A stretch of 64,000 nucleotides of DNA from Balanoglossus misakiensis (taxonomy: Eukaryota > Animalia > Hemichordata): assembly GCA_040954595.2 (NCBI GenBank), contig CM082578.2:5500831-5564830 (forward strand), in the 5' to 3' direction. A program made the position numbers and the translations under genes. Under the pieces are notes generated by a model. The model searched no databases and was not told the origin of the DNA. It saw nothing but the letters and a program-made list of their open reading frames with translations. Of this stretch, positions 1-64,000 are shown piece by piece. Numbering within the stretch: position 1 is the stretch's first letter; each line of letters opens with the position of its first letter.

Positions 1-2342
1 TGATCTCAGCCTTTCAAAAATGTATCACTCACGGTTTAGGATTCTGTAGTCGACGTTTGTCCTTGCAGTTATGCCTTTGCAGAAATCGCTCGAAATGATA
101 CCGACACTTGTACTCAGTGGAACGATTTCTAAAAAAATCGAACGTCAACAAAGCAACAGTCTCCATGGAGACTTCGTTAAAACTCTAAACACGCTCGAAG
201 CGTCTGCGTAATTCGAACTCCAACTCTTCGCTGAACACTGCGTCTCACGTGACTAGGCAAAAAGACGCGTCACGAAGATAGTGTTTGTCACCGAGGCAGT
301 GTACCAGCCAACTCCAACTCGAGATTGTCAACTCAGAACTGACGCAGGGCACCGGGTGTGTTCGAACGTGTTCGAAAGTGACAAATGGTGGTTTAAAATC
401 ATGACTAGTCATCTCCCAGCGGACTTCCAGACAGACAGTAATATATCGAATCTGTCTGGATGTTACGTCAAGTTAATCAAAATCTCAACACGTTTTGCCG
501 GTGGAATATTTTATAGCCTCGCAGCCAAGAATAGGTAGCGACACTGCGCAAAACCTCACTGTTTAGGGTCGAACCTTTATGTTCGACACGAACACATCTT
601 TTATTCAGCACTCCAGTCTGAGTCGGTGTTGCCGGCGTGCAAGTTGCGACAGTTTCCCAGCGGGCGTCAACTACACGTAAAAACGCGTCCTAAAACGAGT
701 AATAAGCACACGCCATTTTGTAACAGGAAATTGGCTAAGAAGTGTTGTGCGACGTTAAAACCCTTTCTTTAACGGTGCATTAACAATTTTAGTGCCATGC
801 GAATAACCATTCAGACATACCTGACAGTTGCCGCCTTTGTGGCATGTCCGCCCCCTCACCACGACGCCACCAGGCCGTCGACCTCTGCCAGTGCAAGTAT
901 AAAATTTGTTGTATGAACATCATGATTTCATGGACACAAATAGTTTCCTGGGCATATACTAGTAAGGAAGCCTTCGTTCATTTTGAGAAGCGTATTGGTG
1001 GAAATTATGCTAAGCCGTGTCAAATGCCAAAAGCGACCCCAAAGACATTTTAAAAAGAAAAATGGACATCCGCGTTCGTTCTGCAAACAATTCCAAGATA
1101 CCCATCAGCGGATATACGCTGTTACGGTCCCCCTGCTCAGGATTACTGTGTACGTGACATTTACTGTATTTTTTTTGGCAATTTCCCCCAGTAGGCCTAT
1201 CTGTGTCCTTCATCATCTGCAGTCTTCAGTTCAACGGCCTCGGCAATGATGACACAAACTCTATTCAACCGAGCTACAGATCTCGTTTTCGCACTGCAGC
1301 TGTCATTGCTGAACATCAAACTCAAGTCATGGTTGGCACACATGAATCGACAGACTATGCAGTTGCATTTTAGAATGTTGTGTGAAGTAGATGAAGAAAG
1401 CTTCCTTTATAGACAGGGAAACAATCCAGAAAAATAACACGCGCGCGTGGGTCTCCCATAGGATTACATTGATAATTGCTGGAAAACATACTCCTACTAT
1501 TGTCATTTTCACGAAATCTTACGCATAGCTCAGTCAAGTAAAAATAAATTCATTGGTCAAATAAAATCGTATGGTCAAGGTTACTAGTGTGGCATTGACA
1601 GCCGTCTAAATACGAGGCTTTCGATTTCATGCAAACAGAGAAAACAGGATCACTGTTGTTAATGTTGTGTGACCAATCTTGTCTGTTCGATGTATTAAAA
1701 GCTGGATTTTCAAATGTGTTGCTATCCTTGTTCGGAAGATTTTATTGAAAAAAATTACATCGACAATGATGAATGTAGCTTGTTCACATAATGCCTTTAT
1801 CCAAGCGCAATTCGGTGCTAGGAGTTGAAACGTTTTAAAGTATATAGAGCTACGAACATTTGGATATACATGTATGTGACGTCACTGGCCAACGCCGGGA
1901 AACCCTGCGTCAGTTCCAATTGTATGTTTTTGGACTCTTTCTAATGCAAGGGAAATCAAGAAAATTGGCATTTTCCTTGATTTAAGGAATTATCCTCAGC
2001 AACCGTTGCTTAGCAATTTGAATACTTCGGTATATCCCTAGAGGCTGAACACCCCCATTATTGAAAGGAGGAAAGATTATGGCGCCGTTCATTATGCAGG
2101 TGGACGCTAAAGAGGCAACATACAGACACATGTCCGGGGAATGCAAGAATGTTTAATCTTTTCTGATCTCTATAAAACACGCACACATGTTGTTACCATC
2201 AATAGGCCCACCACCATTTTGTCATATTAGTCATATCACGTCATCGCGTAATTAATGTGTAATTAACTGGGAACATGCGCAATGACGTGATTTTAGAGGT
2301 ACACATCCTCACTTTACTACAGAAATCGATCGCTGACAAAAT

Positions 2343-4592
2343 ATGAATCTGCATCTTTTGAGGTCGGTCCCAGCAAAATCGGTAAAACTTTGCTTTTTAT
2401 CGGTTTTGATTTTCGCGTTGTTGTGTTTTATCGCAGTGTACACGTCTGGTCAACTGAAAACTGGGCAAAGTATATATTATACCCGTCTGGCGACTGACAA
2501 AGTTAGTGGGCGTTTCAAAACTGTTGTATCCAACATGTTAACAAGTAGTGGACATCGAAGTAACAAAACAGGTAATTAGAATTCGTATTTTTGTTTTTAC
2601 AACAAAAGCACACCAATATGTGTCTTTTTCGAACTCAATAGTTCTACTAAATCAATAGTAATATTTTTCCTAAATGACTTCCGACGTTCTCATATTTAAA
2701 TTCCAATACATTTGTAAATACTTTATATCAGTCAATCGGATCGACGTGTATAGAAATATAAGACATCGATGCACAAAACAACTTACTCTTATAATGATGT
2801 TCCTAATAAAACGTGTACTTCAAATCATCACACAATCCTTTGCAAGTAAGACTTCTAATTCTACGCGTCAAAATTCAAATTATTTGTATTATTATTGTAA
2901 TGATGTAAATGTGCGGATATATCAATACAGACACAGTCGATGGGTCGGATGAATCATGCATATTTAACCTCTCGCTCTCCCGTGTTAACAGAAATGATTA
3001 CTCGTTTAATGGCCCGTCCAAGTGACGTCGCCCACATACGCCTTTTGTGTGTCGTCCCAACATCACCAAAAACAGCGCGTACCAGACTACAGGCGGTGCA
3101 AGACACCTGGGGTAAACGTTGTGACGTCACCCTGTACGTCAGCAGTGTGGCGAATCCCGACATGTCCGTTCTCGGCCTGAATGTCACCGAAGGTTACAGG
3201 GAGCTGTGGGGCAAGACAAAAGCGGCGTTTCAATACATTTACAGTCACCATTTGGACGACGCTGACTGGTTCTTGAAAGCCGACGACGACACCTATGTCG
3301 TAGTCGAGAATTTGAAGTATATGTTGACGGGATTCACGCCGAGAGAACCGATTTACTTCGGACATCGATTCTATGTACCCGAGACCAACCAAAGTTACAT
3401 GAACGGAGGTGGCGGCTACGTCATCAGCAAAGCGGGGCTGTCGCGTTTTGTGCAAAACGGGCTTCATAACGAGGAACTTTGTAAGAAGGGGGAGAGAGGC
3501 AGCGAGGATATTCTGATGGGAAAATGCTTAGAATCGGTTGGAGTGACACATGGCGACTCCAGAGACAAGTCTAAAAGGCAGCGCTTTCTGCCACACAGAC
3601 TGGAGAAATTTCTGACAGAACCAATACCGCGGTATATCGTCAGAAGCGAATATTACCCAACATCTTCGGTCGGTATTGTTCATTGGTTTTTGCAATTGAT
3701 TTCGCGACAAAGGTCATTTGAATATTATTCCTGCAATGTCATACGGCTGAATATGTAACAAGTATGTTGTTTGTATTATTTGATCAAACACGCCAGTAAA
3801 TATACCTTCTACTGTTTGGTTGCATGTATATAATGAATATTTCAATTTATTTACGTGATATGACATGGTTGACAGAGTCTATGGCCCGTAGGTAGGGGCT
3901 ACGGGCCGGGGGAGAGGATATTGCCCGCTGAGACCAGTTTTTAGGTTCTGCGCATCTTTTATGCGCATAACAAACTGGACGATATTTTACTGCGAACGGA
4001 CAGTAAATACCAAAATCGCAACCAACAGCGCGGTTTCCTCGAAATTATCTGAGTTCGAAGTAGGTTTATACAGCGAGACATTTTAGTTCACTGCAACGTA
4101 CGACATGGAAGCAACCCCCCCCCCCCCCAAACAAAACAAAACAACAAAACAAAAATGGTTACTTTCTAGCTAAAAACATTTTAAGATTGTATGCTAAAAT
4201 TACTTGCAGGCAACCGCCTACAATTTCCATCTACGTATATAACCGATACTTGATACATGGTTTAACATTTTCTCTGCTAAAACATTATTACGATTGCATG
4301 TGAAGAGGTGGCTTGTAAATTTGTGAATATTTCTCGTGACTTTCGTACAGTCAATGATGCGTGTAGATTATTCCAATATTCACTGCTATGCTATACTACC
4401 TGTGTCTTTCAGGGCAAAGAGTGTTGTTCCGATTACCTGGTAAGCGCTCATCACCTCGATCCCCAAGACCTGCACGTTCTGGATTATCTAATCTACAACG
4501 TGAAAATGGCGCGAAGTAACGACACAGAGAATGAACACCACTACATGCCTAGTACAGACATCGGCACCGGAAGCGATGGCAAGCAATTTTAG
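2343..4592 (+). CDS. C1GALT1: Core 1 beta-1,3-galactosyltransferase (T-synthase)-like, GT31/fringe-like family; 3 exons, ~361 aa
   Basis: Exons 2343-2571 (type II signal anchor LCFLSVLIFALLCFIAVY), 2992-3668 and 4413-4592. GT-AG introns have compatible phases (1, 0). Motifs: TWGKRCD, LWGKTKAAF, WFLKADDDTY (DxD), YMNGGGGYVIS, EDILMGKCL, CCSD. Orthology versus paralogy not established. Confidence 0.88.
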
Positions 4593-7500
4593 GAGGGTCA
4601 CATAATATTAAAGGGCATGATGTTCCATTAGCTCAAGTGGATGAGATCATGTTTTGTTTATGAAGTTTCAAAACCGGAAATGCAACATTTTCATTGTTTC
4701 TTGCATTTTCCCACGGTGGCGGCCATATTCGCTTGCGGCAAAGCTTTATTATTTATCTTGTTAAAACTCTCACATGCACTCATATTTAGGGTTTATAATG
4801 CTTGTGTATAGTTCACTGCCTTCATCTGCATGGATTAATGGTAGTGCAGTTTGAAACAAAAATTATGATAATTATCCCAAAAGTTGCAGCTTATGTGCCT
4901 TTAATGCCTTCTTTCGAAACGTATCGGTATTTCTGCTTACAATTGAACTCCAGCGAAAGACTGCCCCCCTTCCACAACAAGAAATGGAACCAGGTGTGAA
5001 CTTAATATACCCCCGTGGTTGAACTATTGTCTGTCATTATCTCGATGAGGGTATGGGCCACTACAGATTGTTTCAAGACATCTTGACACAGTTATAGAAA
5101 CTAATTTCCCAACCGGGTAGATATGGTGTGTGTATTGAATAATAATGATACATAGGATTATTACAAGTTATGACATCGTCAGTATATCTTTGGTAACATG
5201 CAAAAGTATTCCTTTTATACATAACAGACACGGCTCCATACTAATCCAGAATTAAGCCTAAGCAATGACGCACAGCTTGTTCTAATACGATGCCTACAAT
5301 TCTGCTAAATGTCACCGCAGCACATTCAATAAATACGTCGTCATTTGGTAAGTGTACTATCTTAATCACTTCCACATCAGCGGATATGCAATTGACATCA
5401 ATGATGTCACTGAAACACCCCCGTGTTGTGTTTGATGTCAATGTATTAGTAACCGTGACTTCAATTCCGGTGAAAGAAGGCTTGTTTCGCGCTTACTGGC
5501 AGTTTTGCTTTACGTATGTCATGTGAGATTACTGTGCACAACGTTGAAAAATCAATTATACGGATTGAATTGCGTGATTTTGTTCGTTTGCAAAACATCC
5601 ACATCTAATTGATCCAACTAGCTTCCTAAGCAATTCATCAGTAGATAAGATTTGATAGTGGAGATAAAATTGGGGTCAAAAGTGGTTGTACATCAGCCTG
5701 AATCAGCCGCGAAATACTCGGTATTTATAGTGATTTTTACGGATTATAGGATTTCAGCAGGCTGGTCATCATGCGCTGACAGAATGCGAAATCATTATCA
5801 CCGTTCTGCAATCAGTACTCCATGAGCTGCAACTCGATAAAACAATAAATCTTTAAATAATCTTGGATAACAACGATTGTAGATAGATAATCGAATATAT
5901 ATACATACATTTGTATTTTATTTTAAATGTAATAATTTAATTTCAGTTGTTGACCGCCCTCTACGGGGGTGGGATTACATGCAATTGTGCCTTAGAGGGG
6001 GATCGCATAATCAATCTGCCTCTTGCCCATTTCCCCTCCAACTCAGCAGACAGCGATTGGTTTTTCGCTGAAGTATTTTCACCCTCCTACACCCCGTCAA
6101 CCTCCATATAACACCTTTACTGTTCGAACAGTAATAGGCACTGTACTGTGCTTACTTACCAATAACCTTCAAATTAGAATTATATAATGACATTTTGTAA
6201 TTGGTGATATATTTTTTAAATGACTGTACCAAACTGGATGAAACATGCAATGTATATGTACATGTATATGTATCTTACAAAGATGGGGCATACATGTATA
6301 TATCCGAACGACAGACAGACACTGTAGTGACCTCACAGCTACATTTGTGAAAAAAAAATCATTGCTCCTACAAATTGCTCAATGACACCAGAATACACTC
6401 TCCCGTTCTTCGATATATGTTTGACAAGAAACATTCACAAGACCTATGAAGCGCCAGATGGATTAACAGATAATGTCCGCGTGCACACAACCGTAACATC
6501 TTGAATATGTTGCTAATGCCGTTTGAACAGGTACTGGTTTGTTCCTCATGTGATGTGTTCTTTACTCTTTGGTATTATATTTATGACATTCTCTTCTGTT
6601 GATGGCTCAATATAAAACAATAGTAATAATGAATAATAATAACATTTGTGGCGTTGTCTCCTTTCGGCAATTTCAAGATGCCACTTCCTGTTTCTCACGA
6701 ATGTAAGATATATACAAGAATATGTTAAGATAGTGGAGACCCTCAGTCGTGTCATGGCAATTCATCGTTTTAACCGACAGAGTCTGCATTGTCGGTCCCT
6801 TGTCTCAATGAACGCTTTATCTAGGTCATTCGAAATTAATACGTCGGTTTCATGAATGATAAATCTAATTAACTTTGGAATTGAAGGACGGATTCATCTG
6901 AATTGTGTTGAATATACGCATAGTGATTTTATTCTTATTGTGATAAATCACCATCGCAATTGACAACCTAAACGGTCATACATTTGTATGTCAATGACAC
7001 AATCAGCTATTATCATCGGAAAGATCAAACGGCCTTGCTCCTCTTTCCAATATGTAACTTGAATAATTTACTCCGTGTGTGGACGACATTGACACAATCA
7101 GCCTGCGCATCGTTGATTGATGTTGACTCCCTTTGTAAAAGGCTGACACTTGTCACCATCAGCGCATGCGTGTCACAATAAATCCAGAAGACGTTTAAAT
7201 AGAGGTTGCCTCTAATGACCATTTCGGAGGTAAACACGAAATCGTAGACCTTTACATTGCATTCATTGCTTAGAGGATCCCACATAGTCGTTATCGCGAA
7301 CCACTATATCTGTGTAGGCGTTTTCTTCACAGTACATGTACATGTATAACTGATATTCATAGCAATTACTGGACTGAGTTGCTCTCGCCACTCTATCCTG
7401 ACAGCTAAAGTGGCTGCTTCTATTACTTTGAGGGAAACAATATTGGATACGGTTTCAATGCATACAACGTGCTAATATTGAGAGATCTGGAAAGTTGATT

Positions 7501-10500
7501 TTCATTAATTTGTCAAATATAGAATTCCCTGGTGATGAATATGTATCCGATGCACTCTGTTGCTCAATGAAGAACTGTAACCCGATAACGACAGAATGTA
7601 CCACCTGGCAAGATGTATCTATGCCTAATGTTTGTATAGTATACCCTCACATTAATATACAAAGAATCAGACGATTTATTATCAAGCTATCTTGCTGGAC
7701 AGGTTTCAAAATTTGTGGTTCATATATTGTTATGACACATGTGTCATTTGTGTCAGTAAATCTAAATGAACCCTTGGGTTCCTTTAAGGGCAATTAATCT
7801 TAATTGAACTATCTTGGAGAGCCAAATGCATGTATTATAGCGATTCATCAGGGCTGGACTAGACATGAAAGTACTCAATTTTTCCGATGAGGTAAAGTAG
7901 CCAGTTCTGGGATGTGATTTACGGTTTCATTCCCTGGAGAATTTTTCCAACTTTCCCCCATATTTAAGTAAACACTGATCCTGTGCTTGGAAGTCTGTTT
8001 TTACGAATCGCATTCATAAATTACCGAAGTTACCCAGCGACTGTATAGATATTAATAATTCACCACCATCTAAAATTGCCTATGTCACACAAACGTCGAT
8101 GTAAACGCCCCCGAATTTCGAAGGCCGCCTGAGTGACATGCAAGCTCAGCCTCTGACATTTACTTTGATGCTATTTGTCTAATTAAGGTTAACAGTCTGA
8201 ACTTGTCTATTTTTCGGTTAGTAAATGCCAACCTTTGGCCCCAATCACCGTCATCTTCATAACATTTTCCGTGACAAAACACCTGGGGTTTTTCTGAGGA
8301 TACCGTGAGTGAACATCAGTCATTTTCACCGTGTGATTATTCAGTTTTTCTATGAACCTCGACGTGTACCATTTGGTAAATTGCACTGTTACATTGGTGT
8401 GTACTCCCGTAGTTTGCGCGGGAAATAAACGTGAAAAGTGCAATGTCCCAAACACCCACTGATGGTTGTGTAAATTCCATCAGGCAAAACGCGATCTTCT
8501 CCGTCAAATAGGTCCTTCATTATGGTTAAAAATAGTATAGATAATAGCCTCTTAATTGCCACATGCCAGATGAGAAACTTGCAATGAAATGCTATCTTGG
8601 AGCTATTATTTATTGCTCCCAAGTGTATCCTAAGTCATCATGGTGCACTTTAAATCTAGTTCTCTTTGTTTGCAAGGTTTACATTATGATACATGACAAA
8701 CACGATCAGATCGCTTGTACAATTAAGACGTTTAGGGAATGTATTTACTCAGCCGGTGTAATAAATAGTCATTCATTTCGCAGTTGTTGACATGAGTTTA
8801 TAAAACTAATATTCTACAGGAGGATTGGATAAAAAAACATTTAAACCGTACTTCTGTAATGAGACACATGTGATATTCATCCTCAATTTGTCCACTGTCA
8901 CATACTATAGACATGTTCTTTGTGATTTCGGGGTTCTATCCTTTCACATATACACTATTCTATGTACAGTATATGACTTGATCATCGAAACCCCTTTTTT
9001 AAAATTGTACACAAATATTTATTTTATGCATGGGCTATATTTAAATTGACAATAAGTAAATAACTGAACACATTTTACATCCTACATAAAATTTGCATTC
9101 ATACATCCTGACATTGCTCTTTCAAAGGTTTAAGAATACATGGCAAACAATACAGTACAACAACAAAGCGTAATCAACAACTTATAGGCAGCCAAAAAAC
9201 CGTTGAAGTCCAAAGATGCAAATGATGTTCGCACACAACACATTGCACTGGGCAAAACGTGTGCTTCTCTTTCGCATTAAACCTCGACAACCCTGCAGAG
9301 CCCTTCGTGTTAGAGCAAACTGTTGAGCCGAATAGAAATACATTTATCTGCATTCTGGCTGGATTTCATCTGGTTAAACAAACACGTGGCAGGCACTCGC
9401 ATGATTGAAAAAAGTCTCATAAATGAGAAATATTCGTTTCAAGACATAAAATTCCGCGAGACATCACCTCGTGGATCTATTACAAGGAACCTCTATTACT
9501 AGTACATGCATGTACTCTTTTGTGTTGAAAAAATTGTATCCAACGCTGCACCTTTGAGCCAATTCTTAATGTTTCCATGGTTAGCATTGCCTTAGCGTAT
9601 AATATGTCACAACACCCACACCTAGATCGCTTCGTCGTCTTATAGACTGATCGACATCTTTATAGGTATCTGAAGAATGTTTTTGATGATAATAGTAAAG
9701 ATAAAATATGCAACATGGAATAACAAGATAATTGCCATAGAGATTATCTCAAGAACAGTACACGACACACGGGACACATATACTTTCCATTTGTCACCGA
9801 AATCGCATCAGGGGAGTAAACAAAACATTGGCGCTTTTTTACGATGAGCGTAATTGTATGAGGGAAGGTGGGTCTGCAGATTTTTGAGGGGGTATCGTGG
9901 GCACAGAGACATGTCTCTTTTATGTCACCTGGTTAAAACGCGACACTCTCCCAAGTCCTTGTCTGTAAACCGAGAACTCCAGCCACCACGTTTCACCTCA
10001 TCGATATTTGCGATGCCCGGAAGGTAATGTTTGCATATTAATAAAAATTACAATTTGGAAATGGCCATGATGTTTATTTGATGATCCAGCATGAGCCTGT
10101 AGATATACCCAAGAAATCCATTGCATATTTGCTTAATTATTCATCAGTTGATAATAGGAATACATGTACATGTACTTGGAAAAAAATGAACAGGACCACG
10201 CGCCTGTAACAGCTAGTACATGTATATGCGTAATGACAAGGCAAGTAGGTAACACCACATGAGTGTCTCACCATAGACGTAAAGTCATAAAAACATTTAT
10301 TTCGCCAAAAAACAAGAACAACAACAATGCAATCAAATCTCAAAGTGTACATCGTGTGTATTCTTCTCTGGTATTAAGGACCATGGAAATAGTCTACAAC
10401 GACTAATCTAGTCCATGACGTTTATGTGTATCAACAAAAAATGCAAGGAAAACAGACCATACGGCTGGACTCGCGGGAAAAGGGAGACAGACGCCTTCTC

Positions 10501-11176
10501 TTATGGGAATTTGGGTAGTTAATACATGTATGTGTTCTGCTATATTTCTCACGGAACTTACTTTTCATGCAAGGGTTCCACAGCGCAACACACGAACATC
10601 TCCCCTTGTAACAGTTTGTTCGTGTGCGCAGAGATTGTCTAGGCCACCGATGTTTCCAGGTAAATCGGTTATTACCCGATTAGGTATATAGGTATTAAGC
10701 ATGAAGAGTGTTACCAACGCATACTAGTTGCGTCCGTGTGTGACACACTCCACTTGACAATATACGATAGCAGATGAAATTGTCATACGAATAATAAAAT
10801 ATTCTCAGTGAAAATTAAAACTCAACGAACCAATACCTCTAGGAGCTATAACAAGAAACATTTTACCGGTCTCAGATTTCCTCTGTGTGTTTACATTTAG
10901 TTGCCTTCAAAAGATACCATCTTTACATCACCCCAACTGTATCGTAAACGTCAACATGATGCACTTTTGAGCCGAATCTGTCTGTTTCCACGGTTTACAT
11001 CGTTATGCCGCACGCCAAATCACCACCCGATTGCTCGTAAATTAAAATTTTTATGACCAATCGACATTTTACAGACTTTCCGGTCGATGATAAGAATAAA
11101 AGATGTGATACCTAAAGTAAAATAAAACAGTCAACTGCAGTAAGAGATAATTGTAGAGACAGTCCCTTCACTCAAA

Positions 11177-12168
11177 CAGTCAGGACGTAAGTGGGGTAAT
11201 TAAACAGCAGGGGATCATGCAATGCAAACACTTGAACTGGCCAGTAACGTTTGAATTGCTCATTTGCATACAGATTTTCAACTTTTTTCACAACGAAAGT
11301 TAAGCAACTTGCAACCCATTTCTGACAATTATTTCACCCCAGGCACATTACTGGTACTATGAGTGTACTACATGTGATTTTTCATGAAGTTTTATCGAGA
11401 AGAATTTCTTTACTTCCACTGACAAAATTGTGATCACGAAATTCAAAGTGACCTTGAAGTTAAAAAATCAAAAAAAAAATATCAGCCATACCCACACAAA
11501 AATTAACCCCCTCAGGTTTTAGAAACATTATTAAACTACTCTATTCATAATTTTGACATGAATATATCCATGCCGAGAGTCAAGGACCACAATTTACAGT
11601 GCCATAGGTCAGTCCTGAGAAGTCAGTCAGCGTGAATAGTGTATAGACTCCGTATGTAATATGCTAATGAGAGATAACGACGCGTTGAAAAGGAAGCCAT
11701 TACGTCATGGGTTAACATGCGTTGACCTACTTCAATGCATACACATATGGCAAACACGGCTGTACTCGTCGATGGCGAAGGCAATTTTTACACCGTCATT
11801 ACTCCACAACGGAGCGGCTCACACTATTATAATTTCACGGTAACTTAGTTCAATATCTTCCTAACCTACCCAATTTTTTTCAAGACAAGAAATCTTTGCC
11901 GAGAGTCAAGGACCACAATTTAAACCAACATACCGAAACTGTCTTTCTCGGGAACGCGTCGTTAAAACTTCACGAAAAATCATCCTATCATTGACTATGG
12001 TGTTTCATACACGTCTTAGAAAAATGGGTGCACTACGATCACTTGTAGTACCGAAAATCTCCGTTTGAAAATTTTTCGAACTGGCCCTAACTGCCACTCA
12101 GCGACGTTCACATTCAAATAGATCTCTTTGATCTCACCGCCGTAATTACCCCACTTACGTCCTGACTG
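11177..12168. mobile_element. Non-autonomous DNA transposon with 26-bp perfect TIRs and 4-bp TSD (Academ-like by termini and TSD)
   Basis: CAGTCAGGACGTAAGTGGGGTAATTA at 11177-11202 and its exact reverse complement at 12143-12168. CAAA flanks both ends. Internal direct repeat TGCCGAGAGTCAAGGACCACAATTTA at ~11572 and ~11897. Confidence 0.75.
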
Positions 12169-12589
12169 CAAAGGGGCTGTGTCATAAGCTTGATCCAGAG
12201 TTACACGTGTCACCGTGGCTGACATGGTATGACTGCTATCTTTACCAGTAAATTATGGTGAGAGCATACATGTATGTAGAACAGGATCATTCTTATAATA
12301 GGACTTCCGTTTTTCTTTGCGATTGGGTAACTTTCAAAAGGGAACAAACACAACTTTGATTTTTCATTTATTTTGATAATTCTCCTTAGTGAGCATTTCT
12401 TCGCAAATTGAATCCATCGGTATATTTTTATTTTGATCATTTATGTTAACTGTACTATGATATGTTAAATATCGACTACTCCTCATGTTAAAACAAGTTC
12501 TGCAACTATAGCACAGCTATGAATCCAGAATAATTGCACTGGCTTCAATGCAACTTGTATTATCAGATCGAATTGTATTTAATATATAG

Positions 12590-13165
12590 AGATACTTTCA
12601 AATTTCCGTCCGCTCAACTTGCTCTAAGGAAAATCGGTAAAATTCGCAAACTTCTTGACAATACGTCTACTGAAAAATTAGTTCATGTATATTCATTACA
12701 TCAAGGCTTGACTATTGTAACTTCACTTTTTGGCTTACCAAATTATCATTTCAGGAAATTACAACTTATTCAAAACCATGCAGGACGGTTGGTCTCATTG
12801 ACTAGGAAATCAGATCACATTCAGCCTGTACTGTATACTTTGCACTGGCTTCCTGTTCATAAGTGAATTCAATTTCAACTTTTATGCTTTAACCTTCAAG
12901 ATTTACATGGATCTGTTCCTGTTTACTTACTAGTAAACGATCTTTTGAATATTCGTGTTCCAAGTCGCACCCTTCGGTCGACTGCTGAGGGTGCTTTCAC
13001 TCTACACCAGTCAATACTTAAAACCACATTCTATGGCAATAGATACTTTGCAAGTTCGGTTCCACGGTTGTGGAATAAGGGTCCACCTGATGAGCTCCGC
13101 TGTTGTAAGGACTATATGGTGTAACCGTGTTTTTAAATCCCTTGTCAAAACTTACCTTTTGAAGT
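12590..13165 (+). mobile_element. L2-clade LINE 3' fragment (decayed ORF2 C-terminus)
   Basis: Translation LRKIGKIRKLLD...RLDYCN(frameshift)SLFGLP...KLQLIQNHAGRLV...SDHIQPVLYTLHWLPV is typical of the L2 ORF2 C-terminus; stops and frameshifts present. Confidence 0.85.
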
Positions 13166-15347
13166 GTCACGTCGCTCCCGTAAAACACGACTCACGTCTA
13201 CCTATTATGGGATGATTGCATGGTAATAAACTGTGTGGAATTCTCAGCATCGTACATGTACTACACACCCGCTGTGTTTTACGTTTTGTTATAGTCAAAC
13301 AATTACCACGACGAATATTATCGTTTTGTACGCCTTTTTTTTAGTACGCAAACAGTTCCAATCGTGTTTCTGCCTAAATTACCTACTATAAAATCAGTTA
13401 GCACTTTTCTATACCGGTTCCAATCTTAAGTATAGCATTTCCCTCATGGCCTAAAGACATGCATTATAACAACATAATACATGTATCACATAGGGCTGTG
13501 CCCAAAAGCTGGCAAAGAATATGACACTGGTGTTCACTCATACTAGTAGATAATGATATATTTTATATAAAAATAAGTGACCCATCAGGCGTGTTATATA
13601 TACGAGGAGATTACATAGTTCCGTAGAGGGTAGGCCTATCCTACACCCATTCTACCATTTGCCGGACGGTACCCAATCTCTAACGCATAACGTAAATGTG
13701 ATAGGTTTGAAAATTGTCTCGATAGTTACAAAATACCGGATTTTATGTCTGAGCACACCGTACGGCAAAGATATTGCCTTAGACGAGCATTATTTGTGAA
13801 ACATCTTGTTATTGTTACTGCATATAGCAGTGCATGTTGCAATGCAATGAACATCAAAGGGAAAATATCGAGACTCATTTCATTTACATATAGAATGCTT
13901 GCTTTTGACTTTACAATCTTTTGGCATCTTTACACTCGATACTTGCTCGTTGATCCTAGAATGTTTATCAGGAACTGGGACCGCCAACATATTTCGACGT
14001 AGAACAGCATAAATGTATCAGGCGTTTACATTGTGTATAGTGCATATAGGAACATACTTGTAAACGCACCCCACTACAGGTCCACACAACTGTCTCGTGC
14101 AGAAACAATTGGCGAGATTCAAACCCAATAATATCGCTCTTCAAAAGATACGATGATTTTTCACTAACCAATTGTTTTCTTAACAATCGATCACGTTTTT
14201 TCATTTATTTATGATATATCACAAATAAAAAAGTGAATTTCCGAGTGTGATGAAATGAGGGAATATTGATTTTTTGGGCTCCAATAGCCCTTGGTATTAT
14301 ACATGTAGGACTCCGCATCCTTATGTGCGTGGTTGTTTGAACTCGGATATGTGGATTTATTCAATATGCTAGAAAAAAAAAACTAAAACAAATTTGAATC
14401 ATTCAGTTTGAGTCCAATATCCCATGCATGGACTCCACATCCCGTATTTCCATAGCTATTGCAAGGACTCATACATGGAGAACTACATGCATGATTGTAC
14501 AAAACAACTCCATATGCTACGGCATATGGTGCCGTCTTGCGTTGTGTATAACAATTGATGGGTGCGATGAGTAAATACAGCATCACCGATAAAACAGGTC
14601 ACACATATACGCAGGGTCGAGCATATTTCTCAGAATCAGATGACGTGCGAGCAAATTCAATTTTTTGGGTGGTGAATAAACTGAATAGTACAAGATGGAA
14701 AATGCGAGCGTCTCTGTTTCGTCAGTGATGCTACAGCAAACTAATAAACTTTAACTGCGTGCATTACATTAAATCCAAAAGATGGAGTTAATGTGATGGT
14801 GAGTGGCCGTTTGGCTGTACAGTACATTAAACTCTAACGAGCATGAGGTGCGGTTATTGTAAGCTGTGAAAATGTCTTAATTGATATCACTCTTTTATAA
14901 CGGTCTGTAATAGAGAACCACCGGGGGAGGGGTTCTATAACTTAAACCACGATCCCCCACAGACTTTGTCACCATTGGAGCTTTGCGTATCATTAAGACG
15001 TCGATTTACACAACGCGTACGATTACGTAAAACGATTTCATGCACATTTAGGGTTGTTCCGATAAGAAAGCCAATTTTCCATTTGAGGGTGCTGGAACCA
15101 TACACACTCAAATTCAACATTGGACACAAAAATTGTAAATTCTTTTATAAAAAAAACTTTACCGATGGGCTTTATATAATTTTGTCATCTCCAAAATGTT
15201 ATCAAGAAAACATACACCTCCATAAAACGGTCATTTTCTAGCAGCTGTTAACGTTCACTCATGCGTAGCAATTAAAGACATAAGGACAACATAGTGTGAA
15301 CTGCCGGTGGACGTGAGCCGGCAAGTGTGTCTTCAATCATGTGTAGT

Positions 15348-15547
15348 ACTTTATTTTCGCGAGCAATTAATTTTCGCCAAATACGCGAGAGCCAAAATAG
15401 CGTGAAAATAAAAAGTCGCGTAAATGTTTTTGAAGGTAACGATACAGTGAATGAAAAAAGAGAACGCGAAATTTAATACTCGCGAAACAGTGGCCTCTCT
15501 CGACATCGCGAAAATTTTGACTCGCGAAAATAAAGTGTTTTACAGTA
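15348..15547. mobile_element. Short MITE with imperfect TIRs, right end TTTACAGTA, left end eroded
   Basis: ACTTTATTTTCGCGAG at the left pairs with CTCGCGAAAATAAAGT at the right. Internal repeated CGCGAAA motifs. Confidence 0.6.
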
Positions 15548-16579
15548 TTCTAATAATCGGTCATGATATTATAAAACTAGCATAAAACTGCCTCCAATGT
15601 GATTCATCGTCGGAGAAAGGGCCAGTTGTCGGGTGAAAGAACTTTAAAATTATGTTTTCAGGCTGTGGTGATGATGTGGGGGATGATAAAACTAAACGGA
15701 GGCGTACACTCGATCACGTATGAAGACTTCCCTCTTGAATTATGGAACATCCTCTCAGGAAGAAACCGTCAATTAGGGATCTAATGTCTGCACTAAATGA
15801 AGACAAAATGTTTGCGTTATGCGGATAAACAACTTACTGGGGTTTTATTTTTGTTCGGGGACATTAAGGGCATTTTCACGGCAGTTCGTGATGATTTTGG
15901 CGTTTTAAAATGCATTACAAGTGTTTAACACGTTCGGATGTTCACGACGCTCGACTGATTGTCTCGAGGCAAGCGGAGAAAAATAAATTACTCTCCGATC
16001 ATTTGTAGAATGCCTGGTCGGTAAACACTGGCAAATTGCCTCTGGCAATGAGATTTGAAGAATAGAGACTGCTACGGAGATGGTAATAAGATTGCCTTTT
16101 TTAAAGCAATGATTGGCTAACGTTTCGATGCTTGTTTAAACACGGCGGACAACACTTGATTCGTAACGATACGCGCCAACTGATCTGTGCTCATTTCTCA
16201 GGAAAATGTCGTAAGGTTATTCAAAAGATATTACGCACCCTCCTTCATAAAATATTCACATAGGAGCGAAGTGTCGTGGCGGAAGGATGAGAATTGAATA
16301 TTTTATTGTTCAAAATTATGGAAATGACAATTGGCATCCAGCCAAAAATAGAGCTTCCGAATCGGTAACTTCGTGCGCAGTGTCACACAAACGAACTCAC
16401 CTGCCGTATTTGACAATAAAATACCACTAGACTTCGACAGAAGTTTTGTAGGAATATATTTGCAAATTACAACTTGCCAATATCAGTTGAAAAATCTCTC
16501 TTTGTGTGACAAGCTCATCTAGTATTATACTAACCCCAGAGTGCACTGTTACTTCCCAACCAACATATTTCAGGTTTAA

Positions 16580-17152
16580 AGGTATACGGTCACCTATGCA
16601 AATATAGCTACACTTACCATGGCAAATTGAGATCTAGCCAATCACAGATTTTCAGTGGGTGGCACACGCAAAAAAGGAGCGCCACCATGTGTTCTTTAGA
16701 ACGCTCAAATACTCCATTTCTGACATATATGGGCGTATGTTTAGTTTAGTTTAGTTTAGTTTGGTTAGGGACTAAATATCCTGAGATAATGATGTCCCAT
16801 CAGAGTCTAGTTCGGAAGTACTGGTCAATAAATAAAAAGTCAATGATGCCCATAGATAAGAGTCCGGCAATGAGTTCCAATTCTCTAGTATAGTTCAGAG
16901 TTCAATATTCATGTAAATATCCTCCATGGTGTAATACACACTGTGACACATAAATAAATGATTCATCATTCTCACAAATAAATTCTCGAAATAAAATCTC
17001 ACAAAATAGTTCAATAGCAAGTTCTCTGACGCGAACAGGGAAACAGTTCACTCTTGTATAATCCATCAAATTCTGGTTTGGAAGTGATGGTCAATGTTAT
17101 TTTTGAAATCATTGACATCCTTAGTATGTAAATTAGAGGTGACAGTATACCT
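16580..17152. mobile_element. Non-autonomous Kolobok element related to the 51643-59518 element
   Basis: TTAA|AGGTATACGGTCACCT ... AGGTGACAGTATACCT|CTAA. Subterminal AGCCAATCACAGATTTTCAGTGGGTGGCACA...GCGCCACC matches ~51669-51720. Internal (TTTAG)n at ~16740. Confidence 0.8.
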
Positions 17153-17365
17153 CTAATATTAGTCGAGATTTGTCAAGTAGAGTGTATAGCACATTGTTAC
17201 CATGTTATAAGCACAAGAAGGCGGAATTTTCAAAGAATTTGCTCGTACATTCAATGCTACTCTCGTCCGCGTGATTGTCTTCTTAGGATATATTTAAGGT
17301 GCCTATTGAAGTGGTATTGAAACTCAGCATACACAGACAATTAGGAGCAGGCTGTTATATATTTA

Positions 17366-17675
17366 AGCAATAAAACACCCCCAGCCATGGTATACCACGA
17401 GATTTTGACCAGTTCACGACATATACGCACGAGCGATAGCGAGTGCGTATATGGAGTTGAACCGGTCAAAATCGAGTGGTATACCATGGCTGGGGGTGTT
17501 TTATTGCTATTATATTATGCCAGTATATTGAAACTTTGCATAAAACATTTTAAAAAGGCATTTTCTTTGACTATGATATATGACTGTGGTATATGGCTAA
17601 TATATCACGGTCACGTGTCGTGTCTCGACCAATCAAATAGCGTGATTTACACCATCAATATACTGGTATAATATA
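17366..17675. mobile_element. Double-hairpin MITE
   Basis: Near-perfect palindrome 17366-17508, directly followed by a second inverted-repeat module (TATATTATGCCAGTATATTG at 17511 / CAATATACTGGTATAATATA ending 17675). Confidence 0.7.
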
Positions 17676-19415
17676 ATAAATTATTTGACACTAATAGTTT
17701 ATGAGATAATACTACCAGTAAACCTATGAAACTAATAAGACATTTTATTAAGCCTCTCTGTTTTCAAATTACTTTTAATTATACATGTCGTATTCAATAA
17801 AACTAATCAAGTCTACAGGTCACCTTGCGAATTTCGAAAATCACATTGTATTGCATTTCGTCTACATTAATTAACGTTGTCACAAGCCAATTTAGGCTCC
17901 TACTCACCCAGGAAAAGCAGACAGAACAATAACTGCAATACTGCATCGTATACGTATAATAAGCCGTTTCCTTTCACAATTAACTTAATTTTTTCTGGAG
18001 AAGCGGAGAAAACATCAGTCGAAATGTAGGTGAAGTGGAAACAGTCTTGGATTTTCTGGGACAACACAAATGATGTGCAAACCCCAGAAGTACCTGTGCT
18101 TTACTGTCAATTTGAGAGTAATGGCCGGTAAGATAGGAGACCCATAAATGTTGCACTGCACTGGCGGTGTATAGTTGCCCTTAAGACGACAATGTTCTTA
18201 CCGTATTTGGAATATATCGTCAGTCACTTGACGGATTTGGAACTGCGTTTGGGGAATTGACGGCGCCCAACACACTTATCCCCACGTATGATTACAACGA
18301 AGCCCACTAATGGAAATCGTCCGAATTATCACTTGCAGAAGTACACATCTATACCCCTTGAGCTGCTCTGGTTACATCCAGCGGTCTCCATGACAACACG
18401 GGTTTCATAAGTGACACATCAAATAATGTCTTACGCTTTCCTGCGAGTAATATCCGTTTTATTAGCCACTTGTGCCTATTACCAAATGGCGGCACAACAG
18501 TCACAGAAACCTTGTCGGATTTCTCTTTGAACGCAAATATTTCGTCAGAGCACTTTATGTAGTATCAGCTAATATATTTTCTATATGTGTTCCCAGAACT
18601 TTTTATGCAAATGAAATGGCTTCTGGTAAATGATACTTCAAGTCGTTTTAAGGAGGAGGCGAGCGACGAAGAAACTTAACTAGCTTGTAATCAAAATCAT
18701 AATTCATAAAACATGATGCCCCCGAATACAGGCGAGAACGTAGCTGAAAATAGATCTGGTGGCGTAAATGAGATGGATACCTTAGGCAATCTACCCATTT
18801 CGCTATTAAAAAGCTTATGACTTCATGCTCTACATTCTTTATTGACAGCACTGGCGTCTGCACAAAATCAACGCCATTGGTGTAGATATAGATACTGATC
18901 GATATAGCTATAACATTACCCTCCCGTCTTTCCGCGAGGATTTCACGGGAAAGCGCATGTAGAAGACTGATAAAGGGGCCACCCTCAACTTAAAGAGATT
19001 TCAAACGATTAATCTTGCAGTTGATATGCTGCTGTGTGCATCGTGAGTAGCGAGATAATTTACCTGTGCCCCATGGGAAATATAAATATGTTATATGTAC
19101 AGTGCCATTGTAGTATCTTTGTTGTATTTGTGATGAATGTCCTGAAGGAATATAAATAAACATCAAGCGGCACGAATGAAGAAAGGTTCATTAAGCCATC
19201 TTACAATTGAGGTTAATGTTGCAAAGGATCGATGACTATAACTCACCGGTAAGGTAGTGTCAAAAGTTATTATTTACTATTAATGAAATCTGAATTAGAT
19301 ATCTGAATTAAGGTGTCTTGACATCAGTTCCTTAAGGCTGATCTGTCATCAGCGGTGTCATGTGAATAATATAGTTATAATAAATAGCTATCAGATAACT
19401 ATCAGATAGCCTTAA

Positions 19416-19754
19416 AGGGACAAAGTCTCTCTCTCGCTGCACTTTTTCCATTAATTATGTTTGATACAAGACACTGTTATGTACATGTGGATATATCACG
19501 AATCAACGTTGAACCACACACACCTTCCATCCCGCTTGTAGACACGAGAGTGAAAAACACTCACCAAAATGAATAATCGGTCTCTACCATTTATTTATTT
19601 TAGGCGAGTTTTTACTCTCAGATCACACAAGCGGGATGGAAGTTGTGTGTGGTTGAACATTCATTCACTGCATATACACATGTACATTGACACAAACATT
19701 GTCTTGTAAACATAATTAATGGAAAAAGGGCAGCGAAAGAGAGACTTTGTCCCG
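19416..19754. mobile_element. Palindromic TTAA-inserting MITE (Kolobok-type AGG...CCT ends), copy 1
   Basis: TTAA|AGGGACAAAGTCTCTC...GAGAGACTTTGTCCCG|TCAA. The element is almost entirely an inverted repeat and is homologous to 24803-25148. Confidence 0.8.
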
Positions 19755-22700
19755 TCAACTTCAAAGTTCTAGGAAAGGTTGCTCAATCCTATAAGTCGCG
19801 AGACTACTCTCTGTAGCTTGTTTTGAAGTCGTTGTCGGTTAGCCCAACGTATGTCTCCTGGGTATTGTTGTCTGTGCGCGTAACTGTGGCTTGGGAGATG
19901 ATAGCAGTTTGGAGGCAGTTACATGTTTATTATTTTTGTTGCTTGTGATTTCAAAATACGTTCGTTGTGGTTGTCGATCATCTGTTTCGTGTTGTTCATG
20001 CAGCTGTATAGCCGATGCTCATCTTGTTCATGTTGAATATTTTCCTTAGCTCGGGAAACATGTTAATCCATCGGGGACTAAATGTTGTGCCATGACTTGT
20101 TGCTTGTGTTACAGGAATGAAACAAAAAACCCTACCGACCAACTGATCAACCACAAAACCCTGTTCGAATTACTGCAGGATTCTGTCGTATTGGATGGCA
20201 CAAGGCCAATTTGTGTGATTGCATTCAAAAGCTGGTCGCCCTGAAATTTAATCAAGCGTTGGCGCAAAATTGATAACATCGCCAAGCCTGTTCACTCAGA
20301 GAGATCGCAGTTCAATGCCTTTAATGAGTTGGGTTTAGTTCTCTGACATTTACGGAAACAGGTTAATTAGAGTCTGAGAGGGAGATCGTTTAACACAAAA
20401 TGTCAAATGAAACCGCTGGCTTGCAACTAAATAGTATTATTTGACAAACAATCTGACGTTTACATATAAACCTTAAAGCCATGCAGCTGTACCATCTGTT
20501 ACAGAAATTCTTTTAGGCATGTGCTATAGCAAAACATCCCCTACGTAGAATACACAGGCAAAACACATTGGTTATATTTGGAAAGAAATTGGTAGGCTGC
20601 AGCTGTCCATTCACAGAAGTCTTTCCATCATTGTTTGTTTAATTTGTTTCTAAAATCAATTTTGCCACTTTAGTTAAAACAAATCACGTCCTCTTTCTAT
20701 TGTTCATTTTTTAGCTAGTTATAGCTGATGATACATTTACACAGTCATCAGGCTGGGCATAGAATGCACAAATATATCCTCATAAAATGTTAAGGGCGAG
20801 ACTTTTTAACAGACTGTGGTCTCTCACTTCTTGGCCAATACTTTCTTTGGTATCAAAAGTTCAATGTTTCAAAGGTTCTATATTTTAAATGCTTCTACAT
20901 TAAAAATAGGCTAGGCCTTGATCAAAATCAAATGCTTAACAATTTTCATTGGAATTTTCATGTTGGTTTATTTTAAAGTTTGGAAACGAAATGTAATCCG
21001 CGGAAGGACAGTGTTGTCCATCCTTTAATTCTAAGTTGATTTATATAAAGTTAACTGTCGGCTCTGTGTAAACCCTTACCTGATGGTTTTCGCCTTTCGT
21101 GCAATATTCAAAATCCATCCTTTCCGAGCTTAATTAACACATTCTGATCCTCCCTGGAAAACATGGTACTTGCCGGAATATATGGAAATCAGTCTATACG
21201 ACTTTGGGAGCTATCTGGCATAAATATGAATGAATAAAAGCTAGTTCCAATGCTGCGTAATGAAGTCATACCCAAAAACCGTAATTATACAGGTCGCAAG
21301 TGCCAACGCTATTTTGAAGAAGACGTTTTATTAAAACATAGCCATTTTGAAGAAAACCTATGTTTATGTACGTATGTATGTACGTACATAGATAATCAAA
21401 TGACGGGGCTATGGTCATAAATAGTTTATAATAGTATAATGTATAGTGTACTGCTTCGGTGGTTCTCCCTCTCTCGTCGTAAAACAGATTACGAGGGATT
21501 TAGCAAGTCATATAATTAAGAACTAATTGGTAGAATCAAACTATTCTAAGAAATTTATCGTCTGTGCCAAGGTCGGGAACATCTAGCCATAAATCATTAT
21601 ATCAATCACGTTGTCTTTGTCTATTTAGACTTAAAAGACATAATTTGTGTAAGAGCGTTTGAGAGGATGCAAAAGCGGTGAATTTGCCTTCCTCACAAAA
21701 TAAATACCACACAAACCTATTCACTGATGAGTTTCTATAATTTCTCGCGATATTTTAAAACATAATTCATACCAGAGAATGTACCGTTTGGCTATGGTGA
21801 GGTGTGACCTGACCAAATAAGTTATATTAATCTACATGTATGTTTATCCACACCGATCAGCAATCATCGTCGTAAACCACGACCTCTTTACGGCAAGAGT
21901 TTCTGCGCAGGTGACTCTAGCTCGCGAGAATGAGCAGCAATCGGAGCGACGTCTCGGAAACAAATTATGATCTATGGCAAAGGAATGCGTTCAGATGGCT
22001 AGACCAGTGCATTATAGTTTTGAGAGGAAAGGTAAATTTGACACAGGACGATAATTTCTGAAAATGTTTGCATCTAAGTGAATGAATTAATGAACACTTT
22101 ATTTCACCAGATGTTTCACAGTATAAATTAACAAAAATAGAAGAAAGGGTGTTACTTAAGCTGTACAAAGTCACAAAGGAAAACAGGAGGAGAAAAACGC
22201 ATTGTAATATTGTGCGATCTGGTTGGAAGAGGCTTCAGACGAAGAGCTGATGACAAGACATGAACAATGATTGTGTGACATCCCACGCCTTTATCTCCTC
22301 AAGCAACCCACGTCTTTGCGAGCTTCGGCACCATCAATAATCAATGATTTTAAGTTTATATTCCAGTTTACAGTTCGAGTCGTCTCACAATATTCTGGAC
22401 CGAAACACATTCTCAATTAGAGCTCGTAGTGCACTCTAGCGAAGACAAAAAGACGCCCTGGGTCTGAAATGCTCTTATTTGATGTGGGTGTTCTGGTGGT
22501 GAAATTTCATACGATGTTAGTCATAATTTATTTACTGAACTATTTATAATGTACACGCATGGCTTTTAGACAATGTTAATAAATAATCCGTCCTTTCACT
22601 ACTTTTACCAACGAACAAGATTTAGCTTTTCTCGGTAATTTCACTTCTCTGCATTTTCTGTACACTGACGTTCAATTTGTCTGACTCTGTATTTGTCACA

Positions 22701-24802
22701 TGGAAGTTCGTCTTTATTATTTATCGGGTCTTTTGTAGATCAACATCAATGCCGCGTAGAACAAGCGACATCTCAGGCATAGCTATGTATCTTTTGTGTT
22801 CCCTCACGCAAAGTCAAAATCATCCTGAAGGCAGAACCTGTATCTCGGGTCGCTCACTGACAGTGAAGGTTGACGTCAATGTCAGACCAATGTATATTAT
22901 TGGACGTTTACGCCATAAAGTGTGCAGAAACGCTGTCAATGCTTCTATTGATCCCTTTTATTACCGGTGATATTAGGTCATTTTAATTAATTACGCCTTT
23001 AACTCAGACATGTGCAGAATTGAATGCACTGAATGAATGCGAACCGCGCACTGCACGATCACTCAAGAGCGCATTTCAGCATCCCACTTCAATTTAATTG
23101 AAAATAGGCGTCACTACCATGGTAACCCTGGTCAATACACCTGGAACGATACAACGCAAAACGTACGCCTGGATAGAAAATGAATTAAACCCTGCCACTT
23201 TGATGAAAAGACGCGAGGTGAATAGGACTTTCCGTATTGCATATACATGTACATGTACATGTAGATGTACTGCCGATTATACCTCGTTGGTGCCGGCAAA
23301 ATAAGGGAAAACATTGAACGCCAAGAACGCTAGAGCAGATTACTGAGCGCAAGAGGCCAAGAATTGTTAGAATCGTATAGAGAAGAAGAAAAAAAAACGG
23401 TTGTAGACAACAAAACTTATTTCTATCATATTAGTATTTATCTATTTTCTCGAATAAATCCATGTTTTTAAAACCGAGAAATGGAAAAAGTTGATCATTT
23501 CCCAATGCAGGTAATTTGTGACGCCTTTGCATGAAGCAATAAGGAAAACGGGGTAATTAGATTTTTGAAAGTGTAAAAATTTTCCATACGCGAATCTGAA
23601 TAAGAAATAACTAACAGTAATTGTTTTATCAGCAGAAGTCCAAACACGATTTCTGATGCTCCTCTAATTCTATGCCAACTACCCGATGCTGCCATCCTGC
23701 AAAAACGTGGGCAGCGTGGTTTATGATCTATTGTAGAAGTTACCGCACATAGTGGCCACGCCTTATTCTGCAGTGTACTTCTCTTGACTGTGACGTGCGT
23801 CAACACGCTTTGGAAAGTTGGCTTTGGCGAAGGGAGTTCACAACATATTGCCGTTGTTGAGATGACTGTTAAATACATGTATTTGTTATGCGCTCATCCG
23901 AATATTGTGAAGGTGGTACATCGGTTACGTAAATTTAGAAATCAACAACCGAAATGTTTCGGGCATGTAACGATTGCAATTTAGCTGAAATGTACATGTG
24001 GTTTGTGTCGGCTACTCCAAATAGGTCGAACAGTTTCATGTGAGATGACACTGGCAAGCAACTGAACTCGAAACGAACAATACAACTACGTTAGAGTTTT
24101 TGAGGGCTTGCCATATTTAGATGTATCTCTCTCTTAATCTGCTTCAGCGCTCTGATCGCAAGATTATAGATGTCTACCTCTAAGGTAATGTACGATCCGA
24201 TTACAGGGATTAGGGATTTACAATACGCAAACTCACCGACTTGTTATACAAAATAATCCCTCCTTGAAACCTCGTATTAATATTTCATGCCTTTCCAAAA
24301 GCCTGATATGTTGTTTGAACATCGATTTTGTTCGCTTGTTCACTGATCGTCGATCACTGAAATGGAAACATGAAGTACACAATCGATGTCCTTATAGTCA
24401 TTTTCTCAATTGATGTGAGACATCAGGCTGCAGTACCTTCATTTTCACGTTACCCTTTGTTAATATTTAAAGTGAGGGCATGTTGGACTATTTCTTCTGT
24501 CCATTATTTCACGAGAAGCTTCGGCAGGACGAAACATCTTTGATGGAAGAGAGTAATTTTCATAAATTGAGAGGTTCAAAAGTAAGTAGTTATTCTTGTT
24601 TTTACAAAGGTTCATAAAATAATGTGTCCAAATTCTAAATAATAGAAGTCTAGATCTGTTCATTATACATGTAAGCTTGATTTGCGAGTAACATTGTGTG
24701 CGTATTAGCATAAACCTACAATATTAAGAACACGTATCTCGGCTGCAAGAACAATGCATTCATAGCTTGCACGTGCCTTTCACAGGGGTTGTACAACTTT
24801 AA

Positions 24803-25148
24803 AGGGACAAAGTCTCTCTCCAGCTGCCCCTTTTTCATTAATTATGTTTGATACAAGACACTGGTTATGTTGATGTAAATGTGGATATATAGTGAATCAA
24901 TGATCAACCACACAAAACTTCAATCCCACTTGTATGATATGAGAGTAAAAACTCGCCCAAAATGAATAAATGGTAAAGAACGATTATTCATTTTGGCGAG
25001 TTTTTTCACTCTCCTGTCTATAAGAGGGATGGAAGTTGTGTGTGGTTGAACGTTCATTAACTATATATCCACATGTAGAATAACGAACGGTGTCTTGTAT
25101 CAAACATAATTAATGGAAAAAGGGCAGCGAGAGAGAGACTTTGTCCCT
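24803..25148. mobile_element. Palindromic TTAA-inserting MITE, copy 2 (opposite orientation to copy 1)
   Basis: TTAA|AGGGACAAAGTCTCTC...GAGAGACTTTGTCCCT|TTTA. The central asymmetric part is the reverse complement of that in copy 1. Confidence 0.8.
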
Positions 25149-28100
25149 TTTACCGGGGTTCAGTGGAATAATAACGTAATCTTCTCATATTTCACAGAGT
25201 GACAGTTCATATCTCCGAAGTGCAAGTGACATTTAAATAGGTAAACGTAATGACCCCAAGAAAACTGCTGAACGTGTTGCAGAACCATAGTCACCGATGG
25301 TTATGGGGCGATAAGACAGGTATAGCTGCGATACGATCGCGATACAAAGAAATGTCGCAGGTCGATCAGACCCAGCCAACGTGGTGTGGAATACATCGCC
25401 CCGACATATGTATCGTCTGGGTCTATAGAGTAAATATTTGGGTCGTGTCGTCCTTTACATGTATATGAAACGCGAGTATGGAATTACGTGTAGTTATGCT
25501 ATTTATACTTCTGAAATCATTATTTTTGACCTCATTCTAAATAACATGGTCGGCTTTGACATGCAATGGGTAGAGTAAGGTGAAAATGAGTCATGCAAGC
25601 TTAAATGTTAATATTAGGTATATCCTACTGGGTCGAGTTGTCACCTTTCCGTATACAGCGATAGCTTTAAAGCGTATAAATCAGATATAAAATGTAAAAA
25701 AATATTTACAGCGATACATAATGTTTCGTAAAGCTCTCCCGTTCTCTTGCTGCAGCATATTAAGCAAAAGAGAAACACGGCGTCGCGAACAATAAACTGA
25801 CTTATTGCTTTCCTCAATCTTGAATGTACACAAACTAGAATGAATATAATTGTTGTAGAAGTTCAAACCTACTGAGGACAATTATGTCCGTGACTTCATT
25901 TCACCGTAAGCATAAAACATTCATGGGAACAAGGTCAGTGTCTGACATGACACAGATTCAGGCAGACTTAACGTCCATTTCCTATACAGGTAGATTACGT
26001 TGCTTATCTTCAACAGTGCAGTAACGTGGTATTTACATATAGACGTTTGACATAAAACCACATTTATAACAGTTTCGAGATTATCAATGCAACAGTTCGT
26101 CCACATTCCCTGTCGCCATCCAGGGCACTTGCTTGGGTTAAGTCATTTTTATATGCCAAATTTAAGCTTTTGCGTAATTACGTGTAATATACTAGTACCT
26201 TGCACAGTCTACTATAGCATGCATGGCACATGTTATGGAATTTGAGCTTTTATTACTGGGCTGTACACTATATTATTCCCTATCGTTTTCATTGCTATTC
26301 AATGTTAAGGTGTTATTCTGAAAGGAAACCGAGCTCATTTGGCTTGCATATTTTTTTCTTATCAACATCAAATTGATGCTTCATATGGCTGATTTTCGTA
26401 TACATGAGGACTCATGTACGCGTTTTCGGGACAATAAACAACCCCCACAATATATCTGTGACTAATACCGAGTGTGAAAAACATCATGACCTATACTGAA
26501 CAACTAGACATACATGATCGACAATTTATAAAGTTCCTCAGAATGTCTATTTTCCATGTAGTTCAAAATTCAGCAAGTTGTAATATGATTAATATGATGA
26601 TTTAATCATTAAATATTCATCATCATTTTATTTGGTCGCTTCTTAATTTCAAAGCAGATTAATATTTGAAATCTCGACATTTGTTCGGGGGTTGCGATAG
26701 CAAAAGTGAACCTAATCCCACTACCCTGCAAATAAACAGATCTGAATTCAAAATGTATGACAAAACCTTATCCGAATAATCACCGTTTACAGTAACGATT
26801 TGGATTTTGTATGCACTTTTTCCATTAAGCGATGGCTGTGTGTTACGCATCCATAAAACATGTTGCAACACTCATCGGTGTTTATTATATATTGTAACAT
26901 CGAGTAGTGAATGTGCGCCCGTGTTTATCATGAATTGTAGGCGTGGTCAATGACCTTACGTTATGGAAGCAGCTTGTACAATATAATGGCATCTACTGCT
27001 ATGTAGTGATTTGTCACAATTCGAACTTGCCGTTATGAATTGAATGTTTAAAGCCCCACGAGCTGCCAAATTTCACAATTTTTTTTCGACGGTAAAATAC
27101 TCAAAATTCTCCATATCCTTTAAAATCCTCACCATTACTAGTAATATTACTTGTATTTGCATCAGTATGTCACCTCTTGTGACGCATACCACGATAGCTG
27201 TGTACTGTTTGTATGGAGGCTGATTAAATTGGTGCGGCAGCCGTTTAGGCTAATATTCATGCACTTGTTCAAATTGCAACATACAGCCACAATCGGGCGT
27301 CGATAAGATGTTCATGTATACCTATCACTAAGCTTATTCAGATGGACCAATCTAAGTTAGAAAGTCAAAACATGAAATTAATGCAGTCATTCTTACACAG
27401 GTCGCCATTTGGACCTGAATTACGATTAAATGTTTGTTACCCTCATATATATTGTCCGTGATTGGCGCTTTTATACATACATGCTTGGACACAGCTGCAT
27501 GTACATTACGTCTGTTTGGTACAGATTAGTCAATTTTACGCAGTTGTCTGTTGGAAAAACGTGCTCCACACTGGAACTCTCAACACGCACTGCTTCAACA
27601 GCGCAATTGGGATGGGGGAGCGCCTCTTTGTCTACTAAATTGTGACATTGTTACACTTTCAGAGATAACGTGTCGCTGAAATGAAAGAAATACGGTGTTT
27701 CTAGTTTGGCGTTTGTTGCAGCTATTTTGAATTCTGTAGTAATACCCAGAATACAGTGCATTCCACACGAACGTGGTACATTACAGAAAAGTGTACGTCT
27801 GTTGCGAATCTATATTTCCCGCACATTCTAATACAGTATACACATCAGTTTAATCACACTTAGCGTTGTATGCCTGCGTATACCTAGGCCGTTCTGAATG
27901 GGGAAAATGTTACGTATTCAAAAGAGTAGTTTAATTCCATGTCACACAATACAAGGCACACATATAATTGAATAAGTGACCTCATCATGTCATTTTGACA
28001 TGCCATTGTTGTTGACAACGTGGCCTTGGCCTTAAATTTTGATCCCAGAGCGTTGAGTAAAAACCTGTTGCTGAGTAACCAATGGCAGGTATATGAAAAA

Positions 28101-28875
28101 TAATAACGAACACGCCATTGCCAAACATGTGCAAACAGATTGATGAAATGCAACGCCATATAGGTGCGCACAAAAATCTGTCTCTAACTCTTTTCCCTTT
28201 TATAACATGAACCTTATAATATTCCGTATCACGCACCGCAATTTTGCACGAGAGGGTCACACATACTTGGTTTCAGCTATAACTGACTCTGATTTCAGAG
28301 AACCGAGAGTAAAGATGCCGATGATGTGTGCAGGAATACAGACGACTAATTGGTTTCTTCTATGTTCCCGCCATACCATTGTGTCGGTAGTGCGTATTAG
28401 CATCCCGACCATCCGACCTCTGCTACTTATCAGGTTTCGGCAAACTACAAAAAGACGAGACCGGGATGTTATTTCATCGCGTTCTCTTTGTTACCAGGGT
28501 GATTATTCAATTGTTAATGGAAGACATCACTGATAGATAATCCGAGGATGAGCCACGTTGCGAGATCAATGTTCACGGCACGTTTCGTCAAACGCAGTGC
28601 AGATATTGCTGATACAAATTCATAAATGACAAAACGCCATAAAATTAACATACTTAGCAGTTTGATGAAGGCACTGGATTATTATGTGTAGCAAGTTTTT
28701 TACCATTTTGATTCAGTCATTCATTAGGATTACTATCGACATGTATACAAACACTCTTTGTTTCATGTACAGTTGTATACCCATTTTCTATACTATCACC
28801 AATCACCAGTATCATACGCATGCACTTGCCGTCTGTTTCTCTCACATGTGGTGTGTTCACTGTGTACATACATGT

Positions 28876-29182
28876 TTATAACACACCATGCAGCGAACCC
28901 TCGATCGTGATTCGTCAATACGACGTCACGCGACCTTAGTCATTTCGAACTGTTGCCTGGGGCATCAGTTCGATCGGTTTGGTGTGTTATAAAACACATG
29001 ATGGCTGACATATTCGGGCAACAGTGTATTTTTAATGACCTCGGGACTGCCAGTCACACCAAAACAGTCTGTTTCCCCTCGGGCTATGCCCTCGGGAAAA
29101 CAAGAATGTTTTAGTTGTGACTAGCAGCACCCTCGGTCATCAAAATGCACTGTTGCCCTCATTGTCAGTCATCATGTGTATA
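28876..29182. mobile_element. Double-hairpin MITE, family B, copy 1
   Basis: Module 1: TTATAACACACCA (28876) / TGGTGTGTTATAA (28980-28992). Module 2: ACACATGATGGCTGACA (28994) / TGTCAGTCATCATGTGT (to 29179), with centre CCCTCGGGCTATGCCCTCGGG. A reverse-complement copy lies at 50809-51155. Confidence 0.8.
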
Positions 29183-30039
29183 ATATCACATATGCCGTGT
29201 ATTATTTACAGCATGAACATATGGCATCTGCTACGTTGTATTTGCACCTCTGGACCGAACATTTGAGAAATAACAAACAGCAGCAAACGTTCAAATGGCA
29301 TTATTTTATCAAAGCCCACTTTATGCAACGAGGTAATGCTGTGGTGATTTCGATTGTCCATGTACCACAAGCAGTATAGAATAACTGCCAATATTCAAGT
29401 AGTAATGCGCAAACGAACACGATATTGTTTCACAATATTATGAAATGGAAATAAACAGATAGATGTATTTGCAGTCGTTGTTAATGTACGTCATGTATGA
29501 TCAATAAAGCTCTTGAGTAAACCTAACGTCCCGATGAGGTTTTATCTGACACTCGTGTATTACAGGGAAAATTAATTGAGTGTCCGGTTTTGATTTCTGG
29601 GTTTGACAACTTTCTTTATCGCTGGCCAGTACAGAAGTCAAACATTGTAGCAAGTTGAATTCCAAAGGGAGCGTACGCATATTGTCTCTGCAATCCATCG
29701 CTTCACTGCACACGTTCACACAATCAGACTTCGCACGCAATTTGTATTTAAACTTTTCATGCTTTTTTAAATAATCCTTCAAACGTTGAACAAGAAAATT
29801 CCAGTGGTGGTTCAAGTTAAATAGTTTGATTTGTGACCGATAATAAACTGAGTAATAATATACAGACGCCATGAAAAGAAATGGAAGTTGAACTTCCATA
29901 TTGTCCACCCACATGACCAAAGTACAACGCTTTCCCAACGCTGAACTCAAAACAATCAACATGACTGAACTTTAGATGTAAATCGTATCATGATTGCCGA
30001 TGTTTCAGATTATTCATCTACTACTATATAGCCAGTGTT

Positions 30040-30350
30040 TCCGTCAAATATTTTTCTGCATCTTGGGGCAAGTAATTTCTCTGACGGCATCATATACAGC
30101 GACAGACAGTTTGGCATGAAGGAGTCTTTCACTTTACTGACAGTGTTCGACGGGGTTCAGATCGAGAGAATATGCCTCGGTCATCCAACTTGAACTTTTT
30201 GCTGACAGATGCTAAAGTACCCCTTGGAATATATCCTGTATTTTTGTCGGCTCCATTTTCTTCAAGTTCAGACAAAGAAAGTGCTCGCAGATCTCTACTC
30301 AACGAATGTCCACGTTGAAATTGCCTACCTTTGATTGATTTATGAAACAT
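30040..30350 (-). pseudogene. Internally deleted DD37E transposase (probable N-terminus joined to C-terminal motif)
   Basis: ATG at 30350: MFHKSIKGRQFQRGHSLSRDLRAL...GYIPRGTLASVSKKFKL, HTH-like. It is joined at ~30177 to AYSLDLNPVEHC...LLHAKLSVAVYDAVREIT in another frame. Confidence 0.6.
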
Positions 30351-30727
30351 TTTGGCGCTCTCACTCATCAGAATTGTTGACTGCAATCATGGACATGCTG
30401 CAATGGAAGAAACCAAACCAGCAGAGAGAGCCATACCCATCGTTTTTCTTTCATTGAAACGTTCAATATTACGCGAGTAATCATGGTGGCCTATTATTTG
30501 GTGAATTTTTGCAAAATATTGACTAGTTCTCCAAATTTTGCAAACTCTTCCGATAAGATGAGTAAGAAATGCAAGTGTGAGAATGTACGCTCGCGGCCCA
30601 TACCCCTCATTAAAAATAGTCGATCTCTGGCGAAGAAAAGTCGATACTTTTATGCAAATATTGTGCCAAGAAGGCGGAAACTTGAAAGTTGGCCGCGACG
30701 TAAACAGTACCTGCAAGTTCCCGCGAA

Positions 30728-31243
30728 ATGAACACACCCAGAGCAAGTTCGGTTGATGTTGAAGACTTTCTTCGAAATATTGATCCAATGCTTGAAAAAT
30801 ATGCCAGTGATTTTCGTCGGTTGGATTTTGTGAACACAACTCATATGAAATTTCTGGAACCAAGAGATCTGGAGAAGTTCACGTGCAAAGTTAGTGATGT
30901 TCACCGGAGAATGTTGCAAAACTACAAACACCCAGTTCAAAACTGGGTTTGCGGGATGAAAAAAGCCCAAAGGCGCACGAAGGACTTTAAGAAACAAGGT
31001 GACATCGTGATTGCTGACAATGCTCCGATACATCACCACGAAGGCGAACTGATTCTCTCAAACTGGTTGGAAACTCTTGGAATGGAATACACTTTCACTC
31101 CGGCATATTCTCCCGATCTGAATCCCGTCGAACACTGTTTCGGTAAAGTGAAAAAACTCTTGAAAGCAGAACGATTTCGCGGTCTCCTTCATGCCAAACT
31201 GTCTGTCGCTGTATATGATGACGTCAGGGAAATCACTTGCTAA
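30728..31243 (+). pseudogene. Chimeric ORF: SAM-like N-terminus fused to the C-terminal half of a DD37E transposase
   Basis: DNAPIH...PAYSPDLNPVEHCF with 37 residues between D and E; the first catalytic D is absent. The N-terminus VEDFLRNIDPMLEKYASDFRRLDFVNTTHMKFLEPRDLEKF has a SAM-like hydrophobic pattern. Confidence 0.7.
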
Positions 31244-32808
31244 GATACAGCAACATATTTGACGGAAACACTGGCTATATAATAGTAGATGAATAATCTG
31301 AAACATCGGCAGTCATGATACGATTTAAAGTTCAGTCATGTTGATTGTTTTGAGTTCAGGGTTGGGAAAGCGTTGTACTTTGTCAAGCGGGTGGACAATG
31401 TGGAAGTTCAACTTCCATTTCTTTTCATGGCGTCTGTATTCTCAGTTTATTATCGGTCACAAATCAACTATTTAACATGAACTACCACTGGAATTTTCTT
31501 GTTCAACGTTTGAAGGTTTATAAAAAAAAAGCATGAAAGTTTAAAAACATTGCATGCGAAGTCTGATTGTGTGTACGTGTGCAGTGAAGCGATGGATTGC
31601 AGAGACAATATGCGTACGCTCCCTTTGGAATTCAACTTGCTACAATGTTTGACTTCTGTACTTGCCAGCGATAAAGAAAGTCGTCAAACCCAGAAATCAA
31701 AACCGGACACTCAATTAATTTTCCCTGTAGTTTCATTGGCAATTTACTAGTTTGTCATATTGCAGAGTCTCTCCACGGACCGAGGTCTGATTTATCACTA
31801 ATGTTACGCTCATGTTTTATTCATTATCACATCCGAATAGTTAGCACATGTCGTGTACTTTTCAACATGTTTGTATGTTATGTTCACATGCTCCGTTTTG
31901 TGTTCATTGCCTGTACATGTATGCTACCATTTCACGTTTTCATAGACTAGGTCAGAAACAGAAAATTAGCATGTGCCTGATATAAAAATAGCTTGCTCAG
32001 TGGGCGATATTTCATTTGTGTTATTTTCATACACCAAATACAATAAAATGGCAGAGGATTGGAAAAGTATATACAAATGCCCCAAACACATTACGGCCCC
32101 TTAACTGGGCAATTATGCGATGGGTATGAAATGAAACGTTCATATCTTAAATTCTTTCCCGCCAAACTTTGTTTAATACTTGCATTAAAATGCTCTAGTT
32201 CTGTTCTGATTTATATTCAAAATTTATACCAGTAATGATTCTTAATCTTATGATGTTGTACATCACGGAGCACTAATCGGCATTCATATTTAGATTTGCC
32301 ATTGTGTGTGCCCACAACTGTTTCACCATACATGTATATTCAAGGTTAAAATACTGTTTCACCATATATTCAAGGTTAAAATAAACATCAATATCATAAT
32401 AATGCTTCTTAACAGCTGTCGTCACGTGTGACCAACGGCAGTACCGAAATAAACATGTTTTTATGTCCACATTTGTGTAAGTTGTGAACATTGTATTGAT
32501 TGTTGACCCGATGCAACAGCTGTCAAGTTGAAAAAAATCGGTAGAAGTACTCGCCTTAGAAAAGACGAAAATAATGATATGCCGGTTTAAATAAAGGTAC
32601 GTATTTTCGAAAGAGCTGCCACCTGTAACCCCATTGTATAAACAGAGGGAATTCCTTGCGGTTGTTCATTACAATTGCATGAAATCCATTCACTGGGATA
32701 CGGGAGTGACAATGATTAATAGCAACATATATATGACAAGCTTCACTGAGACAAATTAACTGCAACCGCGAGGTTTAGAATTACATTTTATAAACCCACA
32801 TCAATGCC

Positions 32809-32996
32809 GTGTTGTGTTGTGTTGTGTTGTGTTGTGTTGTGTTGTGTTGTGTTGTGTTGTGTTGTGTTGTGTTGTGTTGTGTTGTGTTGTGTTGTGTTGT
32901 GTTGTGTTGTGTTGAGTTGTGTTGTGTTGTGTTGTGTTGTGTTGTGTTGTGTTGTGTTGTGTTGTGTTGTGTTGTGTTGTGTTGTGTTGTGTTGTG
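32809..32996. repeat. (GTGTT)n pentanucleotide microsatellite
   Basis: About 37 near-perfect copies with one substitution. Confidence 0.98.
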
Positions 32997-34379
32997 CAGT
33001 GCTGTGCTTTCTGTGTTGAATGAGAAGTAGGGCAGCCGTCGATGGGCGACATGAGGCTCAGACGCCCATGCCAATTGGAAAAGCCACCACACATCTCTCT
33101 TGGTGAAAGCAAATGATAACCGAGTGGTTGGATATGACCCATTTCCACACTTTACCGCGGTGTTGTATATGATTAGCTTATAATACAGTAAGGCATTAGC
33201 GGTACATTAGGTAATGTAAGACGTGTGAGCAATTTCGAGAAAGTTCATTGTAATGCTGTTCATACGATTTAAAGTCGAAAAACTAATTGAAGAGCAGCCG
33301 TACAATTCTAATGATTTTTTTCAACTGGGTACAGTCGTAAATAAACACTTAAACTCGCTGGATTACGAATCGTTAACTATGCTGAATCGTCAGCTAAGTA
33401 ATGTGTAATTACCTCTTGTTACATGTATAAGGTAAACGGTCGTGATGTAAACTGAGATGGGCGTCGTAAAACCGCAGTAAATTGGGTACCCGCAGATGAA
33501 TTCTTTATGGTAATTCGTGAGTGGATTCTGAATATGTTTGATATGAGCGTGACAGTTGTGGTTCTTTGATCGACAGCAATTGGCATAGTTATTCGCGTAA
33601 TGACTGAAAGGTAACCTCTAACAATGTTGAATTTGGTCAAGGTTATCTACAGACGGTAACTATCTATATGTGAGACAGACCGTTGTTGGTTCTAGCTGAA
33701 GATGATTTAAGCAACAGATGGTTCTCGTAACCCTGCAGACAAGCGGTTGCTTTGAAATTGCTCGCAACACTGCAACAAGCTGAATGTCTACAAGTCATGG
33801 ATGCAGGCACCATCCTCCAAAATTGACATTGTCATAAACGAGCTCCTTCGGAAAGGAAAACATAAACGTCTGTAAATATGTTTTGCGCCTGCGCGGTGTT
33901 GTTATCCAGGCGTTGCCAAGTGCTACAAAGGAAACCCTTCAGTTAAGGAGTCACCAGAAAAGCCATGTGCTTCCCGTTTCTGTCAAAGAATGTACCCGTT
34001 CTATGTCTTACTCAAAGTAAAAGAATGGAAACCAAAGCAAGGGCCCCTATTTGAGATCACACTATATCTAGAACTCACAATACTAGTATGTATAGCATGT
34101 ATGTAATATAGTAAAATATCAGAATAGGGCAGGATAAGATGGCCAACGATATAGAATCCGCAAACGAAATTATTTTCTGTAATGCAGGCGAAAACAATTG
34201 CACAAAAGCGCCGGATGCAGTAGGAGGTAATGGAATTGCTAACGTGTGGAAAAACTCTCCAGTGAGATGTTCAATTCTGTGACGTCTTTGTCCCGCGGAA
34301 CGGAAATTGATGAACAAAAGAATTATGTCAGTTTCACTCTGATGTGTATGTAACTGATTGATTTGTCAATGTTACCGGG

Positions 34380-34720
34380 GACGAAGTGCTCTCTGCTATT
34401 CAAGACTTATCAGCAGGGGAATCAGCTGGCGTTGATCTAATTACATCTAATCTCTGGAAATCCGCACATTCAATTCCTTTGACTTGTACTGATTCTTTGT
34501 ATTTTTATGCTACCATTATTCATGGTCATCAGCCACCAAAGCAATCTTATTCCCCAGGACGAGACACAACTTTTGGATGATGCAGGCTATTACCATCCAA
34601 TTGCACTAGCGAGAAGGTTGTCTGAAGTCTTTGAGCATATACTGTCATCTTGTGTGAGGACTCCATTACTTCTCACAGTCTACGGTTTTTGTTTTAAGCA
34701 AGAAAACACCACGTTCCTTT
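34380..34720 (+). mobile_element. Highly decayed non-LTR retrotransposon RT-region fragment
   Basis: VLSAIQDLSAGESAGVDLIT...YHPIALARRLSEVFEHIL...YGF resembles the LINE ORF2 motifs K.S.G.D.I, YRPI.L...SK.FE and Q.GF. Confidence 0.6.
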
Positions 34721-36695
34721 ATTTATACTTTGTCAGAGTGAGTTTCCGTTTCAAACTAAGGCACGGTTGGCTCTCTTCTTGTCTCGTTGATGTCAACATT
34801 GACAATTTCATCAATAAGAGTCGGAAACGTTGGAAATGTTTGACTAACAAATTGAAGTGGATATTTCAACCTTTCTTTAAAAGAAAGTTTGATGGCCGTT
34901 CACATTACTCTGTTTTACGATAGTATTTCCTATCAAAAGTTCCAGTATAGTCACGAACCGACACGTTTGAAAGTCTTTTCCACTGTATTGCTACATTCAG
35001 CTGGTACAAGTTAACTTCTTGCATAATGATCCCATTTGAATCGTGATTATCACCCAGAGGCATGCTGCAAAGCCGTTATAAATAATTGGCACACAATAAA
35101 AAAAAATTAAGTGTTACTAGTACAGGTGTAATTTCAAAGGCGATACTCACAAACACAATCCTCTTCTGAACACATGATTCAACTTACAAATTCTTCTCTT
35201 AAAATGGTTGTTTCGAGGTATATTTATATGTCTCACAAAAATTTCATTTTCCCTGAAAACTAAATCCACACAATTAGAAGGCAGTAAGAATAGCAGGTTT
35301 AAAAGTAAAAACGTACGATCTTAGAAAAAAATGGTAGGTAAAGAATTCAACTATTTTGCAGAAAGACATTCCACCTATCTTGCAAACTTATTAATCAGGG
35401 TTATTGCAGAGAAAAGAATTGTTTCTACATTCAAACGCGTTTTGGCAGATGCAATGAGCTAGTGGATAAGTATCCATGAAGCAAATGCAAGATCGCTGAT
35501 ATGGTATCAGCCACGTTTGTATTTAATGTGTGACTGCATGCTCTCTATTTTGAATTCGATATTGATATATAGCAGGTGGAACATGTAGGGCAGTGTACGC
35601 TTAATATTTTCGAAACAATTGGTCCTTTTTGCCGGAAGTCTATATATATGACTTTCACGGACTTGATTATATTCTGTGTGTTTTGTTAATTGTCTATGCT
35701 GTGCTGTAGCGTTTTGTGACTTTGTCTTTGCAACTGGTCATGTACTAGTAAATGTTGTATGTCTGACCTATCAACTTTGGAATATGGATGGGAATGGCCG
35801 CAAATATTCACCTCATTAAGTGATATCGTGTGAGATTGTGGTCAATAAACGTACAATGTACGTGATACGATTTATTAATGACGTAATACAAAATTATATG
35901 AGGAAACGGAAAATGACATTTTGTACAAAACACTCATCCTATACTGAACAGATTGAGTTCTCGCAAACATTATTGTGTTGCAATAAGGTAAGCTGACTCG
36001 TTAAATAGATAGACTTTCTTTGTACGTGACAGTTGTAAGTAATATGCATTAACCAACTTGATAACTTCAAGTGTGGACATGTACATCTATATACAGTGTA
36101 TATATGATGCATTTCACTCAGGGGAGAATCTTCACGAAACGTTATGAATGAATGAAAATCTATGGGTCCCAGAGTTGATTGCGAAGACCTATCGCGTATC
36201 ATATCGTATACCAACTCTTGAAGAAGGAAAGGGTTGGCGTGCCCTACATGCACATTTGTAATTGTGAACAATGGTATATGGGAGCTGTGGGTCCCATCAA
36301 TCAGCGACCATATGCAGTATTCAGGATCAAATTGCCCTTAATGAAAAGTATTGCCCTACCCAACTACACGGGGATTTTTCGAGCTAACCATGCGTCACGT
36401 TAAATTTCCATATCATAAGGGATCGAGATCTGCACGGCGATTTTCATCTGATTTCCCGCTCGTTTTTCCGACAGGTTGGTTTGACTCGTTATACTTATCT
36501 AAAGAAAGTACGTCTCATTGAAAAACGCTATCGACCATCAAGATCGGTTCCCACATAAAACAAAATTGACATGCCTACGTGACACTATTATTTTTTGTAT
36601 GTTGTGCCAATGGAACATTCTATGTTAGTATCTGCCTTTGACTCAACGAACATAACTTGGTTCATATCGCCCGAACCCCCTTCCTCATAAAAGGC

Positions 36696-36940
36696 TTTAT
36701 AATATACCTCATGCTAATACTGTGTCGTGATTCGCCAGAATCTGTCACGTGATAGGAAAATAGAATCGACTATGAATCCCTAGGGAAATAGCAGAAAAAA
36801 TATAAACCGGTCACGTGACCAACGTGGATGAGGTTTATTATAAAACACCTATGGCCTGGCTTATATTCAGACCATAGCAGCCGTTTTTACCCCTTCGTGA
36901 CTGTGAGTTACCAGAATCATATGCTATTTCCCTCGGCCGG
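36696..36940. mobile_element. Truncated double-hairpin-type MITE
   Basis: TTTATAATATACCTCAT (36696) / ATGAGGTTTATTATAAA (to 36844) enclosing GTCACGTG motifs, followed by a half second module ending near CCCTCGGCC. Confidence 0.45.
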
Positions 36941-37325
36941 ATATTTGAATTCACTCTGTACTGCGTATTCGGCCGGGTTTTGAGTAAACTAACCCTAAAA
37001 ATCAAAATTCAGAACCTCGGCTTAATAACTTTTTAAAAATATATGGTTCGCATGTGCTGGTACATTGTCTTTGTGGGGGAAATACACAGCGCGGGTAGAA
37101 TGCAGCGCCACCTTAAGTCGTTCGTTTTTGTTATGGGCGTATCTGCATACTATCGTTCAGTCACCCTAGCGCCTGTCACACAAATGTAAAAGCAATGGAA
37201 TAGCGCACATCACTGTATGCGCTCGTTGCTGTTGAACAGCCGTGGCAGACGAGTTGGCGACACTATAAACGTTGGGAAACACTGGAGGTTTGGAGAACAG
37301 CAGCGCCGGATCAATAGGAACCAGA

Positions 37326-38309
37326 ATGCAGATCACCGGCAATGAAACCGACAGACTTAACGACACCAGCGGGTTCTGTGAATTCGACTTTCAGCCGTAC
37401 TTTGTGGTGGGTGTGACGATCACAACGTTTGGTATAATAGGAAACTTGGCTTTTCTGTTCGTTATCGTCCGTGTGCCCTCTATGAGGACAACGACCAACG
37501 CGTACTTGTTTAACTTGGCGATAGCCGATCTGATTCATCTGATAACCCACTTGCTCATGTGGATGTGTCGAATAGTGGAGGGAGAGGATTGTTTTCTGCG
37601 GGACTATTCGTGCCAAATGATCATTCCTTCCCGCGTCAGTCAGTACGTGTCCATGTTTACGGTGACGGTGTTGAGTATCGTGCGGTACCTCGCTCTGTGC
37701 AAACCCATATTCTACAGAGATGGCATCGTTAACAGGGCATACTGTGTCTGCTGGGTAATACTGATAATGTGGTTAGTCTCAACCCTTTTGCCGTTGGATG
37801 CCTCCCTTCGCTGCAACGAGGAAGCCGTTCGCGCTGATAACATCATCTTCGCTGTGCTGGTATTCAGTCTTATGATTATTGTATCGGTTTTCTATTTTCT
37901 AATAATCCGACGAATGAAACGTTCATCGCGGTCGGTTCGTGGTCGCGACAAGCAAGTGATAAGCGTGTGCCTGGCAACAGCGGTTATATACTTCCTAGGC
38001 ACAGCCCCACTGACGACGTTGGGTGTTGTTCGCCTTAGCTTTCCCTTTCCGCCGTGCTCCCTGAAGATAAAAATAGCCAACAATATTGGTGTTCATCTAC
38101 TGGAAGTCAACTCAGCTGTCAATCCGATAATTTATAACATCCTCAGCTCAAAATTTAGATTGGCATTCTTGTCGGCGTTTGGGTGCGTGTATCGCCGAAC
38201 TCCAAATTCTGACGTCACCTGCAGGAACAACCGTTCGTCACTAAACCAACTCAACACTCGCGACACAGCCGCGGGCGAGGGAGAGCTGCATCTTCAAAAA
38301 CTGAAATGA
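37326..38309 (+). CDS. Intronless orphan class A (rhodopsin-like) GPCR, peptide-receptor-like, ~327 aa
   Basis: Seven hydrophobic segments. GN in TM1, MRTTTNAYLFNLAIADL in ICL1/TM2, Cys before TM3, VRY at the DRY position, W in TM4, NSAVNPIIY in TM7, helix 8 SSKFR. N-glycosylation sites NET and NDT. First in-frame ATG at 37326. Confidence 0.92.
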   Translation: MQITGNETDRLNDTSGFCEFDFQPYFVVGVTITTFGIIGNLAFLFVIVRVPSMRTTTNAYLFNLAIADLIHLITHLLMWMCRIVEGEDCFLRDYSCQMIIPSRVSQYVSMFTVTVLSIVRYLALCKPIFYRDGIVNRAYCVCWVILIMWLVSTLLPLDASLRCNEEAVRADNIIFAVLVFSLMIIVSVFYFLIIRRMKRSSRSVRGRDKQVISVCLATAVIYFLGTAPLTTLGVVRLSFPFPPCSLKIKIANNIGVHLLEVNSAVNPIIYNILSSKFRLAFLSAFGCVYRRTPNSDVTCRNNRSSLNQLNTRDTAAGEGELHLQKLK

Positions 38310-39286
38310 AAGTATTGAGATAAGAAGTTCAACTCACTGATTTAATCCCACAGTTGTTGCTTCATGTTAGTGTTAGTATTTTCCGACTACACGTCCATCT
38401 TACAGTGACACGTGCACAACGAGCTGAGATGTGTCCCTTCACGAGGACAATGCAGATCAAATCATAGTCCTGGTGAGGTTCAAGAATGGAAGACAAACTG
38501 ACCAGGAACATTCACTCAAAGGAATTTTACAGCCCGTCATTATCTGCTTCTGCAAAACGCGACTAACAGTGAACGTTTCTTCAAGTCACCATGGCGACAA
38601 TGTCACATCTAATAGAACTTGAGCTTATTAATGGTATATGCCTGGCGCACAACAAGACTGTATTTGATAATGACTCGCTGGCGATTTTGTATGTTAATAG
38701 TATAAATTGTTAAATATTCGCACTTTTATACTTTGTGATCATAGCGGGTCAGTTTTTGTTTCAAGATGGCGCACAGAGATGGAGCATATCTTTGAAATAC
38801 TAATTGTTACGGTCTTGCATAATTAATTTGTAACCATAACCTTATGGCAAATGAGTTCAATGTCAGATCATTTTGTATCTGTAAATATTTTAGTCGTTTT
38901 TATCGCTTAAGACAAGAGAAATTATTCGTCTCGCATTTGTTTATCTCAGCAGATGGGCGTTATTAGACGCACGTTCCTACAGTAACTATATATCTTTTGG
39001 TATTTGGCTTCAACTGATTTTTTCTATATTCTCGTTCATAAGACATGCCAGGTTTTGAGCATAATTGTTCACTGCACTACATGCTTGGCTAATCTTTAAT
39101 ATATATGATTCCACTCCAATTATCACATTTTACAATATACTAATAAATCCACGGGTTTCTGCAAGTTGCCAAGCACGTTCTGAGACGAAACCTGTCCAAA
39201 AGCTACAATTTCCGGAACTATAATATTTCTTAGCTCAAGTACACAGTGAATGCGAGTTCATAAAACATAACTTTTATGTGGAACAC

Positions 39287-39585
39287 GCGCTCATCTCTTT
39301 TGGGCTACGCTCATCTACTTTTTGCAGAGTCATGCATGACAAATTTGTTAGAAAACAAACGGCGCTCATCTCTTTTGGGCTACGCTCATTTACTTTTTGC
39401 TGAGTCATGCATGACAAATTTGTTAGAAAACAAACGAAATTGCGATATTATAACCTGCCCACCAATACAGGTTATATGCCAGAAACGCGAGAGAAATATC
39501 GCTTTTTCCTTGTTTACTAACGTTTTTTCCACATATGACTCAGCAAAAAAGTAAATGAGCATAGCCTAAAACAAGTCAGCGCTTG
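39287..39585. repeat. MITE-like element whose left end is tandemly duplicated (75-bp period)
   Basis: Direct repeats at 39287-39361 and 39362-39436. An inverted copy of the first ~45 bp lies at ~39537-39583. Confidence 0.7.
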
Positions 39586-39849
39586 TTGACCGTAGCTGCT
39601 GCAATATTTAGAGATTTTTTATCGGGTGATTTTATGTTGATTTGTCTCAAGTATGTTCGGATTTCACTGAACGATGGCGAACCTGCAAGGCCATTCTGGC
39701 GAAACGACCTTAGGTTTTTTATATAGTGAAACATGCTGGTCTTAATTCATGTAGTTTACGATGGCCAGTTCGACATTGATGCTATTTGAACACGCGCTTT
39801 GCAACTGCTGGTATCACGTTTCATTATGTATGCATTGAGTTAACGTTGG

Positions 39850-41930
39850 TATACATCATTATCTCATTCGGTTATACCGTTGTTATTTAGTTGTCTTGGT
39901 ACTTGGTAGTGTTGTTGCCTTTATTTTTGGACTCGTGTCACCATTACTATATCATTACTTGGGCATTCGGTTGTTACTAGTATTATACCATTGTTCAAAC
40001 TTTCCATTTGATTTATTATATTGATTTTTTCATTGTTGATTGTTTGGTCATTATTTGGAGTTTATTTGGTCATTATTTTGTATTTACCGGTAGTTATTGT
40101 GCCAGAATTGGATTGGTCACCCTGATGCCATAATGTCATTATTTAGTCATTATTTGCCCTGATTATTCAACCTGTAAATATTGCTACTCCCTTTAAACTC
40201 TTACCCAGAAAACACTGCACGAAATGGTGACCATGGATTATTCCGCAAGAAGTGTGAAGTCTTGATCCTTCTCACGTCGACCAAACGACTCCAACACTGA
40301 CAGACTTGTGGATTCCTGCAGGTGGGGCTGACTGGCAGGCGATAAGTGATGCAGCCACACTTCTGGAGAACGCAACCGTCCGCCTCGTGAAGGCGCTATT
40401 AAAGATATACGGTCATTCAACCACTGTTACCATGGAAAACCCATGATTTTTTGCCAGAAACGCTCTTACCGGACATCCATGAAACCAGCGTGTGAGATTC
40501 AAGTTTCGTGTACAAAGTATAGAATATCATAAAAACTAGCTGACTTTGATTCTTTACTTGCACAGATGTAGACCAATCGAACTCTATGGACGAACTCGGC
40601 AACGCACGAATGGAAGAAAGAAGTACCCCGTCGTACAATTATACTACTATAGTATCATTTTCATTCTCAATACATATATTTTAACGCTGAGTTTGAGATC
40701 AGTACAACAATTCAAAGCCACTGCGGCCAGGCGGGAACCCAAAAGTGCGGTTTTGTGCCGGGCGGAGGAAAACTCTTTGCCGAAATATGTGCCTGTCACT
40801 TTCAATATAAACAACTCTCCTGCTATCTATGTATATACAGCGATCATTACATTGATAAAGCAGTAGTAGTGTTTTTGTACACGACGCCCAGGAAATAACG
40901 TACCATATACTCCAACGAAAAGAGGGGAAAACCAAAACCAAACAGCACCATCATTTTCTAGATCAACGGCATATCACCTTGCCAATACTCATCTTCACTT
41001 TGAAAGACTTGCGGAAAATGACTAAAATCGGACGAATACAAGTCCAAAGACGGCCAGTCACAACATGGCGTGTCAAAACCCATACTGAACGATGACTATT
41101 TACGTGAATTTGCATGTACTGGCGAAGAACGAAATTTAAACACAACACGTGACTAAAAGTTAAACATTCGTTCGCAGTCACCATGCATTATCTCCTTTTG
41201 GAAGTAGCTTGGCATTGCACTTAGCACATGTCCCTGCAGGGCACAACAAGCACTCCGCCTAAAGGTAGTCAAACGTCGCGCCAAGCTGCATATCCAGTCG
41301 ACCATCTCTGTATTCCTGCAGCTCAACAGGGTCACATATAACTTCAGCAAATTGCAACAGATTAGCATGTTGGAACGGAGAATTACGGCGATATGAAGTA
41401 CCCATTACCGACCATTTTCGTGTCAGAATCCTTCTGTATCCGTGTTGACAGTATGGAGGCTAAGGAGTGGTGTCCCCGTGCACTTTACGCAGTATTTCGA
41501 TTTATCAAAGGTTAGACTCAGTGAAGAGCATTGAAATACCCACTGGCAATACATCTGCTCAGTAACATGACCAGCCTCCAATATACAGAGAATTTAGATA
41601 AACCCGATGGCAGCACATTTGTAATCTAGTATTAACCGACTCAAACGAGTAAGAATAGCCGTGCAATTATTCTGAAAGAGTTTCTACAGTCGCCATTTTG
41701 TGCAACGGATTCTGGGTAAGAGTTCAGCTGGACTCCAGAGTTAAGTATGTTGGCAGTTAATGGGGGTCAAATAATAATAATATAAGAAAAATAATACATA
41801 AATAATATAAATAAAAGCCTGATAATGGTGACAAGGCTAATTTAGCGTAAGAACTAAATAAACATCGGAGAATAATGACCAAATAATTGAAATAAACGTC
41901 ACTCAAATAATTGAATAAAGACATAGCCCA
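39850..41930 (-). mobile_element. Decayed DNA transposon with long AT-rich inverted arms, probably Merlin/IS1595-like
   Basis: Inverted repeat AACTCTTACCCAGAA...AAATGG(T/C)GAC at 40196-40231 and 41689-41724. TTATTTGGTCA-type repeats outside it are in opposite orientations. Broken minus-strand motifs TSYRRNSPFQHANL, RNTEMVDW and VKNQSQLVF...YTKLESH. Outer limits are approximate. Confidence 0.45.
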
Positions 41931-43420
41931 TGGGGTTGATTCACACTTTCTCTTTACACTGGAATTTTAATATTTACTCCCTTGTCTCTCTCACACAACA
42001 CACAGAACAAACACAGTTTCAGTCAATTAAAGATACAAGTTAGAATAATATTACACTGCCCGATTAATATCTACTACAGATTTTCAGAAATGGTGGTCGC
42101 ACCATATATTGAAAAGAATCATTAAAACATGCAAATGAGCACTTTCTTGATCCGAAACTGCATTGATTGGTTTTGTATTGTCAAAACGACCATCATTTCT
42201 GACGTCGAGTAAAATTTCTTCAAATTATTATTGTATTAAATCCGTCATCTTCTAAAGCATTGCCAAACGTCAGAAAAAAAGCTTTATATTGATATAACTA
42301 CTGTTTTTGATACAAAACGTATTTGGCCGAGAAATGTATGATTAAAGGTATATCGTCATAAACCTATCCCGCCCTAAGACTATACACGAGCCATACCCAC
42401 ACATGTCACAAATATATCAGGTTATGCAAATTTGCTTTATAAATATCGATTGCTGTCAAATATCCACATTTTGTGCTTTCTCTGGTCAAATTGCGCACTA
42501 GATGTTCACTTTATTATCATGATTTTCAATGCCATGCAAGATACATGTAACTGCATTACTTCATACATGTATATATGATTTCACCAAGCGAAGGCTAACA
42601 TTTTACACAAGGCATGAGCTTAATAGCAGAGACCCAATTTGTACACCGGCAGATTGTACTATTGGAATGCATGGATATGACCCATGTATTCTACTGAATC
42701 ATCGTATATGGAGGTTCGACTACAAAGAGGCGGAAAGCAAATTACATTTTACAATGTCATTGACTTATGAGATAATCGAGGCAATCATTTTAAATCACAA
42801 CGATACTGCTAGAACATTATTAATGAAATATCTGTATAGATAGCTAATGTAGCATAAATTTATGGTTGTATCTTATACTGCAATAATATAGAAACCCAAA
42901 GCTAAAAAACATACAAATGCAACGCGTAAATTTGCAAACGTTATACTCGTGTGACACACGCTGAAAATGGTGAAACCATATCATCAATTGTCTGGTGCGT
43001 AGCGACCTATTTTCTTGTATGATTTCATAATCAAAATGGCGTAAATTAAACGGTTTTATTATAATATCTACCTGTACGTGAGATACGTATCAATCACTTC
43101 GAAAATATTGCCCAATTCAACCAAAACTGTACACATGCAATGTACTAGTATATGAAGCTGTGTTCAGCGGCGATATTTTATAACACTCATAGAATGGTTC
43201 GTGTCTTCAAATTTATGCCCTACTCAAATCTACTCCTAACATTTCTATTCATGTGTGATAACATTTAGACGTCGTACATCTTGTGACAGCTACATTGTAC
43301 AACAGCGCGAAATAATGCTGAAATAAGTCTTTCTGTGGAGAACGTGTTGAATAGCAGTGTTTTTTGAATTTGAAAATAGTGTTCGTCTCTATGAGGATTC
43401 AAATCACATACCAGTACTAC

Positions 43421-46400
43421 GGCGCGCCAAGTGTTTCAAAATTATTTATCATTATTTTATAGAAAATTGATGTCTTTTAGCAAAAAAAATACGTAAAAAA
43501 CACAAAAAACTGATTGGTGGTTTAAAAAACAACGAGTGTAAAAAGTAATCCATCGTGGAGTCAAAAAACAACAACAACAACAAAAAAACTAACACACACA
43601 GAAGAAAATCTCACCTGTTGTCAAAAAAACCCCACCAAGCTTACCAAAAAAAACGTCCACAAGGAAGTTGCAAAAAAACCCCACTAATTTGTCACAAAAA
43701 AACCACGCGCACATTTTTCACGAAAAACGCACACTTCACCCCACAACAAATACACACAAAGTATTAAAAAGAACACTCTTTGAAAAAAAAGAGAGACTAC
43801 AGCTTAAAAAATGCACACACCAGAACAAACAACACAGGCAAACATAGAAAAAACACGAACATGTTAGCCGTAAAAAACGGAGATATTTGTCACCGAAAAA
43901 ACCCGCACTCATGTCACCCCAAAACTAACGGGCCACTTAAAAAAAACGCAGATGCACTGAGGTTGCAAAAATAAGCACATTTTTAATCCCCCGAAAAAAA
44001 CCCAGGCAATTTGCAAAAAAAAAACACAGCAATTTGCAAAAAAAAAAAAATAGGAACATTTGTCACCCAAAAAAAACAGGCAATTTGAAAAAAAAAACGC
44101 AGAGCAATTTGCAAAAAAAAAATAATAGGAACATTTGTCACCCAAAAAAACAGGCAATTTGAAAAAAAACGCAGAGCAATTTGCACCAAAAAAAAAAAAA
44201 ATAGGAACATTTGTCACCCAAAAAAACAGGCAATTTGAAAAAAAAACGCAGAGCAATTTGCACAAAAAAAAAGTAATAGAAACATTTGTCACCCCAAAAA
44301 AACAGGCAATTTGAAAAAAAAAACACGATATAAAATTTGAAAAAAAAATATATAGGCACATTTGTCACCCAAAATATTCAGGCAGATCCAAGTTGTAAAA
44401 AATGGTATATTTGTCATCCAAAAAATAAAACAATCGTGTTTAAAAAAACGAGCATTCAGTTGTAAAAATAAATAATAGTCTTTAACAACTTGAAAAAAAA
44501 ACCGGACGCATTTGAAAGAATAGCGTATGCGCATGCGCCGAAAAAAAAAATGAGTGAGAAATGCGCTCCAAAAAAAAAAGTGAGAGATTTTGCTAGAGGA
44601 GTCTGGGTAATCTTAAAAAAAAACAGTGTGTGAAAATAAGTTGACTCGAAGAAGAGAAAAGAAAGGGGAAACACACAAACCGTCACACAGGACAAACAAC
44701 AGTCTCCTCATCGCCGAGGCGTACGCGTGATGATATGACAAGTGTTTACGTCTGTGAGGTGGTGTGTATCACTGTATGTGTCGGATAGAACGCGAGTCGA
44801 CTAGAATCCGAGTCGACTGAAGGTTACTGCGGTGGACGCGAATATATGGTCGCCATTGTGGGATTCCTTCGTGAAGGAAGTGAAGCCACTTGTTCGGGAC
44901 CACATATGACCGGAGCGTTGCGTTTAACATGGTCGAACGAACTGTCATTATGGACAACTCCTGCTGTAACCTGTGATGCTGAAACGTACAATAACTTTCC
45001 ATATTCTTTTGTACAGTACACAGAGTTTCAACGCGGATGACGCGGAGACGATCAACTAATTATGGACTGAGCGACTCCTTTGGGGTATTTGACCTTTTAC
45101 CAGCCAAATGTAAACAAACGATTTGCGGTGAATTCATACACATGACAACGATTTCCCGAAGATCATTCATACCCCACTTTGAAAAATACAACAAATAACA
45201 AACAGTTTCTAAATAAAATATTTTTTTCCCATATTTTTAAGTTGTCAAAACTGGGCTGATTTTTTGTATAGTTCGCTAGTACTGCACAGAAGACAGTATT
45301 AGTTGTGGGCACCATGCCAACTCTTACGTTATGGGCAACGTTCAGTTCTGCCGTTTGGGGTTTAGATTTGTCTTAAATTTCACGATTTCTGTAGACCAAA
45401 TCTAGAATAGCAAACCGCGGACGTAGTGCCAGTGGTGTCATGTTTGACTGTGTGGTATCATGACGGTATCATGTTTATGTGGTCCCGAACAAGTGGCTTC
45501 ACTTCCTTCACGAAGGAATCCCACAATGGCGACCATATATTCGCGTCCACCACAGTAACCTTCAGTCGACTCGGATTCTAGTCGACTCGCGTTCTATCCG
45601 ACACATACAGTGATACACACCACCTCACAGACGTAAACACTTGTCATATCATCACGCGTACGCCTCGGCGATGAGGAGTCCTGTGTGACGGTTTGTGTGT
45701 TTCCCCTTTCTTTTCTCTTCTTCGAGTCAACTTATTTTCACACACTGTTTTTTTTTTAAGATTACCCAGACTCCTCTAGCAAAATCTCTCACTTTTTTTT
45801 TTTGGAGCGCATTTCTCACTCATTTTTTTTTTCGGCGCATGCGCATACGCTATTCTTTCAAACGCGTCCGGGTTTTTTTTCAAGTTGTTAAAGACTATTA
45901 TTTATTTTTACAACTGAATGCTCGTTTTTTTAAACACGATTGTTTTATTTTTTGGATGACAAATATACCATTTTTTACAACTTGGATCTGCCTGAATATT
46001 TTGGGTGACAAATGTGCCTATATATTTTTTTTTCAAATTTTATATCGTGTTTTTTTTTTCAAATTGCCTGTTTTTTTGGGGTGACAAATGTTCCTATTAT
46101 TTTTTTGTGTGCAAATTGCTCTGCGTTTTTTTTTTCAAATTGCCTGTTTTTTTTCGGTGACAAATGTTCCTATTATTTTTTTTTTGCAAATTGCTCTGCG
46201 TTTTTTTTCAAATTGCCTGTTTTTTTTGGGTGACAAATGTTCCTATTTTTTTTTTTTGCAAATGCTGTGCGTTTTTTTTTCAAATTGCCTGTGTTTTTTT
46301 TCGGTGGATTAAAATGTGCTTATTTTTGCAACCTCAATGCATCTGCGTTTTTTTAAGTGGCCCGTTAGTTTTGGGGTGACATGAGTGCGGGTTTTTTCGG

Positions 46401-46891
46401 TGACAAATATCTCCGTTTTTTTATGGCTAACATGTTCGTGTTTTTTCTATGTTTGCCTGTGTTGTTTGTTCTGGGGGTGTGCATTTTTTTCAAGTTGTAG
46501 TCTCTCTCTCTCTTTTTTTTTTTACAAAGAGTGTTCTTTTTAATACTTTGTGTGTATTTTTTGTGGGGGTGAAGTGTGCGTTTTTCGTGAAAAATGTGCG
46601 CCTCTTTTTTTTGTCACAAATGAGTGATTTTTTGAGCAACTGCCTTGTGGACGTATTTTTTTCGGTAAGCTTGGTGGGGTTTTTTTGACAACAGGTGACA
46701 TTTTCTTCTGTGTGTGTTAGGTTTTTTTTTTTTTTTTTTTTGTTTTTTTACTCCACGACGGATTACTTTTTACACTCGTTGTTTTTTGAACCACCAATCA
46801 GTTTTTTGTGTGTTTTTTACGTATTTTTTTAAAAAAAGACATTAATTTTCTATAAAATAATGATAAATAATTTTGAAACACTTGGCGCGCC
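43421..46891. mobile_element. Foldback-type DNA transposon: ~1.45-kb inverted arms with internal tandem repeats and a 569-bp spacer
   Basis: Arms 43421-44906 and 45476-46891 are near-identical reverse complements starting GGCGCGCCAAGTGTTTC. GTACTAC flanks both ends. There are 5 versus 4 copies of a ~75-bp A-tract repeat (CATTTGTCACC core). Confidence 0.9.
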
Positions 46892-47109
46892 GTACTACCA
46901 GTACACACACAGAAGTAAAACTGCGCATGTGTATAAAATATCGCACTGTCAGGTTAGACCCCAAACACACAAAATAAAGCTAAAATGACGTCAATATATG
47001 ATTGGCTCCAAATGAAAGTGTTTCCTAAAACGTGGAAATGACACTGTATAGTTCGGGTGCCAGATACATGTGTGTCGGAAGGACTTACAACGACAACCTT
47101 TTCGGTCAG

Positions 47110-48345
47110 CAAATCAAATGTATAGTACACGCAACTGCACAGATGGCACAGTCAAATCAGACCAATTTTGACGAGACCCAAACAATAATAGTTCGATTCT
47201 ATCCGCATTGGGTTTCAAAAGAATATCTGCCATCCAATTATGAACATGACAAATACGGGTATCTAAACGTGAAAAAAATATATAACGAATGTTTTCCATT
47301 TCGAAACCCGGAAACAATTGTGTGTCATCCACGTAGACGTGAAAATCGGTGTCTTTCGGCTGAATATTGTCAAATGCCGCGGAAAGATCGAACATAATCA
47401 CTTTACGAACAACTAGGGCAATTTGTTGTCATTTTGAACACGAATCAGGATAGACTGAATGAGGGGAGACTGCTTGATTAAATTACGTATAATTCATCTT
47501 CCGTGGCGGGTTCATATGATGAGAGACTTAAAGACGACTTGTTTTATTTTGTCACAGACAGTGACAGCTGAATGAATTTTATAGCCATGTTGCTGCTGTA
47601 AATCAATACGGATTTTCTGTATTTTTTCCACGAAGAAATTTGATTTTCTCTCTCTCGAATACTACGTGGTAAATCACCAAGACAAGAGTGCGATGGAAGT
47701 AGAGATTCCGTGGACGTGTGTAGTTCACTAATTCACACTGAGAATTTTTTTTACGATGTAAAACAGCTTTTTATTTGTACTTCTGTCTCTCACAATTTTG
47801 GAATAAAACCTGATCTAAGCTTTTTCAATCAGCAGATTCACTAATTCACATTGATTTTTTTTCATCTCTCTATTTACCACCAATTTTATCATTCTTCACC
47901 TCTCTTCAGTCCGTCTTCTCTTCTGTGTTCCTTTTAGAACCTCATTTGTGTAACACTTTGTATTGGGTCTCAGGATGACAGAGCGATTCCGTAAAGGTGT
48001 ATTGGCGATCCGACAGCTGTTAAAGTCATTGCTATTCTGTGGAATTAATCCATATAGGGACTATACATAATTGGTCAAAGGAGTTGAATTTTCCACGTAG
48101 TGACAACAATTTGCATTATCAATGGTTTGTATTTGACGAAAAGAGGTTGCTTTTCGTAGCCGGAAGTATTTTAACCATCTCAAATTTGAAAAATACAGTA
48201 TGGTGGTCAGTGAGTGTGTCAGTGATCTTAATATCTTTGAGCAGTGATGATTCTGATGATCGGGTGACAATCAAATCTAACAAATGTGCGCTTTGATGAG
48301 TGGGTTTATTCAAATGCTGATAAGGTTTGATGACTCCAAGATATT
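47110..48345 (-). mobile_element. Decayed, internally deleted L2-clade LINE (EN end to RT)
   Basis: KPTHQSAHLLDLIVTR...TDHHTV (endonuclease C-terminal motifs) at ~48170-48310. FDLSAAFDNI, YVDDTQL and NWMADILLKPNADRIELLLFGS at 47170-47400. Confidence 0.85.
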
Positions 48346-48377
48346 ATTTAAACAACATATTTATTTATCTATATATC

Positions 48378-48434
48378 CTGACTGACCGACTGACTGACTG
48401 ACTGACTAACTGACTGACTGACTGACTGACTGAC
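48378..48434. repeat. (CTGA)n tetranucleotide microsatellite
   Basis: About 14 imperfect copies. Confidence 0.9.
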
Positions 48435-49428
48435 TTACTCACATAGACCAGGCATAAAGCACATTTACAAATACCTTAGGAAAATATAAAAAACAAACAC
48501 ATAAAAGATAAATGTCAAGGAAAGTAATTTTAACAGATAAAAAGTGAAATCACGATAAAAAACACATCATTGAAAACAACAAAACTCGAAAACTACTAAA
48601 AACTATCTGCAGCACACACCGAAAGGTAGAAGCAGAACTGAACAGGCCAGTGTTCGGATGGGCTTTTTAAACATCATTTAGAGTGGTTACACATCTTTAA
48701 AGGGGGAATATCTTCTCACATTAATTCTAGAGGCGCTAATGTGGAAAATGTGGTATTTACATAGCTGTCTACTTGGTACGTGATTAGAATATACTTTGAT
48801 TCAAAATGGATGGAAATTAGTGTGTGCACTAACCCGTTTGTAAACAAAAGTATCATCATAACTATTCTGGGATAATTGAATGTGACACGTTTGAAACGAG
48901 AGAAATGTGGTGTACCTTAGGAGACACTGATGATATTAAACTTTTTTTCTTGTTTAAACAAAACAAGATGACGTATACTGCGAGTACGTGGTAGTTTGTA
49001 GTCTGGTATACTATTTTTAGCTATTTAATTTTTAGCTAATTAACTTGCGTTTATCCCAAATAGTTCCAATCGAGTACATCTAAATATTTCTAACCAGCGG
49101 TGGAAGCTTAAATCTGGCAAATAGAGAATTGTTATTCTGCCGAATGATCATTTGATATAAAACTTACAATGTTAATACATTTTTGCTGAACACGTTCGAT
49201 TTTATCTATTTGCGTTACTTGCCATGGAGATCATATGTCACTGTAGTATTCTACATGGCATCATGTGACTCAGATACAAAAATAATAATAACTTATTGCG
49301 TTTCAAGACGTCAGGTCCAAATGCATGGAGAACATTCAATTCTCAAATAAAGTGATCCATCGCACAAATACAAATTAAGTGCTAAGTGCAGAATTACAGA
49401 GAAAGTTGAACAATATTATACATACACT

Positions 49429-49740
49429 CTATGAAGGGCAGGTGGCTGTTCTTCTCACAGCCATAGCTTTATAGACATAGTGGCAAATATTCAGTAATAC
49501 CTGTGAATCTGTGGACCTCATAAGCCTTTTGAATTTGTCGTAGTTTGGGTCAAGGAAATCACTTCGTGGTAAATATTTGATTCTGATGCTGTTATAAGGA
49601 GAACAAATTAACAAAGAGTGGTACTCGTCCTCAATATCACCAGAGTTACATAACTTACAATACTCAGATACAAATACCCTAGTGTAGAAATATTTGAAAA
49701 TTTGGCAATGTTATGCGACAATTTAACCCAAGCCAGCTGT
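49429..49740 (-). mobile_element. Non-LTR retrotransposon 3' fragment with C-terminal CCHC zinc knuckle
   Basis: CKLCNSGDIEDEYHSLLICSPYNSIRIKYL...KFKRLM followed by a stop. Confidence 0.75.
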
Positions 49741-49789
49741 TTATAGTTTCAAATTGAATAGGCATACAACAATTTAAGAAGTGCCAACT

Positions 49790-50560
49790 TGTATACATGG
49801 TTGGCAGAAATCGATGATTTTATCATCGGACACAAAGAAACTCCAAGCTAGTTTGAATTTGGCAGTAATTTCTACCTATTGCACCATTTGTAAACTGTAC
49901 ATCATCAATGTTTGCTTGAAAGGAAGTGAAATCATGTTTCGCACTTATTAGGCGCACTTATTGGCCTCGTCAGCATACACTGAGCACTGCCACAATAATG
50001 ATCTGGACAATGAACGATATCTGGCATGACGTCATTGACGTACAGAACGAACACAAGTGGCCCAATTAAGGGACCTTGAGGTCCAGCTGACGTGACATCA
50101 CATGATGATAACATGTGACCAACCAATGATAACTATATGCTGTGTTCTACTTTGGAGGTACGATGTAAGCCAGGATATTACATTACCAGAGAAACCATAT
50201 GCGCTCAGTTTATGTAACGGTAAAGTACGTGACACAGTGTCGAAAGCTTTACTGAAATCTGTATATATAAACGCTATCTATCTGTAACTTCTTTATCAAT
50301 AGCATTTGTTCTGAAATCGACATAACCTACTAAGTCTCTGTGGGTGGATCGACCTTTCATAAAACAATGTAAGGATTCTCAGATATATTACCGAACACGA
50401 GGGAACAGGTGGGCGTAAGCGAATTTCACGACACCTTTACAAACTAATGACAGCACAGATACTGGACGGTATAGTACTGTTAACTATCTTTCAGTTGTCA
50501 CAAGATTTAAAGACTGATGTTACATTTGTAGGTTTGGAAGCCAATGGAAACACTGTAAAG
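49790..50560 (-). mobile_element. CR1-type LINE RT fragment
   Basis: YRPVSVL, DFSKAFDTVS, KLSAYGFSGNVISWLTSYL and DVTSAGPQGPLIGPLVFVLYVND; frameshifted. Confidence 0.8.
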
Positions 50561-50808
50561 ACTGTTAAAAATGACGCGTAATGGAGTGGCAAGTTCATGC
50601 TTTTAGAATACCCACCAGGCAGAAGATCTGGCACTACCGCTTTGTTAGTTCAAACATGTATAGCTCATGTATACAACATTTAATTGATCGACAACTTAAT
50701 GGTGTTACTGGGAGGGATGCTTAAATCGTCGATTTCATAACCGTAGTAGTTATTTATGTGACAGTTCAATGGTGATGCTAAGGTCATCAAATCATACACA
50801 TAAAACAG

Positions 50809-51155
50809 TATACACATGATGACTGACAATGAGGGCAACAGTGTATTTTGATGACCGAGGGCGCTGCTAGTCACAACTAAAACAGTCTTGTTTTCCCGAG
50901 GGCATAGCCCGAGGGAAAACAGACTGTTTTGGTGTGACTGGCAGTCCTGAGGTCATAAAAATACACTGTTGCAAGATTATGTCAGTCATCATGTGTTTTA
51001 TAACACACCAAATATGACACATACCACATCCAGGCAACAGTACCGGGCAGAAACCGATCGAACTGATGACCTAGGGAACAGTTCGAAATGACTAAGGTCA
51101 CGTGACGGCGTATTGGCGAATCACGATCGAGGGTTCCCTGCATGGTGTGTTATAA
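50809..51155. mobile_element. Double-hairpin MITE, family B, copy 2
   Basis: Reverse complement of 28876-29182, with an extra ~40 bp at ~51011-51050. Confidence 0.8.
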
Positions 51156-51774
51156 TTACAGTTATTCTCCCAGCCAGGGAAAGGGTTTTAATGCACAATT
51201 TTAGAGAGGCAAACTGTGGAAGAGATCGTAGACATTTCAGTACCCAGGGTTTCACCGTTTCTCCGGCAGTCATCACCTGGGATGCAACAAACCGCGTGAA
51301 TAATCAGAGTTTCCAATACTTAACCACTTAATATATTAGTATTATCTTGTGCGCTCATGATAGTATCTCGAGATCATGAGATATTATCTCGAGACCACGA
51401 GATAATAATGCGTGTATCCCTTATCACCGGTGTTCAGTTGGCATGCCTATATACATGCAGGTTAGGTACATGTATAATTTCAATTGGAAAAAAATGTTTA
51501 CAATTTATTCCTTGCAACAAATTGTAAATGTATCGATCAAAAACAGGTGTATATTTTGCAACTCTGGGAATACGATTATATTCATACAGTTCTATCAAGT
51601 ATCTGATAAGATGACATTAGGCATTTAGGCTTCAGGCGTTAAAGGTATACGGTCACCTGAATTTGAACAGCCAATCGCTGATTTTCAGGGGGTGGCACAA
51701 GCGAAAAAAAGGGCGCCACCTAGCGACCGTTACTGGCTGGCTGGCTGGGTTGACCCCCTGCGTCGGGTCATAAA

Positions 51775-54700
51775 ATGGCAGACGACAAAGTTGTTGTGCG
51801 GGGTCGGGGACGACCGAAAAAATCCCCGAGCAAGAAATTTTCACGTGCAACGTACGAAAAATTAAGAAGAAGAAAACGCATTGTGCTGTCCGAGTCTGTA
51901 TATTTATCCTGGAGAAGTATCAAACAATCTTCGAGCCGTTTTCACCGTGTTTCGGACAGCGATTTTGCAGGTTTACTTCTGCGGTCTTTCACCTTGACGT
52001 AAGTACATGTACATAGTACCTCCGTAGAATACGAGAGAAAACGGCCCCACAACGAAGACTTCCTCGAAACGAAAAATAAGGCCTTTATACGAACTGAAAT
52101 CGTCCCTTTATAACCTCAGCTTCTTGTCGATTTTTATTTATTTATTTTTATTTTATTTTTTTGCTGGCGCAGAGACACTCGATCACTGTCAGGTAATCGT
52201 GTGAAGGCTATGTCGGCACCGTACCCGAACTATCGCTAGGGATCACTGCCAATTTGTACAATTTTTGTACATCTTTTTGAAATTTGTTTCAATCGCAGCC
52301 TGCCTCCACGAGCACGTTGAAGCTTTTCTCTCTTTTCATGCTCTTCCGGAGACGTAGCGTGAGGCCATATATATGCGTGAGACCGTCTTCGTTGTGGGGC
52401 CTTTTCAACACCCTCCTTATTCTATACTGTATAAGTCGATCGTTGCGTCGTCAACATGTTAGCTGTTCACGAAGTTTGAGGTTTCGGCAAGTTTTGTGTA
52501 GACAGTAAAATCTAGTGTGCCCAGAACGTTATTTTTTTCCATTTTATACCAGGTTGTTTCACGTCACCATGGCAACGGTATAAACTTCTAGGCCCTATTG
52601 TTATCCTTGGCTATACTGCTTGGAGCCATACGAGCTTATATTTATACTGGGATAGGGCCAGTACTAGTTCTGCAGTACGTACCCTTGTTTGATCCATAGT
52701 GGCTTTCCAGTACATTTATTTGATCTTGCATTTTATATATGTTTTTGTCAATTATTCTCTTGTAGGCATCCCGACACTTGTAAAATGTCAACTCCAGTAA
52801 GTAGTGCCAGAGGAAAGCCACAAATACTTACACCGAGGCAACTGTTTCCCGATAATTTGTCCCCTATACGCAATGAAAGGTAAGTGAAGAAAATATAACT
52901 TTTTGTATCTTGTTAAATTGTAAGGTGGTACTATTTCAGTTATAACTAGAAAAAAAATATATAGAAAAGTGAATGTTTTTCATGTTTTACATGTGTCATG
53001 AAGCGACGTCTTGTTCTGGGAAATGACTGCATTCTGTGGATCTATACCATACTATATCTATAGAAATAATGTCTCCAAATGTCTACAACCCATGAATTTA
53101 TCAGCTAAGCTGGTAAATTTGAACTATAAGATATATCTGCCTGTCATATTATGCATGACCTTAGTTGCCATATGACCTTTACTGTATGTTTGATTTGCTA
53201 TACATTTATTTCTATAGTGAAAAAGTTGATGTCTATATTAATCTACAGCAATATTGAGTATGCTGCATCCACACAGTCGAGTGCTGACCCAGTCACTGAC
53301 ACTATTGCACATAATAGTAATAGTCTTGTGGAGAGTGGCATCAATTTAGAGTGGGCAATGGCAAATGGTCAAACTAACAGAGATATTGTTGTTGAAGTTT
53401 GTGAGACTGATTCATGTCAGAAACAGGTTGATAATCATGTTGATAGTGGTGCTGGCTCTGACAGTGATACAGATGTTGATCCTCCTGAATTACTGGCTAT
53501 GGATGAGATTTGTTCTGATGACAGTGGTAGTGAAGGTGATGCTGATTTGGAGTTGTCTATTGTTGATGATCTTGCGGAAACTGATTTAAGAACCGCTGAG
53601 ATTGTTTGTGACCAGGGAGGGGGTTTAACACACACACAACAAACCACACAGCCAACACCTGCAATCACAGTGCCACCCACATGTACACAGCAGAAAGTAC
53701 ACAATTCACAGTCTAGACCAACTCTTTGGCCTCAACAACACATTGGTGATGGTGCTTCGGAATTTTCACAGGATATTGATACTGAGCATGATTTTGTTGC
53801 ATCTGAAAGGCTTTTGCCCCCAAATTACCACAATGCAATGGTTACTGATGATTTACTTTGGGAAGAGAAACAAGTAGCTGAGAAGCGATTTGTTTGCAAT
53901 CTGGGAAATCTTCGGAAACTATTTCCAAAACAGTGCCTGGTGAAAGGTTGTAGTCATAATGTAAAGGTTACAGAGTACGCAGTTGGTTGTACCGTAGTAA
54001 TTTGTTGGTTGTGTGAAGTTGGGCACAATGGAGAGTGGGCGTCCTCAGATACGGATGGCAGGTGTTACACCAATAATGTGCTTATGGCAAGTTCTATTTT
54101 TTTATCAGGGAATAATTATAGAAAATTTTCTTTGTTGTGCCAAGCCTTTAATTTACTTCATGTATCCGAATCAACATTCTATCGAATCACCCGTTTATAT
54201 ACTGCTCCAACAATTAATTGGTTTTGGCAAAACACACAAAATATGATGTTTAGTGCACTGGAAGGTTGTGCGGTGTTTCTGGCAGGGGATGGCAGAAGTG
54301 ATTCACCTGGATTCTGTGCACAGTATTGCTCGTATACATTTATGGAGAATAGGCTGGGCTATTTATTGCATAGTGTTTTGACTGACAAGCGAGAAGTAGC
54401 CCTTAAGAGTCCTGTAATGGAAACGCACGCCTTCAAGAAAGGTCTCCTGTTCCTGATGGAAAACTTAAATGTTCAGGAAGTAACTACAGATGCTAGTTCA
54501 CAAATTATGTCTGTGATGAGTAAGTTGTATTATATCTGGTAGTTGGCCATAAGGCTTTGTCAACTGAAAATAGATGTATATCTAATAAATTGTTATATAC
54601 CATTGAAAAACTCTATGTAGGTTGTTTGCTAAAGCAATGAAAAAGATGATTTCCAGCAATCCACATATATAATATCATGTAGTTAACTGCCCCAAATAAA

Positions 54701-56847
54701 TTAACAAACATGCATGGCTAATGTAGTTTAATGAATAATTGTCAGGCAAGTCCTGTCAGCACCTAATATTCAAGAAATGTATTACTTTAGTTTTTAAGTA
54801 TAATTAAGGTTACTATCAAATTTTTCGTTGTCCTTATTTTGGTAGTACAAAATGTACAATTGTAGCATGGTTGTGTTGATTGTACATAAAAATATTGTAG
54901 ACAGCTGAATTTGGTTTTCTTGTACATGTTTGTTTATTAGGTACATGATTATGTCTCAGTGATGTAATTGAGAAATAGCATGTTATTGTTTACCCATGCT
55001 TTATGTGTGAAACTGACCAGGGAAATGTTACAAATAATATAGCAATATTGAGAAGAGTTAAATTACTTATTAACTGTTTTTACATACCGTGTCAATTTCT
55101 GCAGTGATAGATAGTGAATTCAATTTTCTGAATGATAGACAGCTGATGCAATTATTTTTTTTCAGAAAAGGAACCTTTTAGTAAGGTAGAACACCAGCTA
55201 GATGTCTGGCATAAGTCAGCCAAAATAAATGCAAAATTGTCAGAGGTATGGTAATAAGAGGTACTTGTGAGACTTTTTGCATGTAGACCAAGTGGTGGGG
55301 AACTAATGGATTAATTGTGTAGTGTGCATTCATCCATCCAGAGCCTTTACTAAGACATAAACTTATTTCATTCTAGCTTGGTATTCAATTTTGGTATTGG
55401 CCAGTCTGTGACAGTGTCCTATGACATAGGTGTGCATCTCACTTAACTTGTGTCATGGTATGATTTAATACAGTCAAAGATGGCTGACACTAGTTGGCCA
55501 TTTCATTATGATTTTAAAGCCCAACCAGATCATATTTAGATGTACAGCCACAGTTGATAATATGATTGCGCATACATATCAATATGTTCATTCTGATAGA
55601 GATGTGTGTCACTAAATGCGTCCATTATGTTTCAGGCAGCAAATACTAAAGGGAATGCTGATTTGCTGAAATGGAAATCAGCCATCCGGAATCACTTCTG
55701 GTATAGCTCCCGAACGTGTGGTGGTGATGTTGATGTACTAAAGGTAATTAACTTTCAGTTTGTAAGATACAAAACAGCATGCAGCGCATTCTATTATAAT
55801 AGTCTATCTCTTAATCGTCTTAGAAGTGTTGTCTTATTTATTTTTATCCTTTTTATCTCATATCTGCCACAGAACAAATGGACCAGTATCCTACATCATG
55901 TGACAGGGACTCATGAATGGTTTGGAGGTGCATGTGATCATGGCCCTATTGATGATTCCACTAAATTACTTGATGCTGATTCACCACCTATGGAAGCTCT
56001 TCGACAGATTGTCATGGACAGAAACCTTCTCAAGTCATTAGTGTACTACACTAAATTTAGGTAATGTACATGTAGTTATTATTGTGTCAATTTTTCTGAC
56101 AGTGATTAAGAGCTTATCAGATAGGTTTATTGTCCGTTGTCATCCTTCTCTCCATTTGTTTGTCAATAATCAACTGGTCATACATTTTGTTGAAAATATG
56201 AACTGAATTGGCCGAATTATCAAAAGTTAAGAATTACTTGTCAGAATGTTTTGATGTAATAGTCATTGACTAAATGAGGCTCTCTAATATGAATATGTAC
56301 TTGCTCAACAGACATACAGGATACCTTGAATCCTTTCACAACACTTTGCTTATGTATGCATCCAAGAGGACATCATATAAGTAAGTATGCAATACACTGA
56401 CTACACATTATATGTTATTGGTATAGGACTCATGATACATAAAATACTGAAATATAAATGTTCATAACTGTAATCATTTTAATTTTCCTATGTAGGTATG
56501 AAAATATGAAAGCCCGTGTCTTGCTTGCAGCTATCGATCACAATCACCATTTACATCGCACACAAACCCGAACAAAGGCTGGTGAGCTGAGATATGCCAG
56601 AAAGTACAGCAAAAGATCACAGAGGTGGACTGCAGTGCCAGTCAAGGAGACCAAGACACACTCATATCTGCCGATCCTCACTGCTGTTATCCTGAATAAG
56701 AGAAGGACTGATCCCAAGGGGATTAAACAGCCAGCTGTTCTCTCCGAAGACGACCCACGCCATATCGCTCCATGTATTGCTCCTGTTCCTCCTGTGCAAA
56801 CATGTGTCATAGTCAATGAGCAAATATCAAGATTTCAAAATAAGTGA
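51775..56847 (+). CDS. Kolobok DDE transposase, 8 exons, ~801 aa
   Basis: Exons 51775-51998, 52766-52879, 53249-54519, 55166-55245, 55636-55743, 55873-56060, 56312-56380 and 56496-56847. All introns are GT-AG and phase-compatible with no internal stop. Motifs GDGRSDSPGFCAQY, VTTDAS, LDVWH, NHFWY, HTGYLESFH, LAAIDHNHH; AT-hook RGRGRPKK. Confidence 0.88.
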
Positions 56848-57423
56848 ATCAAGCTGATTCAAATTTTGTGGGCAAGTCCTTTATGGTCAGGTGATTGAAG
56901 TAAGATATTGTAAAAACAAAACAGGTAATTTTTGTTGAAAAGGCCAATTGTCTTTCCAATGTGTTCAAATGTATTCTGATAGGCGCAACACTGCAGTGTG
57001 GTATTTTCTCTCAAGAGATGTATATCCCCAGATGTAAAGTTTAACAATAAACCATAATGTTTTTTATCACATTAGTTTTCTCAGTGTTTTCATCATGGAT
57101 CGCCAAAGTTAGATGCAATGGAAAAGCACAAATATCAAGTTGTCTGACATACCTGTATAACAATGCAAGGAAACAGACACAAATGACATCATTTTAATGA
57201 ATGAATAAATTTATTTTCTTTAAAAGGCAACAACATGGCACAGGAAAAGCACATTTCAAATTTGAATTCAATAAAACCAGAACAATCATGCCAAAAAAGA
57301 CATCTAAAATTAAACTAGTACTTGTGGGATGTGGATATAAAAGTTGTCAAATTTGAACTTCACTGAAATTATATTGTTTAACACTGCACTTAGTTTAAAG
57401 CTATATTATAAAATAATGCGATT

Positions 57424-59407
57424 TTAATTCCTCCCAGAGTCCCGAAATCCAGTATATTTACCATCTCCAGAAGGAAATTTATCCCGTATCATCCACACCA
57501 CACAAGATGGGCACACAACACGGTTACCCTTACCAAGTCTACCGTACTCCCACATAACATACTGACGGTACCCAGAATGCCGCATTGAGCGATTGTCATA
57601 TGTGGGAGTACGTACAAAATCGTATGATCGGCTTGTGATGGCAGTGCGCAAAACTTCACCCATTGAACAAACTTGACGACAGTTGGGTGAAAGTGTGATG
57701 CAGGATCTCTTCCTACAGCAAGTCATTTCTCTTGCTGTAGGCATAGGCCTACATCTTTGGCACTTACACCATTCTGGGACCTTGTGCTGAGTTGGTGGAT
57801 AGGAAGATGGACCCTGGTCCTGCATTATTGTTTCTGCAATATTTGGATGCTTGTTGAGGATGCTTCTCAAGACCCCTTTCATTTTTCCCTCATCAAGTGA
57901 ATCTATATAAGTCTGCAAATAAAATAAAAAAAGCAAAAACGCACAGAAATGAAAATACACTCAAGAATTACAATATTATGCCAAAGCAGACAAATTTTGT
58001 GTACACAATCAGTGAAAATAAAATTTTCTTATATCTACTTTGTAATTAAATGAGAAAGATCACAGTTCAAGTATTGAAGATTGATATTCCTGAACCAGGC
58101 AATAAATAATTTTCACCTACCTCAACAGTGTCATTCCTTTCGTAGGTGGTCATTTGTCTGTCTTCAGCGTTTTCAACGGTACTGTCGATTTGTGTAGCCT
58201 AGCAGATATAAAAATGAAATTAATTAATTACCATATATTACAAAAAATACTAGTTTATGTCTATATTATACTATCTAATGTAACGTATAGGGTACATCAA
58301 AGTAAAAACACACTCTCTCTATGTCTGTGTGTGTCTCCCTATCTCCTCCCTCCCAAACACACATACGCTACCAATCGTCAAGCACCATCCTTTTCAAGGC
58401 TACTAGGCTTGTTTGTGGAAATTGGCCCATTCATGAGCAGAAAACATATGACCCTGAAAGTACCCTAACCATTGAATATAACAAAGCCCTAAGCTGTCAA
58501 CAAACAAACAAAAATGACCATTCTTGTAAACAAACAAACAAAATTTTTTTCTGTTTCTTATATCAATCAACAACAAAAACACACTCTACAAATGTGTGCT
58601 GGAATACACTGCACAGGTTGATAATAAGTTGATAGAAAACAAATACTTTTATATTAAATTATCATTTTGCTGAACAGGCTGACCCGGGCATAAATTATGG
58701 GTGTTTATCTAGAAACCGTAAAGAAATAACAGTTGCAGGCGAGTCAAAGATGCAACGTATGTATGTACGCATACGTCAGTTCAATCTCAGCCATATCGTG
58801 ACCGTCGCGTCGCGTCGCCGAACGAAAGTGCAAGGCAACAGATACTTTACTTCCTGTGTTTTCACCGACTGAAAGCAATGAAACTTCCTTCCTACGGTAT
58901 GATAATACAAATTTTGTTCAAAATAGTGGACTGTGCTATATAAACAATGTCAAACAAAAATGTAAACGATGTCTCGAAAAGCGATAACTACCAGGACAGC
59001 CGAAGAAGTACGTAGGCTGAGTACGGGGACTGCCTCCGGCCACTGCAGCCGGTAGACAAGCCAAGACTGCTCGATATGGAAAGTAAACATTCCCTGCGGT
59101 GTATCGTTATAGTAACGCTATCGCCAACTAACACACGAAAACATGAAAAATAATCCTGAAATACTATTAATGACATCGTACTTACTCTGTTTTTGCACCG
59201 ATGTTGGTCGCAGCTGCACTGGTCGGGTATGCAGTGCCCGCGTGACGCCTTCTTACACGGACAGCTCCGCACACAAGCTCCCTTACAATTACAGACACAG
59301 ACTGTAACTTCCCCGCAGTCCATTACATTTGAAAATCCTGCTTCGATTTCGCTAAAAATAGATATTGCGGACTGTCGCCCACTCTGTTGTTGTTGTTGTT
59401 GGTCCAT
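57424..59407 (-). CDS. KolX: KolX accessory protein: N-terminal CXC-like Cys cluster plus C-terminal P2X7-ballast-like Zn domain; 3 exons, ~262 aa
   Basis: Exons 59407-59186, 58198-58121 and 57912-57424, all phase 0 and GT-AG. C-terminal WCKCQRCRPM...E..CC, RHSGYRQY..W, LGKGNRVVCPSCVV..IR..FP, YTGF. Confidence 0.85.
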
Positions 59408-61499
59408 AGCGGTGTTTAAAAATGGCGCCTTAGCAACAATCAGTCAGACGGCCTTTCACATACGTCACGCCTCTTTTACCATATATAGAATATGCAAATT
59501 TCAGGTGACTGTATACCTTTAAAGTGAAAACCTTGTGCGTCTTGCTTTAAAATTCCTTGCCTACAGTATGGGGTTCTGCCAATCAATAAGAACTATACTA
59601 ATTATACTAAATGTAAATCTTATTATCCATTTAAAGCTGATACAATGTATCTTTTAATTGTTCTAATTCAATGTTCTAATCAAATAAAACAAATCCGTAC
59701 ATTATATTATATAGCTCTATAATTCGTCAGTTGAGCTCTCTAGCAGTCCGATGAAAACAACAGTGTTCTACCTACTTATATACAAGACTCCCTGGTCCCC
59801 CAAATTTATTCGATTAATCAGTGACGCGCACACACGCAGAAATTGACTTGACAACTTGAAAAAGAAACCACTAAAAACGACGTCGCATTAACGCTTAAAG
59901 GTACCTCAGCTGACATTACTATTGGGTGCCAAAAGAACGCACGCAATGGCTTAACTTGTACAGCTATGGGCGTTTTGTCGACTTCGAATGAGGATCAATT
60001 AGTACAGGAAGCAACCTTTTCTAGGTCATTGGTTTCCCATACGCAAACAATCCACCATTCTCGGCTTCTTACCTTCAGATTACTCACGATTAACTGAACA
60101 GTAAGTCTTCGATCATGCTGAAAATATCGAGTAATGCGGTTGTGCGGTTTGATCTTGCATTCCAGCAAAACTCTTTTCATTAGACCCTTTATCCGGCAAT
60201 GGGTTGTTGTGTGGCGTCTGACTCACAGAGGAGTTGTTTTGATGCTAAACACAAATCTGGTAGTTGGAAAGCTAAATATTTATTGAGGAAATTATTTGTT
60301 GTGTCAGTCAATGTATACCATCATCCCCTCAGTGGCGAAACACTTATCTGCTCCATGATGAAGGATTTAAATTCCATGGAAACGGAATGGCCAATCAAGA
60401 TATTTACACAAGGTCCACGGTATAATACTGTACGCAATCGCTAGAGAACATTGTGCTCATGGCTATTTTGTTTATCAGTGGCATTGATCACTACAGTTAG
60501 AAATAATCGCGGTTCGCAAAGGATATTCAGAATAAATTAAATACAAATGAAGGAATAAATTGCAAAACTACGATCGCCATACTGATCAAAAGGGGTACTT
60601 ACAAATTTAAAGCAATTTCTGTTATCTTTTTATGTAATATATTGCGCATGATGCCGTTACTCACTGTCAGCCTATAATCTCCTAAGATAAGGCAGCGGCT
60701 CGGAGAGTATATCATGAAATCGATATTTGAATCGATATTTGAACCCGTGATAAATACTCTTAAATGTGCTTTAAATATTATGTTAGCTTACCGTACATAC
60801 TAATTGATTTTAGGAATGTACCGTTATTGTGCCTGGATATTGTTAATTCGAGAAATATCTGAGAATATATTTGGAAGATTGATTCCAAACTTCTTTTTGT
60901 TAAGTAATTAACCATTCACGTTTTCCATCCTGAGCAAACCTTAGAGTAAGCATACTGGGTTAACGTGTTAGCTTCTCGATTTGAGGTTATTCTCTTAAAA
61001 GACTGAGTTTCCATTCCACTGAATTGAGTAGGTGGCATCAGGTGGTGAATATGTCTGAATATAAAACTGTATAAAGACGTGATCTCAGATCCCATAAGAT
61101 AAATTAATGTTTCAAGTGTGACAGTTTCAGATAAATTGTCACTTATGTGTAATAAGGAAGGGTGTACTCTACAGCGAACACTGGCTCCTTCTTACATGAT
61201 GTGTTTGTTGTTGTCATGTGTATGCTTTGTTCATTGGAAACTAAAGACACTAAAGATCACTTTCTATTTCAATGTCTGTAGGAACTACAGATTCTGCTCT
61301 CGATTAATACTGGTTAGACTTGCTCCCAGTTTATGGATGCGTACGTCAGCCACGAATTCGAAATTTAGCTCAGTATACCAGATACTGGCTCCAATGAAGC
61401 AAATGCACGAACAATCTTGAGAATTTTTATAAAGACCATAAATCACCAAGCAACTAGGGGGCTAGTGTAAACATGGATCACTGATGGTCAACAATGCGT

Positions 61500-61830
61500 C
61501 GCCAAAATTTGCTCACGTTTCCGTATCTCCGTTATTGGACAATAAGTAATCAAGGCAACTTAAAATTATACTCCCTGAAAAATGAAAATTTAAATTGGGG
61601 GCTCACCGTGCAAAATTTTGAATGGAAGAGCAGAGCTGTGTCAAATTGTCTGAAATTCGAAATTCAAAATGGCCGCCAATCTCTGAGTTAAGTCTCGGGG
61701 GGAAATTTAAAGTACGGTGTTCATGAAAACATGACCATGAACACCATGTTTTCTTCTTTTATTCCAAAAAGACCCCCACACACTTTACCATGGCAAAGAA
61801 TTGAAAGGTTAAGAGGAGGTGAAAACAGAC
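61500..61830. repeat. Probable diverged interspersed repeat (non-autonomous DNA-transposon-like)
   Basis: Contains CTCACCGTGCAAAATTTTG and AAATTCAAAATGGCCGCC motifs typical of marine-invertebrate MITE interiors. Termini were not identified. Confidence 0.3.
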
Positions 61831-63036
61831 GACGAAGAGATCATAAATCGAAATACACCTGCATCAATGTAATGCCTTACACGTGTACTCTACATAAGCA
61901 AAACGCATTAAACTTTATGAACTCTTTAACATTAAAACGAAGCTCTGAAAAATGTTGGTAACATAGTCATGTTGCTCGGGTGACAAAGTCGTAAACATAT
62001 CCTGTCATCGTTTACTTAATTTTTCCCCCAAGGAACTCTCAGATGTATTTTGTTCCCATCAGTGAAATGCAGTGGGAGGCTTTCTGTTGTGGACGCTTCG
62101 GGACGCCACTTTCCCTAAGTTGTCTGGGTGTTGAAAGAGGGACCCTATCGTGGAACGTGGTCAATGGAGAACAGTATAATAGACAGTAGTTTGTGGTGCC
62201 AGGTACACCGCCTCACCGCGACCTTTTAGAGAGTTCAAACCCCTTAACACCCACTCATGAGTCGGACTGAACTTAAAGCGCCTGTCCCTTCTCACTCTGC
62301 AAAGGGTGAGTTTGTTTTGTGTTGAGTCTTGCAAGTAATCGAGGTTGCTTCAATCTACATGTAGAACATGAGACAGTCACTAGGGTCTGACTTGCACTGA
62401 TGTTAACGATTTGGTATCCGAAGTAGAGTTAAATGAAATGCCCATTACCGAGGGATAATTGTCATATTTGTGGCTGTTTTATTCTGTGTCCCCTACCCCG
62501 GCGGAGAACTGAACATGTATTATCCTAAGCTTTTTTGCAAGGGGCCACTTTTATGGAGGTGGCACAGCCGCGCTGAACAGAATCACCGAGACGTCACTGC
62601 GTACTTTTCGCCAGTGTAAATCATTCTATCGCAATTACTTATTTACTTATAGGTTTCACAGTGTACTTCAGCTATGTATATTCTGTAGTATAAATCATGA
62701 GGCACCTCTAAATCAACAACAGTTCTTATACATATTTAGGCAATGTGCTCGTCATCCGTAAAGCACCCCCCTTCTCTCTCTCCCGCTAGGTGAATGCAGA
62801 AGGCCAATCCCAAATAATAAACAACCAGTTTTGCATGAGAGTGCATTCGCATAGTTAAATAGAGCACGGGATCTCTTGTCACCAACACAGGGTTCTGGCG
62901 ACCGCAATCCCAAAACATTGTAAAAGCGAAGTGAAGTTTTCACAAGAACAACGGACGTCTTGGACACATCATCGTAAAGATCTTACAGGTACACACACGG
63001 TAGTGCGATATATTGCTACCCGATCAAATAAGACGC

Positions 63037-63972
63037 ATGAAAATGAAGACCTATATCTTTGCACTGTTCTTGAGCGTGCTGATCACAGGTAAGGCGTAAA
63101 TCCTTGCTAAAAGATTTCTGCCTTTACTCCGTGCAGGTACATTGTAACACCGTCAGCAAATCATCGTTGGGGAACGAGATCTACGCCAATTTGGCCAAAA
63201 TCTCAAAGGTGTAATATAACCCCTAAATTTAATTTAGTTTGTTTAGCAGCCACAGAATTATGCTAAGGAAACTTCGTCGTCATAAGTCCACAAAAATCAG
63301 TCTGTATACACACGACGCCCGTCTCTATATCTCCACTATACGAACTATAAAAGTCTGACTTGATCAATGCAGTGAAGTTATGTCAGTACACAAAAGTTTA
63401 CGAGAAAAGTCTAAGTGACCTATTTCAAGGGGAACCTTTTGTATGGTTTTTCGTCTTGCATATTTTAAGTCGTTGTGACCCCGAAGTGTGGCCCTACTTT
63501 GGTAAATGTAAAGTGCCTCTATTCAAGTATTCCCGCAAAGGCTGTTTAACAGTGCGGACACAAGGTATAGGCGTTCAACTTAGAGAACGAGCGTCCACAA
63601 AGCATTTGGGGTACAACAACGCACTGAATCCGACAGAAGTCATACTCATAACAACGGGCTTGGTCAATTTTGTCCTGCCTTGGAAATAAGTTATGGTTAT
63701 GGCACTATGGTCAATTTGCCCTTCTCCAATTTATTCACGGCGTGGATTTACATTGGTGAGGAGCGGATATATTGAGGATTCTGAAAGTTGATGTTTACTT
63801 TTCTATTTCCCTCCAGAGTCCTGTGTTGCAGACCCAACTGATCCACCAACACCACCAGCACCTACATGTAGCCATGGCTGCATGAACGGCGCTCCCTGTG
63901 AATGGCCGGGATATGGAGATGAATATCATTGTCAGTGTCCCGAAGGTTTCACCGGGGTATTCTGCGAAACAG
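63037..63972 (+). CDS. 5' part of a gene for a secreted or membrane EGF-like-domain protein (continues beyond the window)
   Basis: Exon 63037-63088 encodes signal peptide MKMKTYIFALFLSVLIT with a phase-1 donor. Exon 63817-63972 (phase 1-1) encodes ESCVADPTDPPTPPAPTCSHGCMNGAPCEWPGYGDEYHCQCPEGFTGVFCET, a six-Cys EGF pattern. Confidence 0.82.
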
Positions 63973-64000
63973 GTATAAAGCCAATTTAATGTCTAACACG

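What the first reader, a model, noticed from the sequence alone, without database searches (positions are those of the whole stretch)
57424..59407. Transposon-borne KolX joining a 9-Cys CXC-like domain to a P2X7-ballast-like Zn/GDP domain
Seen: three phase-0 exons join CNCKGACVRSCPCKKASRGHCIPDQCSCDQHRCKN (9 Cys ending C-x-N) to a domain with WCKCQRC...CC, RHSGY, PSC...IR..FP and YTGF. Established: KolX of Kolobok elements is related to the P2X7 cytoplasmic ballast, which binds two Zn ions and GDP/GTP through an RHxxY...R region. CXC/CRC domains in LIN54/tesmin and MSL2 bind DNA. Inference: this protein may be a DNA-binding, guanine-nucleotide-sensing partner that regulates or targets the transposase. 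I cannot tell whether this domain combination has already been described.
Basis: partly seen in the sequence, partly recalled or inferred. Interest (0 to 1): 0.78.

Follow-up and report, generated by a model that had tools for sequence, protein, structure and literature searches.

The report
Transposon helper with extra zinc cluster
An intact Kolobok jumping gene carries its known helper gene KolX (kin to the tail of the P2X7 receptor) with an extra nine-cysteine cluster in front; many relatives share this pairing, it seems undescribed, and it likely lets the helper bind DNA at the element's ends.

Summary
A 7,876-bp Kolobok element (51643-59518; TTAA duplications, 19-bp inverted ends) encodes an unbroken 801-aa DDE transposase and, facing it, a 262-aa three-exon KolX. 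Exon 3 is a P2X7-ballast domain (Pfam E 9e-29), a link published in 2022. Exon 1 holds a nine-cysteine, Asn-capped cluster; its sequence, fold and Atlas look-alikes are weak individually but nearly all CXC/pre-SET domains, EZH2 first. The fusion is not special to this copy: it occurs in Ptychodera, Nematostella, Exaiptasia and Clytia proteins and in 50 of 80 related loci, five in one reading frame. This scan noted it before in coral and oyster DNA. I found no paper describing it. The clusters are basic and under purifying selection; another KolX branch has Arg-Gly-rich tails instead. Best reading: a DNA-binding helper of the transposase, as in Harbinger (inferred, untested). A 52-bp subterminal block kept by a 573-bp non-autonomous copy is a candidate site. 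GDP sensing is weakly supported: three of five rat GDP residues are kept; two are missing nearly family-wide. New variant of a known kind; moderate interest.

The parts
51639..51642 (.). left TTAA target-site duplication
51643..51661 (+). left terminal inverted repeat, 19 bp, starts AG (Kolobok-type RR terminus)
   Evidence: 18 of 19 bases match the right end
51669..51720 (+). 52-bp subterminal block (includes a CCAAT word), kept by the non-autonomous copy; candidate protein-binding or promoter site
   Evidence: 87% identical to 16636-16686, E 7.6e-12; function inferred
51775..56847 (+). Kolobok DDE transposase gene, 8 predicted exons (51775-51998, 52766-52879, 53249-54519, 55166-55245, 55636-55743, 55873-56060, 56312-56380, 56496-56847), 801 aa; D460, D527, DxxH 549-552, E668; N-terminal AT-hook-like word; no THAP pattern
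   Evidence: all introns GT-AG, no internal stop; THAP pattern absent; motifs match the Kolobok rows of Data S5 of PMC9587614 by eye
57424..57912 (-). KolX exon 3: short conserved, probably helical segment (about residues 101-130) followed by the ballast domain
57442..57816 (-). P2RX7_C (ballast) match; seven Zn-site cysteines C149, C151, C154, C165, C166, C171, C237; R211, H212, R243 at GDP-site positions
   Evidence: PF20478 E 9.1e-29; PDB P2X7 E 6e-15; residue mapping
58121..58198 (-). KolX exon 2, 26-aa linker
   Evidence: best of 70 candidate exons against the Ptychodera homologue
59186..59407 (-). KolX exon 1 (ATG at 59407)
59189..59293 (-). nine-cysteine CXC-like cluster C39-N73, predicted Zn3Cys9
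59500..59518 (-). right terminal inverted repeat
59519..59522 (.). right TTAA target-site duplication
16580..17152 (+). 573-bp non-autonomous relative: same first 16 terminal bases, TTAA on the left, a one-base variant on the right, and the 52-bp subterminal block

Best explanation
This is the KolX helper gene of an intact Kolobok transposon, with a nine-cysteine CXC-like cluster in front of its P2X7-ballast domain, and it likely works as a DNA-binding partner that helps the transposase assemble on the element's ends. Shown: the element, both open genes, the two domains, and that the pairing is old, common in one KolX branch and under purifying selection. Inferred: the cluster binds three zinc ions and touches DNA through its basic Cys3-Cys4 loop; the short helical segment dimerises the protein so that two weak CXC units act together (one lineage has two CXC units in tandem instead); the zinc-stabilised ballast, the part every KolX keeps, is the docking surface for the transposase; the 52-bp subterminal block is a candidate site. 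This would parallel the Myb/SANT partner of Harbinger transposons.
For: Element and genes intact. CXC kinship: all 14 PDB sequences returned by the cluster profile at E up to 10 are EZH1/EZH2 (best E 0.68); 12 of 28 aligned clusters hit Pfam preSET_CXC at E up to 1 (best 3.2e-7) and P0183 passes its curated cut-off; all 9 of 48,161 chains at Z 2 or more are pre-SET/AWS-type SET enzymes or LIN54 (best EZH2, Z 3.7, rmsd 3.0, 44 aligned); 6 of 10 Atlas structure rows are E(z)/preSET_CXC or TCR clusters (TM 0.68-0.73). Conservation: 7 of 156 ballast homologues, 50 of 80 related loci, 5 with both domains in one reading frame, 30 of 36 loci with at least 1.3 kb upstream; pN below pS in 81 of 81 pairs, pooled 0.28 against 0.80. 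Tied to the transposon: 48 of 80 loci also match the transposase, and all 5 loci with two TTAA-flanked ends carry the cluster. DNA-binding hints: net charge +5 or more in 49 of 56 clusters, Lys/Arg within two residues of Cys4 in 43 of 56; 11 of 56 long N-termini are Arg-Gly-rich instead, none has both, and the two types fall on different branches of a quick tree; a THAP-ballast fusion is reported in Ixodes (PMC7016195). MSL2 and LIN54 CXC domains bind DNA and need a dimer or a tandem pair (PMC4248295, PMC4974476). Harbinger precedent (PMC9179366).
Against: No single sequence or fold hit for this copy's cluster is significant: Pfam gives it only EGF_Tenascin at E 0.064, Foldseek has 0 of 15 matches at E 0.001 or better, and the model is middling (pLDDT 60). 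The closest CXC type, pre-SET, had only a structural role assigned as of PMC3447885. This copy has the shortest loop class (3 residues, 4 of 56 clusters) and Ser at the MSL2 Arg543 position. Beyond the terminal repeat the two element ends share no clear repeated motif, unlike elements whose helper binds subterminal repeats, and the 52-bp block is at one end only. The transposase has its own AT-hook-like word and zinc-finger-like cysteines, so it may bind the ends unaided. 16 of 46 rows in the CXC branch lack the cluster as called, through loss or partial gene calls.
Confidence: 0.5

Rival explanations
1. KolX is a transcriptional or anti-silencing regulator of its own element: the CXC cluster binds the short promoters inside the ends (both genes start 110-135 bp from a terminus) or nearby chromatin, and sets transposase output without joining the cutting complex.
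For: Start codons lie 132 and 111 bp inside the ends; the conserved 52-bp block lies upstream of the transposase ATG and holds a CCAAT word; known CXC proteins are transcription or chromatin factors.
Against: The non-autonomous copy keeps the block although no other part of it matches the element's genes, which fits a transposition site better than a promoter, though it may be leftover homology.
Confidence: 0.22
2. KolX is a GDP/GTP-gated switch: the ballast binds a guanine nucleotide as in P2X7 and the nucleotide state controls DNA binding or transposase activity.
For: Arg at the 546 position in 150 of 157 rows, Arg at 578 in 147 of 154, His at 547 in 88 of 157; this copy keeps all three. PMC7016195 argues from models that invertebrate domains may bind GDP. 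Recalled, not checked here: the P-element transposase, of a superfamily that shares the C/DxxH signature with Kolobok, uses GTP as a cofactor.
Against: Arg574 is Val in 135 of 156 rows (at most 4 can be Arg) and Lys583 is Ser/Asp/Ala/Glu/Asn in 147 of 150, acidic in 53. In P2X7 a helix of the neighbouring subunit helps form the pocket (PMC9859053), and that part lies before the stretch that KolX matches. Even in P2X7 the site has no known function and no sign of exchange.
Confidence: 0.13
3. The cluster is a sequence-blind basic tether for DNA or RNA (target capture, nuclear retention), interchangeable with an Arg-Gly-rich tail and not essential; the ballast does the core job.
For: Arg-Gly-rich tails replace it in another branch; the Cys3-Cys4 loop varies from 3 to 18 residues with no fixed reading residue; many KolX proteins are annotated with neither module.
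Against: Nine cysteines invariant across the 28 aligned clusters (rows were chosen for the cluster), Asn cap in 46 of 56, purifying selection; loop variation could equally reflect changing specificity.
Confidence: 0.15

Closest known systems
KolX of the Kol0 lineage of Kolobok transposons (type family Kolobok-1_XT; Kojima and Bao 2022, PMC9587614)
   Same: Second gene of a TTAA-duplicating, RR-ended Kolobok element; C-terminal ballast fold with seven conserved cysteines.
   Different: The text that I could read describes only the ballast part (0 occurrences of 'CXC'). Here an N-terminal nine-cysteine cluster is added. Figure S6, the KolX alignment, is an image that I could not read and may show such N-termini.
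P2X7 cytoplasmic ballast (Pfam PF20478; PDB 6u9v, 9e3q) and the stand-alone Nanor/ZCD proteins (Rump et al. 2020, PMC7016195)
   Same: All seven Zn-site cysteines and three of five GDP-site residues kept.
   Different: No channel; Arg574 and Lys583 equivalents missing; Rump et al. call the N-termini of these proteins 'without obvious homologs', with THAP and TolA exceptions in Ixodes.
CXC superfamily: EZH2 pre-SET CXC (PF18264), MSL2 CXC (PF16682), LIN54/tesmin CRC (PF03638)
   Same: Nine cysteines in CXC order with the Asn two residues after Cys9; closest in spacing to EZH2's units.
   Different: Single copy here; Cys3-Cys4 spacer of 3 (consensus 4-7; EZH2's first unit also shows 3); no MSL2 Arg in register, no LIN54 Tyr; no SET domain.
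Myb/SANT partner protein of PIF/Harbinger transposons (as summarised in PMC9179366)
   Same: Works-like comparison: a second, element-encoded protein with a DNA-binding domain beside a DDE transposase.
   Different: Unrelated fold; binding to ends, to the transposase and joint nuclear import are shown for Harbinger and only inferred here.

Membership tests
Kolobok superfamily | TTAA target-site duplication | tested here: met
   TTAA at 51639-51642 and 59519-59522
Kolobok superfamily | 5'-RR ... YY-3' termini with inverted repeats | tested here: met
   both ends read AG inward; 18 of 19 bases match; definition from PMC9587614
Kolobok superfamily | DDE transposase with C/DxxH signature | tested here: met
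   D460, D527, DVWH 549-552, E668 in a stop-free 801-aa model
Kol0 lineage | second gene KolX with ballast fold | tested here: met
   PF20478 E 9.1e-29
Kol0 lineage | placement in the Kol0 clade of the transposase tree | not tested
   no transposase tree was built; motif likeness to the XT, BF, NV and CGi rows of Data S5 seen by eye only
P2X7 ballast / ZCD | seven Zn-site cysteines | tested here: met
   C149, C151, C154, C165, C166, C171, C237 align to 477, 479, 482, 498, 499, 506, 572; that these seven are the ligands is recalled, consistent with the three clusters in PMC7016195
P2X7 ballast / ZCD | full rat GDP site (R546, H547, R574, R578, K583) | tested here: not met
   3 of 5 kept; R574 is V239, K583 is S248
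P2X7 ballast / ZCD | actual Zn and GDP/GTP binding | not testable with these tools
   needs purified protein
CXC superfamily | nine Cys in CXC order plus Asn at Cys9+2 | tested here: met
   C39, 41, 45, 49, 51, 59, 64, 66, 71 and N73
CXC superfamily | published spacing consensus (Cys3-Cys4 spacer 4-7) | tested here: not met
   spacer is 3; EZH2's own first unit has 3 as well, so the rule is not strict
CXC superfamily | CXC fold | tested here: inconclusive
   model pLDDT 60; all 9 rows at Z 2 or more are pre-SET/AWS/LIN54 but best Z is 3.7; Foldseek best E 1.9
CXC superfamily | passes a Pfam CXC cut-off | tested here: not met
   this copy has no CXC hit; the relative P0183 passes PF18264
DNA-reading CXC (MSL2, LIN54) | Arg (MSL2 R543, next to Cys544) or Tyr (LIN54) minor-groove residue before Cys4 | tested here: not met
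   Ser48 there, Arg47 one earlier; across 56 clusters Arg 11, Tyr 0, Gly 28; the LIN54 Tyr register is recalled
DNA-reading CXC (MSL2, LIN54) | DNA binding | not testable with these tools
   needs EMSA or SELEX

The most novel reading that the evidence does not exclude
CXC-KolX is a guanine-nucleotide-gated DNA-binding cofactor of a cut-and-paste transposon: a CXC arm reads the element's end, and the ballast binds GDP/GTP and licenses the transposase. This would be the ancestral job of the domain that became the unexplained tail of the P2X7 receptor, and this intact element would let it be assayed directly.
Probability: 0.12. Interest if true: 0.8.

Novelty: new variant of a known kind. Interest (0 to 1): 0.42.

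Why it matters
KolX and the P2X7 ballast share a fold whose job is unknown in both settings. A recognisable CXC-like module in front of the ballast, swapped for Arg-Gly-rich tails or THAP in other branches, is a concrete hint that KolX acts on nucleic acid. This copy is intact in both genes and both ends and has a non-autonomous relative that marks a candidate binding site, so an excision assay with and without KolX becomes straightforward. The architecture itself is widespread, so this locus is an example rather than a rarity.

Tried and rejected
No whole genome is held, so copy number and age could not be measured. RNA search: no RNA holder was listed; no reads were laid. Single-sequence fold of the Ptychodera homologue failed (pLDDT 32) and was not used. 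Complex prediction of a cognate transposase-KolX pair from locus L038 gave no answer (score 0.00, alignments not used); it counts neither way. A search with the Ptychodera cluster alone returned only itself, 1 of 5 candidates. The metagenome scan with the tandem-CXC alignment found no relative among 421 pattern matches. A PDB sequence search with exon 1 gave three weak hits (E 0.1-1.1, two scorpion toxins and a zinc-finger protein), rejected as cysteine-driven chance matches: they cover only part of the cluster and vanish with the profile. EGF_Tenascin (E 0.064) and metallothionein readings rejected: 1 of 28 members each. Cut8 hits to the helical segment (E 0.08-0.09) are below cut-off. No known family name could be assigned from the supplements of PMC9587614 (0 hits for two transposase words and four host words). 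No subterminal repeats shared by both ends beyond chance-length words. A TTTGAA word (LIN54-type site) follows the left repeat, but a single 6-mer is chance-level and the LIN54 Tyr is absent. The careful tree did not finish; only the quick tree was read. My first transposase model had three exon borders off by one and was corrected.

Full report
What is there. The finding lies in an animal genome (no assembly held). An inverted 19-bp repeat (18 of 19 bases match) bounds a 7,876-bp element at 51643-59518, with TTAA outside both ends and AG as the first bases. These are the Kolobok marks given in PMC9587614. On the plus strand an eight-exon model, all introns GT-AG, gives a stop-free 801-aa transposase with D460, D527, DVWH and E668. 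Both genes start 110-135 bp inside an end and point towards each other. The nearest named relative is XP_070540792.1 of the acorn worm Ptychodera flava (164 identities to the 262 residues), so a related host is likely, but I did not determine it.

The gene model. No RNA run was listed. Homology supports both junctions. The Ptychodera protein has the same cluster, linker and ballast. Exon 2 is the best of 70 possible phase-0 exons when scored against its linker (14 against -2), and including it raises the global score from 764 to 814. In related loci a GT follows C-x-N-x in 17 of 47 cases and comes one codon later in 6; an AG precedes the helical segment in 23 of 28 (some of these are intron-less copies where the AG is coding). 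Five loci (L001, L002, L003, L030, L079) have cluster and ballast in one reading frame, which shows the fusion without any splicing assumption.

The ballast. Exon 3 matches PF20478 (E 9.1e-29) and four solved P2X7 sequences (E 6e-15 to 5e-14; the other 2 of 6 hits were ribosomal S17 at E 0.5-0.6). That KolX has this fold, and probably gave rise to the P2X7 tail and to Nanor, is published (PMC9587614). All seven Zn-site cysteines are kept here, and each is conserved in at least 93% of the aligned rows of 156 homologues. Of the five rat GDP residues listed in PMC7016195, three are kept (R211, H212, R243); Arg574 is Val here and in 135 of 156 rows, and Lys583 is Ser here and Ser/Asp/Ala/Glu/Asn in 147 of 150. 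In P2X7 a helix of the neighbouring subunit helps form the pocket, and the site's function is unknown (PMC9859053, PMC8410900). Guanine-nucleotide sensing is therefore possible but weakly supported.

The cysteine cluster. It is real: a leave-out profile finds it at E 3.5e-8 among 1,298 segments of the window and 0 of 2,000 shuffles reach the score. It has nine cysteines and the Asn two residues after Cys9, which PMC3447885 calls the signature of the CXC superfamily; its Cys3-Cys4 spacer of 3 is one short of that paper's consensus, as is EZH2's first unit. No hit for this copy alone is significant, but four kinds of search point the same way: the 28-row profile returns 14 PDB sequences, all EZH1/EZH2 (E 0.68-7); 12 of 28 members hit preSET_CXC at E up to 1, best 3.2e-7, and P0183 passes the curated cut-off; a pLDDT-60 model aligns at Z 2 or more to only 9 of 48,161 chains, all pre-SET/AWS-type SET enzymes or LIN54, best EZH2 at Z 3.7, rmsd 3.0, 44 residues, with Foldseek mostly PRC2 at E 1.9 or worse; and 6 of 10 Atlas structure rows for the Ptychodera cluster are E(z)/preSET_CXC or TCR clusters, all under the service's naming bar. 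I take CXC-superfamily kinship as probable (about 85%), nearest the EZH2 type.

How common the fusion is. Among 156 ballast homologues 7 carry the cluster, 7 of the 56 with an N-terminus of 80 residues or more; the named ones are from Ptychodera, Clytia, Exaiptasia and Nematostella. A profile search among longer proteins returned 31 of 519 candidates, 14 with PF20478 precomputed, many with two clusters in tandem. In metagenome contigs 123 of 213 matches were relatives and the best 80 were kept: 50 of 80 have the cluster 232-1,252 nt upstream on the same strand, 30 of 36 where at least 1.3 kb of upstream DNA is held, 24 of 35 groups at 90% identity. These loci are redundant and the ranking used a cluster-bearing query, so the share is inflated. 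48 of 80 also match the transposase (23 of 33 loci of 4 kb or more), and the 5 loci with two TTAA-flanked ends all carry the cluster. In 81 of 81 pairs of same-length clusters with pS above 0.1, pN is lower (pooled 0.28 against 0.80; pairs are not independent and were chosen for intact cysteines). In a quick tree of 77 ballast domains (proteins with N-termini under 80 residues or over 400 residues in all were left out; 17 of the 50 cluster loci were picked by hand), all 30 cluster rows lie in one 46-row branch (SH-aLRT 91) and all 11 Arg-Gly-rich rows in another of 26 (94); neither reaches the 95 mark, and the label needs 10 changes because 16 cluster-less rows are interspersed. So the cluster marks a large, old KolX branch rather than this copy.

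How it most likely works. Shown: architecture, conservation, transposon context. Inferred: the cluster is a DNA-binding arm. 49 of 56 clusters have net charge +5 or more and 43 of 56 have Lys/Arg within two residues of Cys4, the region through which MSL2 reads the minor groove (Arg543 beside Cys544). Other KolX-like proteins put Arg-Gly-rich tails (11 of 56) or THAP (Ixodes) in the same place. Single CXC units bind weakly and act as dimers or tandems, which fits the tandem lineage and suggests a dimerising role for the conserved helical segment. By analogy with the Harbinger Myb/SANT protein, which binds the ends and the transposase (PMC9179366), KolX would help load the transposase. A 573-bp non-autonomous copy at 16580-17152 keeps the termini and one 52-bp subterminal block (87%, E 7.6e-12) and nothing else of note; that block is the first site to test. 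Against: this copy lacks MSL2's Arg in register and has the shortest loop class, the two ends share no repeated motif beyond the terminus, and the transposase has its own AT-hook-like word. I put this model at 0.5, an autoregulator or anti-silencing role at 0.22, a non-specific tether at 0.15 and a GDP/GTP switch at 0.13.

Novelty. 'Kolobok' with 'KolX' returns 1 paper, whose main text has no 'CXC'; searches listed no paper joining the two domains (listings only; the first 12-25 rows were seen where more matched). PMC7016195 says the N-termini have no obvious homologues. Not seen: Figure S6 of PMC9587614 (an image), the Repbase reports and entries, and McCarthy et al. 2019; they may already show or note the cluster. 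What I read: PMC9587614 passages, sections 3 and 10, supplement searches and the last part of supplement 3; PMC7016195 parts 2-3 of 6; PMC3447885 passages and section 9; passages of PMC4248295, PMC4974476, PMC9859053, PMC8410900 and PMC9179366. This scan had already noted the same pairing in coral and oyster DNA; those notes are unchecked and are not counted as support. Verdict: a real, apparently undescribed but widespread variant of a known transposon accessory protein, here in an intact and testable element. Interest 0.42.

Noticed in passing
window 16580-17152: 573-bp non-autonomous Kolobok copy with the same termini and a conserved 52-bp subterminal block; an ATGCAAAT/ATTTGCAT-like word sits next to a terminus both here and at the right end of the full element.
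   Followed up: partly
window 51775-51998: The transposase starts with an AT-hook-like word and a short conserved segment also seen in L034 and L076; the Atlas gives unnamed mollusc and chordate clusters (0.82-0.86) and a weak ribbon-helix-helix lead (0.77). No THAP pattern.
   Followed up: partly
L057:2695-6281: A different Kolobok-like element with a THAP-bearing transposase and a KolX-like frame downstream on the same strand, with no cluster hit; it hints that CXC-KolX may go with THAP-less transposases (one case only).
   Followed up: partly
proteins P0100, P0180, P0182, P0185, P0190: A KolX lineage with two CXC-like clusters in tandem, about 25 residues apart, like LIN54's arrangement.
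   Followed up: partly
window 29561-31729: Element with long inverted arms around a frame matching DDE_3 (E 3.3e-13) preceded by a weak SAM_2 hit (E 0.0017); probably Tc1/mariner-like.
   Followed up: no
window 43409-46903: 3.5-kb foldback-like element of nested inverted arms and 75-bp A-rich repeat units.
   Followed up: no
window 19414-25150: Inverted arms 5.7 kb apart, starting AAAGG after TT; possibly another TTAA-type element.
   Followed up: no
window 28876-29182 and 50809-51155: Two inverted copies of a roughly 300-bp repeat, 22 kb apart.
   Followed up: no
window 2904-3755: Frame matching Fringe-like glycosyltransferase (E 1.3e-15).
   Followed up: no
window 37269-38306: Single-exon rhodopsin-family GPCR (7tm_1, E 4.6e-24).
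   Followed up: no
protein P0193: An Acropora protein that carries the same kind of cluster at its C-terminus, with no ballast.
   Followed up: no
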